A program made the translations under genes and the position numbers. From the NCBI GenBank assembly GCA_012719395.1, contig JAAYAL010000016.1, forward strand, positions 3,166 to 67,165: DNA of 64,000 nt, in the 5' to 3' direction. Under the pieces are notes generated by a model. That model had not been told where the DNA came from, did no database searches, and was given only the letters and a program-made list of their open reading frames with translations. How positions within the stretch are numbered: position 1 is the first letter of the stretch; each line of letters starts with the position of its first letter. Source of the stretch: Gaiellales bacterium. GTDB taxonomy: Bacteria; Actinomycetota; Thermoleophilia; RBG-16-64-13. This document shows, in pieces, positions 1 to 64,000 of this stretch.

Positions 1-1
1 C

Positions 2-469
2 CCCAAGTTCACACGCATTGTGAGCTTCGCCTATGACAATTTCGTGAATGTTCTCGTGGAGCACGAAGGCATCCCGGGGCAGGATGCTCTCATGCTCAGC
101 CAGCGTATCGGGTTGGAGGGTCCCCAGGAAGCGTCTACGGAGGACTACACCGCTTCCACTGTGAGCGAGGTCAGAACCGCGCTGGGCAGGGTGGCTGAGC
201 AGTTTGCCGAAGAGATGCGGCGGTCGTTTGACTTCTACCGCAGCCAGGAATACGCAGCGCCCTTGTCACGCGTGGTGTTGGCCGGTCGAGGGCCGCTCCT
301 TCGCAACCTGGACCACTACCTGAGCGAGTTCCTGAACGTCCCCGTTGAGGTGGGGAACCCGCTGTTGAAGATCGGGGTCAACAGGACCAAGATGACGGAC
401 GACATGCTGGCGGCGCTTGCGCCGCGCATGTCCGTAGCCGTGGGTCTCTCCTTGGACGAGGCCGAGTAA
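2..469 (+). CDS. pilM: Type IV pilus assembly protein PilM, C-terminal part (gene begins before the window)
   Basis: Open frame from window edge; actin-like C-terminus (EMRRSFDFYRSQ, VVLAGRG..LRNLDHYLSEFLNVPVEVGNP, AVAVGLSL); stop overlaps pilN start. Confidence 0.88.
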   Translation, partial: PKFTRIVSFAYDNFVNVLVEHEGIPGQDALMLSQRIGLEGPQEASTEDYTASTVSEVRTALGRVAEQFAEEMRRSFDFYRSQEYAAPLSRVVLAGRGPLLRNLDHYLSEFLNVPVEVGNPLLKIGVNRTKMTDDMLAALAPRMSVAVGLSLDEAE

Positions 470-1125
470 TGCTGCGACGCATCAATCTGATACCTCAGTC
501 GGAGCGTGTGCGCACGCAAAGCGACATGGGCATGCTGGCACTGATCATCGTCAGCGCGGTGGTGCTGGCGGCCATTGCCTTCACGTACGTCTACTTCAAC
601 GGTGTGCTGAAGGACCGTCAGGAGGAATTGGCCTCTCTCCAATCCCAGACGGCCCAGGTTCAGAGCCGACTCAACGCTTTGGGAGAGTATGAGGCGTTGG
701 ATGAGAAGCGACGGGAAGCAGAGGCCGTGGTACAGCACATCTATGCCGGGCGCACTCTGGTGTCGCAGGCGCTGGGCGACCTCAGCCTGGTTATTCCCAA
801 GGAATCGTGGCTGCAGCAGATGCAGTTGTCGTCGCCTGCAGTCCCGGCCTACGGCGCCGGCGCAGGCGGCCAGGAGGATGTCGAGTTGGGCATGTTCTCG
901 GTGTCGGGACAAACCTACACCTTTGAAGATGTGGCAACTGTCCTTGTCCGACTGGAGCAGATCCCCTCGCTTGGCCCGGTGGTGCTCACGACGGCTGCGA
1001 CCAATGATTCTGCTGCATCTCCGACCACCACTTCCATCAAGACGTTCACGTTGACGGCATCAGTTGCCAATACGCAGCCGGCAGATACTCCTTTGCCTAT
1101 ATCGCAGGTCCAGGTGGGTCAATGA
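469..1125 (+). CDS. pilN: Type IV pilus assembly protein PilN
   Basis: RRINLIP N-terminal PilM-binding motif, single TM helix, coiled coil, C-terminal PilN-type domain; between pilM and pilO. Confidence 0.88.
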   Translation: MLRRINLIPQSERVRTQSDMGMLALIIVSAVVLAAIAFTYVYFNGVLKDRQEELASLQSQTAQVQSRLNALGEYEALDEKRREAEAVVQHIYAGRTLVSQALGDLSLVIPKESWLQQMQLSSPAVPAYGAGAGGQEDVELGMFSVSGQTYTFEDVATVLVRLEQIPSLGPVVLTTAATNDSAASPTTTSIKTFTLTASVANTQPADTPLPISQVQVGQ

Positions 1126-1745
1126 GCCGGCGCAACATCTACATAGTCTCCGGCATAGCCTTGGTGGCCATCGTGGTGGCGTACTGGTTCCTGCTGTTCA
1201 GCCCACTGCAGGATCGGATCAGCCAGCACGACCGGCAGATTGAGGATGAGCGCCAGAGGCTGACGGTCCTCCAGACGAAGCTCACACAATTCGCCACGTT
1301 GAAGGACGAAGCGGCGCGCAACAAGGGCCGTCTGCTGGAGCTCGCCAAGCTGGTTCCGGAGTCCGAGGAACTGCCCAGTCTTCTACTTGAGGTGCAGGAG
1401 TTGGCCACTGAGGCGGGGATCACGTTCGTGAGCGTCACGCCGAGTGCCGCCTCCATGTCGGAGGGCTTCCAGGTGATTCCACTGGAGCTGCAGTTTGTTG
1501 GCAGTTTCTTCGATGTCAATGATTTCATTTACCGGGCGGAGCAGCTGGCATCCGGGCCCGGGCGGTTGTTGTCGGTACAAGCATTGACCCTCTCGGTATC
1601 GTCGGACACCTCAGGCCAATCGGCAGCCGGGTTGTCACCAAAACTCAGTGTGTCCATGACGCTCAATGCCTACGAGCGTAATCCCTCATTGGAATCGCCA
1701 CCCCAGGCCCAGGCTCAAGCTACGCCGGCCGCAGCCAGCGAGTAG
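1122..1745 (+). CDS. pilO: Type IV pilus assembly protein PilO
   Basis: N-terminal TM, coiled coil, LVPESEELPSLLLEVQELATEAGI, IPLELQFVGSFFDVNDFI PilO-like core; ATGA overlap with pilN. Confidence 0.88.
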   Translation: MSRRNIYIVSGIALVAIVVAYWFLLFSPLQDRISQHDRQIEDERQRLTVLQTKLTQFATLKDEAARNKGRLLELAKLVPESEELPSLLLEVQELATEAGITFVSVTPSAASMSEGFQVIPLELQFVGSFFDVNDFIYRAEQLASGPGRLLSVQALTLSVSSDTSGQSAAGLSPKLSVSMTLNAYERNPSLESPPQAQAQATPAAASE

Positions 1746-1755
1746 GAGATCTCAC

Positions 1756-2337
1756 GTGCGCAAGAGCCTCGACATCCGCCTTATTGCCGTCTCGCTCCTG
1801 GGAGCCTTGTGCGTGGCGTTGGGGGCGGTGGGGTGTGGTTCCATTTCCTCCACCACTCTGGTACCCACGGCTTCAACTACAGCGAAACCGGTCCCTGCCA
1901 CCACTACCACCACCGAGGTCGTGGTACTGGACCTGCTCTCCACCTTCGAGGCCAAGGATCCGTTCATCCAGCAAGCCGTGAGCACCACCAAGGTGTCGAC
2001 CACCACGACGAAATCCGGCACTGCTACCACGAAGTCCGGGTCTGCTTCCTCCAGTTCCAGCACCACCAGCACCACGGGTTCGGGATCCAGCACGAGCACA
2101 ACCACCAGCTCACTCCATAGCATGAAGGCGCTCTCCATCAGCACTACGAATGGGGTGAGCGCGGCTACCATTGACGTGGATGATGTGGTGTACCAGAACA
2201 AGCGGGTGGGTGACGTCTTCAACACGGATTGGGGGCAGGTGAAGGTCACGCGCATTGATGTGTCTGCGCAGGCAGTCACGGTGCTTCACGGGAGTGAGAC
2301 CCGCGTGCTCTACGTGGGTCGGGAGATAATCAAGTAA
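1756..2337 (+). CDS. Ser/Thr-rich putative lipoprotein at the PilP position
   Basis: GTG at 1756 after AGGAG (1744-1748); signal peptide ending AVGC (lipobox-like); KDPF motif; long Thr/Ser linker; beta-rich C-terminal domain. Confidence 0.7.
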   Translation: MRKSLDIRLIAVSLLGALCVALGAVGCGSISSTTLVPTASTTAKPVPATTTTTEVVVLDLLSTFEAKDPFIQQAVSTTKVSTTTTKSGTATTKSGSASSSSSTTSTTGSGSSTSTTTSSLHSMKALSISTTNGVSAATIDVDDVVYQNKRVGDVFNTDWGQVKVTRIDVSAQAVTVLHGSETRVLYVGREIIK

Positions 2338-2376
2338 GCTGAACGTCGCTGCGGCGGTTTCTGAGTGGGAAGACGG

Positions 2377-2403
2377 CGGCGCCTGAAGGCGCCGTTTGTT
2401 TCT
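2377..2403 (+). terminator. Intrinsic terminator after the pil accessory operon
   Basis: CGGCGCC-TGAA-GGCGCCG 7-bp stem followed by TTTGTTTCT. Confidence 0.65.
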
Positions 2404-2420
2404 GGTGGGAGGCAGGGGAG

Positions 2421-3632
2421 ATGGGAACAGGCATTTCTTGCATCACGTCAGGCGAATCGCATGGGCCGGCTGAGGTGTGCATCATTGAGGGCGTGCCTGC
2501 CGGATTGCGGCTGGCGGCGGAAGGTATTGACCTGCAGTTGCACCGTCGACAGACAGGCTACGGCCGGGGTGGGCGCATGGCAATCGAGTCCGACCACGTT
2601 GAGATCCTCTCCGGAGTGAGGGGTGGCAGCACCCTGGGCACCCCCGTGACGTTGCTGGTCAAGAATGCCGACCACCGCAACTGGATTCCAGCCATGCAGG
2701 CTGCTCCGTGGGCCACCGGCGAGGGGGGTAGCGGCCCATCGGTCACGGTCCCTCGTCCCGGGCATGCGGACTACGCCGGGCTCTGCAAACACGATCATCA
2801 CGACATAAGGAACGTACTGGAACGGGCAAGCGCGCGCGAGACCGTCTCCCGCGTGGCCGGAGGAGCCGTAGCCAGGGCTCTGCTCAGAGAACTGGGCGTG
2901 GAGGTGCGTGGCAGAGTCATCGCCGTGGGTGGGGTGGAGGATGCAACCGTGGTGGACCTCAACGATCCACAGTCAATCAACTGGGCTGCAGTGGAGGCAT
3001 CGGCGCTCCGGGTGGCGGATGCCGGGGCGGAACTGGCTATCATCGCCCAGATAGACGCCGCCCGCGAGGCAGGGGAGTCCCTGGGTGGCACGCTGGAGGT
3101 CTGGGCCTGGGGATTGGTGCCTGGACTGGGGGGGTATGCCACGCGCCAGATGCGCTTGGATGGTCGCCTGCTGGGATCCGTGGGCAGTGTCCCCGCCATC
3201 GTGGGGGTCGAGCTTGGGCTTGGGTTCAAGCGTGCGGGGTTGCGGGGGTCCGCGGCGCAGGATGCCTTCTACGTATCGGGAACGGAAAGGCCGGTGGTGC
3301 AGCGTCGCAGCAATCGGGCGGGCGGGGTGGAAGGTGGGATGACCAACGGCTCACCTCTGGTGCTGCGGGCCGCCATGAAGCCCATACCGACCATGACCTC
3401 GCCGCTTCCCTCGGTGGATCTTCAAGACATGACGGCTGCGCCTGCGCACAAGGAACGCAGCGATATCGTGGCGGTTCCGGCCGCTACGGTGGTAGCCGAA
3501 GCGGAGGTCTGCCTTGTGCTGGCTTCAGCGTACGTGGAGAAATTCGGCGGCGATTGCCTGGGAGACCTGCAGGAGGCGTTGAGGCTCTACTGCGCGCGAT
3601 TGGAAGCGAGAGGTCTGTGGCGCCGCTCGTAG
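2421..3632 (+). CDS. aroC: Chorismate synthase
   Basis: TSGESHG, RRQTGYGRGGRM, RPGHAD, ERASARET, SNRAGGVEGGMTNG, MKPIPT motifs. Confidence 0.96.
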   Translation: MGTGISCITSGESHGPAEVCIIEGVPAGLRLAAEGIDLQLHRRQTGYGRGGRMAIESDHVEILSGVRGGSTLGTPVTLLVKNADHRNWIPAMQAAPWATGEGGSGPSVTVPRPGHADYAGLCKHDHHDIRNVLERASARETVSRVAGGAVARALLRELGVEVRGRVIAVGGVEDATVVDLNDPQSINWAAVEASALRVADAGAELAIIAQIDAAREAGESLGGTLEVWAWGLVPGLGGYATRQMRLDGRLLGSVGSVPAIVGVELGLGFKRAGLRGSAAQDAFYVSGTERPVVQRRSNRAGGVEGGMTNGSPLVLRAAMKPIPTMTSPLPSVDLQDMTAAPAHKERSDIVAVPAATVVAEAEVCLVLASAYVEKFGGDCLGDLQEALRLYCARLEARGLWRRS

Positions 3633-5248
3633 TCCTGCTGGGCTTCATGGGCAGTGGCAAGACCGGGGCGGGCGCGGCATGCGCGGCTCTGCTTCATTAC
3701 GAGTTCGTCGATCTGGACGCGAGCGTGTCCAGCCGCGTTGGGAAGACCGTGGAGGCCCTCTTCTCAGAAGAGGGGGAGGATGCGTTCCGCGCGGCGGAAG
3801 TGGACGTCCTGCGCGATCTCCTGGAGGAATGGGAACGCTCTCCCCGGGGAATGGTGTTGGCTCTGGGCGGAGGCGCGGCCACGGTGACTGGGGTTCAGGA
3901 CGCCTTGCAGGGCAAGGGGCTGAAGATCTGGCTCAGCGTGGAGCCCGGGGTGGCATGGGGTCGAGTGAAGGGCTCCGCTCGCCCGCTGGCGCAGGATAGG
4001 GGGAGATTCGTGCGTCTGGCCCACGAGCGGCGGGACGCTTATCTTGCGCTCAGTGACGTGGTCTTGGATACGTCCGACCTGGAAATCTCGCAGGTAGCGT
4101 TCCGCTTGGCCCGCCTTACACAGGAAATGGGGGATGAAGAAGCCGCTCGCATGCAGAATCCGGTCTGGCGACTCAATGTGGAGGGCAAGCTTTCTCGCTC
4201 AGTCATCGAAGGCGGCCCTGGTACGCGCGAAGCATGCAGGCGGGTACGCGCGGGTCTCACAGAAGAAGGGCGGAGGGTATGGGTTGTCACCGATCAGAAT
4301 CTGAAGGTCCATTGGCCTCGTCTTGTGCATGACTTGTGCGGAGGCAGCGGGGCGGCAGACGCGCTGGTGCTGCCACCGGGTGAGGGGGCAAAGACCCCGA
4401 TCTGGGCTGAACGAGGGTGGCAGTGGCTGGCGGAAGCAGGAGCACGGCGGGATGACGCGATCCTGGCCTTCGGTGGAGGAGTGGTGGGTGATCTCGCCGG
4501 GTTCCTGGCGGCAACCTACCTGCGAGGGCTGGAGCTGTGGCAGTTGCCGACGAGCCTCTTGGCTCAAGTGGACAGCAGCGTGGGCGGCAAGACGGCGGTC
4601 AACCTACCGGAGGGGAAGAATCTGGTAGGCGCCTTCCACCAGCCTGCTCGCGTGTTCATCGATCCGGTGTTCTTGCTCACCCTGCCCCAACGGGAGCTCG
4701 CGAACGGCTTGGGCGAAGTGGTCAAGTACGCGGTGCTGGGCGGGGAGGCCGTGCTGGAGGGTTTGGAGGAGTCGGCGGACGCGGTGGCCTCGCTGCGCCC
4801 GGCGGCGGTGGACGAGAGCGTGCGAACCTGCGTGGCCTACAAGGCCGCGGTGGTGGGTCGCGACGAACGAGAAGCCGGAGAACGCGCTGTCCTCAATCTG
4901 GGCCACACCACCGCCCATGCACTCGAGCGGGTACTGGGCTACGGTGGGGTGGGGCATGGCGTGGCGGTGGCGCTGGGAGTACTGGTGGCCCTGCGTGTGA
5001 GTGAGGTGCTGCTGGACTGTCCCCAAGACCTGCGGGGCCGGACAAGGAAGCTCATGGAGAGGTGGGGTCTCCCCGTGCGTCTGAGACTGCCGGAAGACAC
5101 AGAGATTCTGGCGGCCATGAAGAGGGACAAGAAGGGTCGAGCGGGGGGCGTCGGCTTTGTGGGCGTGAAGGGAGCGGGAGAGCCGGTGACCGGCCTGCAG
5201 GTGCCGGAGTCGCTCCTGCGCCAAGCCCTGAGGGAGATCAGAGCATGA
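3617..5248 (+). CDS. aroKB: Bifunctional shikimate kinase / 3-dehydroquinate synthase (AroK-AroB fusion)
   Basis: N-terminal GFMGSGKT P-loop, LGGG, RPL (AroK); C-terminal GGGVVGDLAGF, PTSLLAQVDSSVGGKTAVN, LNLGHT (AroB); start re-picked at GTG 3617 overlapping aroC end. Confidence 0.93.
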   Translation: MAPLVVLLGFMGSGKTGAGAACAALLHYEFVDLDASVSSRVGKTVEALFSEEGEDAFRAAEVDVLRDLLEEWERSPRGMVLALGGGAATVTGVQDALQGKGLKIWLSVEPGVAWGRVKGSARPLAQDRGRFVRLAHERRDAYLALSDVVLDTSDLEISQVAFRLARLTQEMGDEEAARMQNPVWRLNVEGKLSRSVIEGGPGTREACRRVRAGLTEEGRRVWVVTDQNLKVHWPRLVHDLCGGSGAADALVLPPGEGAKTPIWAERGWQWLAEAGARRDDAILAFGGGVVGDLAGFLAATYLRGLELWQLPTSLLAQVDSSVGGKTAVNLPEGKNLVGAFHQPARVFIDPVFLLTLPQRELANGLGEVVKYAVLGGEAVLEGLEESADAVASLRPAAVDESVRTCVAYKAAVVGRDEREAGERAVLNLGHTTAHALERVLGYGGVGHGVAVALGVLVALRVSEVLLDCPQDLRGRTRKLMERWGLPVRLRLPEDTEILAAMKRDKKGRAGGVGFVGVKGAGEPVTGLQVPESLLRQALREIRA

Positions 5249-5709
5249 ACCGGGAGACTCCCGCGTTGCTGGTGGTGCTGCACGGGGTGAATCTCAACAT
5301 GCTGGGCGTGCGGCCGGCGGCTCACTACGGCACCATCACCCTGTTGGAACTGGAGGATGTGGTGAGGCAGGAGGCCGGTGCGTGGGGATGGAGCACTCTT
5401 TGTTTCCAAACCAATCACGAAGGTGAATTCGTGGAACTGGCGCAGCGATTCCGTACCGCGGATGCGCTCTTGGTCAACCCAGGCGCGTGGACGCACTACA
5501 GCTATGCCATTCGTGACGCATTGGAGATGGCTCAAGGCCCGGTGGCTGAGGTCCACCTCTCGGCTGTGGAGCAACGAGAGCCTTGGAGGCAGGTGTCCGT
5601 GCTCGCAGACGTGGCAAGCGTGAGAGTGTCCGGAAAAGGTGCAGACGGCTACCGGGAGGCCGTGCGCCGGCTGGTCGGGTTGGCGGGAGGAAAGGATGAA
5701 GCACTGTGA
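5245..5709 (+). CDS. aroQ: Type II 3-dehydroquinate dehydratase
   Basis: HGVNLNMLGVR..HYG, QTNHEGE, NPGAWTHYS, EVHLS..REPWR; ATGA overlap with aroB stop. Confidence 0.95.
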   Translation: MNRETPALLVVLHGVNLNMLGVRPAAHYGTITLLELEDVVRQEAGAWGWSTLCFQTNHEGEFVELAQRFRTADALLVNPGAWTHYSYAIRDALEMAQGPVAEVHLSAVEQREPWRQVSVLADVASVRVSGKGADGYREAVRRLVGLAGGKDEAL

Positions 5710-6791
5710 AGCCTGACACCTATGCGGCCAGGATAGACCGCCTGCGAGGCGGCATGAAGGATTCCGGCCTGGGAGCGCTGCTTGTGGTGGGCGCTAAGAA
5801 TGTGCGCTACCTGTCAGGTTTCAGTGGTGAGGATGCGGTTGTGCTTGTCCTCCCGGACGAGGGGTTGCTGCTGACAGACTCGCGGTTCAGGCTGCAGGCG
5901 CAGGAGGAATCTGTCCATTTGCGGATAGTTGAGCCGGCGGAGAAGCTGTCCCAAGCGGTGCCCGGCCTGGTGGCGGGGGTGGAGGGAGCCGTGGGGTTGG
6001 AAGCCGAGCATCTCACGCTGGCACAGTGGCAGGCTTTTCAGCAGGAGGCACCCCGCGACGACTTCTATCATCCTGTGGAAGGGTTGGTCTCCAAGCTGCG
6101 TCGTGTGAAGGACGCAGAGGAGATCGAGCTCATGCGGGCCTCCGGTGCGCTTGCCACTGCTGTCATGGAGTACCTGGCCGGCATCCGTGTGGTGGGGAGA
6201 ACGGAAGTGGAAGTCGCCCTGGATCTTGAGGTCTGGCTGCGCCGGCGGGGGTCCGAGGGATTGCCCTTCCCCTTCATCGTGGCCCACGGTGAGCACGGGG
6301 CCCGGCCGCATGCCGTGCCTCGGAATGAGGTCATCGCCGCGGGACGGCTGCTCGTCGTGGACCTGGGGGCTGTCGTCCAAGGCTACGCCAGCGATATCAC
6401 CCGCACCTTCGCCACCGGGCCCCTCTCGGAGCGGGAGTTGGAGATGTATGAGGTGGTAAAGGAAGCGCAGGCCATCGGCCGTGCGGGGATTCGGCCCGGC
6501 ATGTCGGGTATGGAGGCCGACCGGCTCGTGCGTGACGTGGTGGAGTCGGGAGGGATGGGCAGTCTGTTCGAGCACAGCTTGGGTCACGGCGTAGGGCTGG
6601 ACGTACACGAGGCTCCGCGTTTGGGTCCTAAATCCGAGGACCTGCTGGAGGTAGGCAACGTGGTGACAGTGGAGCCGGGAGTCTACGATCCAGGGCTGGG
6701 CGGAGTGAGGATAGAGGACACGGTGGTCCTGGGAGACAACGGGGCGACGGTGCTTACGGAAACCACGCGCGAGTTGGCATTTCTGCATTGA
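5706..6791 (+). CDS. pepP: Xaa-Pro aminopeptidase (M24B)
   Basis: YLSGFSG, TDSRF, DLG..YASDITRT, HSLGHGVGLDVHE, TVEPG.Y..GGVRIED. Confidence 0.9.
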   Translation: MKPDTYAARIDRLRGGMKDSGLGALLVVGAKNVRYLSGFSGEDAVVLVLPDEGLLLTDSRFRLQAQEESVHLRIVEPAEKLSQAVPGLVAGVEGAVGLEAEHLTLAQWQAFQQEAPRDDFYHPVEGLVSKLRRVKDAEEIELMRASGALATAVMEYLAGIRVVGRTEVEVALDLEVWLRRRGSEGLPFPFIVAHGEHGARPHAVPRNEVIAAGRLLVVDLGAVVQGYASDITRTFATGPLSERELEMYEVVKEAQAIGRAGIRPGMSGMEADRLVRDVVESGGMGSLFEHSLGHGVGLDVHEAPRLGPKSEDLLEVGNVVTVEPGVYDPGLGGVRIEDTVVLGDNGATVLTETTRELAFLH

Positions 6792-6937
6792 GGCGAGGCC
6801 GGGCTGTTTCGGGAAGCGTGTCGTGAACGGGTGCGAAGCCAATAGTGTAAAATTCGCCTGCTGTGAGCGAATGGCCTCGGTTGGGGATACGGCATTTTCC
6901 GGCATCGCCGGAGGCGCCTGAGGAGGAGAGTGTACTT

Positions 6938-7495
6938 GTGATTTCGGCCAACGACTTTCGCGCGGGAATGGTGGTGCGATTCGAGGGTGACCTGTACCAG
7001 GTCGTCGAGTACCAGCACGTCAAACCGGGCAAAGGCGGGGCGTTCGTTCGAACCAAGCTGCGCAATCTCAACACGGGCGGCGCCATGGAGCGCACTCTGC
7101 GCCCGGAGCAGAAATACGATCAGGTTCGGACCGAGAAACGGCCCATGGTGTATCTGTACGAGGATGGAGATGACCTGGTCTTCATGGACAAAGAGACCTA
7201 CGATCAGCTCTCCCTGTCGAAGGAATCCCTCGGTGGGAAGATCGAGTTCATGAAGGTTGACATGCCGGTGGATGTGGTCTACGTGGACGAAGCTCCCTTT
7301 GACGTGGAACTGCCCATCTTGGTCGAGTTGGAGATCGTGGAGACCGCCCCTGGTGTCAAAGGAGACACTGTGAGCGGTGGCAGCAAGACCGCCGTTCTGG
7401 AAACTGGGGCTACCATCCAGGTCCCCCTGTTCATCGAACAGGGGGAGACCATCAGGGTGGACACGCGAACGGGCGCGTATAACTCGCGCGTCTAG
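6938..7495 (+). CDS. efp: Elongation factor P
   Basis: HVKPGKGGAFVRTKLRN, PGVKGDT, VPLFIEQGE.IRVDTRTG.Y; GTG start after AGGAGGAG. Confidence 0.97.
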   Translation: MISANDFRAGMVVRFEGDLYQVVEYQHVKPGKGGAFVRTKLRNLNTGGAMERTLRPEQKYDQVRTEKRPMVYLYEDGDDLVFMDKETYDQLSLSKESLGGKIEFMKVDMPVDVVYVDEAPFDVELPILVELEIVETAPGVKGDTVSGGSKTAVLETGATIQVPLFIEQGETIRVDTRTGAYNSRV

Positions 7496-7540
7496 GCGGG
7501 TCCGTCCCCTTACACTCCGCTCGAACAGAGGAATCCGGCC

Positions 7541-9418
7541 ATGAAGGCTCGACGTATAGCCGTAACCGACACCACACTGCGTGACGCTCATCAGTCGCTG
7601 TGGGCAACGCGGATGCGTGTGGGCCATATCGTACCGGTGCTGCCTGCCTTGGACCGTGTTGGCTTCCAGTCCCTGGAATGCTGGGGCGGGGCCACATTTG
7701 ACTCCTGCCTGCGGTTCCTGGATGAGAACCCATGGGAGACTCTGCGCACCATAAAGCACCACGTGCGCCGCACGCCGCTGCAGATGCTGCTGCGCGGCCA
7801 GAACCTGGTGGGGTATCGCCACTACGGGGACGAGATCGTCAGAGACTTCGTTCGCTTGGCGGCCGACTCCGGAATTGACATCTTCCGCGTTTTTGACGCA
7901 CTGAACGACACGCGCAACATCCGAGTGGCCGGCGAGGCCATCAAGGCTGCGGGCAAGCATTTCCAGGGCGCAGTGGTCTACACCATAAGCCCCGTGCACA
8001 CGTTGGACCACTATGTGGAAGTTGCTCACGAGCTGGCGGAGATGGGCGCCGACAGTATCTGCATCAAGGACATGGCGGCGCTGCTGTCGCCCTATTTCGC
8101 CGAGCGCCTGGTCAAGACCCTCAAGGATGAGATCAACCTCCCCCTGCAGCTGCACTGCCACTACATTGGCGGGCTGGCTCCCATGACCTACCTCAAGGCC
8201 ATCGAAGCCGGCGTGGACGTCGTGGACACGGCCACTGTGCCTCTGGCTTTCGGAACCAGTCAGCCGGCCACGGAAATGGTTGTCACCGCCCTCAAGGGTA
8301 CGCCCTACGACACGGAACTGGACCTGGAGGCGCTATTCGATATCGCCGAATACTTCGAGAAGGTGCGCGAAGAAGGCGGATATGAGCGTGGAGTGACCTC
8401 TCTGGACCATATGCGCGTCTACTCTCATCAGGTTCCCGGGGGCATGATCTCCAATCTCATCTCTCAGCTCAAGGAACAGAAGGCGGAAGAGCGGCTGCGC
8501 GAGGTGCTGGAGGAGATCCCCCGCGTGCGGGCGGAAGTGGGCTATCCACCGCTGGTGACGCCCTTGAGCCAGATCGTGGGCACCCAGGCCGTCATCAACG
8601 TGCTCACGGGGAAACGCTGGCAGCTGGTGCCGGACGAAATGAAATCCTACTTCCGCGGCAAGTACGGGCGCCCCCCGGCGCCCATCAACCCCGATCTGCT
8701 GACGCGGGTCCTGGGCGATGAGAAGCCCATTCAGGGTCGCCCCGCAGATCTGCTCACGGAGACCGTGGAGCAATTCCGGCTGGAGATCGGAGCGCTGGCT
8801 CGGAGCGAGGAAGACGTGCTGAGCTACGCGCTCTTCCCCAACGCCGCGCGTGGTTTCTTCGAGCGCCGGCACGAGGGGGCCGACCAGGATGTCTTCCTCA
8901 CCGCCCCCGCCGATGAGGAGCCGGTCTCAGCAGTCGCCCCCATTGCCACCGATCGTGTGCGCGAGCTGGTGGCGCTGGTGGAGAGCTCGGGAGTGGATGA
9001 GATCACGGTGGAGGATGGCGGCAGTCGGGTGACTATTCGCAAGAGCGCATCCCGCGCCTTCCCTGAGGCCCCGCTGCCGGTCGAACCGTTGCCGGCCGCC
9101 CAGTCGCAACCCGCCCCAGCGGTCGCTGCCCATTCGCCATTTGAAGCGAGAGGGAACCGCGCCGGCTGCAACGGCTACCACAAGGTGGTGGCGCCCATGG
9201 TGGGGACCTTCTACACAGCTCCTTCCCCGGGGATGCCACCGTACGTGGCCCTCGGTCAGCATGTGGCCGAGGGAGACGTGCTGTGCATCTTGGAGGCCAT
9301 GAAGCTCATGAACGAAGTGGGATCGGAAGTCAGCGGCGTGGTGCGCGACATTCTGGTGGCCAGCGGTGCGGCCGTGGAGTACGGTCAGCCGCTGTTTGCC
9401 ATAGAACTGGACGCCTAG
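7541..9418 (+). CDS. Pyruvate carboxylase/oxaloacetate decarboxylase-type carboxyltransferase fused to an AccB-type biotin carboxyl carrier protein
   Basis: DTTLRDAHQSL, ECWGGATFD, CIKDMA, LHCH, HQVPGGM, PPLVTPLSQIVG; C-terminal VAPMVGTFY and EAMKLMNE biotinylation motif. Confidence 0.9.
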   Translation: MKARRIAVTDTTLRDAHQSLWATRMRVGHIVPVLPALDRVGFQSLECWGGATFDSCLRFLDENPWETLRTIKHHVRRTPLQMLLRGQNLVGYRHYGDEIVRDFVRLAADSGIDIFRVFDALNDTRNIRVAGEAIKAAGKHFQGAVVYTISPVHTLDHYVEVAHELAEMGADSICIKDMAALLSPYFAERLVKTLKDEINLPLQLHCHYIGGLAPMTYLKAIEAGVDVVDTATVPLAFGTSQPATEMVVTALKGTPYDTELDLEALFDIAEYFEKVREEGGYERGVTSLDHMRVYSHQVPGGMISNLISQLKEQKAEERLREVLEEIPRVRAEVGYPPLVTPLSQIVGTQAVINVLTGKRWQLVPDEMKSYFRGKYGRPPAPINPDLLTRVLGDEKPIQGRPADLLTETVEQFRLEIGALARSEEDVLSYALFPNAARGFFERRHEGADQDVFLTAPADEEPVSAVAPIATDRVRELVALVESSGVDEITVEDGGSRVTIRKSASRAFPEAPLPVEPLPAAQSQPAPAVAAHSPFEARGNRAGCNGYHKVVAPMVGTFYTAPSPGMPPYVALGQHVAEGDVLCILEAMKLMNEVGSEVSGVVRDILVASGAAVEYGQPLFAIELDA

Positions 9419-9423
9419 ACCGG

Positions 9424-10794
9424 ATGTTCCGCCGCATTCTGATTGCCAACCGGGGCGAGATCGCCCTGCGCATCGTGCGGGCGTGCCATGAGTTGGGTAT
9501 AGAGGCCGTCGCCGTGTATTCCACGGCAGATGCCTCGTGCGCCCACGTGCTGGAGGCGGATCACGCGGTGTGCATCGGCCCTCCGCCACCGGTGAGCAGC
9601 TACCTGTCCATCGCCAATGTCATCTCCGCGGCCAGGATCAGCGGTTGCGAGGCTGTCCATCCCGGGTATGGCTTTCTGGCCGAGAACACCACCTTCGCCC
9701 GCAGCTGCGAGCAGCAGGACCTCGTGTTCATAGGCCCCACGCCGAAGAGCATGGATGATCTGGGCGACAAGTCCCTGGCCAAGCAACTCATGGCGGAGGC
9801 CGGCCTGCCCACCATCCCCGGCAGTCGCGGAACGGTGGGGGGGATCAGGGAAGCGGAAAGAGTGGCCGGCAAGCTCGGTTACCCCGTCATGCTGAAGGCG
9901 GTGGCGGGGGGAGGCGGCCGGGGCATGCGGCTGGTCGATGCGTCGGATCAGTTGGAGCGGGCATTCCTGGCCGCCGCGGCCGAAGCGCAGGGTGCCTTTG
10001 GCAACGGTGACCTCTACGTGGAGAAGGTTATCGTCAACCCGCACCACATCGAAGTGCAGGTTCTGGGCGACGGTCGGGGACGGGTGCTGACCATGGGAGA
10101 GCGGGATTGCTCCATCCAACGCCGGCATCAGAAGATAGTGGAGGAATCGCCCTCTCCGCTGCTGGATCCCAAGACGCGCCAGACCCTGCAGGAGCACGTC
10201 ACCGCTGCCTGCTCCCACGTGGCGTATGCCAGCGCCGGCACTCTTGAGTTCTTGGCGGATGACAAGAGGAATCTCTATTTCATGGAGATGAACACCAGGG
10301 TGCAGGTGGAGCACCCCGTCACCGAGATGGTGAGTGGCGTCGACATTATCCAAGAGCAGATCCGGATCGCCGCCGGCGGCCCACTGCCGTACACGGGCGC
10401 GGTTGCCCCGCGCGGGCATGCCATGGAGTTTCGCATCAATGCCGAGGACCCTTCCCACAACTTCCTGCCCCGCGCCGGCCGCATTGACCGGCTGCTTCTT
10501 CCCGGCGGTCCGGGCGTGCGCGTGGACACCCACCTGTACCAGGGTTACACCGTTCCTCCCAACTACGACTCGTTGTTGGCCAAGCTCGTGGTGTGGGCTC
10601 CCGATCGCCCGTCCTGCGTGGCCCGTGGCCGCAGAGCGCTCAAGGAGTTGAGTATCGAGGGCATACCCACCACGAGAGACCTGCATCTTGATATCCTGGA
10701 ACACACAGCCTTCAGAGAGGGCAGGTTCTCTACCGCCTTCTTGGAAGAGGCCAGAGACGAATTGCCCACGCTCGCGAGGAGTAGCAAGGGATGA
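9424..10794 (+). CDS. accC: Biotin carboxylase
   Basis: ILIANRGEIALR, HPGYGFLAEN, KAVAGGGGRGMR, ERDCSIQRRHQK, EMNTRVQVEHPVTE, YDSLLAKL; ATG at 9424. Confidence 0.96.
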   Translation: MFRRILIANRGEIALRIVRACHELGIEAVAVYSTADASCAHVLEADHAVCIGPPPPVSSYLSIANVISAARISGCEAVHPGYGFLAENTTFARSCEQQDLVFIGPTPKSMDDLGDKSLAKQLMAEAGLPTIPGSRGTVGGIREAERVAGKLGYPVMLKAVAGGGGRGMRLVDASDQLERAFLAAAAEAQGAFGNGDLYVEKVIVNPHHIEVQVLGDGRGRVLTMGERDCSIQRRHQKIVEESPSPLLDPKTRQTLQEHVTAACSHVAYASAGTLEFLADDKRNLYFMEMNTRVQVEHPVTEMVSGVDIIQEQIRIAAGGPLPYTGAVAPRGHAMEFRINAEDPSHNFLPRAGRIDRLLLPGGPGVRVDTHLYQGYTVPPNYDSLLAKLVVWAPDRPSCVARGRRALKELSIEGIPTTRDLHLDILEHTAFREGRFSTAFLEEARDELPTLARSSKG

Positions 10795-11114
10795 GCGGAG
10801 AAGAATTGGAATCCAGCTACCAGATCGCGGAGAGCGTCTTGGAGGCCATAGCCCGTCGGGCGCTGGAAGGGGAGAAGCGGGCTCGCCTGCATGCCGGAGG
10901 TATAGGCCGGGGACGCAACATCGACGTGTCGATGGAGGGCCTGTCCTACCACGCCATCGTGCACTTGGATGGAAGCCTGGGCGAGGACCTCATCCAGGTA
11001 GGTACGGAGATCCAGGGCAAGATCGCCCGCGCCCTCACCCGGATGACCGGCTGTGCCGTGGCGGCGGTTGACGTGGTGTTCGAGGGCGTGTACGCGCCCT
11101 CTGTCGGCGAGTAA
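10791..11114 (+). CDS. Asp23/Gls24 family protein
   Basis: IAESVLEAIA..., IQGKIARALTRMTG.AV.AVDVVFEGV; canonical position between accC and nusB. Confidence 0.8.
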   Translation: MSGEELESSYQIAESVLEAIARRALEGEKRARLHAGGIGRGRNIDVSMEGLSYHAIVHLDGSLGEDLIQVGTEIQGKIARALTRMTGCAVAAVDVVFEGVYAPSVGE

Positions 11115-11117
11115 CCC

Positions 11118-11522
11118 GTGGCCATAGGTAGGCGCCGAGCCCGGAAGGAAGCAATCTTCCTTCTCTATCAGTGTGACCTCATGGGGTTGACGGCACCCCA
11201 GGTGCTCGAGCGTGCTGAGCTGGCCGGAAACCTGATAGATGCCTACACGCGTCTCTTGGTGCTGGAGGTCTTCCGGCGCCGAGCGGCTCTGGACGAGCTC
11301 ATCGGGCGGCACCTCCAGGGCTGGTCGGTTGAGCGCCTGGCCCCGTTGGAACGCAACATCATGCGCGTTGCCTTGGTGGAGATCGGGGAGACGGCGGACG
11401 TTCCGGTATCAGTGGCCTTGGACGAAGCGGTGGGTTTGGCGAAAAGGTACTGTTCTGACGAAGCCGCCGGGCTGGTGAACGGGGTCTTGGGCGGCATCAT
11501 GTCCGATATCGAGGCGGCATGA
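11118..11522 (+). CDS. nusB: Transcription antitermination factor NusB
   Basis: RRRARKEAIFLLYQ, GWSVERLAPLERNIMR, VALDEAV.LAK.Y, VNGVLG. Confidence 0.95.
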   Translation: MAIGRRRARKEAIFLLYQCDLMGLTAPQVLERAELAGNLIDAYTRLLVLEVFRRRAALDELIGRHLQGWSVERLAPLERNIMRVALVEIGETADVPVSVALDEAVGLAKRYCSDEAAGLVNGVLGGIMSDIEAA

Positions 11523-13402
11523 GACTCATTGAACAGATCCCTCTGCCACACGGCCTGCATGACTTGGATTCGGTCAGGCTGCAGCAGGTGGCAGACGAAG
11601 TCCGCGCCGAGATCATCGAGGTCATCTCGCGCACAGGCGGGCACTTGGGCGCCAGCCTGGGTGTGGTGGAACTCACTGTGGCTCTACATGCGGAACTGGA
11701 ATCGCCCGTTGACAAGATCGTCTGGGACGTAGGCCACCAATCCTACGCGCACAAGATCCTCACCGGGCGCCTGCGGGCCTTCGCCGGCATTCGCACACTG
11801 CATGGTATCTCCGGCTTTCCCAAGCGTGAGGAGAGCCAGCACGATGCTTTCGGAACGGGCCACAGCAGCACCTCCGTGAGCGCTGCCGTGGGCTTGGCCG
11901 AGGGGATGCGCAGCGAGGGTCGCCCGGGCAGGGTGGTGGCCGTGGTGGGCGATGGCGCTCTCACCGGGGGAATGGCGTTCGAAGGGCTGAACCAGGCAGG
12001 TCATCTGCGCACCCCGCTGGTAGTGGTGCTGAATGATAACGAAATGTCCATCAAGAAGAATGTGGGGGCGTTGTCTGAGTACCTCGCCCGCCTGCGCACG
12101 GACCCCACTCTGTTCAAGATGCGTCGGGATTTGGAGCGCCTGGTGCAGCAGGTACCCGGGATCGGTGAGCGCATGTACGCGGTGGGCGGCCAACTGAAGG
12201 AAGGCGTGAAGGCGGCGTTGGTCTCCGGCATGCTCTTCGAAGAAATGGGCTTCACGTACTTGGGCGTCGTCAACGGCCACGACATCGCGGCCGTTCGCGC
12301 CAATCTGCGGCGTGCGCTGGCCGTGCCTGGGCCGGTACTGCTCCACGTGCGAACGGTCAAGGGCAAAGGGTACGTGCCGGCGGAACGTGCTCCCGACCGT
12401 TTTCACGGCTGCGGGGCGTTTTGCATCGAGACCGGCCGGCCCACGGCTCCGCCGGCGAAGGCGGTGAGCTACACGGAGGCCTTCGGACGGGCCCTGGTGG
12501 AATTGGCGCGGGCCGACGAGCGCATCATGGGGATCACGGCGGCCATGGCGGGAGGCACCGGCTTGGATCTGCTGGAGGAGGCATTGCCCGGGCGTTTCTA
12601 TGATGTGGGGATAGCCGAACAGCACGCCGTGGGCTTTGCCGCCGGCTTGGCAGCGGCGGGCAAGCGTCCGGTGGTGGCTCTGTACTCCACGTTTCTGCAA
12701 CGTGCCTTCGACCAAGTCATCCACGATGTGTGCCTGCAGAACCTGCCCGTGGTATTCGCAATAGACCGCGCCGGGCTGGTGGGAGAGGATGGCCCCACTC
12801 ACCACGGCGCCTTCGATCTCAGTTTCCTGCGCATCATCCCCAACCTGACCATTTTCTGCCCCGCTGACGAGGCTGAGTTGCAGCAGTTGCTGGCCAGTGC
12901 CTTTGCGCTGGAGGCGCCCTGCGCCATTCGCTATCCGCGGGGGTCGGGGATAGGCGTTCCGCTACCGTACCCCTTGCGGCCGCTGACCGGGCCGTGGGTG
13001 GAGGTGAGGCGCAGCGGACACGATGCCCTGCTGCTGGCCTGCGGCACGGGGGTGCGAAAGGCGGAGGAGGCGGCCGCCCTTCTGGGCGAGCAAGGTATCT
13101 CGGCCACGGTTGCGAACGTGCGTCGCATCAAGCCGCTGCCGGACGAGGCTATCGCAGAGCTGGTGGCCACTCACTCGGCGGTGGTCACGGTGGAGGAGAA
13201 TGCACTGGTGGGCGGATTCGGTTCTGCGGTGCTTGAGGTCATGCAGCAACGGAAGCTGTACCGGCCCCTTGAGCGCGTGGGCCTCCCCGACCGGTTTGTG
13301 GGGCACGGCGCACCGGCCGAGTTGCATCGTCTGGTGGGCCTCACCGGCCAAGCCATTGCCGAGCAGGCCACCCGGCTTCTGGCTGTGCTTTCCGGAACGT
13401 GA
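11519..13402 (+). CDS. dxs: 1-deoxy-D-xylulose-5-phosphate synthase
   Basis: GGHLGASLG, WDVGHQSY.HK, GHSSTS, GDGALTGGMAFE, NDNEMSI, GIAEQHAV, DRAGLVGEDGPTHHG. Confidence 0.97.
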   Translation: MRLIEQIPLPHGLHDLDSVRLQQVADEVRAEIIEVISRTGGHLGASLGVVELTVALHAELESPVDKIVWDVGHQSYAHKILTGRLRAFAGIRTLHGISGFPKREESQHDAFGTGHSSTSVSAAVGLAEGMRSEGRPGRVVAVVGDGALTGGMAFEGLNQAGHLRTPLVVVLNDNEMSIKKNVGALSEYLARLRTDPTLFKMRRDLERLVQQVPGIGERMYAVGGQLKEGVKAALVSGMLFEEMGFTYLGVVNGHDIAAVRANLRRALAVPGPVLLHVRTVKGKGYVPAERAPDRFHGCGAFCIETGRPTAPPAKAVSYTEAFGRALVELARADERIMGITAAMAGGTGLDLLEEALPGRFYDVGIAEQHAVGFAAGLAAAGKRPVVALYSTFLQRAFDQVIHDVCLQNLPVVFAIDRAGLVGEDGPTHHGAFDLSFLRIIPNLTIFCPADEAELQQLLASAFALEAPCAIRYPRGSGIGVPLPYPLRPLTGPWVEVRRSGHDALLLACGTGVRKAEEAAALLGEQGISATVANVRRIKPLPDEAIAELVATHSAVVTVEENALVGGFGSAVLEVMQQRKLYRPLERVGLPDRFVGHGAPAELHRLVGLTGQAIAEQATRLLAVLSGT

Positions 13403-14220
13403 CCGCTGGGATCCGTCGAGCCCGTTTGGACGAAGCCGTGGTGACGCGGGCACTGGCTTCCACCCGCAGTGAGGCCCGCGGTCTCATCATGGCCGGCCGA
13501 GTGCTGGTGGACGGCCGAGTGGTAGACAAAGCCGGTAGCGCCGTATCGGCGCAGGCTAGGGTGGAAGTGGTCCCCGGTCCTCGATTCGTGTCGCGCGCGG
13601 GGGCCAAGCTGGCTCACGCCCTCGATGTGTTTGGCGTGACCGTGACCGGCCGCAGTGTGTTGGATGTGGGGGCTTCCACCGGTGGCTTTGTGGACTGCGT
13701 GCTGCAGCGCGGCGCGACACAGGTCATCGCACTGGACGTGGGCAAAGGGCAACTCGACTACCGTCTACGCGTGGACGAGCGCGTGGTAGTGCGCGAGGGG
13801 GTGAATGCCCGCTATCTAACTCCTGATCAGCTTCCTTTCACTGCAGATATGCTGACCATGGATGTGTCCTTCATCTCTGTGACCAAGGTACTGCCCGCGG
13901 TCGTTGCCTGTCTGACGGAGGCCTTCAACGGACTGATACTGGTGAAGCCACAGTTTGAGGCCGGTCCCTCCAAGGTGGGGAAGGGGGGCATCGTGCGCGA
14001 TGCGCTTGTGCACCGCCAAGTGGTGGCCTCCGTGGCTCGCGCGCTTACGGCCAAGGTGGGGCTGCAGGTGTGGGGGGTGTGCCCCTCCGGTCTTCCCGGA
14101 GTGGGGGGCAATAGAGAGTTCTTTCTGTGGGCCGGTCGTGGTGGAGCCGAGTGCCTCTCGCCTGCTACCCTTGCGCAGTTGATAGACGAGGCGGTGGAAG
14201 GGCGCGATGGAGCCGGTTGA
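13399..14220 (+). CDS. tlyA: TlyA family RNA methyltransferase
   Basis: S4 domain (RLDEAVV, SRSEARGLIMAG), FVSRAGAKL, DVGASTGGF, DVSFIS, LVKPQFE, GNREF. Confidence 0.94.
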   Translation: MTAGIRRARLDEAVVTRALASTRSEARGLIMAGRVLVDGRVVDKAGSAVSAQARVEVVPGPRFVSRAGAKLAHALDVFGVTVTGRSVLDVGASTGGFVDCVLQRGATQVIALDVGKGQLDYRLRVDERVVVREGVNARYLTPDQLPFTADMLTMDVSFISVTKVLPAVVACLTEAFNGLILVKPQFEAGPSKVGKGGIVRDALVHRQVVASVARALTAKVGLQVWGVCPSGLPGVGGNREFFLWAGRGGAECLSPATLAQLIDEAVEGRDGAG

Positions 14221-15091
14221 GGCAGTCATTGTTATGAGCCATCTGGTGGCCAACGTCGCCGACGATGCTCTGCGCAGGGTACTGAAAGTACTGGAGCGCC
14301 GCCAGGTGACCTGTCTGTTGCCGGCCACAGAGGTGGAGAAACACCGGGAGATGCTCTCCACCACAAGGGCGCCATGGGAAGCATTGGCCCCGGCTGGACT
14401 GCAGGAAGCCGTTCCCCGCGCTCAGCTCTGCCTGGTGCTGGGCGGTGACGGAACCACCCTGCGCGCCTTTCGCCGCATGGGCAACCGTCTGCCCGTGGCT
14501 GGAGTCAATCTGGGGCGTGTCGGCTTCCTCTCTACCATGGACAAGCAGATGATCGAGAGGGATCTGGAGCGTGCGCTGTCGGGTGACGTGACCGTGCACA
14601 GACTGCCGGGGTTGCGCGTCAGCGGTGGGGGTGGCGATGGTTTGGTCGGCCGGCGGCGCCTCGCTCTCAACGATGTCTTCATCGGTCGGCGGCATGAGTC
14701 GACCATCTGCCATCTGGCGTACCATCTCAACCGCGACGCCATGTACGATGTGCGCTGCGACGGCTTGGTGGTCGCTACCCCTGCCGGCTCCTCCGCCTAC
14801 AATCTCTCGGTGGGCGGTCCTCTGCTCGGTCTGGGTGCAGAGGCCTATGCCATCACCTTCGTGGCGGCGCATACTCTGACGGCACGCTCCGTGGTGGCCG
14901 CCGGCGCAGACCGTCTCACCGTGACCAACCTCTCCTCCATGGAGCCGGCCCACTTGGTCCTCGACGGGGAACCAGTTGGGCAGTTGGCGCCGGAGGATCG
15001 CGTGGAGGTACAACTCATCCCGGATGCGGCGCGCCTGGCCCTCCTGCCGGAAGACAGCCTGTACCGGAACTTCCGCGACCGCTTTCTGTAG
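14207..15091 (+). CDS. nadK: NAD(+) kinase
   Basis: LGGDGTTL, GVNLGRVGFL, ALND, DGLVVATPAGSSAYNLSVGGP. Confidence 0.93.
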   Translation: MEPVEAVIVMSHLVANVADDALRRVLKVLERRQVTCLLPATEVEKHREMLSTTRAPWEALAPAGLQEAVPRAQLCLVLGGDGTTLRAFRRMGNRLPVAGVNLGRVGFLSTMDKQMIERDLERALSGDVTVHRLPGLRVSGGGGDGLVGRRRLALNDVFIGRRHESTICHLAYHLNRDAMYDVRCDGLVVATPAGSSAYNLSVGGPLLGLGAEAYAITFVAAHTLTARSVVAAGADRLTVTNLSSMEPAHLVLDGEPVGQLAPEDRVEVQLIPDAARLALLPEDSLYRNFRDRFL

Positions 15092-15097
15092 CTGCCC

Positions 15098-16795
15098 ATG
15101 CTGCTGGAGCTTGCCATCCGTAACTTCGTGTTGATTGAGGAGGCCACTTTGGAGTTCGCCCCAGGCCTCACCGTGCTCACAGGGGAGACCGGGGCGGGCA
15201 AGACCCTGCTGACCCAAGCCTTGGGGCTGCTGCTGGGCGAGAGGGCCGTGGAGGGCCTGGTGGGGCCCGCGGCGGAGGAGGCCGTCATACAGGCGGTGTT
15301 GGAGCCCCCTCAGCGCCGCTGGGCGGATGCAACGGAGCTTGCGGCACTGTGGGGAGCGGACGCCGCCGGCGGGTTGATCGTGACCCGGCGTTTGGCGGCC
15401 GGGGGCCGCAACCGCTGTTTTCTCAACGGGACGGCGGTGAATGTGGCCACGCTGGGTAGGGCTTTGACCGGTTTGGTGGCCTTCACCGGGCAGCAGGAGC
15501 ATCGCCGACTGCTGGAGCCGGGATATCAGCGCGTGGTCCTCGATGCCTTCTCCGGCGAAGGCGCACAGAGGCTGCTCAAGCGCTATCGCGAGCAGTGGTC
15601 GCTGGCCCGGGAGCTGACCGCCCGGCTGCGCGAGGCCGGGGCGAGAGGGGAAGAGAGACGGCGGGAACGCGAGCTGTTGGCCTTCCAAGTAGCGGAGCTG
15701 GAGGAAGCGGCGCTGTCGGTGGGCGAAGAGGAGGAGTTGCGGCACGAGCAGGCGGTGCTGGCCCGTGCGGAGGAATTGAGGCTGGGGTGTGCCCGAGCCG
15801 CCGATCTGCTCAGCGGCGAGCGGGAGGCGCCGGACGCGGTCTCAATGGCCGGCGCCGCCCGCGCAGCACTATCCGGAGTCCAGGGACTGGACACGGTGGT
15901 AGATCGCAGCTTCGAGGCACTGAGCGAGGCCCTGTACACGCTGACGGACACGGCGCGGGATCTGAGGCGCTTTGTGGAGAAGGTGAACGCCGATCCAGGC
16001 CGTCGCGAAGAGGTTGATCGCAGGCTGCGTCTCTATCTGGACCTGGCGCGCAAGTACGGACAAGAGGGTCCACAGCAGTTGGTGGCGTTCTCGGAGCGCA
16101 TGCGTGGCCGGCTGGAGAAGCTCAGCGGCCTGGAGGAGGAAGTGTCGGGACTGGAGCAGACATCTCTGGCCGCGCGGCACGAAGCAGTGGAGCTGGCGAC
16201 CGCCTTGTCGCAGGTGCGGCGAGAGGCGGTGCCTCAGTTTGAGCAGGCGGTGGCCCAGGAGTTGGCCGGCTTGGGCATGGAAACGGCAGAGGTGTCGGTG
16301 GTGGTGGACACGTCGCTGGAGTGGGAGGCGCTGGGGGAGGCCGGCGGCGACGCGGTGGAGTTCCAGCTGCTCTCCAACCCGGGATTGCCACCTCGGCCGC
16401 TTGCCAGAGTGGCCTCGGGAGGAGAGCTCTCGCGTACCCTGCTGGCCGTCAAGTGCGCGCTGGCCGGTCTGGAGAGTGCGGAGACGCTGGTTTTTGATGA
16501 GATCGACGCCGGGATCGGAGGGCAGACGGCCCTGGCCGTGGGCGAGAAGCTGAGACGGCTGTCGCGGGATACCCAGCTGGTGGTGATCACTCACCTGCCA
16601 CAAGTGGCGGCCTTCGCCGATCGACACTACGTCATCGAGAAGGTGTCGGACAGTCACGGTGCTCGTACCCGGCTGGTGCCACTGGAGGAGGAAGCGGTTC
16701 TGGTTGAGCTCTGCCGCATGATGGGCGGGAGCCCGGAGGAACCGGGAGCCATGGCACATGCGGCAGCGCTGCGCCGGCGGGGTCTGCAGGCGTGA
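15098..16795 (+). CDS. recN: DNA repair protein RecN
   Basis: LAIRNFVLIE, LTGETGAGKT, ASGGELSR, FDEIDAGIGG, ITHLPQVAA. Confidence 0.96.
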   Translation: MLLELAIRNFVLIEEATLEFAPGLTVLTGETGAGKTLLTQALGLLLGERAVEGLVGPAAEEAVIQAVLEPPQRRWADATELAALWGADAAGGLIVTRRLAAGGRNRCFLNGTAVNVATLGRALTGLVAFTGQQEHRRLLEPGYQRVVLDAFSGEGAQRLLKRYREQWSLARELTARLREAGARGEERRRERELLAFQVAELEEAALSVGEEEELRHEQAVLARAEELRLGCARAADLLSGEREAPDAVSMAGAARAALSGVQGLDTVVDRSFEALSEALYTLTDTARDLRRFVEKVNADPGRREEVDRRLRLYLDLARKYGQEGPQQLVAFSERMRGRLEKLSGLEEEVSGLEQTSLAARHEAVELATALSQVRREAVPQFEQAVAQELAGLGMETAEVSVVVDTSLEWEALGEAGGDAVEFQLLSNPGLPPRPLARVASGGELSRTLLAVKCALAGLESAETLVFDEIDAGIGGQTALAVGEKLRRLSRDTQLVVITHLPQVAAFADRHYVIEKVSDSHGARTRLVPLEEEAVLVELCRMMGGSPEEPGAMAHAAALRRRGLQA

Positions 16796-16817
16796 GAGGC
16801 CGATACCCGCCGTTCCC

Positions 16818-16826
16818 TGCTAGAAT
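16818..16826 (+). promoter_or_regulatory. Putative extended -10 promoter for pyrG
   Basis: TG-C-TAGAAT in the recN-pyrG intergenic gap. Confidence 0.5.
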
Positions 16827-16843
16827 TGGAAGGGCGCCTCTAG

Positions 16844-18544
<1,701 letters not shown>

Positions 18545-18563
18545 TGGCAAGGACGTGGCTGTG

Positions 18564-19751
18564 ATGCCCCAGGCAGTCCAAGGCCCGCCGTATCCGGAGC
18601 CGCAGGCGGAGAGTCTCGCCAGGCTCTTCAGTGATCTGGCCTGCATCCCCAGTCCGCCCGGTGCGGAGAGGGGGGTAGCCGACTTTATCGTGGCCGCTTT
18701 GAGGGGGATGGGATTGGAGCCCGAGGAGGACGCGGCCGCCACCGCCACTGGAGGGCAGGCGGGAAACCTCTACTGCCTGGTTCCCGGCACGGACAGGGGC
18801 GGTCCCCACATCGTTCTCAGCGGGCATATGGACACCGTGGTTCCCACCGACTCCATTGAACCGGTGCTGGAGGAGGGCGTGTTCCGCAACGCTCGGCCCA
18901 CGATCCTGGGGGCGGACGACAAGTCCGCCTTGGCCGCCCTTCTCCATGCCACGGAGATACTCCGTTCCAGCGGTATGGCGTACCCGGCGTACGAGTTGTT
19001 GTTCACGGTCAGTGAGGAGACGGCTCTCACCGGCATTAAGCAGTTCAACCCGGCTCGTTTGCGCAGCGGCGCGGGGGCGGTGTTCGACTCCTCGGGCCCC
19101 GTGGGGGGGGTGGTGCTCGCCGCGCCCACGCAGACGACGGTGCGGGCGTGGTTCCAGGGCCGTGCGGCGCACGCGGGGGTGGAACCGGAGAAGGGCTGCA
19201 ATGCCATCCTAGCGGCGGCCACGGCAGTGTCGCGCATGGAACTGGGACGGCTTGACGAGGAGACCACGGCCAACGTGGGCCTGATCCAAGGCGGCACCGC
19301 CCGCAACATAGTGGCAGAGCAATGCTTCATCGAGTGCGAGTGCCGCAGTCACAATGAGGACAAGCTGGCACGGGCGGTTGCCTCCATGCTCGATGCCATC
19401 CAGTATGGGGCTACTCAGGTGGGAGCCGACGTCCGCGTGGCATCGGGACCGGAATACCGGTGCTATCGGCTGTCCGAGAGGGGCGGGGTGGTGCGTCTGG
19501 CCTGCCGTGCCTTGCGTGACGTGGGGTTGAAGCCGGAGCTCAAAGTGGCCGGGGGTGGAGCTGATTCCAACATCCTCAACGCCTGGGGTATCCCCACGGT
19601 GAACCTCAGCACCGGCATGCTGGACATGCACACGCCGGAGGAGCGGATCGCGCTTAACGATCTGATCCTGCTGACGAGGGTCATCATGGCCTTGGTCGGC
19701 CGCAGTTCTGAGATCACCTTACGCACTCGGAAGGCCGGGAAAGGAGCATAG
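18564..19751 (+). CDS. M20/M25/M40 family peptidase (peptidase T-like)
   Basis: SGHMDTV, ILGADDKS, FTVSEE, GRAAHAGVEPEKG, GGGADSN, HTPEE; start 18561/18564. Confidence 0.88.
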   Translation: MPQAVQGPPYPEPQAESLARLFSDLACIPSPPGAERGVADFIVAALRGMGLEPEEDAAATATGGQAGNLYCLVPGTDRGGPHIVLSGHMDTVVPTDSIEPVLEEGVFRNARPTILGADDKSALAALLHATEILRSSGMAYPAYELLFTVSEETALTGIKQFNPARLRSGAGAVFDSSGPVGGVVLAAPTQTTVRAWFQGRAAHAGVEPEKGCNAILAAATAVSRMELGRLDEETTANVGLIQGGTARNIVAEQCFIECECRSHNEDKLARAVASMLDAIQYGATQVGADVRVASGPEYRCYRLSERGGVVRLACRALRDVGLKPELKVAGGGADSNILNAWGIPTVNLSTGMLDMHTPEERIALNDLILLTRVIMALVGRSSEITLRTRKAGKGA

Positions 19752-19753
19752 CC

Positions 19754-20323
19754 GTGTCGCGGAACCCACCTTTGGCCGCGCGCCGTCCGGTCAATGTAGA
19801 CTCCCGTCCCGTTTACCAGGGCCACGTGGTCACGCTGCGGGTGGACACCTTGCGCTACCCGAACGGGCAGGAGGTGAAACGCGAGATCATCGATCATCCG
19901 GGCGCGGTGGTGGTGGCGGCTCTTGATGAGCGAGGGCGGGTGGCCGTGGTTGAGCAGTATCGTCCGGCTGTCGGGCGGGAGCTGTTTGAGTTGCCGGCCG
20001 GTACGCTGGAGAACGGCGAGGACCCGGCGGCGGCGGCCGTCCGCGAGCTGCGAGAGGAGACCGGTGTGGAGGCCGCACGCTGGGACGCGCTGGGCTCCTT
20101 CTACTCTTCGCCGGGTTTCCTTTGCGAGGAACTCCACGCGTATCTCGCTCGAGACCTGAGAGAAGTGCCGCCCCAACCCGAGGATGATGAAGACATCGAG
20201 GTAAGCTGGATGCCGCTGGCCACGTCGCCGGTGGGCAGGCAGTCGGTGATGGACTCCAAGACGTTGGCCACTCTCTTCCTGGTTGAGGACTTTCTGCGGC
20301 GGGAAGCGGCCGGCGGTCCGTAG
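19754..20323 (+). CDS. nudF: ADP-ribose pyrophosphatase (NUDIX hydrolase)
   Basis: REIIDHPGAV, EQYRP, ELPAG, Nudix box G..E..EDPAAAAVRELREETG, SSPGF. Confidence 0.88.
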   Translation: MSRNPPLAARRPVNVDSRPVYQGHVVTLRVDTLRYPNGQEVKREIIDHPGAVVVAALDERGRVAVVEQYRPAVGRELFELPAGTLENGEDPAAAAVRELREETGVEAARWDALGSFYSSPGFLCEELHAYLARDLREVPPQPEDDEDIEVSWMPLATSPVGRQSVMDSKTLATLFLVEDFLRREAAGGP

Positions 20324-20327
20324 CCCC

Positions 20328-21239
20328 ATGTCATCCGGCGATCGCGCCTCCTCCTCACCTGAGCTACAGGCCTTCCTGACCTCGCTGCGACTGGAGAGGG
20401 GATTGGCCGACAACACCATCGCCGCGTATCGCAGGGATCTGGAGCAATTGCTGAGTTTCCTCTCGGAGCGTGGACTGTTGCCGGGCGCCGCGCTGACCGA
20501 GGATTTGCGCCTCTTTCTCTCGCTTGAAGAATGGAGTCCCGCCACCCGGGCCCGCAAGACCGCCGCCATCCGCTCCTTCTACGAGTTCCTGGTGCTGACA
20601 GGCAGGGTGGTGCGCGATCCCGGCGCGCGACTGGCCTCTCCTCGCGGCTCCCTCCGCCTTCCGCGGGCGCTTTCAGTTCATGATGTCGAGCATATGCTGG
20701 TTCTCCCGCCGGCCACACCGCTTGGTCTGCGAGATCGTGCCCTGCTGGAGACACTCTACGGGGCAGGGCTGCGGGCTTCGGAGGCCGTGGGGCTTCGACC
20801 GGAGGAGGTTGACCTGGAGATCGGTTTCTTGCGCACCATCGGCAAGGGCGGCAAGGAGAGGGTGGTCCCGCTGGGACGGAAGGCCGTGGAGGCGATCAGC
20901 GCCTACCTGGGGCGAGGTCGCGGGAATCTGGGCAGGCCCGGGGCGATAAGGGCGCCGTTTCTCTTCCTGAATCATCGGGGTCACCAACTCAGCCGCCAGG
21001 CAGTGCACTTGATCGTGAAGCGCTACGCACACGAAGCCGGAGCGGGGGACTGGGTATCCGCCCATACCCTGAGGCATTCCTTTGCCACCCACCTGCTGGA
21101 GGGTGGGGCTGACCTGCGGGCAGTGCAGGAAATGCTGGGGCACGCCGATCTTTCCACCACGCAGATCTACACCCATCTCAGCAATGCCTATCTGCGCCAC
21201 GTGTACAACGATGCGCACCCCCGGGCGCGGCACGCATGA
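20328..21239 (+). CDS. xerD: Site-specific tyrosine recombinase XerD
   Basis: ERGLADNTIAAYRRDL, LYGAGLRASE, GKGGKER, HTLRHSFATHLL, LGHADLSTTQIYTH (R-K-H-R-H-Y intact); nudF-xerD-deoB synteny. Confidence 0.94.
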   Translation: MSSGDRASSSPELQAFLTSLRLERGLADNTIAAYRRDLEQLLSFLSERGLLPGAALTEDLRLFLSLEEWSPATRARKTAAIRSFYEFLVLTGRVVRDPGARLASPRGSLRLPRALSVHDVEHMLVLPPATPLGLRDRALLETLYGAGLRASEAVGLRPEEVDLEIGFLRTIGKGGKERVVPLGRKAVEAISAYLGRGRGNLGRPGAIRAPFLFLNHRGHQLSRQAVHLIVKRYAHEAGAGDWVSAHTLRHSFATHLLEGGADLRAVQEMLGHADLSTTQIYTHLSNAYLRHVYNDAHPRARHA

Positions 21240-23293
21240 GCAACTCGGGCTCAAGCCGCGTGGTGGTCATAGTCCTGGACGGGGTGGGGGCGGGGGCACT
21301 TCCCGACGCCCCCACCTACGGAGACGCCCGGGCCTGCACCATTGGGCACGTGGCGGAGTTGTTGCACCTGCGACTCCCTGTGCTCCAAACACTCGGCTTG
21401 GGGAACATCTTGCCGGTGCGGGGCGTGCCGGCCGCCGCCGCCCCCGAGGGGCTACCGGCGCGGCTGGCGGAGAAGTCGGCGGGAAAGGACAGCACCACCG
21501 GCCATTGGGAGCACATGGGGATCGTGAGAGAGGAATCGTTTCCCACCTATCCCCACGGCTTTCCCCCGGATGTGGTTGAGCCCTTCGAGCGTGCCATCGG
21601 ACGAAGAGTGATCGGGAACAAGGTTGCATCAGGCACCGAGATCATCCAGGAATTGGGGGAAGAGCACCTGCGGACCGGGAGCCCCGTACTCTACACTTCG
21701 CAAGACAGCGTGTTCCAGTTGGCGGTCCACGTGGATGTGGCGCCGCGCGAGACGCTTTATGCATGGTGTCGCACGGCGCGCAGGCTGTTGCGCGGACGCC
21801 ATGCGGTGGCGCGGGTCATTGCCCGCCCTTTCGGCGGAGGTTTGCGGGCCATCGAACGCGTGCCCGGTCGCAGGGACTTCTCCCTGGAACCCCCCACCCC
21901 CACCTATCTCGACCTCCTGCTGGAGCAAGGTGTCACGGTGACGGGAGTGGGAAAGGTGGGTGACCTATTCGCCCACCGCGGCTTCAGCACGGTGGTTCCT
22001 ACGCAGGGCAATAGAGCGGGTCTGAAGGCGATAGCCGAGATCCTGGACGGCGGCACCCACGGCCTCCTCCTGGCCAATCTCATCGACTTCGATATGGACT
22101 GGGGCCACCGCAACGATGCCGAGCTTTTCGCGCACGGCCTGATGGAGTTTGACCGAGAGCTACCAGTACTGATGTCTCGTCTGGGGACGGGTGATCTCCT
22201 CCTCATCACCGCCGACCACGGCTGCGATCCCACCACGCCGGGTACTGATCACACCCGGGAGTACGCCCCTCTGCTGCTGTGGCCTCGGCCCTCGCGAGCG
22301 CCGCGATCTCAGGCGTGCTACGAGGGCTACTTCAGCGACGTGGGCGCCACCGCGTATGCCATGCTGACGGGCAGACGTCCGCCGCTCGCCGGCTCTTCCT
22401 TGGCGCAGCTGGATCCGGCTAGAGGGTGGCGGGAACCGCGTACGCGCCGTGCAGTCGCCCGTGCCTGCCGCCGAGCAGCGGGGGCCACTGCAACAGCGGC
22501 GGCCGCACTGTTGGAGAGAGAACTGGGTGAAGCGCCGGAAACGGCGGTCGTGCTGGGCAGCGGGTTGGACGTGCTGACCGAAGCGGCGGCGGTCCACCAC
22601 CAAGCCCAGGTTTCGTTCGGCGAGTTGCCGGGGTGGCCGGAGGCAGCGGTGGCCGGGCATCCCGGGCTGGTGAGCGCTGCGTTTGTGGAAGGAAGGCGGG
22701 TGGCGCTGCTCCGCGGCCGGGCGCATCTCTACGAGGGTCATCCCCGGAGCGTCCTCCAGCAACCGCTGCTGGCGCTGGCCCGATGGGGAGTGACAAACCT
22801 GGTCCTCACCTACGCGGTGGGCGCGCTCACCGACAAGCTGAGGGTGCCCGGGCTTGCCGTCGTGAGCGACGTGATCGATCTTCAATTCCCACCTCCGTCC
22901 TCGGGGCGGCTTCAGGTACTCACGGTGGCCTCCTCTCGCACTCGGGAGCTGGCCTCTGCGGCCGGGCTGCCGCAGGTGGTGTACGCGGCTGTCATGGGGC
23001 CGCAGTATGAGACGCAGGCGGAGGTGGGAGTGCTGCAATCGTTGGGTGCCGAAGTGGTGGGGATGTCGGCGGTTCCCGAGGTGCAGGCCGCCTGTCGCTT
23101 GGGATTAGGGCTTCTGGTGCTCGTGCTGGTGACGAACAAGGCCGGCGAAAGCGGTGTGTCCGTGGGGCGGGCGGCTGAGCGCATCCGCGATGACCTCCAT
23201 CAGGAGGTGTTGCAGCGCGGGGTACAGGGCGCACAAGAGCTGAGGCGCTGTCTACGGCAGTGGTGGCATATACTCCAGCACCATGAAGAGTGA
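21236..23293 (+). CDS. deoB: Phosphopentomutase fused to purine nucleoside phosphorylase (DeoB-PunA fusion)
   Basis: DeoB: VLDGVG, GKDSTTGHWE, RPF, NLIDFD, TADHGCDP, DHTRE. PNP: VLGSGL, GHPG, GRAHLYEG, GPQYET.AE, VGMS, VTN. One uninterrupted 685-aa ORF. Confidence 0.88.
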   Translation: MSNSGSSRVVVIVLDGVGAGALPDAPTYGDARACTIGHVAELLHLRLPVLQTLGLGNILPVRGVPAAAAPEGLPARLAEKSAGKDSTTGHWEHMGIVREESFPTYPHGFPPDVVEPFERAIGRRVIGNKVASGTEIIQELGEEHLRTGSPVLYTSQDSVFQLAVHVDVAPRETLYAWCRTARRLLRGRHAVARVIARPFGGGLRAIERVPGRRDFSLEPPTPTYLDLLLEQGVTVTGVGKVGDLFAHRGFSTVVPTQGNRAGLKAIAEILDGGTHGLLLANLIDFDMDWGHRNDAELFAHGLMEFDRELPVLMSRLGTGDLLLITADHGCDPTTPGTDHTREYAPLLLWPRPSRAPRSQACYEGYFSDVGATAYAMLTGRRPPLAGSSLAQLDPARGWREPRTRRAVARACRRAAGATATAAAALLERELGEAPETAVVLGSGLDVLTEAAAVHHQAQVSFGELPGWPEAAVAGHPGLVSAAFVEGRRVALLRGRAHLYEGHPRSVLQQPLLALARWGVTNLVLTYAVGALTDKLRVPGLAVVSDVIDLQFPPPSSGRLQVLTVASSRTRELASAAGLPQVVYAAVMGPQYETQAEVGVLQSLGAEVVGMSAVPEVQAACRLGLGLLVLVLVTNKAGESGVSVGRAAERIRDDLHQEVLQRGVQGAQELRRCLRQWWHILQHHEE

Positions 23294-26006
23294 ATCCAGC
23301 ATCCGCGCTCTCACTGTCGTCACCACTCACCAGAATGCAGACTTTGATGCGCTGGGGGCGTGTGTGGGGGCCGCCAAACTCTACAGGGATGCCAAGATCG
23401 TGTTCCCCGGTTCCCTCAATAGGAACGTGAGGGATTTCGTGTCGCTGCACGGCGAGAGCCTGCCCATCGTCAACATTCGCGGGGTGCAGTTGTCTGCGGT
23501 GCGCAGGTTGGTGGTGGTGGACACGGCGGACAGCAGCAGGCTGGGCGATCTGGCGCCACTCTGCGGTTGCACCGGGGTGGAGGTGGTGATCTTCGACCAC
23601 CATTCCACCGAGGCTCCCCAGAAGCCGGACTACGTCAAGGCGGAGAACTGGGTCCTTTCGGACGATGGCTCCCAATCCTCCTCCATGGTCCACATCTTGC
23701 GCGGCCGCGATATTCACCTCACGCCGCTGGAAGCGAGCATCTTCGCTCTCGGCATCCATGAGGACACTGGATCTCTGGTTTACCCCCAGACCACAGTGCG
23801 TGATGCGGAGATGCTGGCGACCTGCTTGAGATTGGGTGCATCTCAGGCTTTGATCGAACGTTACCTGCACAACCCTCTGGCCGATGAGCAACGTGAGATG
23901 CTGCTGAGGATCCTGGATACGGTTCGCGTAGAGCGGATACAGGGTCATGACGTGTTCGTCGCCGCTGTGGCATCTGAGGTCTACGTTGACGGTTTGAGCG
24001 TCATCGCGCACAAGGTCATGGATCTCATGAACTCAGAGGTGCTGATACAGGCCGTGGGCATGATCGGGCGGGTCTTCGTCACGGCTCGGTCGCGGCTGGG
24101 TTCGATCGACGTGGCGGCCCTGCTGCATACCATTGGAGGGGGAGGGCACGCCCAGGCTGCATCAGGAGTGGTACGGGGACGGACTGCAGAACAGGTGGCG
24201 CGCGATTTGGTCAGCGCCCTCCAGGGTCTCTCCACCAGCCTGCCCACCGCGGGCGAGATCATGAGCCGGCCCGTGCACTTCGTGCAGGCCGGCACCACAG
24301 TCACCGACGCCCTCTTGGTGGCGCAGAAATATGGTCATTCCGGGATCGCTGTGGAAGAGGACGGCATCGTGGCCGGGGTGGCCACGCGGCGGGATCTGGA
24401 CAAGGCGGTGCGTCATGGATTGGGTCACGCACCGGTGAAGGGCATCATGAGCCGACGGATCACGTTCGCCGGGCAGTCGACCACGGTGGAGGAACTGCGT
24501 CGCCTCATGATGGACGCGGGTGTGGGCCGGGTGCCGGTGGTCTCGGACGAACTGGCCACTGCGCCGCCCAAGGGCGGCCTGCAGTCGGACGATGTGCTGG
24601 GCATTGTGACCAAGACCGACCTGTTGGCCGCGTATCAAACGGCGGAGCACCGCTTGGGGCCCGACCAACGCACCTATCACACCTGCGTGCTGCATCCGCT
24701 GGAGGAGTTGCCCTTCTTCGGGCCCATCCTGCGCGCAGCCGCGGCGCTGTCTCTGGAGTTTGAGGGCGTCTATCTGGTAGGGGGGTTTGTGCGCGACCTG
24801 TTGCTGGGCCTGCCCAACGCAGACCTGGACATTGCCGTGGAGGGCGACGGAGTCCGCTTCGCCGAGCTGTTGGCCAAGGAATTGGGGGGGCGGGTCAGGG
24901 TCCACCGCAAGTTCAAGACCGCCGTGGTGATGCTGCCCGAGGAGATGCTGGAGCGTGCGCCGGTGTGGGTCAAGCAGGGACGCGAGCCGTTCCATGTGGA
25001 CGTTGCTACCTGTCGCACCGAATTCTACGATTACCCGGCGGCGTTGCCCAGCGTGGAGCATGCTTCCATTCGCCAAGACCTGTTCCGGCGCGATTTCACT
25101 ATCAACGCCATGGCCGTGGCCCTCAAGGGGGATGATTACGGCACGGTGATCGATTTCTTCGGCGGCTTGAATGACCTTCAGGCCGGGGTGGTGCGGGTCC
25201 TGCACAACCTCAGCTTCATTGAGGACCCCACGCGCATCTTTCGAGCCGCACGGTACGAGAATCGGTATCGTTTCCGCATGGATGAGCAGACTCGAGCACT
25301 GGCCAAGGGATGTGTGGACATGTACCTGGTGGGGGATCTCTCCACCTCACGCCTGCGTGATGAGTTGATCGCCCTCCTGAGCGAGCGGGACGTGGATTGG
25401 TCGCTGGAAAGACTCTACGAGCTGGGTGTGGCGAAGCAGGTGCACCCCAAGCTCTCCACCGGTCCCCGGACTCTGGCCTTGGTGCACCGCTTGGATGGGT
25501 TCACGGTGGAACTGGGAGTGGAAAGTGAGGTAGTGAGGTGGAGGTTGCGCCTGGCGGCTGTCACCCGGCACATGGAGCACGAAGAGCTCTATCTGTGGCT
25601 GGAACGGCTCCGGCTGCGACACGCCGACAGCGAGGTGATCCGCGATTCCGTGGTGTTGGGCCCCAAGTTGGCCCCCCAATTGGAGAACCCCGACTTGGAG
25701 GCCTGGCAGATCTTCCGCCTCTTGAGCCGGTTGCCAGTTGAGTCCCTGGTGTTTCTTTTGGCGCGCGCGCAATCCCGGGTGCTCCAAGACCGCGTCTACG
25801 AGTACCTGCGGGAACTGCGCTTCTGCCACCCCGCACTCAGCGGAGACGATATTATTCGCATGGGTCTGAAGGAAGGGCCGGGGATCGGCCGGGTGCTTGG
25901 CGAACTGCAGAGACTCAGGGTGGAAGGCAAGATCTCCGGTAGGGAAGAGGAGCGGGAAGTGGCTCGGAAGCTGATCGAGGATATGGAAGAAGGCGCGGAC
26001 AGATGA
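23283..26006 (+). CDS. cca: DHH/DHHA1-CBS-tRNA nucleotidyltransferase (probable A-adding enzyme)
   Basis: THQNADFDA and FDHH (DHH), GGGGHAQAAS (DHHA1), two CBS repeats, VGGFVRDLLL..DLDIAVE, RRDFTINAMA, EDPTRIFRA. Confidence 0.9.
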   Translation: MKSESSIRALTVVTTHQNADFDALGACVGAAKLYRDAKIVFPGSLNRNVRDFVSLHGESLPIVNIRGVQLSAVRRLVVVDTADSSRLGDLAPLCGCTGVEVVIFDHHSTEAPQKPDYVKAENWVLSDDGSQSSSMVHILRGRDIHLTPLEASIFALGIHEDTGSLVYPQTTVRDAEMLATCLRLGASQALIERYLHNPLADEQREMLLRILDTVRVERIQGHDVFVAAVASEVYVDGLSVIAHKVMDLMNSEVLIQAVGMIGRVFVTARSRLGSIDVAALLHTIGGGGHAQAASGVVRGRTAEQVARDLVSALQGLSTSLPTAGEIMSRPVHFVQAGTTVTDALLVAQKYGHSGIAVEEDGIVAGVATRRDLDKAVRHGLGHAPVKGIMSRRITFAGQSTTVEELRRLMMDAGVGRVPVVSDELATAPPKGGLQSDDVLGIVTKTDLLAAYQTAEHRLGPDQRTYHTCVLHPLEELPFFGPILRAAAALSLEFEGVYLVGGFVRDLLLGLPNADLDIAVEGDGVRFAELLAKELGGRVRVHRKFKTAVVMLPEEMLERAPVWVKQGREPFHVDVATCRTEFYDYPAALPSVEHASIRQDLFRRDFTINAMAVALKGDDYGTVIDFFGGLNDLQAGVVRVLHNLSFIEDPTRIFRAARYENRYRFRMDEQTRALAKGCVDMYLVGDLSTSRLRDELIALLSERDVDWSLERLYELGVAKQVHPKLSTGPRTLALVHRLDGFTVELGVESEVVRWRLRLAAVTRHMEHEELYLWLERLRLRHADSEVIRDSVVLGPKLAPQLENPDLEAWQIFRLLSRLPVESLVFLLARAQSRVLQDRVYEYLRELRFCHPALSGDDIIRMGLKEGPGIGRVLGELQRLRVEGKISGREEEREVARKLIEDMEEGADR

Positions 26007-26632
26007 GCAGGGACCTCTGGGGCTTGGCCTTTCTGCTCCCCATCCTCCTGCTGTCCATGATGGCCCACGAGGTGGCCCACGGCTTCGTCGCCTACCGGCT
26101 GGGTGACCCCACGGCCAAGCGCGGGGGCCGGCTCACGGCGAATCCTCTCAAGCACCTCGATCCGGTGGGCACGCTGATGTTCGTGCTGACCTACCTCTCC
26201 GGTGGCTTCATTTTCGGTTGGGCCAAGCCGGTACCGGTCAACCCGTACTACTTCAACAACCGGCAGCGGGGCATGATGATCGTGGGACTGGCCGGCCCTC
26301 TCACCAACTTTGCCCTCGCCGTGCTGCTGGCGCTGCTCATCAACCTCGTCCAGCCCGCAGCCAACTCCCTCCTGTTCGAAATCCTCTACCTGGCCTACCA
26401 GGTGAACGTGGTGCTGGGGGTGTTCAACCTCATCCCCATTCCCCCACTGGACGGTTCCCGCGTCATCGGGGGCTTCATGTCCCGAAGCACCTACTCCAAG
26501 TGGATCGAGCTGGATCGCTTCGGCATATTCTTCATCCTCCTGCTGTTCGTGGTCTTCCGCGGCCCGTTCACCACGTTGCTGTCCGGGGCGTACCGGCTGA
26601 TCGGAAGCCTGCTTCTGCCTTCCTACTTCTAG
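26003..26632 (+). CDS. Site-2 protease family (M50) membrane metalloprotease
   Basis: HEVAH zinc motif, GDPTAK..GRLT.NPL.HLD, GWAKPVPVN, AGPLTN, FNLIPIPPLDG. Confidence 0.93.
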   Translation: MSRDLWGLAFLLPILLLSMMAHEVAHGFVAYRLGDPTAKRGGRLTANPLKHLDPVGTLMFVLTYLSGGFIFGWAKPVPVNPYYFNNRQRGMMIVGLAGPLTNFALAVLLALLINLVQPAANSLLFEILYLAYQVNVVLGVFNLIPIPPLDGSRVIGGFMSRSTYSKWIELDRFGIFFILLLFVVFRGPFTTLLSGAYRLIGSLLLPSYF

Positions 26633-26638
26633 CCGGCC

Positions 26639-27367
26639 GTGAGACTGATTGACCTTGACCTTGAGGTTTACCAGGGTCCCTTTGACCTCCTGTTCACCCT
26701 GATCCTCAAGGAAGAGGTTGACATCTTCGAGGTCTCCCTCCTGGAGGTCATCACCGCCTATCTGGAGCAGTTGGCGGAGAGCGACAGCGCGGATTGGGAG
26801 AGTCTGAGCGAGTTCATTGTGCTCATCGGCTCCCTGCTGCACGTGAAGGTGCGCCGATTGCTGCCGGGCCAGGTCCAGGAAGAGGCCGACGAGATCTCAC
26901 CGGAGCAGGCCCGCGAGCAGCTCTTGGCACGACTTCTGGCATACCAACGGGTGAAGGGAGCGGCCGGCTATCTCCGCGAACGCGCCCTGGACCAGTGCGG
27001 ACGCCTCACCCGACCCTCCCCGGCTCCGCCCGCGTCTCGGCTGTGCGCGTTGGAGGACGTGCGGCCCACGGAAAGCGCACGTGAGTTGGCCGCTCGAATG
27101 CGCGCGTTGCTCGAGGCTCATCGCGAACCCGACACCCAGCACCTCCCACCCATGCGCGTGGAACTGAAACGGCAACTGGCACTACTGCGCAGCATGTTGA
27201 CCGACGGGAACCGAGTCTCGTTCCAAGATTGCTTTGGCCAGGACGAACCGCTTCTGCAGGCCGTCACTCTCCTGGCCATCCTCGAGCTTCTGGCTAGGGG
27301 CGAGCTTGAGGCAACCCAGACTATACCTTTCGGTGACATTCACCTGCGGAGGTTGAGAAGTGGCTGA
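26639..27367 (+). CDS. scpA: Segregation and condensation protein A
   Basis: YQGPFDLLFTLI.KEEVDIFEV, LLAILEL..GE....Q..PFGDI. Confidence 0.92.
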   Translation: MRLIDLDLEVYQGPFDLLFTLILKEEVDIFEVSLLEVITAYLEQLAESDSADWESLSEFIVLIGSLLHVKVRRLLPGQVQEEADEISPEQAREQLLARLLAYQRVKGAAGYLRERALDQCGRLTRPSPAPPASRLCALEDVRPTESARELAARMRALLEAHREPDTQHLPPMRVELKRQLALLRSMLTDGNRVSFQDCFGQDEPLLQAVTLLAILELLARGELEATQTIPFGDIHLRRLRSG

Positions 27368-27965
27368 AGCAACCACGAGCCTCGAATGCATCATGCGGGA
27401 CCTGGAAGCGCTGCTCTTTGCCTCCGACCGTCCACTTGGCCTGGAGACCATCAGGCATTGTCTGGGGCTCAAGCATCAGATCAGCTCTCGTATGGTGGAA
27501 GAAGCTCTTGCGGAACTGGAGCTTCGGTATCCCGTGGACGGCCCTCGCGGCATGGAAGCGGCCCGCGTAGGCGGGGGGTGGCTCTTCCGCACCAATCGGG
27601 CGGCGGAAACGGTCCTGGCAGGGCTGTACGAGACGGCCGATGCCTCCCGGCTCTCGGCGGCCGCCCTGGAGACGCTCGCCATTGTCGCGTACCTACAGCC
27701 GGTGGGCAGGAGGCAGGTGGCCGAAATCCGCGGTGTGGGCTCGGAATCGCCCCTGCGTACGCTGCTGGACCGCGATCTCATCCAGGAGGTGGGGCGCGGA
27801 GCGGAGGTGGGCCAACCCATCCTGTACGGGACAACGTCTCGCTTCCTGGTGGCCTTTGACCTGGATTCGCCGGCGGATCTGCCCCAGCTGGGCGAGTTCG
27901 AAGTCTCCGGTCGGGAGCGGGAAGAGCTCATGCGGCGCCTGGGTGCGTTGCTGGCCCCGGAGTAG
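27360..27965 (+). CDS. scpB: Segregation and condensation protein B
   Basis: LEALLFAS, LSAAALETLAIVAY.QPV, IRGV, LI.EVGR, P.LYGTT..FL..F. Confidence 0.94.
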   Translation: MAEATTSLECIMRDLEALLFASDRPLGLETIRHCLGLKHQISSRMVEEALAELELRYPVDGPRGMEAARVGGGWLFRTNRAAETVLAGLYETADASRLSAAALETLAIVAYLQPVGRRQVAEIRGVGSESPLRTLLDRDLIQEVGRGAEVGQPILYGTTSRFLVAFDLDSPADLPQLGEFEVSGREREELMRRLGALLAPE

Positions 27966-27971
27966 GCACGC

Positions 27972-28739
27972 ATGGTACAGGAGGGGGCAGGCGCGGAACG
28001 ACTGCAGAAGCTCATGGCTCAAGCCGGGATCGGGTCCAGGCGGCGGTGCGAGGAGATCATCCGGGCGGGACGAGTCACGGTGGATGGCGTCACGGCCGCG
28101 CTGGGGCAGCGTGCGGACCCCGCTTCTCAGGTCATCCTGCTGGATGGGGTCCCGGTGCCGCGCCCACGTGTAGTGCATGAGTACTGGGTCCTCAACAAGC
28201 CGGCCGGGGTGGTGAGCAGCGCGCGGGACCCGCAGGGCCGGCCCACGGTGCTCGAACTGGTACCGTCGTCGGCGCGCCTCTATCCGGTGGGGCGTCTGGA
28301 CCTGAACACCACTGGCGTTCTGCTCCTGACCGACGACGGTGAACTGGCCTACCGCTTGACCCATCCTCGTTTCCGGGTTGATAAGGAATATGAGGTGGTG
28401 GTGCGCGGTACACTCGCGCCTGCGGAGCTGGCCGAGCTGAGGACGGGCGTGTTGCTGGAGGACGGTTGGACGGCTCCGGTTCAAGCCGAGCTGGCGGGGC
28501 GGTCGGGCGATCTCAGCGTGGTTACGCTGCTCTTGCACGAGGGCCGCAAGCGCCAGGTGCGGCGCATGATGGAATCCTTGGGTCACTCGGTGGTCGCCCT
28601 GCATCGTCGTCGTGTGGACGGCGTGGACGACAGCGGCCTGGCTCGCGGTCGGGCCAGAAGGCTGACCGCGAAGGAGGTGTGCCGCCTGCGCCGGAGAGTG
28701 GGATTGGCGGCGGGTGCAGGGCGGGAAGGCAGCGAATGA
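27972..28739 (+). CDS. rluB: Ribosomal large subunit pseudouridine synthase B family
   Basis: RLQKLMAQAGIGSRR S4 domain, NKPAG, GRLDLNTTGVLLLTDDG, HEGRKRQVRRM. Confidence 0.92.
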   Translation: MVQEGAGAERLQKLMAQAGIGSRRRCEEIIRAGRVTVDGVTAALGQRADPASQVILLDGVPVPRPRVVHEYWVLNKPAGVVSSARDPQGRPTVLELVPSSARLYPVGRLDLNTTGVLLLTDDGELAYRLTHPRFRVDKEYEVVVRGTLAPAELAELRTGVLLEDGWTAPVQAELAGRSGDLSVVTLLLHEGRKRQVRRMMESLGHSVVALHRRRVDGVDDSGLARGRARRLTAKEVCRLRRRVGLAAGAGREGSE

Positions 28740-28791
28740 CCCAGACCGCTATACTTGACCCGTATGTTCCCAGGGAGATTCGCGGAGAGCT

Positions 28792-29889
28792 ATGCATGTG
28801 CACGTAACACCGGCGGTCGAGCGACTCAGGCCATATGTGGCCGGCCCCCGACCGGGAGATGCCTTTGAGGGCGTTGCCCCGGAGGAGATCGTGCTGCTGC
28901 ACGCCAACGAGTACCCTGAAGGCCCCTTCCCGGAAGTCATCGCGGCCGTCTCGGCAGCGTTGTCCGGGCTCAACCGCTACCCGGACCAGGATTGCTCGGA
29001 ACTGAGGGCGCTCCTGTCCACGCAGTTGGCCGTATCTCCGGGATCTCTGATGTTTGGCAACGGATCGTGCGAGCTTCTCAAGCTTTTGTCGGAAGGGTTC
29101 GTGGAGCCGGGCGGGCATATCGTGTACCCGCAGCCCTCCTTCGTCATGTACGGCATATTGGCCACCCAGCGGCAGGGTCGGGTCTCAGCCGTGCCCCTTC
29201 GTGATCACTGCCACGATCTGGAGGCCATGTCGTCTGCTCTGACACCCTCCACGCGTATGGTGATCGTCTGCAACCCCAACAACCCCACGGGCACCTACCT
29301 GGCGCCGCCTGCACTGCGTGCCTTCCTGGAGGCGGCTCCGAAGCAGACCCTGGTGGTGCTGGACGAGGCCTACGGCGAATTTGTGACGTCTCCGCTGTGG
29401 GAGGACACCAGTAGGTGGGTGGAGCGTTTCCCCAATCTGGTGGTGCTGCGTACCTTTTCCAAGATCTACGGCCTGGCCGGCCTGAGGGTGGGCTACGGCA
29501 TCGCTCATCCCGAGGTGGCGCAGGCCGTTGACCGCCTGCGCCAACCCTACAACGTGGGCACGGTGGCGCAGGTGGCGGCTGCGGAATCGTTGCGTCACCC
29601 CAACCTGATGGAAGCCCGCCGTCTTCATACGCGGCGGGAACGGGAGCGCCTGAGTCAGGAACTGGATGGTCTCGGCCGCCGCATCACGGATAGCCAAGCC
29701 AACTTCGTCTTCCTCAACATTGAGGGCATGAGCGTGCCCGGGGAGGAGGTTCCGCGTTTGCTCCTCAGTCGAGGGGTCATGACGCGGTCAGGCTATTTCA
29801 TGGGTTGCCCGGGCTGGATGCGGGTGACCATCGGCTCCGTGGAGGAGAACAACACGTTCCTCGAGGCGCTCGGCTCTCTCGCATCCTGA
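28792..29889 (+). CDS. hisC: Histidinol-phosphate / aromatic aminotransferase
   Basis: LHANE, NRYPD, GNGSCE, CNPNNPTG, DEAYGEF, RTFSKIYGLAGLRVGY (PLP lysine). Confidence 0.92.
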   Translation: MHVHVTPAVERLRPYVAGPRPGDAFEGVAPEEIVLLHANEYPEGPFPEVIAAVSAALSGLNRYPDQDCSELRALLSTQLAVSPGSLMFGNGSCELLKLLSEGFVEPGGHIVYPQPSFVMYGILATQRQGRVSAVPLRDHCHDLEAMSSALTPSTRMVIVCNPNNPTGTYLAPPALRAFLEAAPKQTLVVLDEAYGEFVTSPLWEDTSRWVERFPNLVVLRTFSKIYGLAGLRVGYGIAHPEVAQAVDRLRQPYNVGTVAQVAAAESLRHPNLMEARRLHTRRERERLSQELDGLGRRITDSQANFVFLNIEGMSVPGEEVPRLLLSRGVMTRSGYFMGCPGWMRVTIGSVEENNTFLEALGSLAS

Positions 29890-29944
29890 TCCGGCAGGCA
29901 GTCGTTCGCAGTCTTTCAATTCCTGCACGGAAGGTGATGCTCAG

Positions 29945-30964
29945 ATGATGATGATAGCGATGCGGGAGGATGCCACCCCCGCTCAGATCGAAGAAGTTGT
30001 CGCCCGTTTGGCCGCAGTTGGCGCCGAGGCCCATCTGCATATGCAGGGCTCGGTGGCCACCATCGCCGTGGAGGGTGATCGCGAGGCCGTGGCCGGGTTA
30101 CCCATTGAGGTCTACCCGGGCGTGGACCGGGTGGTCACGTTACTGCGCCCCTACAAGTTGGTCAGCCGTGAGTTCCGGGCTCGGGATACCGTCATCCGCA
30201 TGGGTCACCTGCACATTGGGGGTGGGCACTTCGGGTTGATCGCTGGCCCCTGCTCCGTGGAAACCCGAGAGCAGACGTTGAGCGCGGCCCGTTTCGTCAA
30301 AGCCTCGGGCGCAACCGGTCTGCGTGGAGGTGCCTTCAAACCTCGCACCTCTCCCTACGCCTTCCAGGGCCTGGGCGAGGAAGCGCTGCAGATCCTGGCG
30401 GAGGCGCGGGAAGAGACAGGCTTGCCCGTAGTGACGGAGTTGATGGACGTCCGCCATCTGGATCTGGTTCTGAAGTACGCTGACGTTATCCAGATCGGCG
30501 CGCGCAACATGCAGAACTTTCATCTGCTGGCTGCCGTCGGCCAGGTGGATCGACCGGTGCTGCTGAAACGAGGGCTGTGCGCCACGCTGGAAGAACTGCT
30601 GATGGCGGCGGAGTACATTGTGCGCGAGGGCAACAGCCAGGTGATGGTGTGCGAACGGGGCATACGCACCTTTGAGACTGCCACCCGCAATACCCTGGAC
30701 ATCTCAGCGGTTCCCATCATCAAGCACCGTTCGCATCTCCCCGTGGTGGTGGATCCCAGCCACGCTTCGGGCAAGGTGGAGCTGATCGAGCCGCTGTCGC
30801 TGGCAGCCATAGCCGCCGGCGCCGACGGCCTCATCATCGAGGCCCACCCGGCACCGGAGACGGCCCTGTGCGACGGGGCCCAATCGTTGAGCCCCGTCGC
30901 CTTCGCCCGGACCGCCTCCCGCATCGCGGAGATGGTGGCCTGGATGGGCAAGACGCTGGGCTGA
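29945..30964 (+). CDS. aroF: DAHP synthase, type I-beta, with N-terminal regulatory domain
   Basis: IAGPCSVE, RGGAFKPRTSPYAFQG, QIGARNMQNF, LLKRG, CERGIRTF, DPSH, E.HP. Confidence 0.95.
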   Translation: MMMIAMREDATPAQIEEVVARLAAVGAEAHLHMQGSVATIAVEGDREAVAGLPIEVYPGVDRVVTLLRPYKLVSREFRARDTVIRMGHLHIGGGHFGLIAGPCSVETREQTLSAARFVKASGATGLRGGAFKPRTSPYAFQGLGEEALQILAEAREETGLPVVTELMDVRHLDLVLKYADVIQIGARNMQNFHLLAAVGQVDRPVLLKRGLCATLEELLMAAEYIVREGNSQVMVCERGIRTFETATRNTLDISAVPIIKHRSHLPVVVDPSHASGKVELIEPLSLAAIAAGADGLIIEAHPAPETALCDGAQSLSPVAFARTASRIAEMVAWMGKTLG

Positions 30965-30977
30965 CGGGGGTAGGAAG

Positions 30978-32117
30978 ATGAGTGAGAGAACGGGCCGGGC
31001 GCCGGAGCTGCGGCGCCTGGCCGTCATCGGCGTGGGCCTCATGGGAGGGAGCCTGGCGCTTGCCGCGCGCGACCGGTGGCCGGGGTTGCACGTGGCCGGA
31101 TACGACGTGGAGTCTGCGGCGCTGGAAGAGGCCGCAAGTCTGGGCGTGATCACCCAGACTTGCGGCAGCGCGGCCGAGGCGGCGGCCGGCGCGGATCTGG
31201 TCGTCATCTCCACGCCCGTGCGCAGCATCCCACATCTTCTGCGAGAGTGCCTGGGGGCCGCCCCGGCGCCCTGGTTGGTGACGGACCTGGGCAGCACCAA
31301 GACGGGGATGCTCTCGCGTATAGAACCGGAGCAGCGAAGCTCGGTGGTCGGTGGGCACCCCATGTGTGGCGCGGAGACGGCGGGCGTGAAGTATGCCCGA
31401 CCGGACCTGTTCCGCGGCGCCACCTATTTTCTGTGCGCACCGCGCGAGCTCCTGGCCCAGAAGTACCACTTCATGCACAGCTTCGTCCAACGTGTCGGTG
31501 CGAACCCCATGCCCATCGAGGCCAAGGCACATGATCGCATCATGGCCCTCATCAGCCACGTGCCACATGTCATTGCCAACGTGATCATGTCCGAGGTGGG
31601 CGGCTTCGAGCTGGGCGGGCGGCGGGCGCTCTATTGTGCCGGCCCCAGCTTCCGCGACCTGACCCGAGTGGCCGGTGCCAACCCGCAGATGTGGCGGGAG
31701 ATCTTCATGGAGAACCGCGAGGCGCTGACCAGCTCACTGCGGGCAGTGGCCGATGATATCGGCCGATTCTGCGACGCCTTGGCTCGGGGTGACGAGGAGG
31801 CGGTGAAGGAGTCGATCGGCACTGCGGTGAGGTACAGGCGGGAACTGCTGCAGAAGGGCGACATTGAAGCGGCCACCCTCTACCAGGTGACGGTCCGCAT
31901 TCCTGACCAGCCCGGCCTTCTGTCCCGCGTCATGACGGCCTTGGGCGACACCGGTGTCAACATCGAAGACCTCACCCTGCACCACTACAGCCGGCGGGCA
32001 GGGGGTGACCTTGTGCTCTATGTGGCGGGCGAGCAGATCGCCAACTCCACTGTCTCTGTGCTGGAGGGGCTGGGTTACCCAGCGGTGGCCATCCCGGCCA
32101 GTGAAGCCTCGGACTAG
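30978..32117 (+). CDS. tyrA: Prephenate dehydrogenase with C-terminal ACT domain
   Basis: GVGLMGGS Rossmann motif, DLGSTK, GGHPMCG, HDRIMA.ISH.PH, RDLTRVAG; C-terminal IPDQPGLL ACT domain. Confidence 0.93.
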   Translation: MSERTGRAPELRRLAVIGVGLMGGSLALAARDRWPGLHVAGYDVESAALEEAASLGVITQTCGSAAEAAAGADLVVISTPVRSIPHLLRECLGAAPAPWLVTDLGSTKTGMLSRIEPEQRSSVVGGHPMCGAETAGVKYARPDLFRGATYFLCAPRELLAQKYHFMHSFVQRVGANPMPIEAKAHDRIMALISHVPHVIANVIMSEVGGFELGGRRALYCAGPSFRDLTRVAGANPQMWREIFMENREALTSSLRAVADDIGRFCDALARGDEEAVKESIGTAVRYRRELLQKGDIEAATLYQVTVRIPDQPGLLSRVMTALGDTGVNIEDLTLHHYSRRAGGDLVLYVAGEQIANSTVSVLEGLGYPAVAIPASEASD

Positions 32118-32131
32118 GGAAAGGAGCCCTC

Positions 32132-33457
32132 GTGGAAGGCACATTATTTCTCCCCGTCGGCCCCCTGCGCGGTGTCACCCGCGTTCCCGGCGACAAGTCC
32201 ATATCGCACCGCGCAGTGCTCCTGGGAGCGGTCAACGCCGGGCCGGTGGAGGTGACGGGTTTCCTGCGCTCGGCCGATACGTTGGCCACGGTGCGCGCCG
32301 CCCGCGCATTGGGCGTCACCGTAGAGGAGCACGGACCGGGCGGCGAGGACCTCACGGTGCACGGCCTGGGCTGGGAGGGGCTGCGGGAGCCGGTTGACAT
32401 CATCGACGTGTGCAACGCCGGTACCCTGATCCGGCTGCTGCCTGGACTCCTGGCCTCCACGGACATGTTCTGCGTTCTCACCGGGGACGAGAGCATACGC
32501 CGCCGCCCCATGGCGCGCGTGCTCGAACCGCTTGCACTCATGGGGGCATCCACCTGGGCCCGCGGCGGCGGCCGTCTGCCTCCGGCCGCGCTGTGCGGCG
32601 GCCGTCTGCACGGCATTGAGTACACCATGCCGGTGGCTTCGGCGCAGATCAAGTCCTGCCTCATCCTGGCGGGCCTGCGTGCGGACGGCGTCACCGTCAT
32701 CCACGAGCCGGGGCCCTCGCGAGACCATACGGAGACCATGGTCCGCTACGGTGGGGCTCAGGTGCAACGAGAGGGTGACCCGCTTGGGGCCGGGAACACC
32801 ATCGTACACCCGCTGCCGGGCGACCTGAACCTGGGCCCTATCGCAGTACCCGGAGACTTCAGCTCCGCAGCCTTCCTGCTGGTGGCGGCCCTGCTCGTGC
32901 CGGGCTCGCGGCTCACGGTGGACAGGGTGGGGCTGAACCCCACTCGCACCGGCCTGGTGCAGGCGCTGGAGGCCATGGGGGCCAGGGTGCGGGTGGTGGT
33001 GGAGGATGTGGCCGGGCCGGAGCCTTTGGGGTCTTTGACCACCTCTCAGCAGGAGCTCACAGCCGTTGATATCGGCCCGGATCTGGTCCCTCTCATGATC
33101 GATGAAGTCCCCATCTGGGCTTTGGCGGCTGCGCGTGCACGCGGGATCTCGCGCCTGCGGGGAGCATCGGAGCTGAGGGTCAAGGAGAGCGATCGGCTGG
33201 CGGCCACCGCGGAGCTGCTCCGCGCCTTGGGAGTCCGAGTGAAGGAAGTGGAAGACGGCCTGGACATAGAAGGACGGCCCGAGGGATGGACAAGAGGCAT
33301 GGTGCGATCTCGGGCGGATCATCGCTTGGCCATGGTGGGTGCCGTGGCCGGCTTGGCCTCCGATGAAGGCGTGGAGGTGGACGACGCCGCCTGCATGTCG
33401 GTCTCCTTCCCCGATTTCGCTGCTACCATTCGGTCCGTGAGCACGCCTGGTCGATAA
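32132..33457 (+). CDS. aroA: 3-phosphoshikimate 1-carboxyvinyltransferase (EPSP synthase)
   Basis: PGDKSISHRA, NAGTLIRL, RPM.RV, ASAQIKS, SRDHTE, ELRVKESDR, DHRLAM. Confidence 0.97.
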   Translation: MEGTLFLPVGPLRGVTRVPGDKSISHRAVLLGAVNAGPVEVTGFLRSADTLATVRAARALGVTVEEHGPGGEDLTVHGLGWEGLREPVDIIDVCNAGTLIRLLPGLLASTDMFCVLTGDESIRRRPMARVLEPLALMGASTWARGGGRLPPAALCGGRLHGIEYTMPVASAQIKSCLILAGLRADGVTVIHEPGPSRDHTETMVRYGGAQVQREGDPLGAGNTIVHPLPGDLNLGPIAVPGDFSSAAFLLVAALLVPGSRLTVDRVGLNPTRTGLVQALEAMGARVRVVVEDVAGPEPLGSLTTSQQELTAVDIGPDLVPLMIDEVPIWALAAARARGISRLRGASELRVKESDRLAATAELLRALGVRVKEVEDGLDIEGRPEGWTRGMVRSRADHRLAMVGAVAGLASDEGVEVDDAACMSVSFPDFAATIRSVSTPGR

Positions 33458-33492
33458 GGATGAGCCGAGTCATGAGGGAGCGGCTGTAGCGC

Positions 33493-34188
33493 ATGGTTGT
33501 CACCGTTGACGGCCCCGCCGGGTCGGGGAAGAGCACCATCGCCCGCAGGGTGGCCACGCGGCTGGGCTTCACCTACCTCGATACCGGGGCCATGTATCGT
33601 GCCGTGACGCTCGCGGCGTTGGAGAAAGGCGTCCCGCTGGGAGATGGGCCCGAGCTGGGCCGGCTGGCGTCGCGCCTCCAGTTGAGGCTGGACGACGCCG
33701 GGCCGGCGCCCAGCGGCGAGAGCCAGAGCCGCGTCTTCCTCGGCCCGCGTGACGTGTCACTGGAGGTACGCAGCCCGGAGGTGACGGCAGCCGTCTCCGA
33801 GGTATCAGCCCATGCCGCCGTGAGATCGGCCATGACTGAACTGCAGCGCCGCCTGGCCGGCAGAGGCCAGACAGTGATGGAGGGACGGGACACGGGGACG
33901 GTGGTGTGGCCCGAGGCGGAGGTGAAGGTCTTCCTCACGGCTTCTCCTGAGGAACGGGCACGTAGACGCCTGCTGCAGTTGAAAGCTCGAGGGCTGACCG
34001 CAGAGCAGGAGCAGGTGAAGAGGGAAATGCTCCGGCGAGATGCCTGGGATTCGGGCCGGGAGGTGGCCCCCCTGCGCAAGGCGGAAGACGCGGTGGAGAT
34101 CGATACCTCCCACCTGACCATCGAGCAGGTGGTGGAGAGGGTGGTGGTTCTGGTGAAGGAGGCGAAGGCGAAGGGGGGAGCAGTCTAG
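33493..34188 (+). CDS. cmk: Cytidylate kinase
   Basis: VDGPAGSGKST, YLDTGAMYR, EGRDTGT, KVFLTAS.EERARRR, RD..D..R..APL. Confidence 0.96.
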   Translation: MVVTVDGPAGSGKSTIARRVATRLGFTYLDTGAMYRAVTLAALEKGVPLGDGPELGRLASRLQLRLDDAGPAPSGESQSRVFLGPRDVSLEVRSPEVTAAVSEVSAHAAVRSAMTELQRRLAGRGQTVMEGRDTGTVVWPEAEVKVFLTASPEERARRRLLQLKARGLTAEQEQVKREMLRRDAWDSGREVAPLRKAEDAVEIDTSHLTIEQVVERVVVLVKEAKAKGGAV

Positions 34189-34192
34189 ACTC

Positions 34193-34834
34193 ATGCAGCA
34201 TGACCCGCTCGACACGCCGCTGTACCGCTTCGCCCACATCGCCCTTTTCGTCTTGTGGCGCATCCTCTTTCGTTTCACCATCGTGGGGTCGGAGTCGTTC
34301 CCCCGTGAAGGACCGGTGGTCCTGGCCGGGAACCACATCTCCAACCTTGATCCTCTGTTCCTGGGTGCGGCCTGTCCACGCCAGATCCACTTCATGGCCA
34401 AGTCGGAACTGTGGGAGGTCCCACTACTGCGACGGTTGGTGGATGGGCTGGGAGCTTTCAAGGTCCGACGCGGCGCGGCCGACCGTGAGGCCGTGCGTGC
34501 CGGCATCGCCATCCTGGACGCAGGAGCGGTGATGGGCATTTTCCCCGAAGGGCATCGGCAGCGGACGGGAAGGCTGGGCCGCCCCCTCCCCGGTGTAGGG
34601 CTCTTCTCGCTGCGTCCCGGAGTGGCAACGGTCCCGGTGGTCATCACCGGCACCAACCGCATCCTGCGTGCGTGGCCGCCGTTCCCACGTGTGACGGTGC
34701 GTTTCGGTGCCCCTCTGGACTTGGCAGCACTGTCTCTCGATCGATCCCATCGCAACCGAGAGGTCACCAACCGCATCATGCAGGGGCTGGCCGCTCTGTT
34801 GGGACAGGACTGCAGCGACACGTGGGATGACTGA
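34193..34834 (+). CDS. plsC: 1-acyl-sn-glycerol-3-phosphate acyltransferase
   Basis: NHISNLD (HX4D), FMAKSEL, IFPEGHR. Confidence 0.9.
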   Translation: MQHDPLDTPLYRFAHIALFVLWRILFRFTIVGSESFPREGPVVLAGNHISNLDPLFLGAACPRQIHFMAKSELWEVPLLRRLVDGLGAFKVRRGAADREAVRAGIAILDAGAVMGIFPEGHRQRTGRLGRPLPGVGLFSLRPGVATVPVVITGTNRILRAWPPFPRVTVRFGAPLDLAALSLDRSHRNREVTNRIMQGLAALLGQDCSDTWDD

Positions 34835-35678
34835 GTCCTTGGAGATTCGGGTGGCACAGTTCGCCGGGTTCTGTTGGGGTGTGGAGAGGGCGCTGGAGAT
34901 TGCCCGCCAAGCGGCGGCCTCCGCGCCAAAGCCGGTGCGCAGCCTCGGTCCCCTCATCCACAACCCGGGCGTCATTCGCGATCTGGCCGGACAGGGGATT
35001 GAGGTGGCCGACCGGGCGGAGGACATCCTCTCCGGGACCGCCATCATCCGGTCCCATGGGGTGCAGCACCAGGTGCTGGAGGACCTGCGGACGCGTGCCA
35101 TCAACGTCTTGGACGCCACCTGCATCTTTGTGAAGGCGGCACAGGAGAAGGCGGCACGTCTGCGCGAACAGGGTTATCTGGTGATGATCTTGGGCGAGCC
35201 GGCACACCCGGAAGTGCTCGCGATCCGCTCGTACGCCGGCGCCGATGCGCTGGTGGTGGAAGGACCGGAGGATGTGCCCGCCAAGCTGTCCAAGGTACGT
35301 GTGGGCCTGGTGGTGCAAACCACTCAGGCTCCGGAACGCCTGGCGGCTCTGGTTGCCGCGGTGGCGCCACGGGTACGGGAATTGCGCGTCTACAACACCA
35401 TCTGCAGCGCCACCGAACAGCGCCAGCGGGCGGCGGTGGAAGTGGCAGGCGCGGTGGACGTGGTGGTGGTGGTGGGAGGGCGCAACTCGGGCAACACCAC
35501 GCGCTTGGCCGACCTCTGTCGTGCCGTCCAGCCACGGACCTACCACGTGGAGTCGGCCAAGGAGATCCGGGGAGAGTGGCTTGCAGGCTCTGCCAAGGTT
35601 GGTGTGACGGCCGGGGCCTCCACGCCGCAGGAACAGATTGACGCCGTCGTCCAACGGATCAGGGAGTTGCGGCCATGA
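34827..35678 (+). CDS. ispH: 4-hydroxy-3-methylbut-2-enyl diphosphate reductase
   Basis: AGFCWGVERA, IHN, IRSHG, DATC.FV, HPEV, QTT, NTIC.AT.QRQ, GGRNSGNT, GVTAGASTP; ATG at 34827. Confidence 0.95.
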   Translation: MTESLEIRVAQFAGFCWGVERALEIARQAAASAPKPVRSLGPLIHNPGVIRDLAGQGIEVADRAEDILSGTAIIRSHGVQHQVLEDLRTRAINVLDATCIFVKAAQEKAARLREQGYLVMILGEPAHPEVLAIRSYAGADALVVEGPEDVPAKLSKVRVGLVVQTTQAPERLAALVAAVAPRVRELRVYNTICSATEQRQRAAVEVAGAVDVVVVVGGRNSGNTTRLADLCRAVQPRTYHVESAKEIRGEWLAGSAKVGVTAGASTPQEQIDAVVQRIRELRP

Positions 35679-36994
35679 GCACCCTGCCACGCGTGGTTGT
35701 CATAGGCTATCCCAACGTGGGCAAATCGACTCTTTTCAACCGTGTCACCGGCACCCGTGACGCCGTGGTGGCTCCTCAGGCCGGAGTCACGCGGGACCGC
35801 AAAGAAGGCCTGGCTGAGTGGAGTGGCCGAGAATTCGTGCTGGTGGACACGGGCGGGCTGGATCTGCGTGCTGCTGAGCCCCTGGCGGAGAGCGTGCGCG
35901 ACCAGGCACGTCGGGGCATCGCCGAGTCGGACGCGGTGATCTTCCTTCTGGACGGCCGCGCCGGCGTGGGATCAGACGAGATGGAGATAGCCCGCCTGTT
36001 GCGACGGGGGAGTGTTCCGGTGGTGCTGGCGGTCAACAAGAGCGACACGAAGCTGGCCCAGGAGCGGGTGCATGAGTTCTGGGGGCTGGGTTTGGGCGAG
36101 CCCTATGCGGTATCGGCGGAGCACGGCCTGGGCGTGGGCGATCTGCTGGATGCAGTGGTCACCCTTCTGCCGCGTGAGCAGGATCTGACGGCAGAGCACC
36201 TACAGGGGGTGCGCGTGGCCATCGTGGGCAGACCAAATGTAGGGAAGAGCTCGTTGCTCAACGCCCTGCTCGGCAGTGAGCGCGTGATTGTGTCCAACAT
36301 CCCGGGCACCACCCGCGATTCCATCGACACCGAGCTTGTTTTCCGCGACACGCACCTGACTCTGGTTGACACTGCCGGTCTGCGTCGCAAGGGCCGCCGC
36401 GCCGAGGAATCGTTGGAGTTCTACAGCACGGTGCGTACCATGCAAACCCTGGAGCGGGCGGACGTGGCGCTGGTGCTGGCCGATGCCTCGGAAGGTCTGG
36501 TGGACCTCGACCTGCAGGTTGCCCACGAGGCGCAGCGCGCGCGCTGCGCCACCGCCGTGCTCCTCAACAAGTGGGATATCGGCAATCTGGACCTCGAGAA
36601 GGCACGTGAGCGCGTGGCCGCCAAGGTGCAGATGAAACCGCCCTGCATTCCCATTTCCTGCGTCACCGGACGCAACCTCCATCAGGTGTTGCCGTTGGTT
36701 CTGCGATTGCATGAGGCCTATCGCACTAGGATCCCTACGCCCGCCCTCAACCGCTGGCTGGCAGACATTCGGGCTCGGGGGGGGTTACCTCAGCGGTCCG
36801 GCAAGTCCATCAAGCTGTTCTACGTGGTCCAGTACGGCACAGCGCCGCCCCGCTTCAAGCTCATGGTGAACAGCCGAGCGCTCATGCACCGCAATTTCGC
36901 GTATTATCTTGAGAACCGGTTGCGCGATTCCTTCGGTCTTGCCGGTGTGCCGGTGATCATCGATTTCGAGGGCAAGGAGGAGCGCTTTTCGTGA
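35675..36994 (+). CDS. der: Ribosome biogenesis GTPase Der
   Basis: Tandem GTPase domains: GYPNVGKSTLFN/DTGG/NKSD and GRPNVGKSSL/DTAG/NKWD; C-terminal KH-like domain. Confidence 0.97.
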   Translation: MSTLPRVVVIGYPNVGKSTLFNRVTGTRDAVVAPQAGVTRDRKEGLAEWSGREFVLVDTGGLDLRAAEPLAESVRDQARRGIAESDAVIFLLDGRAGVGSDEMEIARLLRRGSVPVVLAVNKSDTKLAQERVHEFWGLGLGEPYAVSAEHGLGVGDLLDAVVTLLPREQDLTAEHLQGVRVAIVGRPNVGKSSLLNALLGSERVIVSNIPGTTRDSIDTELVFRDTHLTLVDTAGLRRKGRRAEESLEFYSTVRTMQTLERADVALVLADASEGLVDLDLQVAHEAQRARCATAVLLNKWDIGNLDLEKARERVAAKVQMKPPCIPISCVTGRNLHQVLPLVLRLHEAYRTRIPTPALNRWLADIRARGGLPQRSGKSIKLFYVVQYGTAPPRFKLMVNSRALMHRNFAYYLENRLRDSFGLAGVPVIIDFEGKEERFS

Positions 36995-37743
36995 CCAGCC
37001 CGTGGGTTGTGGCCGCCATGGTTGTGGGAGCGTATCTGCTCGGTTCCTTCTCGCCCAGCGTTGTCTTGGGGCGGCTCCTCAGGCACGTCGACCTCCGCCA
37101 CCACGGAAGCGGCAACCCCGGTACCACCAACGCCTTTCGGGTCCTGGGGACCAGTCTGGGCATCGTGGTCATGATCTGTGACATCCTCAAAGGCGTCGTG
37201 CCCGTGCTGGTTGCGCGCTGGTTGGGCTTCGGACCGCTGGTGATGACCATGGTGGGATTGGCGGCTATCGTGGGCCACAACTACTCCATCTTTCTCCGCG
37301 GGCGTGGCGGCAAGGGCATCGCCACCACCGGCGGGGTCATCATGGCGCTGATGCCGGGCATCGGCGTCCTCATCTGCCTGAGCTTCGCGGCCATGGTGCT
37401 GTTGTCCCGCATTGTTTCCGTGGGGTCCTTGTTTGCCACGGTCATGTTCGTGACCTGCACCGTGATCTTTGCACAGCCCTGGCCCTATATTGCCGGGTCG
37501 TGCCTGGCGGCGGCCTTCATCTGCTACGCGCACCGCGGCAATCTCCAACGATTGGCCAAGCGGCAGGAGCCGCACATCACTCTGCCGTGGGAGCAGGCCA
37601 AGCAGAAGGCGCGGAAGGTTCTGCCCGCGGGACGTGCCAAGGGGGTCAAGGTTGCCGCCGCCGTTCGCTCCAGGACGGGTACCGGCAAACGGGCTTCCCG
37701 GTCGAGGGCCGGCAAACGGGTGATCAGCCGAGAGTCGGGGTGA
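36991..37743 (+). CDS. plsY: Glycerol-3-phosphate acyltransferase PlsY with basic C-terminal tail
   Basis: YLLGS, GSGNPGTTN..R, DILKG, GHNYS.FL..RGGKGIAT, HRGNLQRL. Confidence 0.93.
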   Translation: MTSPWVVAAMVVGAYLLGSFSPSVVLGRLLRHVDLRHHGSGNPGTTNAFRVLGTSLGIVVMICDILKGVVPVLVARWLGFGPLVMTMVGLAAIVGHNYSIFLRGRGGKGIATTGGVIMALMPGIGVLICLSFAAMVLLSRIVSVGSLFATVMFVTCTVIFAQPWPYIAGSCLAAAFICYAHRGNLQRLAKRQEPHITLPWEQAKQKARKVLPAGRAKGVKVAAAVRSRTGTGKRASRSRAGKRVISRESG

Positions 37744-37747
37744 GCGG

Positions 37748-38764
37748 GTGCCTATGACTGGTTCCTTGTCTTGGCGCGTGGCCGTTGTGGGAGCAGGCAG
37801 CTGGGGGACAGCCGTGGCCCGCCATATGGCGCTCCGTGGAGCGGATACGTTCTTGCTGGCCCGGCGGTCCGATCATGCTCGCGCCATGGCCCACATCCGC
37901 CGCAACCCCGACTACCTGCGCAACGTGCCCCTGCCCGAATCGCTGCGGGTGGGAACGTACCCCGATTTTGACTTCAGCGATATCGACGTGGTGGTGTTGG
38001 CCGTGCCCAGCCGGGGCTACGCGGACGTGCTGCGGCAATTGGCGCCTCGGCTGCCGGTGGGTGTAGGCATCTTGAGCCTCACCAAAGGCTTGGAGCCGGG
38101 GACGCTGCGGCGCTTCAGCGTGGTGCTGAGGGAATCGTTGGCCGGGCTGGAACCACGGGTGGCCATCCTCAGTGGCCCCAATCATGCCGAGGAAGTGTCC
38201 CTGGACATGCCCACGGCCACCGTCATCTCCTCCAGTGACGCGGAGTTCGCCACCGGGCTCCAGGAACTGGTCACTGACGAGACCTTGCGGGCTTATGTCA
38301 ACCCGGACGTTGCCGGGGTGGAGATCGGCGCTGCCGTCAAGAACGTGATAGCCATCGCTACGGGCACGTCCGACGGCGTCGGTTACGGAGACAACACCAG
38401 GGCGGCCCTCATGACCCGCGGCCTGGCCGAGATGTCTCGTTTGGGGCAGGTGTTTGGCGCGGATCCCCTCACGTTTGCCGGACTGGCCGGGTTGGGAGAC
38501 CTCATCGCCACCTGTACCTCCCGGCACTCGCGCAACCGCTTGGCCGGCGAACTCATAGCCAAGGGCCACTCCCCGGCCGAGATCGAACTGGAGATGGGAA
38601 TGGTGGCCGAAGGCCTCACCGCTGCCACGGCCGTGCGCTCTTTGGCCCGCAGCGTGGGGTGCGACATGCCCATCACGGAGGCGGTGGCGGCTGTCATCTA
38701 TGAAGGCAAGCCGGTGCGGGAGGCGGTGCGGGACCTGATGAGCCGCCAGCCGCGCCCGGAGTAG
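37748..38764 (+). CDS. gpsA: NAD(P)H-dependent glycerol-3-phosphate dehydrogenase
   Basis: GAGSWGTA, TKGLE, LSGPNHA.E, KNVIAIA, LMTRGLAE, GLAGLGDLIATC.S..SRN; start 37748 or 37754. Confidence 0.96.
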   Translation: MPMTGSLSWRVAVVGAGSWGTAVARHMALRGADTFLLARRSDHARAMAHIRRNPDYLRNVPLPESLRVGTYPDFDFSDIDVVVLAVPSRGYADVLRQLAPRLPVGVGILSLTKGLEPGTLRRFSVVLRESLAGLEPRVAILSGPNHAEEVSLDMPTATVISSSDAEFATGLQELVTDETLRAYVNPDVAGVEIGAAVKNVIAIATGTSDGVGYGDNTRAALMTRGLAEMSRLGQVFGADPLTFAGLAGLGDLIATCTSRHSRNRLAGELIAKGHSPAEIELEMGMVAEGLTAATAVRSLARSVGCDMPITEAVAAVIYEGKPVREAVRDLMSRQPRPE

Positions 38765-38828
38765 GACGGCCGGCCGCGTGGGAGACTCCGCACGGCAACC
38801 ACCCTCGTCGAGAGACTACCGGCGGCCG

Positions 38829-38837
38829 TGCTATACT
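38829..38837 (+). promoter_or_regulatory. Extended -10 promoter of the tRNA-Pro gene
   Basis: TG-C-TATACT ending 12 nt upstream of the tRNA 5' end. Confidence 0.6.
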
Positions 38838-38848
38838 TCCGCCTGCGT

Positions 38849-38923
38849 CGGGACGTGGCGCAGCTTGGCTAGCGCATCCGGCTGGGGGCCGGAAGGCCGC
38901 CGGTTCGAATCCGGCCGTCCCGA
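38849..38923 (+). tRNA. tRNA-Pro (anticodon GGG), CCA not encoded
   Basis: Acceptor CGGGACG/CGTCCCG+A; D-arm GCGC-AGCTTGGCTA-GCGC; anticodon arm TCCGG-CTGGGGG-CCGGA; T-arm GCCGG-TTCGAAT-CCGGC; followed by CTT, not CCA. Confidence 0.96.
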
Positions 38924-39043
38924 CTTTCTTGTTTCCTCACCTCCTCGGTCCACTCAGGCCCCGCCTCGTTGCAGCGGCATGCGCCCGGTTCGTCATGTGG
39001 CCGGCGCGCGCTGCGTCCCACACCCCGGCCACGGGAGGCATCC

Positions 39044-41554
39044 ATGAAAGCGGTGGTAATGGCAGGAGGACAGGGCAGCCGTCTGAGGCCGCTCACCTCG
39101 AACATCCCCAAGCCCATGGTGACCATCGGCAACAAGCCCTGCGCCCAGCACATCCTCGAGTTGCTGCAGCGGCACGGCATCAACGAGGTGGTAATGACGG
39201 TGGCCTTCCTCTCGGAGGTCATCCGCAACCACTTCGGCGACGGCTCGGCCCTGGGGATGAAGGTTGAGTACAGCGTGGAGGAGACACCCCTGGGCACGGC
39301 CGGCTCGGTCAAGAACGCCGAATCCGTGCTGGACGACACCTTCATCGTCATCAGCGGTGACGCCCTCACCGATTTCGACCTCACCCGCATCATCGGCTTT
39401 CACCAACAGCGGGGGGCCATGGTCACCATCGCTCTCAAGAGCGTGGACAATCCTCTGGAGTTCGGCGTGGTCATAGTGGACGAGGAGGGCCGCATCGAGC
39501 GCTTCCTGGAGAAGCCGGGCTGGGGCCAGGTCTTCTCGGACACCATCAACACGGGCATCTACGTGCTGGAGCCGGAGGTTTTGGACTACATCCCGTCCGG
39601 CACCGCCTACGATTTCAGCCACGAGCTGTTCCCCCGGCTGTTCGAGATGCGCAAGCCGCTGTACGGCTCATTGCAGGAAGGATACTGGCAGGACATCGGC
39701 AATCTGGAGCAGTACCTCCAGGCCAACCGCGATGCGCTGGACGGTCGCGTGAAGCTACAACTGCCCGGCGTGCGCCTGCGGGGAAACGTGTGGGTGGGCG
39801 AAGGGGTGGGGCTGGACAACCTGGAAAGGGTCGAGGGCCCGGCGGTCATCGGCAACTACGCCCGCATCGAAGCCCAGGCCTCCATCGGCCCGCACATGGT
39901 CCTGGGCAACAACGTGGTACTCAGGTCGGGATCCCATGTGGCCGGCTCGGTCATCGGTGACAACTCCTACGTCGCGAGCGGCGCCCGCGTCACTGGGGCC
40001 GTGGTGGGCGGCTCGGTCGACATCCGAGCGAACGCCGTGGTCTCCGAGGGCGCGGTGGTGGGAGACCAGTGCTCGGTGGGGGAGAACGCCTTCGTGGGGA
40101 ACGGAGTGAAGGTGTACCCCTTCAAGACCATCGAGGCCGGCTCCTCCGTGAAGACCAGCCTCATCTGGGAGACACGCGGAGCCAGCGCGCTGTTCGGCAA
40201 GTCGGGTGTGCGCGGACTGGTGAATGTGGACATCACGCCGGAGAAGGCCATGCGTTTGGCCATGTCCTACGGGACTCTCATGAGCAAGGGGGCCTTCGTT
40301 ACCGCCAGCCGCGATTCCCACGCGGCGAGCCGCGTCCTCAAGCGCGCCATCATCACCGGCCTCAACTCGGCAGGGATCTCCGTGCGTGACCTGGAGGTGG
40401 TTCCCGTCTGTGTCAACCGCTTCGACCTCAAGGGCGGGAAGGCGGACGCCGGCATCCATGTCCGCCTGTTCCAAGACGATGCCGAGCAGGTGGAGATTCT
40501 CTTCTCCGAGCCTCCGGGCATTCCCATCCAGGCCAAGCGTGAGCGCAATATTGAGAACTACTATCATCGGGAGGACTTCCGTCGGGCATTGATGGATGAG
40601 GTGGGGACGATTGAGTTCCCCAGCCGCTTGGTGGAAAGCTACCAGTCTGCTTGTCTGGCCGGCTGGGACAGCGAGGCTATCCGCCGAAGTGGCCTGCGCG
40701 TGGTGGTGGACTACTCGGGCTCGGCTGCGGCCGGGATCTTGCCGCGCCTCATGGACCAGCTGGAGCTTGCTGTGCTGAGCGCCAGCGGCGCCAGGGACAT
40801 ACCACAGCAGCGTTCGTATCAGTCCACGTTGCCGCTTGAAGTGGAGAAGACCGCTCGCCTCATCCAGGCCATGGAGGCGGACATGGGCATTCTCCTTGAC
40901 CCGGGCGCCGAGCATTTGGTGGTTCTGGACGAGTTCGGCCGGCGCGTCTCCGACCACAAGCTGCTCATGCTGCTGGCGGCGCAGGCCTGTCAAGACGAGG
41001 GCTCGGGCGTGGTGGCTCTGCCCCTGACCGTCTCAGACCGAGTGGAGGAACTGGTGCTGAGCCACGGCGCCACTGTGCGTCGCACCAAGGTCTCTCCCGC
41101 TGAGCTTATGGCGCAGGCTGCGCAGCCCGGCACCATCTTTGCCGGGAGCGCTTCGGGTGGCTTCATCTTCCCCTCCTTCTCTTCCGGCATGGATGCCATC
41201 TACGCCTATGGGAAGGTGCTTGAGTTGGCGGCCAGGAAGGATAGGCCCCTCTCTCGCTTGGTGGACGAACTGCCTGACGTCTACCTCACGCACAACACGG
41301 TACCTTGTCCCTGGCATCTGAAAGGCGCCGTCATGCGCCTCATGGTGGAAGAGTTGAAGGAGAAGGAGGTCTCCCTCATCGACGGCATCAAGGTGACGAC
41401 CAGGCCGGGGCAATGGGTGCAGTTACTGCCCGACGCCGACGAGCCCGTGTTCCACATCTACGCCGAGTCTACCGACGCGGTTGCCGCGGACACTGAAGCG
41501 GCCTCCTTTGGGCGGCGGCTGGAAGCCTTGATCGCGGAGCGCCGCGGGGAGTAG
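39044..41554 (+). CDS. Sugar-phosphate (mannose-1-P) nucleotidyltransferase with hexapeptide repeats and PMM/PGM-like C-terminal domains
   Basis: [53 protein letters not shown], left-handed beta-helix repeats, then [12 protein letters not shown]-like fold. Confidence 0.88.
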
Positions 41555-41560
41555 CAGCGG

Positions 41561-42298
41561 GTGAGGCCCGGGATCAGGAGCAGTCTTGCGGCAACTGTGC
41601 TCATGCTCGTGCTTGGGTTCCTGCTGGTGGCCGTCTTGCGCTCCCAAGGCGGCCTGGCCCAGGCTGCCTCCAGCGGCCACCCACAGGACGACCTGATCCG
41701 GATGGTGCAGGGGTTGGAGGCAGATCGGGAGACCCTGGAGATGCAGGTGGCGGAGTCACGCCGCGCGCTGGACGAACTGGGAAGGCGGCTGGCTGCTTCA
41801 CGTGGGCTGCGTGACCAGTTCATCGCGCGGGCGGACACGCTGCAGATGGAGGCCGGCCTCGTGGCGGTGCAGGGCCCCGGTATGCGCGTCACCATCTCCG
41901 ACAATGACCAACCGCCCGAGAACGCCGCCAACCCCAGCAACTACATCGTGCATGACTACGACCTGCGCGTGCTCGTGAACGCGCTGTGGAAGGGAGGTGC
42001 CGAGGCTATCGCCATCAACGGCGAGCGGCTCACGTTGATGTCCGCCATCCGCTGCGTGGGTACAACGGTCCTGATCAACAACCAGCAGGTCACTTCTCCC
42101 TTCGTCATAGACGCCATCGGGGACAGTGAGAGGATGACGGCTGCACTCGACTCTGACGCCGATGCCCTGGCCCTCACGGTGGAGCAGGCGATCACCTTTC
42201 AACTTGGTTACAGCGCACAGCCGGCAAGCGAGCTCCGTATCCCCGCTTATCAGGGCGTCCTCGTTCCCACCGCGCTCACTACTACGGAGCAGACATAG
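41561..42298 (+). CDS. DUF881 domain protein
   Basis: N-terminal TM, coiled coil, AGLVAVQGPGMRVTISD, VHDYDLRVLVNALWKGGAEAIAINGERL. Confidence 0.9.
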   Translation: MRPGIRSSLAATVLMLVLGFLLVAVLRSQGGLAQAASSGHPQDDLIRMVQGLEADRETLEMQVAESRRALDELGRRLAASRGLRDQFIARADTLQMEAGLVAVQGPGMRVTISDNDQPPENAANPSNYIVHDYDLRVLVNALWKGGAEAIAINGERLTLMSAIRCVGTTVLINNQQVTSPFVIDAIGDSERMTAALDSDADALALTVEQAITFQLGYSAQPASELRIPAYQGVLVPTALTTTEQT

Positions 42299-42648
42299 TG
42301 AGCCCCGCTCCGCGCCGCCGTCTCTACCTGCCACTGGCGGGGCTGGCTGTGGGCGTGGTTGTCGGCCTTTTGATCCAGTTCGACCTCCCGGTTGCCTACG
42401 CGCGCTATCTGACGCTGGTGGTACTGGTGGCGCTCGACTCCGCCCTCGGGGGCCTTCGCGCTGCCCTTGAGCACCAGTTCGAAGACAGGCTTCTGCTGAC
42501 GGGCTTCCTGTGGAACGCCGCGTGTGGCGTAGGGCTCGCCTTCCTGGGTGACCACTTGGGCGCGAATCTCTACCTGGCGGTGGTCTTGGCGCTTGGTCTA
42601 CGTCTCTTCCGCACGGCGGCCGCCCTCAGACGGCTGGTCTTCACCTGA
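42298..42648 (+). CDS. Small basic family membrane protein (DUF1290/Sbp)
   Basis: YARYL.LVVLVALDSALGGLRA.LE..F, LAFLGDHLG..LYLAVV.ALG.RLF; between two DUF881 genes. Confidence 0.88.
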   Translation: MSPAPRRRLYLPLAGLAVGVVVGLLIQFDLPVAYARYLTLVVLVALDSALGGLRAALEHQFEDRLLLTGFLWNAACGVGLAFLGDHLGANLYLAVVLALGLRLFRTAAALRRLVFT

Positions 42649-42652
42649 GCAG

Positions 42653-43387
42653 ATGGGGCCCCGCCGCCACATCACTGCGTCACGCCAGGGGCGGGGAGGC
42701 CCCAGGCGCCGGTGGGGATGGGTGGTGCTGCTCTTCTGTACCGCTCTGGGTTTCTTGCTGGTGGCGCAGGGTGGCTCCGGGCCGGAGGAGAGGCGCAACC
42801 TGCACACGCTGGATGTGGTGGAACTGGTCGGGCTGGTGGAGAACTTGAGCAGAGAAACGACTGCACTGCGGGAAGAGGCGGCCGACCTCGCCATACGGCT
42901 GGCTGAGCGTCAGTCCCAGTTCGCTTCTGAGGCCGTACTGACTTCGCAAGAGGAGGGTGACGTCGAAGCGCTGGAGTTGCTGGTGGGGCTTCGCGAGGGG
43001 AGGGGACCCGGCATTGTTCTCGAGATCTCCGACTCCCTGGGAGAGCTCACACCGTTTGATCTCGAGCAGTTGGTGGCCGAATTGCGGTCGTCGGGAGCGG
43101 AGGCCATCGTGCTCAACGCAGTTCGCCTGGAGGTCAATGCTCACTTCGCGGGCGTTTCACCCTCGCTGACAGCCAACGGGCAGAGAGTGCAGCAACCGTA
43201 CATCGTGCAGGCGATCGGCCCTCCGGATGCTCTGGCCCTGTCGCTGGAGCTGCCCGGTGGTCTGCTCTCTGCTCTCCGCGCCCTGCCCGGCGTCAGGGCA
43301 TCGCTCCACGTGGAAGACGTCATCACTGTTCCTTCCCGCTCCCGAGTCGGCACGCTCTTCGAGTATGCGACGCGACCCACAGAGTAG
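42653..43387 (+). CDS. DUF881 domain protein
   Basis: TM helix, coiled coil, GPGIVLEISD, VAELRSSGAEAIVLN, PYIVQAIG; ATG at 42653. Confidence 0.85.
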   Translation: MGPRRHITASRQGRGGPRRRWGWVVLLFCTALGFLLVAQGGSGPEERRNLHTLDVVELVGLVENLSRETTALREEAADLAIRLAERQSQFASEAVLTSQEEGDVEALELLVGLREGRGPGIVLEISDSLGELTPFDLEQLVAELRSSGAEAIVLNAVRLEVNAHFAGVSPSLTANGQRVQQPYIVQAIGPPDALALSLELPGGLLSALRALPGVRASLHVEDVITVPSRSRVGTLFEYATRPTE

Positions 43388-45143
43388 TGGACGCGGGGCA
43401 CGCCGTTCACCGCGTCGCTGGGGGCCTGCAGTGGCGGCCCTGCTACTGGTGCTCGCAGGCTTGGTGGCAGCCGATTTCGCGCTCTCGCAAGGAGCCGTGC
43501 ACCATGGTGTTCATATATGGGGGGTGGACGTGTCCGGGGCGTCCCCAACAGAAATAGCCGTGCGCATGGCGGACAGGCCGGCCGCCCTTCTGGGTACGCC
43601 CCTCACGGTGAGCGTTGCGGAGAATGACGGAGAAATCCTCTTGGTGCCGGCAGACATGGGCTTGCGGCTCGACCTGACTGGGACCACGGCGGAGGCCATG
43701 GCACAGGGACGGTCCGGTGGCCCTCTGCGCGCCGCTATCGAGCGCTTGGGACTGTGGCTACGCCCGGTCAACCTCGCGCCCGTGCTTGGCCTGGACTCGG
43801 TTCGGTGGCAGGCGGCCTGCGATGAGCTGGCACTGCGTGTGGAGCGGATGGCGGAAGATGCCCAGCTCATTCTGCAGGATGGGGAGCCCAAGGTGGTGGC
43901 TGCAGTCATCGGGTTGGTCATCGATCGCGCGGAGCTCGAGCGCCGCGTGCGCCACGCTGTACTGTCCGGGTCGGGCTCGGTGGAATGCCCCCACCTCGTT
44001 GTGCAGCCGGAAGTGAGCACGGAGGAGGCCGTCGCGGCGCTGGCTGCCGCCAGAGGGTTCTTCTCCGCCGCGGTCACCGTGCGCTATCAAGCCCTGTCCA
44101 TCGACATCACACGCGAGGAACTGCTGCGGATCGCCGGATTCCTCCCCACGGCAACGACGACCGGCCGACCCGTGACGGTGGATACCGAGGCGGGCCGCGC
44201 CCTGCTGTCACAGAAGCTGGCGGTGTTTGAACGTGAGGCGGTCGATGCCCAGGTGGTGCCCTCGGCCGATGGACATTCTTACACAGTGGTGCCCAGCCAG
44301 GACGGCATCGCCGTGGATTGGGAGAAGCTGATCCGCGCCATCGATGAGCTCGCCCTGGCCCGCGACCGCCCGTACGTGCCGCTTCCCGTCATCGTCACAC
44401 ACCCCAAGCTCACCTCGCTGGATGCCGAGTTGCTCAAGGATCGCCTGCCCGTGGCCAGCTTCACAACCTACTTTTCCCCGGATAACGCGGCGCGCGTCAA
44501 CAACATTCGGCAGGTGGCTCAGATGTTGGACGGCCGAGTCATCCGGCCGGGGGAGACCTTCTCCTTCAACGAAGCCGTGGGTCCCAGGACCAAGGCCGCC
44601 GGCTTCGACGAGGCGCCCGTCATCAGCAACGGTGTCCTCACGCCGGGGGTGGGAGGCGGCATCTGCCAGGTCTCCACCACCCTGTTCAATGCCGCTCTGC
44701 TGGCAGGACTGCCCATCGTGGAACGATCGCCTCACTCCTTCTACATTGAGCGCTACCCGGTGGGCCGCGACGCCACCGTCTCCTATGGCGCCCAGGACCT
44801 GCGCTTCACCAATGACACGGACAACCTCCTCATTCTCAGCCTGGAGGCGGGGCAGGACTACGTGCTGGCCACGTTTTCCGCCACGCACTGGGACCGGCAC
44901 GGCGTGTGTGAAGAAGCGGAGATCAGCAACGTGCGACCGCCCCACAGCACGGCCGACCACCCGCGCATGTACCTGGATCCCGAATTGGGGCCGGGACAGC
45001 GATCGGAGGTGGAGGAGGGCATAAAGGCGCGCACCGTGCGCGTGACTCGCCGGGTCTATTCCGAGGACGGCGCGCTGCTCTGGGAGGACTCGTTCTTGAG
45101 CGAGTATGCGCCAAAGGAGTGGGTGGTGCGAGTGGGGGCGTGA
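43365..45143 (+). CDS. VanW family protein with peptidoglycan-binding domains
   Basis: N-terminal TM, GVHIWGVDVSG, VanW core RVNNI..., PGETFSFNE.VG.R, GGGICQVSTTLFNA, ERSPHS..Y..GRDAT, DLRF.ND; start uncertain. Confidence 0.87.
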   Translation: MRRDPQSSGRGARRSPRRWGPAVAALLLVLAGLVAADFALSQGAVHHGVHIWGVDVSGASPTEIAVRMADRPAALLGTPLTVSVAENDGEILLVPADMGLRLDLTGTTAEAMAQGRSGGPLRAAIERLGLWLRPVNLAPVLGLDSVRWQAACDELALRVERMAEDAQLILQDGEPKVVAAVIGLVIDRAELERRVRHAVLSGSGSVECPHLVVQPEVSTEEAVAALAAARGFFSAAVTVRYQALSIDITREELLRIAGFLPTATTTGRPVTVDTEAGRALLSQKLAVFEREAVDAQVVPSADGHSYTVVPSQDGIAVDWEKLIRAIDELALARDRPYVPLPVIVTHPKLTSLDAELLKDRLPVASFTTYFSPDNAARVNNIRQVAQMLDGRVIRPGETFSFNEAVGPRTKAAGFDEAPVISNGVLTPGVGGGICQVSTTLFNAALLAGLPIVERSPHSFYIERYPVGRDATVSYGAQDLRFTNDTDNLLILSLEAGQDYVLATFSATHWDRHGVCEEAEISNVRPPHSTADHPRMYLDPELGPGQRSEVEEGIKARTVRVTRRVYSEDGALLWEDSFLSEYAPKEWVVRVGA

Positions 45144-45185
45144 AGCACCATGGGCCCTGCCGGCTCGCGTGTGGGCGGGCAAGGG

Positions 45186-45208
45186 CGCTCACACGCCCGT
45201 TGTGAGCG
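45186..45208. terminator. Hairpin between the convergent vanW-like gene and mglA
   Basis: CGCTCAC-N9-GTGAGCG 7-bp inverted repeat next to the mglA stop; no clear U tract. Confidence 0.35.
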
Positions 45209-45793
45209 TCACACCGCGGCGGTGCGGGCGATGACCTGCTTGCAGATGGTCTTCAAGGTCTCGAACACACCCATCCCTGTGAGAGCCGAGGACTCCAACA
45301 CCGGAGCATTGGTGTGGTTGAGAAGGTCGGAGAGGTCTTGGGGGGAGAATATCTCAGGAAGATCCCTCTTGTTCAGTTGCAGCACGGTGGCCAAGCGGTT
45401 GAGCTCGTCCCCCTGTGACCTGATGTTGTCCCACAGATTGAGGTAGCTCTCCACGTTCTCGTCCAGACGGCAGATCTGGCTGTCCACCACGAACACCACG
45501 CCGTCGACCCCCTGCAGCACCAACCGCCGCGAGGCGTTGTAGTGCGACTGCCCGGGAACGGTGTAGAGGTGGAACCTGGTCTTCATGCCTTTGACCGACC
45601 CCAGGGACAGTGGGAGGAAGTCGAAGTAGAGGGTGCGTTCCTCCTCGGTGGCGATGCTCACCAGCTTGCCGCGGGTGTTGGGGTTGACCTTCTTGTGAAT
45701 GTACTGGATATTGGTGGTCTTCCCACACAGTCCACAGCCGTAGTAGACGATCTTGTAGTTGATCTCCCGGGCGGCGAAATTGATCAAAGGCAT
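45209..45793 (-). CDS. mglA: MglA small Ras-like GTPase (Myxococcus/Thermus-type)
   Basis: INF..REIN.KIVYYG.GLCGKTTN, ERTLYFDFLPL, FHLYTVPGQ, GVDGVVFVVDSQ, NKRDL. Confidence 0.95.
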   Translation of the reverse strand: MPLINFAAREINYKIVYYGCGLCGKTTNIQYIHKKVNPNTRGKLVSIATEEERTLYFDFLPLSLGSVKGMKTRFHLYTVPGQSHYNASRRLVLQGVDGVVFVVDSQICRLDENVESYLNLWDNIRSQGDELNRLATVLQLNKRDLPEIFSPQDLSDLLNHTNAPVLESSALTGMGVFETLKTICKQVIARTAAV

Positions 45794-45798
45794 AGCAC

Positions 45799-46251
45799 TT
45801 AGTCCACCCCTCCGAAGAGATCGTCCACTGCTTCTGAGGCTTCCACGGTGTACTGCTTGTCAACTACAGCGAGGTCGATGTCCTCCTCCGCCGCGCGGAA
45901 CAGCGGCCCCAAAGCCTCAATGGCCCGAGCCGTGTAAAGCCTCACCTTCCCCACCTGAGTATCGCGACCGAAAGCCACCACCAGCAACACTCTATCCGTC
46001 ACCTGCGCCACGTGCAGGTTGGAGTTCCGTCCTTCGTGGAAGAGCAGCGTGAACTCCCGCTCATTGAGAACGGCCGCCAGTTGTTGAGTGGCGGCAAAGG
46101 AACTGGCTGCCAGCGAAGCCAGCGACAACATGTCCGATTGGGCGTCCGCCGGCGAACAGGTGATGGGCTGACCGCTGGTGGAGACGATGGAGATGAAGCG
46201 AACCCCCGATGATGCATGGAGATCATTGAGGATCTGATCCACCAACCTCAT
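45799..46251 (-). CDS. mglB: MglB roadblock/LC7 GTPase-activating protein
   Basis: SLASLAA, EF...FHEG, VLLVVAF...T.VG.VRL, acidic C-terminal DDLF helix; immediately upstream of mglA; ATG at 46251. Confidence 0.9.
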   Translation of the reverse strand: MRLVDQILNDLHASSGVRFISIVSTSGQPITCSPADAQSDMLSLASLAASSFAATQQLAAVLNEREFTLLFHEGRNSNLHVAQVTDRVLLVVAFGRDTQVGKVRLYTARAIEALGPLFRAAEEDIDLAVVDKQYTVEASEAVDDLFGGVD

Positions 46252-46326
46252 GCGTCTGCTGCTTATGACGAGGCCCCTGCGGAGCGCCAAAGCGACTACC
46301 TTCCCCCGGTGGTTCCCTTGTCCGAG

Positions 46327-46335
46327 AGTATAACA
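46327..46335 (-). promoter_or_regulatory. Putative extended -10 promoter for mglBA
   Basis: Minus strand TG-T-TATACT. Confidence 0.5.
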
Positions 46336-46421
46336 ACACTGCAGGTCAAGCTGACCCACAGTCGCGCTTCCGGTCCCGGGAATGCCCAAGACAGGGCTTC
46401 GGCAGAGCGCCGGGTGGCCTG

Positions 46422-46430
46422 TGTTATGAT
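46422..46430 (+). promoter_or_regulatory. Putative extended -10 promoter for gcvH and the RsiG-like gene
   Basis: TG-T-TATGAT upstream of the AAAGGAG RBS of gcvH. Confidence 0.5.
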
Positions 46431-46463
46431 GGATGTGGCTCTGCAGGCTCGAAAGGAGAGGTA

Positions 46464-46850
46464 GTGAACCCCAAGGACTTCAGGTTCCACAAGGAGCATG
46501 ACTGGGTCCGTGTGGAGGGTGATATCGCCGCTTTCGGCGTCACCGATTACGCGCAGAAGACACTGGGTGACATTGTATATGTGGAATTGCCGGAAGTGGG
46601 CACGGAAGTGGCGGCAAATGATTCCTATGCTGAAGTCGAGTCGGTGAAAGCGGTTTCAGACGTCATCAGCCCGCTGAGTGGAATTGTCGTTGAGATCAAC
46701 GAAGAGGCAGTTGATGCCCCGGAGATCATCAACAAGAGCCCTTATGATGAGGGTTGGCTGGTGAGGGTACGCTATTCGAACCCTGCAGAACTAGATGACC
46801 TTATGACGTATGACGAGTATGAGCAGATGGTGCGTGAGCTGGAGACCTGA
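46464..46850 (+). CDS. gcvH: Glycine cleavage system H protein (lipoyl carrier)
   Basis: HKEHDWV, GVTDYAQ..LGDIVYVELP, VESVKAVSD (lipoyl Lys), IN..PY..GWL. Confidence 0.96.
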   Translation: MNPKDFRFHKEHDWVRVEGDIAAFGVTDYAQKTLGDIVYVELPEVGTEVAANDSYAEVESVKAVSDVISPLSGIVVEINEEAVDAPEIINKSPYDEGWLVRVRYSNPAELDDLMTYDEYEQMVRELET

Positions 46851-47140
46851 TGGATGCTGACGACTCATTCCAGGTTCTGATCGGGATTCAGTCTTACACG
46901 GACGACGAGCTGAAGTCTTTGGCTGCGCAGCTGGAACTTGAGGAGAAGGATATCTCCCGCCGACGGAGGATCCTCCACGGTAAGCTGGATATCCTGCGGG
47001 CCGAGATGGTTCGTAGGCTGCGTGACAAGCGCGGCGCGGGGGGGACGTTGGTGGGAGAGGATGACATCGCTCGCCTGTCGGAGATACTGAGCACGCGCTC
47101 GGGAAAGTGGCAGCCACCCAGCCCGCCCGGGGAGGACTGA
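46850..47140 (+). CDS. rsiG: RsiG-like single-motif c-di-GMP-binding anti-sigma factor
   Basis: DELKSL..QLELEEKDISRRRRILHGKLDILRAE: E32-x3-S36-x2-R39-x3-H43-x3-D47 matches the RsiG E-x3-S-x2-R-x3-Q-x3-D signature with Q to H; 96 aa, one copy. Confidence 0.75.
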   Translation: MDADDSFQVLIGIQSYTDDELKSLAAQLELEEKDISRRRRILHGKLDILRAEMVRRLRDKRGAGGTLVGEDDIARLSEILSTRSGKWQPPSPPGED

Positions 47141-47217
47141 CCGGGCCGGGGACGGGTGTCATAGAATCGAATGATCCTATCGGTTGGCGGGGGTATCCAA
47201 CGGAAGAGGGGGGTTCG

Positions 47218-47514
47218 GTGGCAGGGATAGTCTCACGAGGCGTTGGCGCAATCAGAGCCGTGTTCATGCAGGCAACAGCGGGGATTCGGGAAGAGCGTGT
47301 GATCCGCTACATGCTCAACGAGATGCAGAGAGGCAAAGCCTACGACGAGATCGTGGGCGAGGCGTACGTTGTCAACCACACCACGGCGGAATCACGGGCC
47401 CGTTTGGTGGAGAACCCTCGCATCCTGAGTGGTATTGAAGACCAGTTGGCCGGTGGGCGCTACACGTACAAAGTCGACTACGCCACCGTTCGCGCCACCG
47501 ACAGGACCGAATAG
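47218..47514 (+). CDS. Small hypothetical protein
   Basis: GTG at 47218 after GAGGGGG; REERVIRYMLNEMQRGKAYDEIVGEAYV helical core; no family recognised. Confidence 0.6.
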   Translation: MAGIVSRGVGAIRAVFMQATAGIREERVIRYMLNEMQRGKAYDEIVGEAYVVNHTTAESRARLVENPRILSGIEDQLAGGRYTYKVDYATVRATDRTE

Positions 47515-47536
47515 CCGTAGGAGCCACTGACAACGA

Positions 47537-48007
47537 ATGATCGCCTGTGCCAAATGTGGGTTTGAAGCGGACGAGAACGCCAACTTCTGCAGTCGTTGCG
47601 GCGCCCGCCTCTCGGAGCGTGATGCGTCAGAGCACACGGCTGTGTTCGACGCTCCGTTGCTGGAGGATGACCTTGACGCAACTCTGGAGCATGAAGAAGC
47701 ATCTTTCCGTTCTCCCGTTCTGATCATCCGCTCCGGTGGTGGGAGAGAGGGAGAGGAGGTCGCCGTGGCCGGTGATGTCCTCACCATCGGCCGCAATCCG
47801 GAGAGCGGGCTCTTTCTTGATGACATTACCGTGTCGCGGCACCACGCTCGTGTCGTGCGGGACCCTGCCGGTTTTGCCATAGAAGATCTCAACAGCCTCA
47901 ACGGTACTTACGTGAATCGGCGCCCTGTTGAGCGTCAGCACCTCCACCACACGGACGAGGTGCAGATAGGGAAGTTCAAGCTGGTATTCTTGGAGCCACG
48001 CAGTTGA
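47537..48007 (+). CDS. Zinc-ribbon + FHA domain protein (GarA/OdhI-like)
   Basis: CAKC..FCSRCG zinc ribbon; EHTAVF; FHA motifs IGRNP..LDDITVSRHHA, DLNSLNGTYVN, IGKFKL. Confidence 0.9.
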   Translation: MIACAKCGFEADENANFCSRCGARLSERDASEHTAVFDAPLLEDDLDATLEHEEASFRSPVLIIRSGGGREGEEVAVAGDVLTIGRNPESGLFLDDITVSRHHARVVRDPAGFAIEDLNSLNGTYVNRRPVERQHLHHTDEVQIGKFKLVFLEPRS

Positions 48008-48786
48008 CCAGGTTGGAAGGAAGCCGTGAGCAGTCCTCAGGTGGGTCCGGCGGTTCTTCGGCCGTGCCGTCTGGTGACGGCCTGCTGACCATCGGCCAGG
48101 TGGTCCATGCGCTTGAAGCTGAGTTTCCAGACCTAAGCATAAGCAAGATCCGCTACTTGGAGGAGCGGGCATTGCTGGCTCCACAGCGTACTCCCGGCGG
48201 CTACCGCAAGTACTCACAGCAAGACGTGCGCCGGTTGCGCGTGGTTCTATCGCTGCAGCGCGACGAGTTCCTTCCCCTGGAGATCATTCGCGAGCGCCTG
48301 CAGCGGGGACTCGATGAGGGCGTCGGGACCCGGCTTGCCGCGGCTTCGCTCCACGTGGAAAGCGCCGCCGTGCTCAAGCGTGAAGAGCGCCTGGTCGCCT
48401 GGGAAGAGGCATTGGAGATCAGCGGCGTGAGCGACAGCTTCATGCGACAGTTGGTTGACTACCGCTTGGTGGACCGTTATGCGGATGGCCTGGGGGGGTA
48501 CCGGCTCTCAGAGTCGGACGTAGAGGTCGCCCGCATCTGCAGCGGCTTGGCTCGTTTTGGCGTCGAAGCGCGTAATCTCCGTTTGATGCGCTCAGCCGTG
48601 GAGAGGGAAGTGTCCGTTATTGAGCATGTCACCTCTCCCGCACTGCGGTCTGGGCACCACGAGCGCCGGGAGGAGGGGGAACGCCAAGTCGTCGATCTCG
48701 GCGCCCTGCTCAGCGCCCTGTACCAGTTGCTGCTCTACCGAGATATGAGTGGCCTGATCAAGACCGGTCGTGGGACTCGGCAATAG
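48004..48786 (+). CDS. MerR family transcriptional regulator (FtsR/Rv1828-like)
   Basis: LTIGQV...L..EFPDLSISKIRYLE, PQRTPGGYRKYS, LQRDEFLPL..IRE; follows the FHA gene as in the actinobacterial cluster. Confidence 0.88.
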   Translation: MTRLEGSREQSSGGSGGSSAVPSGDGLLTIGQVVHALEAEFPDLSISKIRYLEERALLAPQRTPGGYRKYSQQDVRRLRVVLSLQRDEFLPLEIIRERLQRGLDEGVGTRLAAASLHVESAAVLKREERLVAWEEALEISGVSDSFMRQLVDYRLVDRYADGLGGYRLSESDVEVARICSGLARFGVEARNLRLMRSAVEREVSVIEHVTSPALRSGHHERREEGERQVVDLGALLSALYQLLLYRDMSGLIKTGRGTRQ

Positions 48787-48861
48787 CCGCCTCACCTCTA
48801 TGTCGCACCGTTGACCGGCGCGAAACGGCGAAAGAGCAGGCGTGGGTGAGACTCGATCGTA

Positions 48862-48901
48862 AGAAGCAATGAGGCCCCGCTCCTTGAGGAGCGGGGCCTC
48901 A
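48862..48901 (-). terminator. Strong intrinsic terminator at the convergence point
   Basis: Perfect 14-bp inverted repeat TGAGGCCCCGCTCC-TTGA-GGAGCGGGGCCTCA (48870-48901); minus-strand tail TTGCTTCTT. Confidence 0.8.
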
Positions 48902-49054
48902 CGTCATCTGTGACGTCAACGAACCTCCGAGAGCGCCACCGGGTGGCGTCCATCGTCGGTTAACCGGCAGCTAAAGGCGTTTGCCACCCCCGGTCCAGAG
49001 TTCGCCGCGTCTACTCGGCAATGTATCTATGTGGACCACCTCCTTTCAGACGCT
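48862..49054 (-). ncRNA. Candidate ~190-nt structured sRNA (6S-like core) or small-peptide mRNA
   Basis: Bounded by a TTGTAT-N17-TAAAGT promoter and the terminator; internal GGGTGGC/GCCACCC helix; perfect SD near the 5' end; no ORF of 60 aa or more on this strand. Confidence 0.5.
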
Positions 49055-49060
49055 GGCTAC

Positions 49061-49089
49061 ACTTTAGCGCCGCCCGCAGGAGGATACAA
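49061..49089 (-). promoter_or_regulatory. Sigma70-type promoter of the candidate sRNA
   Basis: -35 TTGTAT (49089-49084), 17-nt spacer, -10 TAAAGT (49066-49061). Confidence 0.6.
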
Positions 49090-49220
49090 GTGGCGCCGGG
49101 GAGGGGAGCGACCTTTCCGCGACGCGAAAGGCGCGGTCTTGAGTCAGCTTTACATAATGTTGATTATCGCGCATAGCGCACGCGCGGGGGGGAGGATCGG
49201 TTTGGTCTCAGGCTGCCAGA

Positions 49221-50093
49221 TCAGAAGGCCTTGCGGCTGAGCAGCGCCCGCAACCGGCCAAGAGCTTTGGTCTGCTCGCGGGAGATGGTCCGTTGACTCA
49301 CGCCCATTTCCTGCGCCACTTCGCGCTGCGACAACTCCTTGAAGAAAAGCAGGTAAACCAGGCGTTTTTGCATCTCGGAGAGCTTGGCCAGGGCTTGGTA
49401 CAGGGAGATGCGCTCTTCAATGGGCAGCGTGAAGCTCTCGTAGCGCAGCGCCCGCACACGGCTGGCATCGGGTTGGCCGACTCCATCGCCGTCTTGTTCT
49501 GATGTCTCGCCTAGGAACTGGAGATCCAGTTGCGCGTAGACACGAAGAACCTCGAGCAGGCCCTCCTCGGTGACGTTGACCTCAGCGGCCAGTTCCTGCA
49601 CAGAAGGCAATCGTTGCTGGCGCTCGAAGAAACGCGCCTGGGCGCTCTGGATGTCGTGATACAGGGTCCGGGCCCAGCGCGGTTGCCGAAGCAGGAGGTT
49701 GTCGCGCAGATGATGGCGCACCTCCCCATCAATGATCGCCACTGTATAGGTGGCAAAACTAAGACCGCGATCCCGGTCGAAGCGCTGCGCTGCTTTGAGC
49801 AGCCCTAGACGGGCCACCTGCAGTAGGTCCTCTTCTGGTTCCTTGGCATGCGTGAAGCGCCGCAGCACGTGGTAGAGCAGCCCGGTGTTGTTGTCCAGAA
49901 GGGCATCCAGGCAACGGGTGCATGCGGTGTCCTGATAGCAGCTGACCAAGTCGAGGTTGGTGGTGTCCGCGAGATTGTCGTTACGACAGCGCAGGGCTAC
50001 CGGCCTCCCCGTAGGCCGGGGAGCGACCGGCTTGTCGGCGAGATCAAGCAGCGCGGGACTGCGCTTCCCCAGTGCGGTAGCGTACAGGGTCAT
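49221..50093 (-). CDS. Alternative sigma factor, SigB/SigF/SigG-like (divergent)
   Basis: EDLLQVARLGLLKAAQRFDRDRG.SFATY...IDGEVRHHLRD region 2; region 4 LSQREVAQEMGVSQRTISR; start codon uncertain. Confidence 0.88.
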   Translation of the reverse strand: MTLYATALGKRSPALLDLADKPVAPRPTGRPVALRCRNDNLADTTNLDLVSCYQDTACTRCLDALLDNNTGLLYHVLRRFTHAKEPEEDLLQVARLGLLKAAQRFDRDRGLSFATYTVAIIDGEVRHHLRDNLLLRQPRWARTLYHDIQSAQARFFERQQRLPSVQELAAEVNVTEEGLLEVLRVYAQLDLQFLGETSEQDGDGVGQPDASRVRALRYESFTLPIEERISLYQALAKLSEMQKRLVYLLFFKELSQREVAQEMGVSQRTISREQTKALGRLRALLSRKAF

Positions 50094-50100
50094 GTGAGCT

Positions 50101-51321
50101 TCACTTCACCAGATCCATCATGCTGAACATGGGTAGGTACATGGAGATGACTATCACTCCGACCATCCCCCCCACGAAAATCATCATCACCGGCTCCAGA
50201 ATGGAGGTCAGCTGCTTGATGACCGCGTCCACTTCATCCTCGTAGAAATCGGCGATCTTGTGCAACATGTTGTCCAAGGCACCTGTCTCCTCACCGATGG
50301 CAATCATGTGTGTCACCATGGGCGGGAACACCTTTGCCTCCTCAAGCGGGCGCGCGATGGACTCGCCGCCACGGATCTTGGCTTTTGTCTGCTCCATGGC
50401 CCGCTCGATCACCACGTTGCCGGCCGTTTTGCCTGTGATGTCCAGGGATTGGAGGATGGGGACTCCCGAGCTGGCCAATGTGGCCAACGTGCGACTGAAG
50501 CGCGCCACGGCCAGCTTCTGCACGATCTCGCCTATGCGCATGGGTATGTGGAGCTTGAAGCGATCCCACGCGGCCGCGCCCTGTGGCGTGCGCTTGAGGT
50601 AGCGGAGGCCCAGCACGAGACCCACGACGCAGGGAATGATGACGAACCACCAGCCCTTCAAGAAATCGCTGATGCCGACCATGGCCCGCGTCAAGCCCGG
50701 CAACTCGCCACCCAGTTGGTCAAACATGTCCGCGAAGATGGGGATGATGAAAAGGATCATGCCGATGAGGACGAGGATAGAGAACACGCCTATCAGAGTG
50801 GGGTAGGCCATGGCCGATTTCACTGTGCGCTGCAGGCTGTCCTGCTTCTCGAGCTGCGTAGCCAGACGGTCGAGGGTGACATCCAGCACGCCACCCGTCT
50901 CCCCCGCCCTCACCATGGAGACGTAGAGCCGGTCGAACGCAGCCGGGTGCTTCTCCATAGCATCTGAGATGGGCAGGCCGGCTTCGACGTCGGCTTTGAC
51001 CAGGGAGATGATGTGCTTGAAACGCGCGTTCTGCGTCTGAGACTCCAGGACATACAACGCGCGCAAGATGGCGAGGCCGGCGCCGATCATGGTTGCAAAC
51101 TGCCGGCTGAACACGACCTTGTCCCGAAGCTTGATGCGACTCATGCTCTGCATCTTCTCGTCCAGGCCGGCGAAGAGACTGGTTCGTTTCTCGTCCAACG
51201 CCAGAACGGTCAGCCCCCTGCGCCTCAGCTCCGCCGCAGCCGCCATCTTGGAAGCGCCGTCGATTATGCCCTTCACCGGACTGCCCTGCGGAGGCCGGGC
51301 TGTGTACTCATAGGTTGCCAT
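50101..51321 (-). CDS. pilC: Type IV pilus platform protein PilC
   Basis: FSRQFATMIGAGL, VRAGETGGVLD, SAMAYP, IIPIFADMF, FSRTLATL.SSGVPIL, MIAIGEETG.L, MYLPMF. Confidence 0.96.
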   Translation of the reverse strand: MATYEYTARPPQGSPVKGIIDGASKMAAAAELRRRGLTVLALDEKRTSLFAGLDEKMQSMSRIKLRDKVVFSRQFATMIGAGLAILRALYVLESQTQNARFKHIISLVKADVEAGLPISDAMEKHPAAFDRLYVSMVRAGETGGVLDVTLDRLATQLEKQDSLQRTVKSAMAYPTLIGVFSILVLIGMILFIIPIFADMFDQLGGELPGLTRAMVGISDFLKGWWFVIIPCVVGLVLGLRYLKRTPQGAAAWDRFKLHIPMRIGEIVQKLAVARFSRTLATLASSGVPILQSLDITGKTAGNVVIERAMEQTKAKIRGGESIARPLEEAKVFPPMVTHMIAIGEETGALDNMLHKIADFYEDEVDAVIKQLTSILEPVMMIFVGGMVGVIVISMYLPMFSMMDLVK

Positions 51322-51355
51322 TGGTCACTGTCTCCCTGCGCTCAGGTGCATCCGG

Positions 51356-52420
51356 CTAGGCGGCACCGGACATGATCAGCCTGCCGAGATCTTCAGGATT
51401 GGAGGAACGGGTCTCCGCCAGTTCCCGGCTGATGAGCTTGCGCCGCACCAAGTCGGCAAGGGCGAAGTCCATGGTCTGCATGCCATATTTGCTGCCCGTC
51501 TGCATCACCGTGTATATCTGGTGCGTCTTGCCCTCGCGGACGAGATTGCGCACGGCCGGCGTGGGAACCAGCACCTCACAGGCCGCCACCCGTCCGTGGC
51601 CGTCGCGCCGGGGCAGCAACTGCTGTGTGACGATGCCCTGGATGGTCGAGGCGATCTGCACACGGATCTGCTCTTGCTGGTGAGGCGGGAAGACGTCGAT
51701 CATGCGGTCGATGGACTGCGGGCAGTCCTGTGTGTGAAGGGTAGCGAACACCAGATGGCCGGTCTCGGCAGCGGTGAGAGCCGTCTGGATGGTCTCCAGA
51801 TCTCGCATCTCACCTACCAGTATGACATCCGGGTCTTGGCGCAGGACCGACTTCAGGGCGCGCCCGAACCCCTTGGTATCCGTGCCCACTTCGCGCTGGT
51901 TGACCAAGCATTTCTTGTGCGCGTGGAGGAACTCGATGGGGTCCTCGATGGTCATGATGTGCTCGCTGCGATTGGAGTTGATCTCATCGATGATCGCGGC
52001 GAGCGTGGTGGACTTGCCGGACCCGGTGGGACCGGTGACCAGCACAAAACCGCGCGGCTTCTGCGAGAAGCTGTGGACGACCTTTGGCAGCCCCAGACTG
52101 TCGATAGTCAGGATCTTGAGGGGCACCAAGCGGAACGCGGCTCCCAGGCTGTTGCGCTGGAAGTACACGTTGACGCGGAAGCGGGCACGGCCCGGCATGG
52201 AATAGGAGAAATCGATCTCCCAGTCGGTCTCCAGCTTCTGCCTCTGATCCTGGGTCAGGATGCTGTAGATGAGATCCCGCGTCTCCGGAGGTGTCAGCGG
52301 AGGGTAGGGCAGGTGAGTGAGGTGGCCGTGCACCCTCACCGTGGGGGGTATGCCCACGGACAGGTGCAGATCTGATGCGTCGAGATCCACCACCTGGACA
52401 AGAATGTCAATGAGATCCAT
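51356..52420 (-). CDS. pilT: Type IV pilus retraction ATPase PilT
   Basis: ASDLHL, RFRVN, GPTGSGKST, EDPIE, LRQDPDVILVGEMRD, AETGHLV..TLHT, AVRNLVRE (AIRNLIRE motif); ATG 52420 after GGAGGTGG. Confidence 0.96.
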   Translation of the reverse strand: MDLIDILVQVVDLDASDLHLSVGIPPTVRVHGHLTHLPYPPLTPPETRDLIYSILTQDQRQKLETDWEIDFSYSMPGRARFRVNVYFQRNSLGAAFRLVPLKILTIDSLGLPKVVHSFSQKPRGFVLVTGPTGSGKSTTLAAIIDEINSNRSEHIMTIEDPIEFLHAHKKCLVNQREVGTDTKGFGRALKSVLRQDPDVILVGEMRDLETIQTALTAAETGHLVFATLHTQDCPQSIDRMIDVFPPHQQEQIRVQIASTIQGIVTQQLLPRRDGHGRVAACEVLVPTPAVRNLVREGKTHQIYTVMQTGSKYGMQTMDFALADLVRRKLISRELAETRSSNPEDLGRLIMSGAA

Positions 52421-52450
52421 CTGCCACCTCCGTAGCACCGAGAGATCGGT

Positions 52451-54175
52451 CTAGACGATGACCCGCGCGATCTCCTCGACGCTTGTCAGTCCCTCAAGCA
52501 CCTTGTCAATTCCGTCTTCCCGAAGCCCGAGCATGCCTTCGGCCACGGCGACCCTGCCGATTTCATCGGCACTCTTGCGCTCAACCGTGAGTCTCTCGAT
52601 AGCCTCAGAGACCGGCATCACCTCGTAGATCCCTAGGCGTCCTCGATACCCGGTGTGGTTGCAGCGCCGGCACCCCACAGCGCGGTAGAGAGTGACTTCT
52701 TCCCAGCCGTCGACAGCCTCCTGGGGGAAGTCACTCCGTTGCAGCATTTCCCTGGTGGGCCTGTAGGGCTCCTTGCAGTGATCGCATAGGCGCCGGGCCA
52801 AGCGCTGGGCCAGCACGCAGTCCACGGCGGATGCGGTCAAGAAGGGCTCTATGCCCATCTCCGTGAGCCTGCTGAGCGCGCCGGGCGCGTCATTGGTGTG
52901 GAGCGTGCTGAGCACCAAGTGCCCTGTCAGAGCCGATTCGACGGCGATCTGCGCCGTTTCCCTGTCCCGGATCTCCCCGATCATGATGATGTCCGGATCG
53001 CAGCGTAGGATGGAGCGAAGGCCGGCAGCAAAGGTCAGCCCCGCCCTGGGATTCACGTGCACCTGGTTGATTCGGTTCAGGCGGTACTCAACCGGGTCCT
53101 CCACGGTGATGATGTTCTTTTCCGGTGAGTTGAGGATGTTGAGCGTGGCATAGAGCGTGGTGGATTTGCCGGATCCGGTTGGACCGGTCACCAGGATGGC
53201 CCCGTACGGCTTGGTGAATGACTTGCGGTAGCGGGCCAGCGCCTTCTCAGAGAAGCCGAGGTCCTCCAAACGAAGCATGACGTTGGAGCGATCCAGAAGG
53301 CGGATGACGATCTTCTCGCCGTAGACCGTTGGCAGCGAGGCCACGCGCATATCGATGGGCTTCCCTCCCACCGTGAGCCCCATGCGCCCGTCCTGCGGCA
53401 CGCGGCGCTCGGCGATATCCAGGTCCGCCATGATCTTCACGCGGGACAGCACCCCGGACTGCATGCGGTGAGGGATGGACATGGCCTCGTGGAGGACACC
53501 GTCGTGGCGGAAGCGGATCAGGAGCTCCTTGGCCTGCGGCTCGAAATGGATGTCCGAGGCTCCATCCTCCACCGCCTGCGCGATAACCCCGTTGACCAGC
53601 TTGACGATGGGGGCCTCATCAACCTGTTCCAGAATGTCGTGTATCTCATCAGGGGTCACACGGCTGTCGGCAGGCACGTCCCCATCGATGCTGGTGCCAA
53701 CCTTGTCTTCCAGTTTGCTCAGGTTGGCAATGCTCTCGAAGATGTCCTCTTCGGGGGCGATGGCGGGCTCGATGTCATAACCAGTGAGAATACGAAGATC
53801 ATCGATGGCCAGGATGTTGGCCGGATCCACCATGGCCACCAGAATGGTGTGATCATCGACGAATGACACGGGAAGCGCCGCGTAGCGGCGGGCATCTCTC
53901 TCCGTGATCAACCCGCCGGCGGAGGCTTCCAGCCGGGCATCCTGCAGATCGACGAAGCGAACGCCCAACTGGTGTCCGCGGGCCTTGGCCAACTGAGAAG
54001 GTGTGACCCACTCCTTGGCCACCACGATGTCCCCCATGCGCCGGTGGGAAACCCTCTGCTCCTCAAGTGCCTCGCTCAACTGCTCCGGAGTGATGAGACC
54101 CATCTCAATCAGGATCTCACCCATGCGCAGCTTGCTTGACCTTCGTTGAGGGATGTGTTCGGTGGGCAGCTGCAT
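52451..54175 (-). CDS. pilB: Type IV pilus extension ATPase PilB with N-terminal MshEN domain
   Basis: Tandem RMGEIL../RMGDIV.. repeats; ASDIHFEP, DIAERRVPQDGR, GPTGSGKST, LRCDPDIIMIGEIRD, C.HC...C..C zinc motif, YRGRLGIYE; ATG 54175. Confidence 0.96.
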   Translation of the reverse strand: MQLPTEHIPQRRSSKLRMGEILIEMGLITPEQLSEALEEQRVSHRRMGDIVVAKEWVTPSQLAKARGHQLGVRFVDLQDARLEASAGGLITERDARRYAALPVSFVDDHTILVAMVDPANILAIDDLRILTGYDIEPAIAPEEDIFESIANLSKLEDKVGTSIDGDVPADSRVTPDEIHDILEQVDEAPIVKLVNGVIAQAVEDGASDIHFEPQAKELLIRFRHDGVLHEAMSIPHRMQSGVLSRVKIMADLDIAERRVPQDGRMGLTVGGKPIDMRVASLPTVYGEKIVIRLLDRSNVMLRLEDLGFSEKALARYRKSFTKPYGAILVTGPTGSGKSTTLYATLNILNSPEKNIITVEDPVEYRLNRINQVHVNPRAGLTFAAGLRSILRCDPDIIMIGEIRDRETAQIAVESALTGHLVLSTLHTNDAPGALSRLTEMGIEPFLTASAVDCVLAQRLARRLCDHCKEPYRPTREMLQRSDFPQEAVDGWEEVTLYRAVGCRRCNHTGYRGRLGIYEVMPVSEAIERLTVERKSADEIGRVAVAEGMLGLREDGIDKVLEGLTSVEEIARVIV

Positions 54176-54176
54176 G

Positions 54177-55025
54177 CTATTCCGCGGACGGAGCCGCGGC
54201 GCGCATGGCTTCGCCCGGCGCTTTGGCCCCGGTCCAAAGCTCAAATGACAAAACTGCTTGCTGTACCAGCATCTCCCAACCGTCCATGACCACAGCGCCA
54301 CTGTCGCGGGCAGCAGTCACGAGGGTATGGCCCCCGTAACGAAGGTCCATGACAAATTGGCCTTCGTGGAAGATATCGTCAGCGAGCCCCAAATCCTTGA
54401 CGTTTGGATCACATATTCCGGCCGACGTGGCATTGATGATGAGACCAGCGGTCGAGGCCGCCTCGCGCAGGCCGTCCGCCGTGACCACCCGGCAGTTGCG
54501 CAGGCCCCAGTTGCGGACGGCCTGGGCCAGTTCCTCTGCTCGCTGCGGAGTACGGTTCCACAGCAAAAGGCCGGCAACGCCCCAGTCGGCAAGTGCCGCA
54601 GCTACCGCCCGGGCGGCGCCCCCGGCACCCAGCAGCAGCACGCCGGTTTCGCTCGGGCTGCCATGCCATTGACTCCGCAAGACGCCCAGAAAACCGGCGC
54701 TGTCGGTGTTGTGGCCCACCAAGTGCCCATCGCGGTTCACCACCGTATTGACCGAGCCTATCCGGGCAGCCTGCGGTTCCACTGCGTCCAGCAGGGGGAT
54801 GATGGCCTGCTTGTGTGGAAGCGTGACGTTGGCCCCTAGGGCGTTCAGGGCACGCAGAGCGCCTACGGCCTCCGGCAGGTTGGACGGAGTCACATCGAAG
54901 GCCAGGTAGACGGCAGGCACACCGCAGACCCGGAGTGCAGCGTTCTGCATCGCAGGCGAGAGGGAGTGCGCCACGGGGTGTCCCAACAGCGCGATGAGCT
55001 TGGTGGCGGCGGTGATGCATGCCAT
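54177..55025 (-). CDS. aroE: Shikimate dehydrogenase
   Basis: LLGHPVAHSLSP.MQN, GANVTLPHK, SVNT, GHNTD..GF, GAGGAARA, INATS, G.EMLVQQA. Confidence 0.95.
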   Translation of the reverse strand: MACITAATKLIALLGHPVAHSLSPAMQNAALRVCGVPAVYLAFDVTPSNLPEAVGALRALNALGANVTLPHKQAIIPLLDAVEPQAARIGSVNTVVNRDGHLVGHNTDSAGFLGVLRSQWHGSPSETGVLLLGAGGAARAVAAALADWGVAGLLLWNRTPQRAEELAQAVRNWGLRNCRVVTADGLREAASTAGLIINATSAGICDPNVKDLGLADDIFHEGQFVMDLRYGGHTLVTAARDSGAVVMDGWEMLVQQAVLSFELWTGAKAPGEAMRAAAPSAE

Positions 55026-55146
55026 GACTCTCTCCTTGGCCTCGAACCACGAGGTGCAGGCTACCACGAGACGCGCAGCCGTACCGTACGCCCAAGGGTG
55101 GAATCAGGCGGCGCGTGCGCGAGGCGGCGGAAACCGGCGGCGGAAG

Positions 55147-56199
55147 TCACTGCTGCGGAGCGTCCTCGCTGGCCTTGAGGAACTCGTCGTATGAAGCTGT
55201 GAAGAAATGGTGCCCATCGTCCTTGGTGAGGACGTAGTAGAGGTAATCAACGTCTGCAGGCTGGAGAGCGGCTTCCAGGCTGGCCAGTCCCGGGCTGGCG
55301 ATGGGCCCCGGGGGCAATCCCTTGTACCTACGGGTGTTATATGGAGAATCGACCTCGAGGTCACTCTGCGTGAGGGCACCTGTCCACTTTGTGAGAGCGA
55401 AGCGCACCGTGGCGTCTATGTCCAGGCGCATGTCCAGCTTCAGCCGATTGTAGACAACGGCAGCCACCAGGGCTCGCTCCTCCGGCACAGCCGTCTCCTT
55501 TTCGATCATCGACGCGATGGTCACGATCTCATACGGGGAGACACCCAAGGTGGCGGCTCTGTCCCACGGCAGGGAATCGGTGTACGCCGAGAAGGCTTCC
55601 AGCTGGGCGGCAATGAGCGCTTCCGCCGGCCGTTGCGGCGCGACGTAGTAGGTGCTGGGGAAGAGCAGGCCTTCCAAGTCCGCGACCTCAACCGTCTCAC
55701 CGCCCACCCGGGGGACCGTGAAGTCTTGCGGCCTACGTGCCAGCCTCTCGTATTCCTCGCCGCCCACGGTGCTCTTCTCGGTGAGTCGCTCACTCACTTG
55801 GTCAATGGAAAGGCCCTCCGGTATGGTGAGTTTCGCCTCTTCGCTCTGCTCTCCCTCCGCCAGTTTTCGGACCACTTCCCCCATGTCCTCACCCGGAGTG
55901 AGCTCGTAGATCCCCGGCTTCAGTTCCGCCTCAACGCCTTGACGGCGAACCTCAGCCAGGAAGGCCTTGCCCGAGACCACGACGCCCTGTTCCTGCAGCA
56001 GCTCCCCGATCTGCACCGCCGAAAGCCCGGAAGAGATGGCAATCTGCCGGGGGTTGCGATCGGCCGGCGCCGTGCTGGTGGTCGACTCCGGGCCTCCCGT
56101 TCCAAGCAGCGACACCACGGTCACCACTACGGCGGCCAGAAGGACCACGAAGCCCGCCACCGCGAGCAATCTGGGCCGGTTCCTCACGACGTGCCCCAT
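55147..56199 (-). CDS. mltG: Endolytic transglycosylase MltG (YceG family)
   Basis: N-terminal TM, LKPG.Y, TIPEGL, LEGLLFPSTY, IASMIEKE, NRL, SPYNT..Y.GLPPGPIA.PG, YLYYV, H.FT..Y.EF. Confidence 0.94.
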   Translation of the reverse strand: MGHVVRNRPRLLAVAGFVVLLAAVVVTVVSLLGTGGPESTTSTAPADRNPRQIAISSGLSAVQIGELLQEQGVVVSGKAFLAEVRRQGVEAELKPGIYELTPGEDMGEVVRKLAEGEQSEEAKLTIPEGLSIDQVSERLTEKSTVGGEEYERLARRPQDFTVPRVGGETVEVADLEGLLFPSTYYVAPQRPAEALIAAQLEAFSAYTDSLPWDRAATLGVSPYEIVTIASMIEKETAVPEERALVAAVVYNRLKLDMRLDIDATVRFALTKWTGALTQSDLEVDSPYNTRRYKGLPPGPIASPGLASLEAALQPADVDYLYYVLTKDDGHHFFTASYDEFLKASEDAPQQ

Positions 56200-56582
56200 T
56201 TCGCATCGAGGTAGTTCTGCAGCATGAAGGCCGCGGCTACGGCGTCGGCATGACCCGTCCCCGGCTTGAGTTCCCTGGCCAGTTTGGTGGTGAAGCGCTC
56301 GTCCCAGGTCACAATGGGGATGGTTGCAGTATTCCGCAGCAGGCCCACCACTTCCCGGCTCCTGGCGGCCTGGCGGCTGTCTCCTCCGCGCAAGGGCCGT
56401 GGGATACCCACCACCACGGCGGTGGCCTCGTGCTCCGCGGCGATGCGCAGCACCTCGCTCCCCAGCGCCTGACGGTCAGTCTCCTCGATGACGGTCAGCG
56501 GCCTGCAGGCAATACCCACCACGTCAGAGACGGCCACGCCGGTACGGCGATCGCCAACGTCAATACCCAGGATTCTGCCCAC
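56184..56582 (-). CDS. ruvX: Holliday junction resolvase-like protein RuvX/YqgF
   Basis: ILGIDVGDRRTGVAVSD, VVGIP, WDERFTT, DAVAAAFMLQ.YLD. Confidence 0.93.
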   Translation of the reverse strand: MGRILGIDVGDRRTGVAVSDVVGIACRPLTVIEETDRQALGSEVLRIAAEHEATAVVVGIPRPLRGGDSRQAARSREVVGLLRNTATIPIVTWDERFTTKLARELKPGTGHADAVAAAFMLQNYLDAKWGTS

Positions 56583-59201
56583 CTAGCCCGCGAACGCCCG
56601 CGTCACCGCCGTGCGCACTTCCTCCAGCGCCTGGCCCAACCTGGCAGAGTCCCCTCCACCGGCACGGCCTAGCGTTGGGCTGCCTCCACCCCGTGCCCCC
56701 AGGGTCTGCGCAACCTGTTTCACCAGATTGCCGGCGTGGACGCCATCCAGGCCTTTGCTGCAGGAGATGGCCAGCAGTGCACCACCGTCGGTCTTTGCGC
56801 CCAGTGCCACCACTGCCGGCGCAACCTTATCGCGGACTTGATCCACCAACGTCAGCAATTGCTCCATATCACGAGCGGGAGCTTCCGCCGCCACCAGGCG
56901 CGCCTTCCCCAGATCCGCGGCGGTGGCCGCGAGGTCGTTGGCAGCATCCTTTGCCTTGCCCGACCTCAGATCCTTCGTCTCCTCGATGAGGGCCGCGAGT
57001 TGCTCCTGCAGCTTGCGGATACCCGTGAGCAGCTGGTCTTCCTGCGACAGGTTGAGCTGCAGCGCCGCATCACTCACCATGCCGTCTCGCTGCCGGTAGT
57101 AGTCGACCGCCTTGCGCCCGGTGACCGCCTCAATGCGGCGGACATTGGCGCCCACGCTACTCTCGCTCAGGATCTTGAACAACCCTATCTCGCTGGTGCG
57201 ACCCACGTGCGTGCCGCCACAGAGCTCGCGGCTGAAGTTGTCCACCTCCACCACGCGTACGAAGTCACCGTACTTCTCGTCGAACAGCGCCATGGCGCCC
57301 AGGTCACGCGCGTGCTCCAGGGTGGTGGTGAAGGTGCGCACGGCGTGGTCCTCCACGATCTTCCTGTTGACGATCTCCTCCACGGCACGCAACCTGTCCG
57401 AGCCCACCGGCTCGTGGTAGGAGAAGTCGAATCTCATCTTGTCGCTGCGCACGGCCGAGCCGGCCTGGTGTACGTCCTTGCCCAGCGTTTGCTGCAACGC
57501 GTACTGAAGCAGATGCGTCCCGGTGTGGTTGGCGGCCACGGAATGGCGATGGGTAGTGGAGATGGCGGCCTTCACCCGGGTGTCCTCCAGCAGTCTGCCC
57601 TCCACCGGGCGGGCCACGATCACCTGGACTTCGCCGTGCTGCTGCACGTCCACCACCTCGGCGCGGCCGGTGTCGGACTCGATCCAGCCCACGTCGGCGA
57701 TCTGCCCACCCTTCTCCGCGTAGAAGGGGCTCTCCCGCAGGGCCACCAGCAACTTGTCGCCCAAGGGCCGCACCTTCTCGATGACGGTGTAGAGCTCATC
57801 GCGCTCGTAGCCCTGGAACTCGGTGGGCTGCTCCACTTCCCGGGCGAAGTCGATGAGAGCCTGCTGGGAGTCGCTCACTCCCCGCTGAGAAACCCGGGCC
57901 CTTTCGCGCTGCTCCTCCATGGCCGCCTCAAAACCGGCCAGGTCGAGCTCCAATCCCTGTTCGGCCAGCAACTCACGGGTGACCTCCACCGGAAAACCGT
58001 AGGTGTCATGCAGCACGAAGGCCACGCGGCCGGCCAGCACCGTGTTCTCCGCCTCCCGCGCTCTCTCCATCTCCTGCTCCAACAACACCAGTCCCTGGTC
58101 CAGCGTGCGGTTGAAGCGTTGCTCCTCCGTCTCCACGATGCGCAGCACTGCGTCCCTGCGCTGCACCAGTTCCGGGTAGGCATCACCCAACATGTCAATG
58201 ACGCGCTGTGCGAACCGCGCCAGGAACGGAGGCTCTATCTGGGCAGTGCGGCCCATGCGGGCGGCACGCCGAATCACGCGCCGCAGCACGTAGCTGCGGC
58301 CCTCATTGCCGGGCAGCACTCCGTCGGCGATGAGGAAGGTCATGGCACGGGCATGATCCGCCAGCACGCGTAGGGCAACATCTGTCCGCGTCTCTTGACC
58401 GAGCTTCCTTCCCGAGATCTCCTCGCCAAGGCTGATGAGCGGATAGAACACATCCGTGTGGAAGACGGAGGGCACACCCTGGCTGATGGCGGCGATGCGC
58501 TCCAGGCCCATGCCGGTATCGATGTTGTTGAACGGCAACGGGGCGAGGCCGCCGTTGGCGTCCATGTTGTATTCCGTGAAGACCAAGTTCCAGTACTCCA
58601 GGTAGCGATCACACTCGCAACCCGGGCGGCAATCCGGACTGCCACAACCGAAGCCGGGACCTTGGTCGTAGTAGATCTCTGAGCAGGGGCCGCAGGGACC
58701 GGAGGCGCCGGTGGGCCCCCAGAAGTTGTCGCTGCGGGGCAGTCCCACCATGCGCTCCCGTGGGATCCCCACGGCCGCCCAAGCCTCCACGGCCTGGGTA
58801 TCCGGTGGCACTTGGTCGTCCCCCATGAAGTAGGAGATCCAGAGCCGATCCGCCGGGTAGCCCAGATGCTCGGTGGAGAACTGGAAGCCGAAGCGGATGG
58901 CCTCTGCTTTGAAGTAGTCCCCCACGGAGAAGTTGCCCAACATCTCGAAGAAAGTGCAGTGGCGGGAGGTCAGCCCCACGCGGTCGATGTCTGTGGTGCG
59001 GAAGCACTTCTGCACGCTGGTCAACCGTCGCGAGGGGGGCTCGGCGGTACCGAGGAAGTACGGCTTGAACTGCTGCATGCCCGCCGTGGTCAGCAGCACC
59101 GAGGGATCGCGGTGGGGAACGAGCGAAGAACTCGGGACCAGCAGATGACCCTGAGTCACGAAATAGTCAAGGTACAGCTTGCGTAGCTCGGATGTCTTCA
59201 A
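56583..59201 (-). CDS. alaS: Alanine--tRNA ligase
   Basis: LLTTAGMQQFK, QKCFR, HCTFFEMLGNFS.GDY, GPCGPCSE, IDTGMGLER, editing HTGTHLL and ELCGGTH; TTG start. Confidence 0.98.
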   Translation of the reverse strand: MKTSELRKLYLDYFVTQGHLLVPSSSLVPHRDPSVLLTTAGMQQFKPYFLGTAEPPSRRLTSVQKCFRTTDIDRVGLTSRHCTFFEMLGNFSVGDYFKAEAIRFGFQFSTEHLGYPADRLWISYFMGDDQVPPDTQAVEAWAAVGIPRERMVGLPRSDNFWGPTGASGPCGPCSEIYYDQGPGFGCGSPDCRPGCECDRYLEYWNLVFTEYNMDANGGLAPLPFNNIDTGMGLERIAAISQGVPSVFHTDVFYPLISLGEEISGRKLGQETRTDVALRVLADHARAMTFLIADGVLPGNEGRSYVLRRVIRRAARMGRTAQIEPPFLARFAQRVIDMLGDAYPELVQRRDAVLRIVETEEQRFNRTLDQGLVLLEQEMERAREAENTVLAGRVAFVLHDTYGFPVEVTRELLAEQGLELDLAGFEAAMEEQRERARVSQRGVSDSQQALIDFAREVEQPTEFQGYERDELYTVIEKVRPLGDKLLVALRESPFYAEKGGQIADVGWIESDTGRAEVVDVQQHGEVQVIVARPVEGRLLEDTRVKAAISTTHRHSVAANHTGTHLLQYALQQTLGKDVHQAGSAVRSDKMRFDFSYHEPVGSDRLRAVEEIVNRKIVEDHAVRTFTTTLEHARDLGAMALFDEKYGDFVRVVEVDNFSRELCGGTHVGRTSEIGLFKILSESSVGANVRRIEAVTGRKAVDYYRQRDGMVSDAALQLNLSQEDQLLTGIRKLQEQLAALIEETKDLRSGKAKDAANDLAATAADLGKARLVAAEAPARDMEQLLTLVDQVRDKVAPAVVALGAKTDGGALLAISCSKGLDGVHAGNLVKQVAQTLGARGGGSPTLGRAGGGDSARLGQALEEVRTAVTRAFAG

Positions 59202-59228
59202 GGGGCAAAACCTCTCACCGTCGATGTC

Positions 59229-60053
59229 CTACAGCCGCGTGTCGTGTTCGCCTTCTCCCACTATCGTCTGCCTGAGAACGTCGACGGCCTTGCGTATCAG
59301 CCGCGAAACGTGCATCTGCGAGATGCCCACCCGAGCCGCTATCTGCGTCTGCGTCATGCCTTCGAAGAAACGCAGGTGCAGTATCAACCGCTCTCTCTCA
59401 TCCAGATGCTCCATCGCCGGCGCCAGGAAGCGCCTCTGCTCCACCAGTTCATAGGCACCCTCTTCGCCACCCAGGCAATCCGCAATCTCGAAAGCGTCCT
59501 CCTCCTCCGAGGTACCGCTCCCGTAGATCGAGAGGGAATTATAGGCCCTTCCGCTCTCCAGCGCCTCAAGGACTTCCTCTTCGCTCACGCCACACGCTTT
59601 GGCCATGTCCGCGATGGAGGGCGAACGATTGAGATCGACCGTCAACTGCTCCACTACTCGGTTCAGTCTGACGTTGAGGTCCTGCAGGGCCCGGGGGACT
59701 TTGACCGCCCAACCCTTGTCACGGAAGTAGCGCTTGATCTCGCCCATGATGGTTGGAGTGGCATACGTGGACAGCTCCACACCCCTATCGGGATCGAAGC
59801 GATCGATGGCTTTGATCAAACCGATGGACCCCACCTGTATGAGATCCTCCACCGGCTGGCCGCGAGAGGCAAAACGGCGCGCCAAACCGCGCACCAGTGG
59901 CAGATAGCGGGTGATCAGCTCTTCCCGGGCGCCCTGGTCGTGCTCTTGGCGTATGCGACGGAGAAGCACCTTCTCAGGCAGGTCCCGTGGGGGAGGCTCC
60001 AACGGGTCCACCATAGAACGCCCTGCGGCAGCAGCGTGCTTCGGTTCACCCAT
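59229..60053 (-). CDS. SigB/SigF-family stress sigma factor
   Basis: DLIQVGSIGLIKAIDRFDPDRGVELSTYATPTIMGEIKRYFRDKGWAVKVPR; MTQTQIAARVGISQMHVSRL; start 60053 (60056 or 60014 possible). Confidence 0.93.
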   Translation of the reverse strand: MGEPKHAAAAGRSMVDPLEPPPRDLPEKVLLRRIRQEHDQGAREELITRYLPLVRGLARRFASRGQPVEDLIQVGSIGLIKAIDRFDPDRGVELSTYATPTIMGEIKRYFRDKGWAVKVPRALQDLNVRLNRVVEQLTVDLNRSPSIADMAKACGVSEEEVLEALESGRAYNSLSIYGSGTSEEEDAFEIADCLGGEEGAYELVEQRRFLAPAMEHLDERERLILHLRFFEGMTQTQIAARVGISQMHVSRLIRKAVDVLRQTIVGEGEHDTRL

Positions 60054-60447
60054 CACAGCGGCACATCTTGGTGAGCCGGAGGGAGAAGCCCGCCGGCGTT
60101 TCGCGCTCCAGGCCACAGTCGTCTACCAGCCGCCGCAACACGGTGCCCCGATGCAGCAACGGCATGGAAGCCGTTGCCGGCCGAGAGCGACCTAGGATCT
60201 CGGCGCGCAGCCCAGCATCACTCAGCAGACCCAGATACACGTTGATCCGACCATCACCCATCTCAACTTCCATGGTGATCTGGTCTTCCTTGGCCTCCCT
60301 GCCCCTGAGCACGTGCTCCACCGCCAGCTGCAGGTCATCCATGGCCTCGAAGGTCATATCAGCCCTGGCTGCCACCCCGCCCAGCACCAAGCGCAACAGG
60401 GGAAGGTAGGCAGACGAGTCCGGGAGCGTCAGGCACACGCGATCCAA
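60046..60447 (-). CDS. RsbW-like anti-sigma factor with degenerate kinase motifs
   Basis: TTG start after GGAGG; LPDSSAYLPLLRLVLGGVAARADMTFEAMDDLQLAVE resembles the RsbW N-terminus; LVD..and LTK at the C-terminus; overlaps the sigma gene start. Confidence 0.75.
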   Translation of the reverse strand: MDRVCLTLPDSSAYLPLLRLVLGGVAARADMTFEAMDDLQLAVEHVLRGREAKEDQITMEVEMGDGRINVYLGLLSDAGLRAEILGRSRPATASMPLLHRGTVLRRLVDDCGLERETPAGFSLRLTKMCRCDG

Positions 60448-60499
60448 TGGCTCAGCTCCTCCAGCATAAGCGGAGCCAAGTGCGGCTCCGGCCCGCAGG

Positions 60500-60754
60500 T
60501 CACACAGCAGTGGAGCTCTTGTGACCCTCCAGGTACTCCTGGATCTCGTGCTGCTTGACGGCGGCGGCCTCCTTGCCGGCCTGGGTGGCTTCCTGAAGCC
60601 TGACCTTGACGTCATCCAGCACACGGCGCGCCTCGCCCGGTACCTCGGGCAAAGCCTCCATCATGGTCTTGCCCTGCTCCTGAGAGATGCGGCGAGCAAG
60701 CAGGCATGCACCCACTGCCCCCGCCACCAGCAATGCAAGGAACAACTTACGCAT
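60500..60754 (-). CDS. YtxH-like small membrane-anchored protein
   Basis: N-terminal hydrophobic LLVAGAVGACLL followed by a charged amphipathic coiled region; follows the DUF948-like gene. Confidence 0.55.
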   Translation of the reverse strand: MRKLFLALLVAGAVGACLLARRISQEQGKTMMEALPEVPGEARRVLDDVKVRLQEATQAGKEAAAVKQHEIQEYLEGHKSSTAV

Positions 60755-60755
60755 G

Positions 60756-61124
60756 CTATGCCTCCTTACGCTTGCCTTCGAATAAGGTGGTCACCGCCCG
60801 GCTCAGACCGGCGGAGACACCTGCAACCGTCTTCAGCGGTGAGCCCACAGTGTGCTGCACGGCGCGGGTGGTGTTTTCCAGCGCCCCCGTGGCCGCCGCC
60901 ACATTGCCGGTGATGCTTCCGACGCTGCCCAGTTCCTGGTTGACCTCATCCACTGTGGTCTGCAGCCGATTGAGGATGGGAACCACCTCACGATCGACGT
61001 CCTGCACCATGGCACCGGCCGCCGAGAACACACCGGCAAGGCGAATGAGCATGTAGATGAGCCCCAGCCCGAACAGGACGAAGAATACGCCTATAGCTAT
61101 GCGCATGAAGCTACCAGCATCCAC
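60756..61124 (-). CDS. DUF948 (YtxG/YoxC-like) membrane protein
   Basis: N-terminal TM then heptad/MCP-like helices (DREVVPILNRLQTTVDEVNQEL..V..ITGNV); GTG after GAAAGGAG. Confidence 0.7.
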   Translation of the reverse strand: MDAGSFMRIAIGVFFVLFGLGLIYMLIRLAGVFSAAGAMVQDVDREVVPILNRLQTTVDEVNQELGSVGSITGNVAAATGALENTTRAVQHTVGSPLKTVAGVSAGLSRAVTTLFEGKRKEA

Positions 61125-61195
61125 CCCCCAGCTCCTTTCCTCAAGGCCCGCGCGCGCTCAGGACTAACACGGACCTGCGCTTCGGCTTGGCAATC

Positions 61196-61222
61196 ATTAT
61201 AGACGATGAGCGGAGGTCTCAA
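61196..61222 (-). promoter_or_regulatory. Putative sigma70-type promoter upstream of the DUF948-YtxH-RsbW-sigma cluster
   Basis: Perfect -10 TATAAT (61201-61196); TTGAGA 15 nt upstream (short spacer). Confidence 0.5.
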
Positions 61223-62322
61223 GACCTTTCGGCCGGCGGAGGCCACGTTTTGTCAATGATCCCCGACCAGAGCACGTCATCACCTCTGTAGGCCACCGCC
61301 ACTTGCCCAGGCGCCACGCCGACGGCTGGTTCCGCGAAGCACACGCGAAGCCCCTGCCCCCAGGAGGTGACCGTCGCGGGCCGCGTCCCACCACTGGATC
61401 GGTACTGTATGAGAACAGTGTCCCCATCCTCGGCCAACCGTTGACGGACCACATGGCTCACCAGCAGCCCCGCTACCTGCAGGGCCTGGTGCGGCCCCAC
61501 GACCACCGCCGCGCTCTTTTCCTCCAGTGCCACCACGTAGAGCGCTGCAGGCGCGGAGATGCCCAGCCCCTTGCGCTGCCCCACGGTGAAGTCGAAGAAA
61601 GACCCGTGCCGCCCTATCTCCTTCCCCGCCAGGTCCACTATCGCTCCCGGCCGCGCTTCCACTCTCGTACGCAGAAAGCGGCGGTAGTCGTTGTCTGGGA
61701 TGAAACAAGCCTCCTGGCTCTCCGGGCGGCTTTGCACCGACAGTCCCGCCCGCTGCGCCAACCGCCGCACCTGCTCCTTGCTGAGGTTGCCCAGTGGGAA
61801 GAGGCTGCCGGCCAGCAGGTCGGAGCGAACCTGGGCGAGCACATATGATTGATCCTTGCCCGTTGCCAGGCCCCGGCGCAAACGTGGCGGACGGCCACCC
61901 ATCCGTGCGTAGTGCCCGGTGGCGATGTGCGAGAGGCGGCGTTGCTCAGCCAGGGCTCGCAGCGCGGGGAAGCGTAGGCGCGCGTTGCAGCGCACACAGG
62001 GGTTGGGGGTGCGCGCACGCGCGTATTCCTCCACGAAAGGCTCCACCACCTCACGGAGGAATGGGTCGGCGAGGTCCACAAGATGGTGCTCGATGCCCAA
62101 CTGCTCAGCGGTGGCCCGCGCCGCCAGGATGCTCTCGGCCGAACAGCAGAGATTGGGCCTGTCGCAGGCGGGATCACTCCACAGGGCGAACGTCACGCCC
62201 TCCACACGCAGCCCGCTCTGCTGCAGCAGCAGAGCGGCCACAGCGCTGTCCACGCCCCCGCTCAGCCCCACCAGCGCCCCCGTGGCCCCTTCCGGCGGGA
62301 CGAGAAGGCCTCTGGTCACCAT
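61219..62322 (-). CDS. mnmA: tRNA 2-thiouridine(34) synthase
   Basis: GLSGGVDS PP-loop, TPNPCVRCN, ATGHYA, KDQSYVL, ESQEACF, TVGQRKGL, GVAPGQ. Confidence 0.95.
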   Translation of the reverse strand: MVTRGLLVPPEGATGALVGLSGGVDSAVAALLLQQSGLRVEGVTFALWSDPACDRPNLCCSAESILAARATAEQLGIEHHLVDLADPFLREVVEPFVEEYARARTPNPCVRCNARLRFPALRALAEQRRLSHIATGHYARMGGRPPRLRRGLATGKDQSYVLAQVRSDLLAGSLFPLGNLSKEQVRRLAQRAGLSVQSRPESQEACFIPDNDYRRFLRTRVEARPGAIVDLAGKEIGRHGSFFDFTVGQRKGLGISAPAALYVVALEEKSAAVVVGPHQALQVAGLLVSHVVRQRLAEDGDTVLIQYRSSGGTRPATVTSWGQGLRVCFAEPAVGVAPGQVAVAYRGDDVLWSGIIDKTWPPPAERS

Positions 62323-62363
62323 CCTCCGAGGCCGAGAGCCCTACGGAACTCCACCGGTGCCCC

Positions 62364-62885
62364 CTAGAGCTGTCGGATATTCACCACGTACTGGTTGAAC
62401 ACGGCTTCATCCGCGTAACCTGTGATGAAGTACTGGACGATCCCGTGCGAATCGACGAATGCCGCAAAGGGCGGGTAGTGTGACCCAAGCTGCGTAGTGA
62501 GATCACCCAGGCTCTCAGGGTCGTCAAAGTTGTATGACACGAACGACACGTCCTTGTAGCGGGGCGCGAGGGTACCGAGAGACGCCTTCACCAGCTCATC
62601 ATCCGTGCCGCCGGGCACGTACACCAGGATGACCAAGGGCTTCTGCGTGTTCAGGGCCTGGGCCACCTCAAGAGGTGTCCCTTCTTCGGCCAACAGTTGT
62701 GTGAGCCGAGGTGCATCCCCCACCGGGGTGGTGGTGGTCACGGTGGGGGGGGCCGCAGCGGTAGTCGTGGTGGCGGGCTCGTCACTGCAGCCTGCCGACA
62801 TGAGCACGGCTGCCGCTCCCACGAACAGCGCCAGGGAAAGAAGTACCATGCGAACGGCACACGCCCACGGGACCCTGTATCTCAT
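62364..62885 (-). CDS. Putative lipoprotein with Thr-rich linker and thioredoxin-like domain lacking CxxC
   Basis: Signal peptide ending SAGC; TTTT tracts; KPLVILVY..., P.FAAFVDSHG.V...ITGY pattern; ATG 62885 after GAGGAGTGAGG. Confidence 0.6.
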   Translation of the reverse strand: MRYRVPWACAVRMVLLSLALFVGAAAVLMSAGCSDEPATTTTAAAPPTVTTTTPVGDAPRLTQLLAEEGTPLEVAQALNTQKPLVILVYVPGGTDDELVKASLGTLAPRYKDVSFVSYNFDDPESLGDLTTQLGSHYPPFAAFVDSHGIVQYFITGYADEAVFNQYVVNIRQL

Positions 62886-62907
62886 GACCTCACTCCTCAT
62901 ACGGAAA

Positions 62908-63059
62908 ATGCTCCACCTTGCCGTGTCTGGGTGATCTTGAACCTGCCTAAGCAGGTGGGTGGCTGCTCCTGGAGGGCACTGCTACCGCCCAGAGAAACAA
63001 GCCTCCCGATCATCGCGTGTTGGCTCAAGACTGAGCAGATCACGCACAAGGTCGAGCAC
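62908..63059 (-). ncRNA. ssrS: 6S RNA
   Basis: Terminal helices TGCTC/GAGCA, ACCTTG/CAAGGT, TGATCT/AGATCA; GGGAGGC(63007-63001)/GCCACCC(62963-62957); bubble hairpin ACCTGC-TTAG-GCAGGT then TCAA; CGGCA; directly downstream of aspS as in Firmicutes. Confidence 0.85.
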
Positions 63060-63063
63060 AACA

Positions 63064-63072
63064 ACTCTACCA
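63064..63072 (-). promoter_or_regulatory. Extended -10 promoter of 6S RNA
   Basis: TG-G-TAGAGT ending about 5 nt upstream of the predicted 6S 5' end. Confidence 0.6.
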
Positions 63073-63090
63073 CAACCCCTTGGCCCCCTC

Positions 63091-63999
63091 TCAGATGGTC
63101 TTGAGCCGCAACTCCTTCATTTGACCATTTGAAACCGATGACGGCGCTCCTGTCAACGGACAGGACCCGCTTTGGGTTTTGGGGAAGGCTATGACATCGC
63201 GAATGGAGTCCTCTCCGGCCATCAGCATCACCAGCCGGTCGAGGCCCAGGGCCATGCCGCCGTGAGGAGGGATGCCGTAGTCCATGGCTTCCACCAGGAA
63301 GCCAAACTTGGCCGCAATTTCCTCGCTCCCCATACCCAAGGTGGCGAATATTGCCTCCTGCATGGCGGGATCCGACACGCGCAGCGACCCGCTGCCCAGC
63401 TCCACGCCGTTGAGCACCAGATCGTAGGCGTGGGTTCCCAGTTCCGCGGGGTGGCGCCCCAAGTCGGCGGCGTCCTGGATGCGCGGCCGGGTGAAGGGGT
63501 GGTGCTGCGCTTTCCAGCGCTTCTCGCGCTCGTCGTACTCGAACATGGGGAAGTTCAGCACCCAGGTGAAGCGCCAACCCTCCTTGGGCACCCCCAACCT
63601 CTCGGCGAGGTGAACACGGAGCGTCCCCAGACTGGGCTCGAGAACAGGCAGGCGGTCGGCCGCAAAGAGCAGCAGGTCACCGGCCACGGCCCCCATGCGC
63701 TGCACGATGCCTTCCATGGTTTCCGGGCTCACAAACTTGGCGATGGGGGAACGGACCCCGCTCTCCTCCACCCAGATTGGAATGAGGCCCTTGGCGCCGT
63801 GCACGGCGGCCACACCGGCCACATCATCCACATCCTTGCGTGAGAAGCCGCCGGCCCCTGCCGCGCAGAGACCCCGCACGGCGCCACCGGAGTCAAGGAC
63901 TTCCGTGAACACCTTGAACCCGCAGTCAGCCACCAGATCGGAGATGTCGGCTATCTCCATGGCAAAGCGGAGATCTGGCTTGTCGCTGCCGAAGCGACG
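63091..63999 (-). CDS. aspS: Aspartate--tRNA ligase, C-terminal part (gene begins beyond the window)
   Basis: RFGSDKPDLRF, GAD domain, FTWVLNFPMFE, HHPFT, AYDLVLNGVELGSGS.R, PPHGG.ALGLDRLVM, IRDVIAFPKT. Confidence 0.97.
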   Translation of the reverse strand, partial: RRFGSDKPDLRFAMEIADISDLVADCGFKVFTEVLDSGGAVRGLCAAGAGGFSRKDVDDVAGVAAVHGAKGLIPIWVEESGVRSPIAKFVSPETMEGIVQRMGAVAGDLLLFAADRLPVLEPSLGTLRVHLAERLGVPKEGWRFTWVLNFPMFEYDEREKRWKAQHHPFTRPRIQDAADLGRHPAELGTHAYDLVLNGVELGSGSLRVSDPAMQEAIFATLGMGSEEIAAKFGFLVEAMDYGIPPHGGMALGLDRLVMLMAGEDSIRDVIAFPKTQSGSCPLTGAPSSVSNGQMKELRLKTI

Positions 64000-64000
64000 C

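Follow-up and report, generated by a model that had tools for sequence, protein, structure and literature searches.

The 64,000-nucleotide window, as we call the whole stretch of DNA analysed here, comes from an uncultured member of the Thermoleophilia and encodes a 625-aa protein (P0001; 7541..9418, + strand) in which a PycB/OadA-type carboxyltransferase (CT) is joined to a complete AccB, the biotin carrier of acetyl-CoA carboxylase (ACC). The CT retains its catalytic positions, and the fusion is the only AccB-type gene in its genome. We consider it modestly probable, judging from sequence comparisons, that the protein is a beta-type subunit of pyruvate carboxylase (PC) built on AccB and the biotin carboxylase AccC, and that its carrier also feeds the acetyl-CoA carboxyltransferase AccA/AccD.

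Locus and reading frame

The first-pass annotation had placed the gene in the accB position of an efp-accB-accC-asp23-nusB order, and Pfam identified the neighbours as it had described them. The order around the fusion was pepP (M24), efp, fusion, accC, Asp23-like gene, nusB and dxs. The conserved accB slot is recognisable from its upstream neighbour efp (elongation factor P; 6863..7495, + strand; Pfam EFP_N, EFP and Elong-fact-P_C), and the conserved block closes downstream with nusB (11118..11522, + strand; Pfam NusB, 98.3 bits). Between the fusion and nusB lie accC (9424..10794, + strand), encoding a 456-aa biotin carboxylase (P0272; TIGR00514, 627.7 bits, just above the 626.5 cut-off), and a gene for an Asp23-like small protein (10791..11114, + strand), whose Pfam Asp23 match was weak (26.2 bits, below the cut-off). 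Standalone accB genes occupy the matching pepP-efp-accB-accC-nusB order in Planococcus and Staphylococcus, and efp precedes accB or the fusion at many loci.

An RBS-like AGAGGA lies 8 nt ahead of the fusion ATG, the junction sequence places the accC ATG 5 nt past the fusion stop codon, and the start of the Asp23-like gene overlaps the accC stop (ATGA). Translational coupling of accC to the fusion was found in the source genome and at nearly all of the approximately 40 fusion loci. Homologues align from residue 1 onwards, which identifies the ATG at 7541 as the correct start; the public gene call P0002 (601 aa) begins 24 codons later and would lose the RDAHQS motif. An assembly or frameshift artefact was ruled out, since the single open frame recurs in approximately 40 species-level genomes.

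Carboxyltransferase and AccB halves

The claim of the first-pass annotation that a PycB/OadA-type CT is fused to a complete AccB was confirmed by the open reading frame, the Pfam matches and a full-length match to TIGR00531. The CT domain (residues 1-451; 7541..8893, + strand) comprises a TIM barrel and the PYC_OADA helical domain, detected by Pfam as HMGL-like (PF00682) and PYC_OADA (PF02436; 180.8 bits at residues 293-451), and the NF006761 model scored 807.8 bits on the fusion against a cut-off of 402. The metal ligands of PycB/OadA/5S-type CTs are an Asp, a carbamylated Lys and a His-x-His pair. All four positions were intact (D15, K176, H205 and H207) and aligned with the identical D17, K178, H207 and H209 of V. 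cholerae OadA (2NX9), and the motifs RDAHQS, IKDMA, HCH, RGQN and PGGMISNL were likewise intact.

Among solved structures, the CT matched best the PC beta subunit of M. flagellatus (5KS8_C; 508 bits over the 444 residues 5-448); V. cholerae OadA (2NX9) gave 491 bits and the 5S subunit (1RQB) 448 bits. The substrate would be pyruvate or another 2-oxo acid, and the match to a characterised PC CT points to pyruvate. AF2 modelled the CT with pLDDT values mostly of 80-98. Identity among same-family and same-class relatives was 73-88% in the CT part compared to 49-63% in the AccB part, and the CT of the window's protein had short branches in the CT tree. Conservation of the CT above that of the AccB part fits a working enzyme.

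A flexible linker (about residues 448-469; 8882..8947, + strand) connects the CT to AccB; AF2 pLDDT fell below 50 for residues 448-474, and the alignment has no consensus here. The AccB N-terminal module (residues 470-500; 8948..9040, + strand; DRVRELVALVESSGVDEITVEDGGSRVTIRK) matched TIGR00531 profile positions 5-35 and was modelled by AF2 as a helix (470-482) and a beta-hairpin (strands 487-492 and 495-500); across the alignment, E481, E487 and E491 vary little or not at all. The corresponding part of E. coli AccB binds biotin carboxylase and oligomerises. A second flexible linker, rich in Pro and Ala (residues 501-546; 9041..9178, + strand; recognised from the sequence, AF2 pLDDT about 30), leads to the AccB-type biotinyl domain (residues 547-623; 9179..9409, + strand; AF2 pLDDT about 90), which Pfam Biotin_lipoyl matched with 75.2 bits at residues 548-621. 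This domain carries a thumb, TAPSPGMPPY, which lined up with that of the E. coli protein, and the motif EAMKLMNE with the biotinyl lysine K588 (codon 9302-9304); E585, M587, K588 and N591 were invariant in the alignment.

The NCBIfam AccB equivalog TIGR00531 (cut-off 115.2 bits) matched residues 472-622 at profile positions 5-155 of 156 with 137 bits, and scored 140.7 bits when the genome was searched; this near-full coverage indicates a full AccB rather than a biotinyl domain alone. Residues 472-622 aligned to E. coli AccB (4HR7_B, from chain residue 25) with 94.8 bits, compared to only 17.4 bits for the BCCP of 5KS8_C, and the biotinyl domain matched the E. coli BCCP structures 1BDO and 1A6X with 72 bits. 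In the carrier tree (n = 94), the fused C-termini fell among standalone AccBs, apart from the 1.3S carriers and from the carrier on contig C50 described below (SH-aLRT 91). The tree and the alignments thus grouped the 150-aa tail with AccBs and not with PycB or 1.3S carriers.

Genome inventory and relatives

A search of the source genome (98% complete) found no AccB-type gene besides the fusion, no second PYC_OADA domain, no single-chain pyruvate carboxylase and no OadB or OadG (PF03977 and PF04277 without a match). The first-pass annotation had held that its reading would fail if a standalone accB existed and the tail resembled ordinary PycB/OadA carriers; the genome search and the carrier tree returned neither. 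PEP carboxylase (PEPC) of either type and GTP- and ATP-dependent PEPCK were not found in the genome, and citrate synthase was present, which leaves the fused CT as the only enzyme recognised there for carboxylation from C3 to C4. The accD and accA genes, both above their equivalog cut-offs, lie beside fabF on contig C65, which is not the contig of the fusion. On contig C50, an acyl-CoA carboxylase operon encodes a second biotin carboxylase, a 12S-type CT and a carrier of 173 aa that is not of the AccB type; this carrier reached only 36.7 bits on TIGR00531, through its biotinyl part alone. The C50 set could make malonyl-CoA alone or lend its carrier. As to oxaloacetate, malic enzyme or amino-acid routes could still supply it in the source genome.

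The fusion is lineage-wide, occurring in about 21 of the 31 relatives, and is also found in Clostridia, for example in Desulfosporosinus and Syntrophomonas. Five sister genomes (G020, G023, G025, G028 and G030; each at least 98% complete, G030 being one contig) had the intact fusion as their only strong biotinyl-domain match, together with exactly one biotin carboxylase and with accA. The first-pass annotation had suggested that one carrier and one AccC could serve both pyruvate carboxylation and malonyl-CoA synthesis. The sister genomes and the inventory of the source genome argue for such sharing, but with the second biotin carboxylase and carrier on C50, sharing would not be strictly necessary in the source genome. 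In three genomes of the same family (G006, G009 and G013; each 96% complete), accA and a 12S-5S-1.3S operon were present, and no biotin carboxylase was found.

Other relatives carry fusions with a dead CT, and a motif table separated these from the intact-CT relatives. The dead-CT fusions read RLLGQEP, LLHDP and YCQG in Gaiellales, and RSLIYLD, CLK-TAS and VDLDNAGG in the same-family genomes G012 and G014. Lineages that have lost the CT ligands still have the AccB half in the same slot, along with accC and accA, which indicates that this half is the carrier of ACC. The CT tree united all dead-CT forms (support 99) but joined two very long branches in doing so, whereas in the AccB tree the dead forms of the same family grouped with the clade of the window's protein (support 95); the CT may have been inactivated once or twice. 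Fused CTs and same-family 5S subunits formed separate clades in the CT tree (support 100). Non-fused CTs of the same family were rejected as split versions of the fusion, since their 12S-5S-1.3S operons are located away from efp and they branch as a clade of their own.

Proposed function and comparison with known systems

In a PC beta-type subunit built on AccB and AccC, the AccB N-terminal module would recruit the co-translated AccC, which would carboxylate the biotin on K588 with ATP and bicarbonate. The Pro/Ala arm would then hand carboxybiotin to the fused CT for the anaplerotic conversion of pyruvate to oxaloacetate, or alternatively deliver it to AccA/AccD for the conversion of acetyl-CoA to malonyl-CoA in type II fatty-acid synthesis. 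Two carboxylases would in this way draw on a single carrier and a single biotin carboxylase. Both activities and the sharing of the carrier are predicted from the domain content and the gene complement.

Several other roles can be set against this one. The protein may serve as an ACC carrier only, its CT being non-catalytic in vivo and kept as a scaffold or dimerisation module; the many relatives that retain a dead CT fused to AccB make retention for non-catalytic reasons possible. For the window's protein we regard this as quite unlikely, given its four intact metal ligands, its intact RGQN and PGGMISNL motifs, the 73-88% identity and short branches of its CT, and the position of that CT as the genome's sole candidate anaplerotic carboxylase. 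It is improbable that the protein is a PC beta subunit only, with the AccB-like tail replacing a PycB carrier and AccA/AccD using the carrier and biotin carboxylase of C50. The genome does hold that second biotin carboxylase and the 173-aa BCCP, but the latter sits in a 12S acyl-CoA carboxyltransferase operon and matches TIGR00531 (36.7 bits) over its biotinyl part, the sister genomes keep accA without a second strong biotinyl-domain match, and the tail of the fusion bears all AccB hallmarks (thumb and N-terminal module among them) in the accB slot. Transcarboxylation could also be the main role: the CT would move CO2 from oxaloacetate to the AccB biotin and AccA/AccD would transfer it to acetyl-CoA, yielding malonyl-CoA and pyruvate without ATP, with AccC kept only in reserve or for net carboxylation. 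Every part required is present in the genome, and the three same-family genomes with accA in which no biotin carboxylase was found suggest that a supply of carboxybiotin free of biotin carboxylase (BC) exists in the family. We nevertheless hold it unlikely as the main role, because accC is coupled to the fusion here and at nearly all the other loci, and because oxaloacetate, with no PEPC or PEPCK found in the genome, would need to come from the fusion enzyme itself.

The public names of homologues raise two further readings. A 67%-identical homologue (public record P0074) is automatically named '2-oxoglutarate carboxylase large subunit', which would imply a CfiB-like or other 2-oxo-acid specificity instead of PC activity; the best solved relative, however, is a characterised PC CT (508 bits), and we give this reading very little weight. 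Several homologues are named by JGI as OadA, the alpha subunit of the Na+-pumping oxaloacetate decarboxylase, and TIGR01108 (oadA) scored 698.6 bits on the fusion. That score lies below the cut-off of 756.5, the genome search returned neither OadB nor OadG, and the fusion is coupled to a biotin carboxylase, an enzyme for which decarboxylases have no use; a Na+ pump was rejected as practically negligible in probability. A broader scheme than the PC beta-type subunit, which we offer as a speculative possibility, is a three-site biotin machine, in which the AccB arm would visit AccC, its own CT and AccA/AccD, the carboxybiotin pool would be split between anaplerosis and lipids, and malonyl-CoA could be made from oxaloacetate free of ATP. 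Such a machine might be ancestral and energy-saving in Thermoleophilia and anaerobic Clostridia, and might be the source of the BC-less relatives and of the dead-CT AccBs of Gaiellales.

ACC and PC are textbook enzymes and are thought to use separate biotin carriers. Here, and across dozens of species with cultured Desulfosporosinus and Syntrophomonas among them, a housekeeping AccB forms one polypeptide with a pyruvate-type CT. If one carrier serves two or three active sites, the question becomes how carboxybiotin flux splits between the TCA cycle and lipids; it would also be asked how a PC assembles without a PT or BT domain, and whether ATP-free transcarboxylation is a malonyl-CoA source in slow-growing or energy-limited bacteria. 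Annotation is affected as well, since public pipelines call the fusions 'AccB' or 'OadA alpha' and either name omits half the protein. A full-text literature search found no description of a PycB-AccB fusion; many fusions and fissions of BCCP and PCT have been mentioned only, and the use of one biotin carboxylase for both CT types in Archaeoglobus has been offered as a suggestion only (Lombard & Moreira 2011, PMC3199775).

Compared with the AccB/BCCP of heteromeric ACC (E. coli type; TIGR00531; 4HR7_B, 1BDO), the C-terminal 154 aa of the fusion match the full-length protein and occupy the same slot, whereas standalone AccB lacks the additional N-terminal 450-aa CT, which appears active and of the pyruvate type. 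In actinobacterial acyl-CoA carboxylases, one BC-BCCP alpha subunit serves several CTs, as mycobacterial AccA3 does with several AccD; the carrier is fused to biotin carboxylase, and the partner CTs are all of the crotonase (CoA) type. The carrier of the fusion is instead joined to a TIM-barrel pyruvate CT, and its second partner would be AccA/AccD.

The PC beta subunit of Methylobacillus flagellatus (MfPC; PDB 5KS8; PMC5059739) resembles the fusion in having a CT followed by a carrier and in lying beside a separate biotin carboxylase gene. PCs of this type rely on a BT-like domain to hold their subunits together: beta contributes a four-stranded beta-sheet that follows the CT and bears an HGE motif, and alpha (about 471 aa) contributes an Ala-rich C-terminal helix (PMC5059739). 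In contrast, the fusion has a disordered linker and the AccB N-terminal module in place of the sheet, and its region past residue 448 was unaligned to 5KS8_C; its 456-aa AccC ends in ...ARDELPTLARSSKG without an Ala-rich C-terminal helix; and its carrier is of the AccB type (E. coli AccB, 94.8 bits; MfPC BCCP, 17.4 bits). Lacking the BT-like domain, the fusion was not assigned to the MfPC-type two-subunit PCs, and because neither it nor AccC has the parts that hold those enzymes together, a holoenzyme of the two is putative. The 12S-5S-1.3S methylmalonyl-CoA:pyruvate transcarboxylase and the Entamoeba oxaloacetate:acetyl-CoA transcarboxylase (PMC8136499) combine a pyruvate-type and a CoA-type CT on one biotin carrier, as is proposed for the fusion; compared with the 12S-5S-1.3S enzyme, the fusion has no 12S gene alongside, is co-encoded with a biotin carboxylase and carries an AccB-type instead of a 1.3S-type carrier.

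A carboxyltransferase joined to a complete AccB

The open frame at 7541-9418 (+) encodes a 625-aa protein (P0001). Pfam assigns it an HMGL-like TIM barrel, PYC_OADA at 180.8 bits and, for the biotinyl domain, 75.2 bits; NCBIfam adds a full-length match to TIGR00531, the AccB equivalog. The fusion of a carboxyltransferase (CT) to AccB in one ORF, proposed in the first-pass annotation, is thereby confirmed. The top NCBIfam match overall was NF006761, 'pyruvate carboxylase subunit B' (807.8 bits). Against TIGR00531, P0001 scored 137 bits (cut-off 115.2), and residues 472-622 covered positions 5-155 of 156; by this coverage, the tail is a whole AccB, with N-terminal module, Pro/Ala linker and thumb-bearing biotinyl domain containing EAMKLMNE (K588). 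Judged by sequence, P0001 has every feature by which an AccB is recognised.

The best solved-structure match of the CT, at 508 bits, was 5KS8_C, the beta subunit of the two-subunit pyruvate carboxylase from Methylobacillus flagellatus; V. cholerae OadA (2NX9) came next, and then 1RQB, the 5S subunit of transcarboxylase. Full-length E. coli AccB (4HR7_B) matched residues 472-622, in the tail, at 94.8 bits, whereas the match to the carrier of 5KS8_C was weak (17.4 bits). In the alignment to OadA, the metal ligands D17, K178, H207 and H209 stand at D15, K176, H205 and H207 of P0001. An AlphaFold2 model, built on an alignment of 54 homologues, was confident for the CT (residues 1-447) and the biotinyl domain (547-623); the linker after the CT and the Pro/Ala arm (501-543) were disordered, the AccB N-terminal module formed a helix (470-482) and a hairpin (487-500), and the model contained no PT- or BT-like domain.

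An RBS-like AGAGGA lies 8 nt 5' of the ATG at 7541. In the public annotation the protein (P0002, 601 aa) begins 24 codons 3' of this conserved ATG, leaving out 7541-7612; this start is too late and would cost the catalytic RDAHQS motif. The locus reads pepP(M24)-efp-fusion-accC-Asp23-like-nusB-dxs-tlyA by Pfam, with 5 nt between the fusion stop and the accC ATG (9424), and the start of the Asp23-like gene overlapping the accC stop. In Bacilli, Planococcus and Staphylococcus among them, a standalone accB stands at this position of a matching block (pepP-efp-accB-accC-nusB). The fusion thus sits where accB would be expected, in agreement with what had been noted from the sequence. Elsewhere in the window, 3' of chorismate synthase, one ORF (3554-5248, +) encodes shikimate kinase and 3-dehydroquinate synthase (an AroK-AroB fusion).

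Carboxylase genes in the source genome

Biotinyl/lipoyl domains occur at four sites in the source genome (98.2% complete, 92 contigs). Besides the fusion, these are an E2 acyltransferase, a 173-aa carrier encoded on contig C50 and a weak match within the window. Only the fusion reached the TIGR00531 cut-off, with no separate AccB-type match above it; the C50 carrier scored 36.7 bits, with the alignment confined to its biotinyl part. The genes accD and accA follow fabF on contig C65 and clear their cut-offs, accD with 328.6 bits against 317.45 and accA with 329.8 bits against 319.3. On contig C50, one operon (L003, L009, L021) combines an acyl-CoA ligase gene with genes for a 12S-type CT, the 173-aa non-AccB carrier and a second biotin carboxylase, the last three predicted to form a three-subunit acyl-CoA carboxylase; the contig ends just past this operon.

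The genome contains a single PYC_OADA domain and therefore no single-chain pyruvate carboxylase, and a profile search of it found neither oadB nor oadG. Bacterial and archaeal PEP carboxylase, GTP-PEPCK and ATP-PEPCK were searched in this 98.2% complete genome and none was found; citrate synthase was present. Among the enzymes searched, the fused CT is therefore the sole recognised C3-to-oxaloacetate route. Two full-length carbamoyl-phosphate synthase large-subunit genes (open frames of ~1125 and 1142 aa) were also observed, on contigs C45 and C77.

Distribution, phylogeny and inactivated forms

Close homologues bear public names of uncultured Thermoleophilia (Actinomycetota), and their annotation splits between 'AccB' (NCBI) and 'oxaloacetate decarboxylase alpha' (JGI). 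Of 31 genomes from the same family or class, 30 had accA and about 21 an AccB match within a 600-760-aa frame; a second AccB-type match was usually absent from the fusion genomes. Scanning species-representative genomes with residues 416-625 of P0001 revealed the fused form at efp...accC...nusB in many Actinomycetota MAGs (Gaiellales, Thermoleophilia, one labelled Coriobacteriia), and in the Bacillota Desulfosporosinus fructosivorans, two Syntrophomonas and Peptococcaceae BRH_c4a. It was the only full-length AccB in all three Bacillota checked (D. fructosivorans, one Syntrophomonas and BRH_c4a), the first two of which also have accA. Two same-family genomes, G004 (C6:3015619-3017824) and G010 (C13:36516-38793), show a third arrangement within the family: a PycB-like protein of 613-638 aa, whose biotinyl domain is not of AccB type, is encoded beside a biotin carboxylase 48% identical to the window's AccC. 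Both genomes contain a transcarboxylase-type operon and accA, and no AccB-type carrier.

In the AccB tree, the AccB parts of the fusions fell among standalone AccBs, apart from 1.3S-type and C50 carriers (SH-aLRT 91); clustering of the C-terminus with ordinary non-AccB carriers, set beforehand as the refuting outcome, was not seen. Bacillota fusions grouped with Bacillota standalone AccBs (98, a starred support value). All fused CTs formed one clade (100, likewise starred), apart from same-family 5S subunits of 12S-5S-1.3S operons and divided into Bacillota and Actinomycetota branches. Since both halves roughly track organismal lines, the fusion is old or was transferred as a unit. Loci L105 (labelled Verrucomicrobiota) and L031 (labelled Eubacteriales) clustered in both trees with Gaiellaceae and, among Actinomycetota, with L032, respectively, and these placements make their MAG labels or binning doubtful.

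The motifs RDAHQS, LLRGQN, IKDMA, HCH and PGGMISNL are intact in class I, to which the window protein belongs together with its closest relatives and the fusions from Bacillota; class II fusions have lost all four metal ligands. Gaiellales class II proteins (L036-L105) read RLLGQEP / LLHDP / YCQG, and those of the window's family (L018 in G012, L020 in G014) read RSLIYLD / CLK-TAS / VDLDNAGG; these differing substitutions suggest independent CT inactivation. The CT tree unites the two sets of dead forms, on long branches. The AccB part, accC and accA are all kept in class II genomes, which indicates that selection keeps the AccB part as ACC carrier. Within class I, identity among same-family and same-class relatives was higher in the CT (73-88%) than in the AccB part (49-63%), which fits a working enzyme.

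Probable carrier sharing and comparison with known systems

Five same-class genomes (G020, G023, G025, G028 and G030; at least 98% complete, G030 a single contig) bear on whether one carrier serves two carboxylases. In each, an intact class I fusion is the only strong biotinyl-domain match, accA is present and there is exactly one biotin carboxylase; if malonyl-CoA is made by AccAD, the fused carrier must serve. In these fusions the catalytic centre of the CT is retained, and the window gene is their orthologue (CT identity 73-77%). In the source genome, where the C50 set is present, sharing is likely, though not forced. The earlier interpretation, that a carrier and AccC could be common to both carboxylases, has the support of genomics. 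In the proposed mechanism, the AccB N-terminal module would dock AccC, which would carboxylate biotin on K588; docking of biotin carboxylase is a known role of this module in E. coli AccB.

Three same-family genomes (G006, G009 and G013), all 96% complete, carry both accA and a transcarboxylase-type 12S-5S-1.3S operon (L109, L113, L114). Searching them with the window's AccC at a threshold of 1e-50 gave no match, and a search for Biotin_carb_C likewise found none; malonyl-CoA may be made there without an ATP-dependent carboxylase. Since these genomes lack biotin carboxylase and malonyl-CoA is reportedly made by transcarboxylation in Entamoeba (PMC8136499), this option deserves attention.

BCCP-PCT fusions are recurrent, and one biotin carboxylase for both CT types was raised as an untested idea in Archaeoglobus (Lombard & Moreira 2011, PMC3199775). 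A full-text literature search found no paper on an AccB-type CT fusion, and we regard the fusion as a new variant of known modules, widespread and undescribed within the literature searched. It is predicted to act like the beta subunit of two-subunit pyruvate carboxylase. The assembly of those enzymes is defined by a BT-like domain, to which the beta subunit contributes a beta-sheet bearing the HGE motif and the alpha subunit an Ala-rich C-terminal helix (PMC5059739). In contrast, the window's AccC (456 aa) is without this helix, and the fusion, without a BT-like domain, has a disordered linker and the AccB module in that region.

Follow-up and report, generated by a model that had tools for sequence, protein, structure and literature searches.

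What is encoded by the unannotated unit of about 190 nt that lies behind an alternative sigma factor gene in an uncultured, Thermoleophilia-like member of the Actinomycetota? The window, by which we mean the whole 64-kb stretch of DNA that was analysed, was placed in this group by the names of its proteins and its nearest genomes. A first-pass annotation, made from the letters alone, had left three readings for the unit: a second 6S-like RNA, possibly an RNA polymerase-binding decoy for the holoenzyme of the neighbouring sigma factor, a new small RNA, or the mRNA of a 19-aa peptide. The unit is flanked by a group-3 sigma factor gene (49221-50093, minus strand), the final member of a pilT-pilC-sigma type IV pilus cluster, and by a convergent block in the order gcvH, RsiG-like protein, small ORF, OdhI/GarA-like FHA protein and FtsR-type MerR regulator. 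The sigma protein scored best with SigB/F/G models (163 bits) versus 88 bits with FliA/WhiG, both under the cut-offs, so a WhiG identity was unsupported; a conserved palindrome upstream did not fit a flagellar-type promoter of the TAAA/GCCGATAA form. The predicted unit and its downstream neighbour are laid out as follows.

49084 to 49089, minus strand: -35 element TTGTAT (family consensus cTTGnnn, with CTTG invariant across homologous loci and the upstream DNA diverged)
49061 to 49066, minus strand: -10 element TAAAGT (family consensus TAnAGT)
48862 to 49054, minus strand: whole predicted transcript, about 190 nt, from the putative start A49054 to the T-rich tail past the terminator
48901 to 48916, minus strand: linker hairpin ACGUCA-CAGA-UGACGU of the minimum-free-energy fold, in a poorly conserved region whose sequence varies between homologues
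48869 to 48902, minus strand: intrinsic terminator from a terminator scan, a 15-bp G+C-rich hairpin with a T-rich tail
48004 to 48786, plus strand: gene of the FtsR-type MerR regulator, the convergent downstream neighbour of the RNA

The promoter that had been read by eye as TTGTAT-N17-TAAAGT, with a start near 49054, was found in place and is conserved in the homologues. All homologous loci carry the pattern cTTGnnn-N17/18-TAnAGT, the spacer being 17 nt in the window, and in two of them (L043 and L046) the -10 element is extended to TGTAnAGT. An A or G is conserved 7-8 nt downstream of the -10 element, which in the window is A49054, the likely start. A scan with the strict sigma-70 consensus did not call this promoter, the -35 element fitting at only 3 of 6 positions. 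The terminator hairpin was likewise where it had been reported, with 15 pairs counted by the scan instead of 14, and compensatory changes occurred at 12 of its 18 aligned stem pairs across homologues. The minimum-free-energy z-score against shuffles was -6.1 for the minus strand and -3.7 for the plus strand. The core helices include 47 G.U cells, which on the other strand would become A.C mismatches and lower pairing from 96% to 81%. Because of these G.U cells, the promoter and the terminator, we assigned transcription to the minus strand, in agreement with the orientation first proposed. The unit is thus, as predicted in silico, an independently transcribed and conserved small RNA of about 190 nt on the minus strand.

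Syntenic loci were gathered by exact-protein look-ups with FtsR and sigma homologues and by one pattern scan of metagenomes, whose pattern combined the 3' arm of helix P1 (described below) with the middle block so that the 5' block was left unbiased. Of 26 matches to the pattern, L029 and L031 (the latter equal to the window) were genuine, and the others were chance matches within genes. The look-ups, for their part, also brought up L045, L052 and L053, three lineages that lack the RNA. Ten distinct RNA sequences were obtained, namely the window (identical to L002-L006 and L031), L007, L008, L011, L029, L015, L016, L043, L049 and L046, all phylogenetically related members of one narrow clade. 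The sigma proteins of the RNA-bearing loci are 52-100% identical to that of the window. In the intergenic alignments, conservation sets in at the -35 (cTTG) and -10 elements and ends past the terminator, with unalignable flanks. A covariance model of the RNA core (R1) found one site in every syntenic locus at 131-149 bits, no second copy in the window, and no RNA in L001, L045, L052 and L053. In three of these (L001, L052 and L053) a pilin gene follows the sigma gene. A scan of a genome collection with the sigma protein returned Thermoleophilia UBA6103 (45% identity) as the one relative, and there the sigma gene has a pilin gene behind it and the RNA is absent; blastn in 'distant' mode against a plasmid collection did not match the RNA. 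Judged from these searches, the family looks confined to one narrow clade. In L016, L043 and L046 a phosphoribosyltransferase gene lies between FtsR and the RNA, and because it separates the two, the partner that the RNA travels with is the sigma gene, on its 3' side. The adjacency of RNA and sigma factor is best described as synteny within a narrow clade, and no functional tie between them was found in the sequences.

An invariant part of the RNA lies near its 5' end.

49032 to 49047, minus strand: GAAAGGAGGUGGUCCA, a 16-nt complement to the 16S rRNA tail that holds the canonical SD, invariant in the 10 distinct sequences

The canonical 3' tail of bacterial 16S rRNA reads 5'-UGGAUCACCUCCUUUC-3', from which the tail of this clade may differ. 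Against the canonical tail, 16 of 16 consecutive positions of the block would pair, one of them as G.U, with a predicted duplex energy of -29.1 kcal/mol (-8.7 for the GGAGG core). A clade tail of GGAUCACCUCCUUUC would likewise give 16 pairs with one G.U, and a tail of GGACCACC... would make the match perfect. What had been noticed as a perfect SD is only a part of this invariant 16-nt stretch, which is predicted to pair with the 16S tail on the assumption that the tail is canonical. The invariance extends to L043/L049 and to L046, two lineages that were retrieved by their sigma protein alone and not by RNA sequence. The block opens with GAAAGGAGG, 7 nt from the predicted 5' end. By partition function, the leading GAA(A) is mostly free, GGAGGUGGU is mostly paired inside P1, and the loop CCANAU is free. 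In a search of both strands of the window with up to 2 mismatches allowed, the 16-mer GAAAGGAGGTGRTCCA occurs once (0.04 expected from shuffles), and its reverse complement is absent, so the window offers no candidate target.

An invariant and, by prediction, partly single-stranded 5' seed is a property of many seed-type small RNAs, and the G-rich block might accordingly be aimed at C/U-rich RNAs, for example the C-rich loops of other small RNAs, rather than at the ribosome. We consider such a trans-acting base-pairing RNA or sponge very improbable: the match follows the 16S tail past the CCUCC core through GAUCA into UGG, which would be unexpected for another target, the only site of the 16-mer in the window is the RNA itself, and neither the start-codon-like spacing nor the conserved frame described below is explained by it.

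The fold of the RNA was derived with RNAalifold on nine sequences and by explicit pair counting, with shuffled alignments and slid partners as controls, and is composed of these elements.

49007 to 49053, minus strand: 5' hairpin, in which P1 encloses the 16S complement and the start position, with the first GAA(A) and the loop CCANAU predicted unpaired
49053-49050 with 49010-49007, minus strand: P1, 97% of cells paired, with GC-to-GU and UA-to-UG changes
48919 to 49005, minus strand: structured domain P2-P4, which contains the second half of the sORF
49005-48999 with 48926-48919, minus strand: P2, with CG/UA and AU/GC swaps
48993-48986 with 48934-48927, minus strand: P3, 100% of cells paired
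48985-48976, minus strand: P3a hairpin, 100% of cells paired
48971-48964 with 48942-48935, minus strand: P4, 100% of cells paired, with compensatory changes at four pairs

This fold is backed by covariation beyond both controls. Double changes were counted at 22 pairs of the whole structure, against 12.0 in shuffles and with 0 of 500 shuffles reaching 22; 90.1% of cells were paired, against 84.0% in shuffles and 43-51% with slid partners. Within P2-P4, compensatory double changes fall at 10 pairs, and in L043 a GC-to-AU double change leaves P3 as GGAGGUG/CACCUCC. An alternative helix, GGUCCA/UGGACC (49037-49032 with 48997-48992), is possible and would explain why G is kept over A at the wobble position of the complement; it was not chosen by the minimum-free-energy fold, and its near-invariant columns permit no covariation signal.

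The first-pass annotation had likened the unit to 6S RNA, and the likeness in size is real. GGGTGGC (48989-48983), GCCACCC (48947-48941) and GGTTC (48925-48921) all stand on the minus strand and resemble motifs of the window's own 6S RNA, correctly recognised earlier and confirmed here as genuine (62906-63060, minus strand, RF00013, 70.5 bits), and the RNA gene always follows the sigma gene, as would suit an RNA that binds RNA polymerase or serves as a decoy for the neighbouring alternative sigma holoenzyme. The comparison does not survive the homologues, however. GCCACCC and GGTTC are missing from L011, L015, L016, L043 and L046, and the proposed pairing of GGGTGGC with GCCACCC gave way to another, since GGGGGUGG pairs with GCUCUCGG and GCC, with one compensatory change (66:124, GC to AU). 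A long closing stem, a central bubble and a terminal-loop layout, as in 6S RNA, are all missing from the conserved fold. RF00013 gave no match on either strand at E<=10, related lineages with the same sigma gene have a pilin gene in this place and no RNA, the window already holds a genuine 6S RNA, and the decoy idea has synteny as its one tie to the sigma factor. A divergent 6S-like RNA is therefore extremely improbable, and the false lead of a second 6S RNA in this window is removed.

A different relative emerged from Rfam. At gathering thresholds, all families together found just the true 6S RNA and one tRNA in the whole window. With E<=10 on the RNA region, the check on both strands that had been proposed for the 6S reading returned, besides terminator noise, only a weak match to CC2171 (29.7 bits, E=1.6e-4, against a gathering score of 75), which aligns at the 5' block and the terminator only. 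The consensus of this family carries GAAAGGAGGUGAUCCAGUG. RF01867 'CC2171' is a Caulobacter small RNA with no assigned function, and it appears to be the Caulobacter/Rhizobiales representative of the rre RNAs; the weak match thereby points to a known class and lowers the novelty of the window RNA. The rre RNAs, rreB of Bradyrhizobiaceae and rreR of Rhodobacterales, are alpha-proteobacterial small mRNAs of about 165 nt with an RpoD-type promoter and a terminator of their own (Hahn et al., 2016, RNA Biol, PMC5711450). [quoted passage not shown] It was reported that rreB co-sediments with 30S subunits and is weakly translated, that its extended complement and its weak start codon each suppress translation, and that single-strandedness is confined to the five leading nucleotides of the complement, with the remainder in a conserved hairpin (PMC5711450). 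No function has been assigned to the rre RNAs, and a BLASTN survey reported their genes in four alpha-proteobacterial orders only (PMC5711450).

The window RNA has a candidate frame at the corresponding place.

48971 to 49030, minus strand: 19-codon frame, in the window with start ATA 49030-49028 and stop TAG 48973-48971, the frame and stop retained in all sequences

As the first-pass annotation had described, AAAGGAGGT is followed 7 nt on by ATA (49030-49028, minus strand), which opens the 19-codon frame; the peptide of the window would read (M/I)DTLPSRRGELWTGGGKRL. The start position lies one base beyond the 16S complement and always 8 nt past GGAGG. It is AUA in six sequences and AUC in L011, L029 and L015, and AUG, GUG or UUG stands there in none of the homologues. 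Initiation at AUA and AUC in E. coli reaches about 1-2% of that at AUG (bioRxiv 10.1101/063800). An in-frame GUG within the SD (49039-49037) was rejected as a start, as the SD would abut it without spacing. None of the sequences has an indel or departs from the frame, its length or the UAG stop. Among these related sequences, third codon positions vary at 15 of 19 codons compared with 16 of 38 first and second positions (Fisher p=0.011), and the synonymous fraction is 0.385 versus 0.10 and 0.18 in the other frames (column permutation p=0.007). No codon periodicity was seen past the stop codon, where the three phases hold 12, 10 and 10 variable columns. Seven codons (I, D, R, T, G, G and L) vary only synonymously; five of these seven sites are also helix-neutral, being C/U opposite G or compensated, and part of the coding signal could therefore stem from RNA structure. 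The comparison of covariation with codon conservation that had been suggested thus yielded both signals, compensatory helix changes and a synonymous third-position bias at p of about 0.01, and by the rule set out beforehand the codon-level conservation argues for a peptide or dual-function model over the 6S model. A new independent small RNA, a peptide mRNA or both together were the parts of the original proposal that fared well, with promoter, RNA and terminator conserved as a unit and with frame, stop and AUA/AUC retained. For the translation of the frame, the sequences suggest roughly even odds.

Could the RNA be an ordinary mRNA, in which a very strong SD offsets a weak start and thus allows efficient production of a functional 19-aa peptide, the structure being incidental? 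The conserved frame, its synonymous-biased variation and the invariant I-D...R...T-G-G-G..L positions would suit such a gene. Yet AUG is one A/C-to-G change away and was never found in the sequences, and an extended complement of this kind suppresses the translation of rreB and gives it no boost (PMC5711450). The middle of the peptide is poorly conserved, with for example W/R/G and L/H/Y/V/F/T at single positions. Composition is atypical as well, GC by codon position being 0.58/0.63/0.53 where neighbouring genes have about 0.65/0.41/0.75, and the frame makes use of rare codons, AUA and AGA among them. Compensatory helix changes, moreover, are independent of coding and are also found beyond the stop codon. 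We therefore regard a plain small-protein mRNA as highly unlikely.

The same observations bear on a second alternative, in which the RNA is a non-coding structured small RNA whose 5' SD-like block is a stabiliser of the STAB-SD type: a 30S subunit would be parked on it without initiating and would shield the RNA from 5'-end-dependent decay by RNase J or RNase E, and the function would reside in P2-P4. According to the summary in PMC4113751 of work by Agaisse and Lereclus (1996) and Mathy et al. (2007), the STAB-SD of cry3A in Bacillus thuringiensis binds to the 3' end of 16S rRNA, directs no translation and blocks RNase J1, which makes it a precedent. When the start codon of rreB was changed to a stop codon, the RNA was still ribosome-bound and its half-life rose from 10 to 37 min (PMC5711450). 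The position of GAAAGGAGG 7 nt from the predicted 5' end, the consistent avoidance of AUG, GUG and UUG at the start position, a frame composition that is not gene-like, and the strongest covariation lying in the 3' domain would all be in keeping with a stabiliser. It leaves unexplained, however, the codon-phase variation (p of about 0.01), the invariant stop and the lack of indels over 60 nt; an SD of normal length suffices for STAB-SD, so that 16 nt would be unneeded; and the 3' domain has no proposable function or partner and no Rfam match. This reading, the main rival, is tentative and, in our judgement, on the unlikely side.

Considering the above results, we favour, with a probability of roughly 0.6, the design of the rre-type ribosome-binding small mRNAs, in which the window RNA would combine a 30S clamp with a near-cognate start that is seldom used and with a structured roadblock. 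Binding to 30S subunits, translation from AUH and any physiological role are what we infer here from the sequences, and a plausible course of events would be the following. The free 5' nucleotides (GAAA) may be the first to pair with the 3' tail of 16S rRNA, itself single-stranded, upon which the 5' hairpin would open and an SD/anti-SD duplex of 14-16 bp would clamp the 30S subunit on the RNA. The codon in the P site would then be AUA or AUC, and because such a near-cognate start is disfavoured by IF3, initiation would be rare and conditional. On initiation, the ribosome would read 19 codons and would have to unzip the P1-P4 domain. The expected outcome is an RNA that resides on 30S subunits and is poorly translated, and whose stability, occupancy and peptide output may vary with the state of the translation-initiation machinery. 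A counter-point to the clamp is that the 5' hairpin is predicted to tie up much of the complement in base pairs; the predicted accessibility as a whole, with a free 5' seed and the rest in a hairpin, agrees with the description of rreB.

A further possibility, which we hold to be doubtful, is that the RNA is not mainly an mRNA and acts in trans as a ribosome-docking riboregulator, with the 16-nt clamp holding P2-P4 on the 30S platform. If so, P2-P4 could sit on the 16S 3' end or shield it, or could influence which of the free 30S subunits are able to initiate, for instance when growth is slow, and AUA/AUC would render occupancy sensitive to IF3 and to initiation fidelity. The likeness between alpha-proteobacteria and deep-branching Actinomycetota would then reflect convergent evolution and a general class of '16S-tail-clamping' RNAs.

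Returning to the rre-type reading, the known systems differ in how closely they approach the window RNA. The 6S RNA (RF00013) shares with it the size and the resemblance of three short motifs, and is set apart by the lack of a model match, by the lack of conservation of these motifs and by another conserved fold. STAB-SD, to the extent summarised in PMC4113751, is likewise an SD-like, 5'-proximal sequence that pairs with the 16S 3' end with no canonical start behind it, and in both cases a bound 30S subunit could shield the RNA. STAB-SD, with the length of a normal SD, is an element in the leader of a long mRNA, whereas the block in the window is 16 nt long, heads a self-contained small RNA and has a conserved frame at start-codon spacing. 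With CC2171, the similarity is limited to the rRNA complement and the terminator.

The closest likeness is to the rre RNAs. Each is a free-standing transcript, about 165-190 nt long, with a promoter of the housekeeping type and an intrinsic terminator (in silico for the window RNA); in each, a stretch of 16-17 nt that takes in the canonical SD is complementary to the 16S 3' end, provided that the canonical tail applies in the window; and in each, a tiny frame of 14-19 codons opens with a weak start codon where the complement ends. Single-strandedness of the seed only, with the rest of the complement in a conserved hairpin, is common to the two (predicted for the window RNA), as are a conserved RNA structure and a peptide conservation limited to a narrow clade. 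We think it reasonably probable that the window RNA is the actinobacterial counterpart of this class, already described in alpha-proteobacteria, with a frame of 19 codons, against 14-18 in rre, and a start that place it outside the rre definition of start and length. In rre the start is GUG, its G ending the complement, whereas AUA/AUC in the window RNA lies one nucleotide past it. The hosts are alpha-proteobacteria in the one case and Thermoleophilia-like Actinomycetota in the other, and 30S binding, demonstrated for rreB, is predicted for the window RNA. The complement of the window RNA also differs by one G.U (GGUCC, not GAUCC), and for this reason BLASTN with the 16S tail would miss it; finding more such RNAs will require searches that tolerate G.U pairs and non-canonical start codons.

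The window RNA apparently represents a second origin of a 16S-tail-clamping mini-mRNA, independent of that in alpha-proteobacteria. The same design in distant, early-branching actinobacteria argues that selection has arrived more than once at an anti-SD clamp joined to a mini-frame that can hardly be translated, and that this is no oddity of one lineage. In the window RNA the sequence is unrelated to that of the rre RNAs, the start codon is weaker still and the fold has good support. The window RNA has a larger covariation-supported downstream domain (P2-P4) than the rre RNAs, and the two groups together could provide a comparative handle on the essential features of the design, namely the clamp, the weak start and the structured roadblock.

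The cluster of pilB, pilT and pilC ends with the group-3 sigma factor gene (window region 46464-52438), and what follows this gene differs among lineages. At three loci from related lineages (L001, L052 and L053), a pilin (N_methyl) gene lies directly after the sigma gene; in the window's clade, its place is occupied by the small RNA of about 190 nt and by an AT-rich palindrome upstream of it:

49153-49169, minus strand: AT-rich palindrome CGATAAT-N4-ATTATG (wider motif about 49150-49176), inside ATGCGCGATAATCAACATTATGTAAAG

The palindrome, of which the window has a single copy, is located immediately past the stop codon of the sigma gene, and a variable distance of 56-238 nt separates it from the start of the RNA. 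It is kept in all syntenic loci, including L045, which is without the RNA: the covariance model of the RNA core found no match in the 722-nt spacer of this locus (3934-4655). As a promoter, the palindrome did not fit the flagellar type (TAAA/GCCGATAA), and no clear match to a sigma-70 promoter was seen on either strand. It probably serves as a binding site of a dimeric regulator. In L045, as in L052, pilC is broken into fragments, which could reflect either gene decay or indel errors in the assembly.

Within the RNA, helix P3 (48993-48986 with 48934-48927) has a changed form in L043 (about 4150-4215) and in the same region of L049, where a compensatory double substitution turns it into a GGAGGUG/CACCUCC pair. 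In this form, an internal copy of the SD sequence pairs with a strand that mimics the anti-SD core exactly.

Two further RNA genes were recognized in the window:

62906-63060, minus strand: genuine 6S RNA (RF00013, 70.5 bits)
38849-38923, plus strand: tRNA (61.9 bits)

The motifs on which the first-pass annotation had based its comparison of the small RNA with the window's own 6S RNA (GGGAGGC...CCACCC...GGUUCA) are indeed present in the latter.

The block facing the small RNA consists of gcvH, an RsiG-like gene, a small ORF, an OdhI-like FHA gene and FtsR. The small ORF is conserved and invariably has the RsiG-like gene on one side and the FHA gene on the other; its product had no Pfam match:

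47184-47438 region of the window (3044-3292 in L002, and equivalents): conserved ORF of 82-98 aa

Despite the RsiG-type anti-sigma gene close by, the sigma protein obtained higher scores with the SigB/F/G models than with the WhiG models.

Follow-up and report, generated by a model that had tools for sequence, protein, structure and literature searches.

A candidate pilin-dedicated sigma factor encoded at the end of a type IV pilus motor operon in Thermoleophilia

Introduction

FliA, a sigma factor of the sigma-28 type, is encoded within flagellar operons and drives the late flagellin genes. The pilA1 gene of Clostridioides difficile is governed by a class II c-di-GMP riboswitch that functions as an ON switch, and we know of no sigma factor dedicated to it. 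To our knowledge, little has been learned of how type IV pili are regulated in monoderm lineages and basal actinobacteria, the only described circuit being the RsiG-WhiG pair of Rubrobacter, and cyanobacterial sigF is not encoded inside a pil motor operon. The Rubrobacter circuit is a (RsiG)2-(c-di-GMP)2-WhiG switch that controls type IV pili (PMC8325347), and in Synechocystis PCC 6803 SigF, a sigma factor of group 3, transcribes pilA1 directly and stringently (PMC2532724, PMC2758279).

Here we describe a sigma factor gene, referred to as sigma1, in a 64,000-nucleotide stretch of a Gaiellales genome (contig JAAYAL010000016.1; hereafter the window). Judged from comparative sequence data, the system around it has the look of a switch dedicated to pilin, one that has so far gone undescribed. 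It appears to follow the logic of FliA, in that a sigma gene on the structural or motor operon of a machine would then activate the gene of the filament subunit, but sigma1 belongs to another subfamily (TIGR02479, 88 bits vs 190), would serve another organelle and has no identified export-coupled anti-sigma factor of the FlgM kind. As with C. difficile pilA1, the major pilin gene of a monoderm has a c-di-GMP riboswitch in its leader; the riboswitch here, however, is of class I (or its GGC variant), apparently works as an OFF switch, lies behind the promoter of a putative dedicated sigma factor, and has been lost in the window genome.

Cyanobacterial SigF and sigma1 are both group-3 factors of the SigB/F lineage, and sigma1 would likewise be a specialist of the major pilin promoter, its regulon being very small. 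Their promoter half-sites are alike (TAGGC at -32 and (G)GGTAA at -12 for SigF; TGTCTAGG and GGGTA or GGGCA for sigma1). The two differ in that sigma1 falls well under the cut-off of the cyanobacterial profile PRK07408 (141 vs 261), the spacer of its motif is apparently ~3 nt shorter, no autoregulatory copy of its motif turned up, and association with a c-di-GMP riboswitch is a novelty of the sigma1 system. The Rubrobacter switch belongs to the same lineage of basal actinobacteria, with pil genes as output and c-di-GMP as input, and WhiG, a single-motif RsiG and TAAA-N15-GCCGATAA pilA promoters are also part of the system described here. That switch is built from a factor of the sigma-28 type and an anti-sigma that is a protein, whereas sigma1 is SigF-like, would read a different promoter and has no known anti-sigma, and c-di-GMP would act through an RNA riboswitch. 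Two papers on WhiG, PMC8325347 being one, make no mention of a second sigma factor or riboswitch of this kind.

Results

The sigma gene closes the pilus motor operon

The features of the locus are as follows.

46850..47140, plus strand: RsiG-like single-motif c-di-GMP anti-sigma factor (PF22802, 52.3 bits)
48869..48902, minus strand: G+C-rich hairpin of 15 bp, ~320 nt past the sigma1 stop
49221..50093, minus strand: sigma1, pilus-operon group-3 sigma factor (Pfam, NCBIfam, clade alignment, dN/dS, tree)
50094..50100, minus strand: pilC-sigma1 junction AGCTCAC, 7 nt, too short for a promoter or terminator
50101..51321, minus strand: pilC, type IV pilus platform protein (T2SSF; Pfam and NCBIfam)
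51356..52438, minus strand: pilT, retraction ATPase (TIGR01420, 496 bits vs cut-off 319)
52451..54175 (or 54301), minus strand: pilB, extension ATPase whose N-terminus carries a MshEN / c-di-GMP-binding motif (Pfam and NCBIfam)
54177..60116, minus strand: sigma2, alaS, ruvX, mltG and aroE, co-directional, spaced -16 to 79 nt apart

The open reading frame of sigma1 (49221-50093, minus strand, 290 aa) ends a tightly packed co-directional array, sigma2-alaS-ruvX-mltG-aroE-pilB-pilT-pilC-sigma1. Between the TGA stop of pilC (50101-50103) and the sigma1 ATG stands AGCTCAC, which bears out the 7-nt gap reported in the initial annotation. A start codon 7 nt past pilC is retained in three lineages, and the gap is identical in the nearest metagenome relatives. 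The pilB ATG lies 1 nt past the aroE stop, with an alternative pilB ATG at 54124. On the 3' side of sigma1, a spacer of 434 nt leads to a convergent MerR gene, so that sigma1 is the last gene on its strand, in agreement with its original placement as the final gene after pilB-pilT-pilC, whose identities were confirmed by Pfam and NCBIfam. The hairpin at 48869-48902 probably serves as terminator for both sigma1 and the convergent MerR gene. Neither a riboswitch nor any other Rfam family was found 3' of sigma1 (48750-49260), and a scan for sigma-70 promoters across 48-56.5 kb gave 0 matches and was uninformative.

No partner-switching anti-sigma kinase or anti-anti-sigma (RsbW/SpoIIAB, RsbV/SpoIIAA) sits beside sigma1, whose neighbours are pilC and the MerR gene; the earlier observation that an adjacent anti-sigma is missing thus holds. 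The RsiG-like gene is 2.1 kb away on the opposite strand, in a convergent operon gcvH-rsiG-x-FHA-merR, and such a gene is also present at the locus of one relative. We assign the RsiG-like protein as the partner of WhiG, a bona fide copy of which is encoded elsewhere on the contig (NF004935, 351 bits vs cut-off 343). Upstream of pilB, no WhiG-type promoter was found in the window or in 53 relatives, so that a cascade running from WhiG through the motor operon to sigma1 is not supported.

sigma1 belongs to a distinct clade of group-3 sigma factors

sigma1 contains regions 2, 3 and 4 and lacks region 1.2 and the non-conserved insert, which is the architecture of a group-3 sigma factor (Pfam Sigma70_r2, 53 bits; r4, 46 bits; r3, borderline at 23.7 bits vs cut-off 25.3). 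Its match to the SigB/SigF/SigG profile TIGR02980 (162.9 bits) stays below the cut-off of 234.35, as do those of nine other clade members (160-211 bits). The same is true of the cyanobacterial SigF profile PRK07408 (NF005644), to which sigma1 scores 141.5 bits against a cut-off of 261 and clade members 141-206 bits; this profile is nevertheless the second-best NCBIfam match in 9 of 11 clade members, sigma1 among them, and the third or sixth in the other two. Matches to the FliA/WhiG profiles are far weaker than required (TIGR02479, 88.3 vs 189.6 bits; NF004935, 72.1 vs 343 bits). The nearest solved structure is sigma-F (1L0O, 148 bits), WhiG reaching 87 bits; with sigma-F as the closest solved relative, a GGG-type -10 element is expected. 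In the tree, sigma1 falls within the Thermoleophilia clade (SH-aLRT support of 100, and of 99 for its subclade), apart from both sigma2 and sigma-F. The sigma1 clade is a distinct one that stays under the cut-offs for SigB/F/G, cyanobacterial SigF and FliA/WhiG, and the description of sigma1 as a divergent SigB/F-like factor stands. In contrast, sigma2 (59229-60116, minus strand) is of the canonical SigB/F type and above the TIGR02980 cut-off (289.9 bits).

The string TYTVAIIDGEVRHHLRDNLLLRQPRW, which had been quoted as evidence of an atypical region 2.4, is indeed present in sigma1, but it belongs to a signature conserved across the clade, DGE[VIL]RH[YH]LRD..RQPRW, and is no peculiarity of this protein. 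The window gene reads DGEVRHHLRD..LRQPRW and retains every invariant residue of regions 2 and 4 in the clade alignment. We infer that the signature is linked to promoter specificity. The conserved core, which begins near residue 45, is under purifying selection: comparison with three relatives from its lineage gave dN/dS of 0.08-0.12. Conservation is poor over the first 44 residues (dN/dS 0.4-0.9), and the terminal branch of sigma1 is long (0.69 vs a median of 0.12). A pseudogene or mis-called reading frame was ruled out by the dN/dS of ~0.1, and an ECF assignment was rejected since the Pfam ECF match is only an overlap with region 4.

The pilC-sigma pair is conserved

The order pilT-pilC-sigma1 is found in all 16 relatives that bear an orthologue, and among public loci holding both genes the sigma gene lies 3' of pilC in 55 of 55, with a median gap to the core of 28 nt. 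At every Thermoleophilia locus examined, therefore, the orthologue follows pilC, a recurrence that puts the adjacency far beyond chance and answers the suggestion that synteny across relatives be checked. In families f3 and f6 and at most public Thermoleophilia loci, pilin genes come directly 3' of the sigma gene. Relatives of family f1 that lack sigma1 keep the same neighbourhood minus that single gene. Like sigma1 itself, immediately 3' of pilC, distant clade members from Armatimonadota, Vulcanimicrobiota and other phyla also lie among pilB, pilT, pilC or pilin genes.

A conserved promoter and a c-di-GMP riboswitch precede pilA

Upstream of pilA we found a conserved promoter, TGTCTAG-N13-GGGnAnnT, at 54 distinct sites with the spacing fixed at 13 nt. 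The sites lie 8-20 nt before a c-di-GMP-I riboswitch, which is followed by pilA; in most lineages this places the motif 3' of the sigma gene, and in the family of the window genome ~70 kb away from it. The -10 element of classical SigB/SigF promoters is GGGTAT. The motif stands upstream of pilA in 14 of 17 sigma1-bearing relatives compared to 0 of 15 that lack sigma1 (Fisher p = 1.5e-6, a value that is overstated, as perhaps few independent evolutionary events underlie it). Two of the sigma-bearing genomes, G031 and G036, show no clear motif at the pilin examined, and G021 has the motif with no sigma gene detected in a bin that is 76 % complete with 5 % contamination. A pattern scan of 41 genomes returned 23 matches versus 19 in the control; ten of them are pilA promoters and the rest are at chance level. 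In these genomes the strict motif marks essentially pilA alone, and does so only in the presence of the sigma gene. The scan revealed no autoregulatory copy for sigma1.

The riboswitch at pilA was confirmed with Rfam at the loci of 16 relatives. The leaders that were folded resemble OFF switches, where termination would be favoured once ligand is bound; expression platforms are heterogeneous, and a simple anti-terminator complement is present in only 14 of 55 leaders, so that the OFF-switch reading draws on a subset. In other phyla the c-di-GMP riboswitch is located before the sigma gene, and a similar motif, (G/T)(A/T)CTAG-N13/14-GGG(A/T)AGA, precedes riboswitches in 6 of 27 upstream regions (~0.2 expected), including -35 variants of the GACTAG type. 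Other c-di-GMP riboswitches of the same genomes have sigma-28 or sigma-70 type promoters instead. A WhiG-type promoter, TAAA-N15-GCCGATAA, is present before pilA in all relatives; pilA would thus have two tandem promoters.

The window genome has lost the riboswitch

In the window genome, the pilin cluster is ~68 kb from sigma1 (G000:C92, ~121.16 kb). The promoter copy at pilA1 is degenerate, TTGACTCA-N13-GGGAAGACT, and stands beside an intact WhiG-type promoter; the region can be aligned with its counterparts in G019 and G002, and it differs from its nearest relatives essentially at one -35 position. A whole-genome scan with the clade PWM gave a best score of 17.8 compared to a training median of 29.9, with the pilA1 copy below 11, and returned no convincing further members of a sigma1 regulon. 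Rfam searches at a permissive E-value detected no riboswitch remnant at pilA1 or 3' of sigma1. The sole match, CC2171-like, was disregarded as sub-threshold (29.7 bits vs a gathering score of 75). The riboswitch is thus gone from the window genome, where a degenerate, homologous copy of the promoter survives.

Discussion

We believe that sigma1 is a dedicated pilin sigma factor tied to the pilA promoter and usually to a c-di-GMP riboswitch, with a probability of roughly two in three. sigma1 would be co-transcribed with pilB-pilT-pilC and is probably coupled translationally to the motor genes. The protein made, rather than sigma2, would then read TGTCTAG-N13-GGGnAnnT. Where the riboswitch is present, pilin synthesis would need both the sigma factor from the motor operon and permissive levels of the second messenger, ligand binding presumably leading to termination. 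Just upstream of the sigma1-type promoter, the WhiG (sigma-28 type) promoter would be subject to RsiG, the anti-sigma that c-di-GMP arms. The initial annotation had proposed a pilus-coupled sigma factor able to turn on pilins, and the conserved synteny together with the pilA motif in sigma-bearing genomes argues for it; the adjacency is not unique to this genome, the motif lies at pilA, and the phylogeny that had been called for sets sigma1 in its own Thermoleophilia clade.

The pilA motif might instead be read by sigma2 or another general stress sigma factor, in which case the sigma1 regulon would lie elsewhere and the adjacency to pilC would be a conserved accident. sigma2, a canonical SigB/F-type factor encoded in the same co-directional array and of a kind present in all genomes, scores above the TIGR02980 cut-off (290 bits) and might in principle recognise a promoter of the GGGTA type; the -10 element of the motif does resemble that of classical SigB/SigF promoters. 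However, sigma2-type genes are found ~9-10 kb from pilC with and without sigma1, and the motif occurs only alongside sigma1. Its position directly 3' of the sigma1 gene in most lineages and the related motif that accompanies sigma1 homologues in other phyla also make a role for sigma2 here unlikely.

Much the same low probability attaches to sigma1 being a relic in the window genome, drifting or re-purposed after losing control of pilA, even though the long terminal branch, the lack of a good PWM match genome-wide and the failure to find a riboswitch at pilA1 or 3' of sigma1 would fit. A decaying gene is hard to reconcile with the low dN/dS of the core and the intact clade-invariant residues, and the pilA1 promoter has departed from those of its nearest relatives at essentially a single -35 position, where GACTAG-type variants are known from our analysis of other phyla. 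We give slightly less credence still to the idea that sigma1 has replaced WhiG as partner of the RsiG-like protein, or is a second partner, and would be held inactive by RsiG-(c-di-GMP), so that sigma1 itself would be the pilus sigma factor under c-di-GMP control. The proximity of the RsiG-like gene in a conserved convergent operon, with no other anti-sigma near sigma1, invites this idea, but RsiG still adjoins pilC in relatives without sigma1, the genome has a bona fide WhiG, and the WhiG-type pilA promoter occurs in all relatives as in the Rubrobacter circuit (PMC8325347).

Returning to sigma1 as a dedicated pilin factor, a wider reading that we hold tentatively, at somewhat less than even odds, is that it represents an ancient and hitherto unrecognised pilin sigma family across several Terrabacteria phyla, possibly sister to or including cyanobacterial SigF, whose members are firmly wired to type IV pilus genes and to c-di-GMP riboswitches in either of two interchangeable arrangements. 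The phyla named for this family are Thermoleophilia, Armatimonadota, Vulcanimicrobiota, Sysuimicrobiota and relatives. One arrangement runs from riboswitch to sigma gene to pil genes; the other has the sigma gene in the motor operon, its promoter leading to the riboswitch and, past that, to the pilin gene. Among basal actinobacteria the family would give pilA a second c-di-GMP input, made of RNA, next to the RsiG-WhiG switch, which is made of protein.

An operon-borne second sigma factor with an apparent one-promoter regulon and a riboswitch in the target leader would add a regulatory layer to pilin expression. One sigma factor with one defined 29-nt promoter could also serve as an orthogonal expression part. 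pilA would be a natural case of two c-di-GMP sensors, one protein and one RNA, converging on a single gene. That such factors recur in several phyla points to dedicated pilin sigma factors being of greater age and wider distribution than the single cyanobacterial example implies, with a possible link to SigF.

Gene order at the pil motor locus

The window (G000:C92:3166-67165) is taken from the genome under study (G000; 2.43 Mb, 92 contigs), whose closest database proteins carry names that indicate an uncultured member of the Thermoleophilia (Actinomycetota). On its minus strand the order is aspS, 6S RNA, mnmA, DUF948, sigma2, alaS, ruvX, mltG, aroE, pilB, pilT, pilC, sigma1. Features of the locus are:

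62906-63060, minus: 6S RNA (Rfam RF00013, 70.5 bits), between aspS and a 178-aa ORF without a family match
54177-60116, minus: housekeeping array sigma2-alaS-ruvX-mltG-aroE, joined to the pilus motor genes
59229-60116, minus: sigma2, a canonical SigB/F-type sigma factor (290 bits)
52451-54301, minus: pilB, extension ATPase
49221-50093, minus: sigma1, the pilus-operon sigma factor
48872-49055, minus: sub-threshold match to CC2171, a Caulobacter sRNA family (29.7 bits against 75), in the 3' spacer of sigma1 and ending at a strong hairpin; probably not meaningful
46850-47140, plus: RsiG-like single-motif protein (PF22802, 52.3 bits)
45799-46389, minus: MglB-like Roadblock/LC7 protein
45209-45793, minus: adjoining small Ras/Arf-like GTPase

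Between sigma2 (60116) and sigma1 (49221), adjacent genes are separated by -16 to 79 nt; the pilB ATG comes 1 nt after the aroE stop, and the sigma1 ATG 7 nt after the pilC TGA. We infer that this array is co-transcribed. Past sigma1, a 434-nt spacer, which contains a 15-bp hairpin, leads to a convergent operon, gcvH-rsiG-x-FHA-merR. The initial annotation had placed sigma1 7 nt after pilC at the end of the pilB-pilT-pilC operon, and it was right in every particular. Upstream of pilB, neither the window nor any of 53 relatives showed a WhiG-type promoter.

The c-di-GMP motif of the RsiG-like protein reads E-x3-S-x2-R-x3-H-x3-D, with His replacing the Gln of the published motif, and its gene is kept beside the pil motor operon with or without sigma1. 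PilB residues 59-196 form an MshEN-type c-di-GMP-binding N-terminal domain (NF053729, 67.7 bits, cut-off 38; PF05157, 64.5 bits), so c-di-GMP may also act directly on this ATPase. The MglB-like protein and the GTPase (45209-46389) make up a polarity-switch pair beside the pilus genes.

Conservation of the pilC-sigma arrangement

Orthologues of sigma1 were found in 16 of 40 relatives, in three families (E 1e-53 to 1e-90; next-best paralogues at most 1e-35), and every one lies directly after pilT-pilC. Same-family relatives with and without sigma1 differ by exactly that one gene; where it is missing, the same convergent genes, apt-merR-FHA-rsiG-gcvH, come straight after pilC. GTDB species genomes were also scanned, which yielded 478 relatives; among the 80 loci kept, all Thermoleophilia loci with enough flank read pilB-pilT-pilC-sigma. 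In both sets the pilC-sigma synteny that the initial annotation had proposed to check was borne out at the sigma1-bearing loci examined. Measured from the pilC stop, the conserved sigma core lies a median of 28 nt away (55 loci), and in the largest group of loci the sigma start codon falls 13-22 nt past pilC. The window's layout recurs in its three nearest relatives from metagenomes (67-81 % identity), and two of these share the 7-nt junction.

At least one pilin gene lies 350-1200 nt downstream of sigma in most of these Thermoleophilia loci and in two families of relatives (f3, f6); in the window's family the pilin cluster is 65-80 kb off on the same contig, at a conserved distance. Distant sigma homologues (32-45 % identity), from Armatimonadota, Vulcanimicrobiota, Sysuimicrobiota, one Atribacterota-labelled MAG and unclassified MAGs, likewise have pilB, pilT, pilC or pilin genes as neighbours.

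A distinct clade of sigma factors

Sigma1 has regions 2, 3 (weak) and 4, and every top NCBIfam match is under its cut-off: the SigB/F/G subfamily model (162.9 bits, cut-off 234), cyanobacterial SigF PRK07408 (141.5 bits, cut-off 261) and FliA/WhiG (88 bits, cut-off 190). Among solved structures, sigma1 is closest to Geobacillus sigma-F (148 bits; WhiG, 87). A true WhiG is encoded elsewhere on the window's contig (351 bits, cut-off 343). In a phylogeny, all pilus-linked sigmas stand apart from sigma2 and sigma-F (SH-aLRT 94). The Thermoleophilia proteins form a clade (SH-aLRT 100) that includes sigma1, whose terminal branch is long.

Region 2.4 had been called atypical. It is so relative to ordinary members, which read GEI.R.LRD...VKVPR at this site, but it is no oddity of one gene: because 15 orthologues share the signature DGE[VIL]RH[YH]LRD..L.RQPRW, and the window's protein retains all its invariant residues, it is a conserved hallmark of the clade.

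A candidate sigma1 promoter upstream of pilA

For each of 33 relatives, the 300 nt ahead of the main pilin gene were compared. Sigma1-bearing genomes share a two-block motif, for which the consensus refined over 54 distinct sites reads TGTCTAG(G)AA - N - (G/A)GGCAnnAT or GGGTAnnAT, with a fixed spacing of 13 nt from TGTCTAG to GGG. Where sigma1 is absent, the only promoter is of the sigma-28/WhiG type, CTAAAGT-N15-GCCGATA. This promoter usually occurs in sigma1-bearing genomes too, just upstream of the motif, so pilA there has two promoters in tandem. The motif was present in 14/17 genomes with sigma1 and 0/15 without (Fisher p = 1.5e-6, with fewer independent events than counts owing to relatedness). 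The remaining c-di-GMP riboswitches of these genomes follow sigma-28 or sigma-70 type promoters, never TGTCTAG-N13-GGG. On evidence that is comparative throughout, we infer that the motif is read by sigma1.

Across 41 genomes, TGTCTAN-N13-RGGNANNNT matched 23 sites and its reversed control 19. The pilA promoters of sigma1-bearing genomes (plus G021) account for ten of the 23, and the remainder look like chance. Since only pilA promoters exceed chance, the predicted sigma1 regulon appears to comprise little beyond the pilA transcription unit. In G021, a 3.9-kb contig (G021:C2, locus L035/L087) carries a sigma1-type promoter, riboswitch and pilA, and the sigma1 gene was not detected in the 76 %-complete bin, which may reflect contamination or an assembly gap. 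Armatimonadota-type loci have a similar motif, (G/T)(A/T)CTAG-N13/14-GGG(A/T)AGA, before riboswitches in 6/27 upstream regions (~0.2 expected).

Riboswitches in the pilA leader

A c-di-GMP-I riboswitch begins 8-20 nt past the motif; next come, in order, a T-run hairpin and pilA. In the leaders of five relatives (G005, G018, G039, G003, G011), the terminator 5' arm is complementary to GGCAAACCAC of the aptamer, and minimum-free-energy folds give either aptamer plus terminator or an anti-terminator pairing. These alternative states suggest an OFF switch in which the ligand-bound form would terminate transcription, a tentative reading since the simple terminator/aptamer complement occurs in only 14/55 leaders. 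The sign would match that in Rubrobacter, where WhiG is sequestered by RsiG-(c-di-GMP) (PMC8325347). For some aptamers the GGC variant model gives the highest score, and these may bind a different ligand.

In at least nine loci a c-di-GMP-I riboswitch directly precedes the sigma gene itself. At L150, L158, L159, L162, L164, L167, L172 and L173 (Armatimonadota and unclassified MAGs), a c-di-GMP-I or GGC-variant riboswitch above the Rfam gathering score lies ~150-300 nt upstream of the homologous sigma gene, and L167 has a further copy before pilT.

Sigma1 and pilA1 in G000

In G000, pilA1 lies at:

G000:C92:120682-121158, minus: pilA1

Its WhiG-type promoter is intact (TAAAGT..., GCCGATGA 15 nt after TAAA). 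A second element ~90 nt downstream, TTGACTCA-N13-GGGAAGACT, aligns base for base with those of the closest genera, TTGGCTAA-N13-GGGAATACT (G019) and TTGTCTAA-N13-GGGAATACT (G002). The leader riboswitch is mostly deleted, and an Rfam search at pilA1 did not find it. When the whole genome was scanned with a position weight matrix from the clade, no site scored strongly. The sole c-di-GMP-I riboswitch detected in G000 (locus L079; G000:C89:728-805, minus; 64.8 bits) is near a contig end, with no sigma1-type motif upstream.

Against three same-lineage relatives, dN/dS was 0.08-0.12 for the sigma1 core; it was 0.04-0.16 for pilC and 0.4-0.9 for the first 44 residues of sigma1. The low core value indicates that the sigma1 gene is maintained. 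Most likely, sigma1 still serves the pilA1 P2 promoter in G000 without the RNA switch, a reading held with lower confidence than that for the family.

Relation to published systems

Type IV pili are under WhiG/RsiG/c-di-GMP control in Rubrobacter, and single-motif RsiGs have been noted in Thermoleophilia (PMC8325347); neither that study nor a 2026 WhiG survey mentions a second sigma factor or riboswitch. A full-text literature search found no description of a pil-operon sigma factor in these phyla. Cyanobacterial SigF is the nearest precedent: pilA1 is transcribed by it alone, from a TAGGC(-32)/GGTAA(-12) promoter (PMC2532724; PMC2758279) whose half-sites resemble TCTAGG and GGGTA of the sigma1-linked motif. 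PRK07408 ranked second among the models for 9/11 tested clade members, including sigma1; in the remaining two it ranked third or sixth, and no member reached its cut-off. From this precedent, the similar half-sites and the model ranking, sigma1 is predicted to be a SigF-like pilin sigma factor. In its family the sigma gene lies inside the motor operon, and the proposed pilin sigma is tied to c-di-GMP riboswitches.
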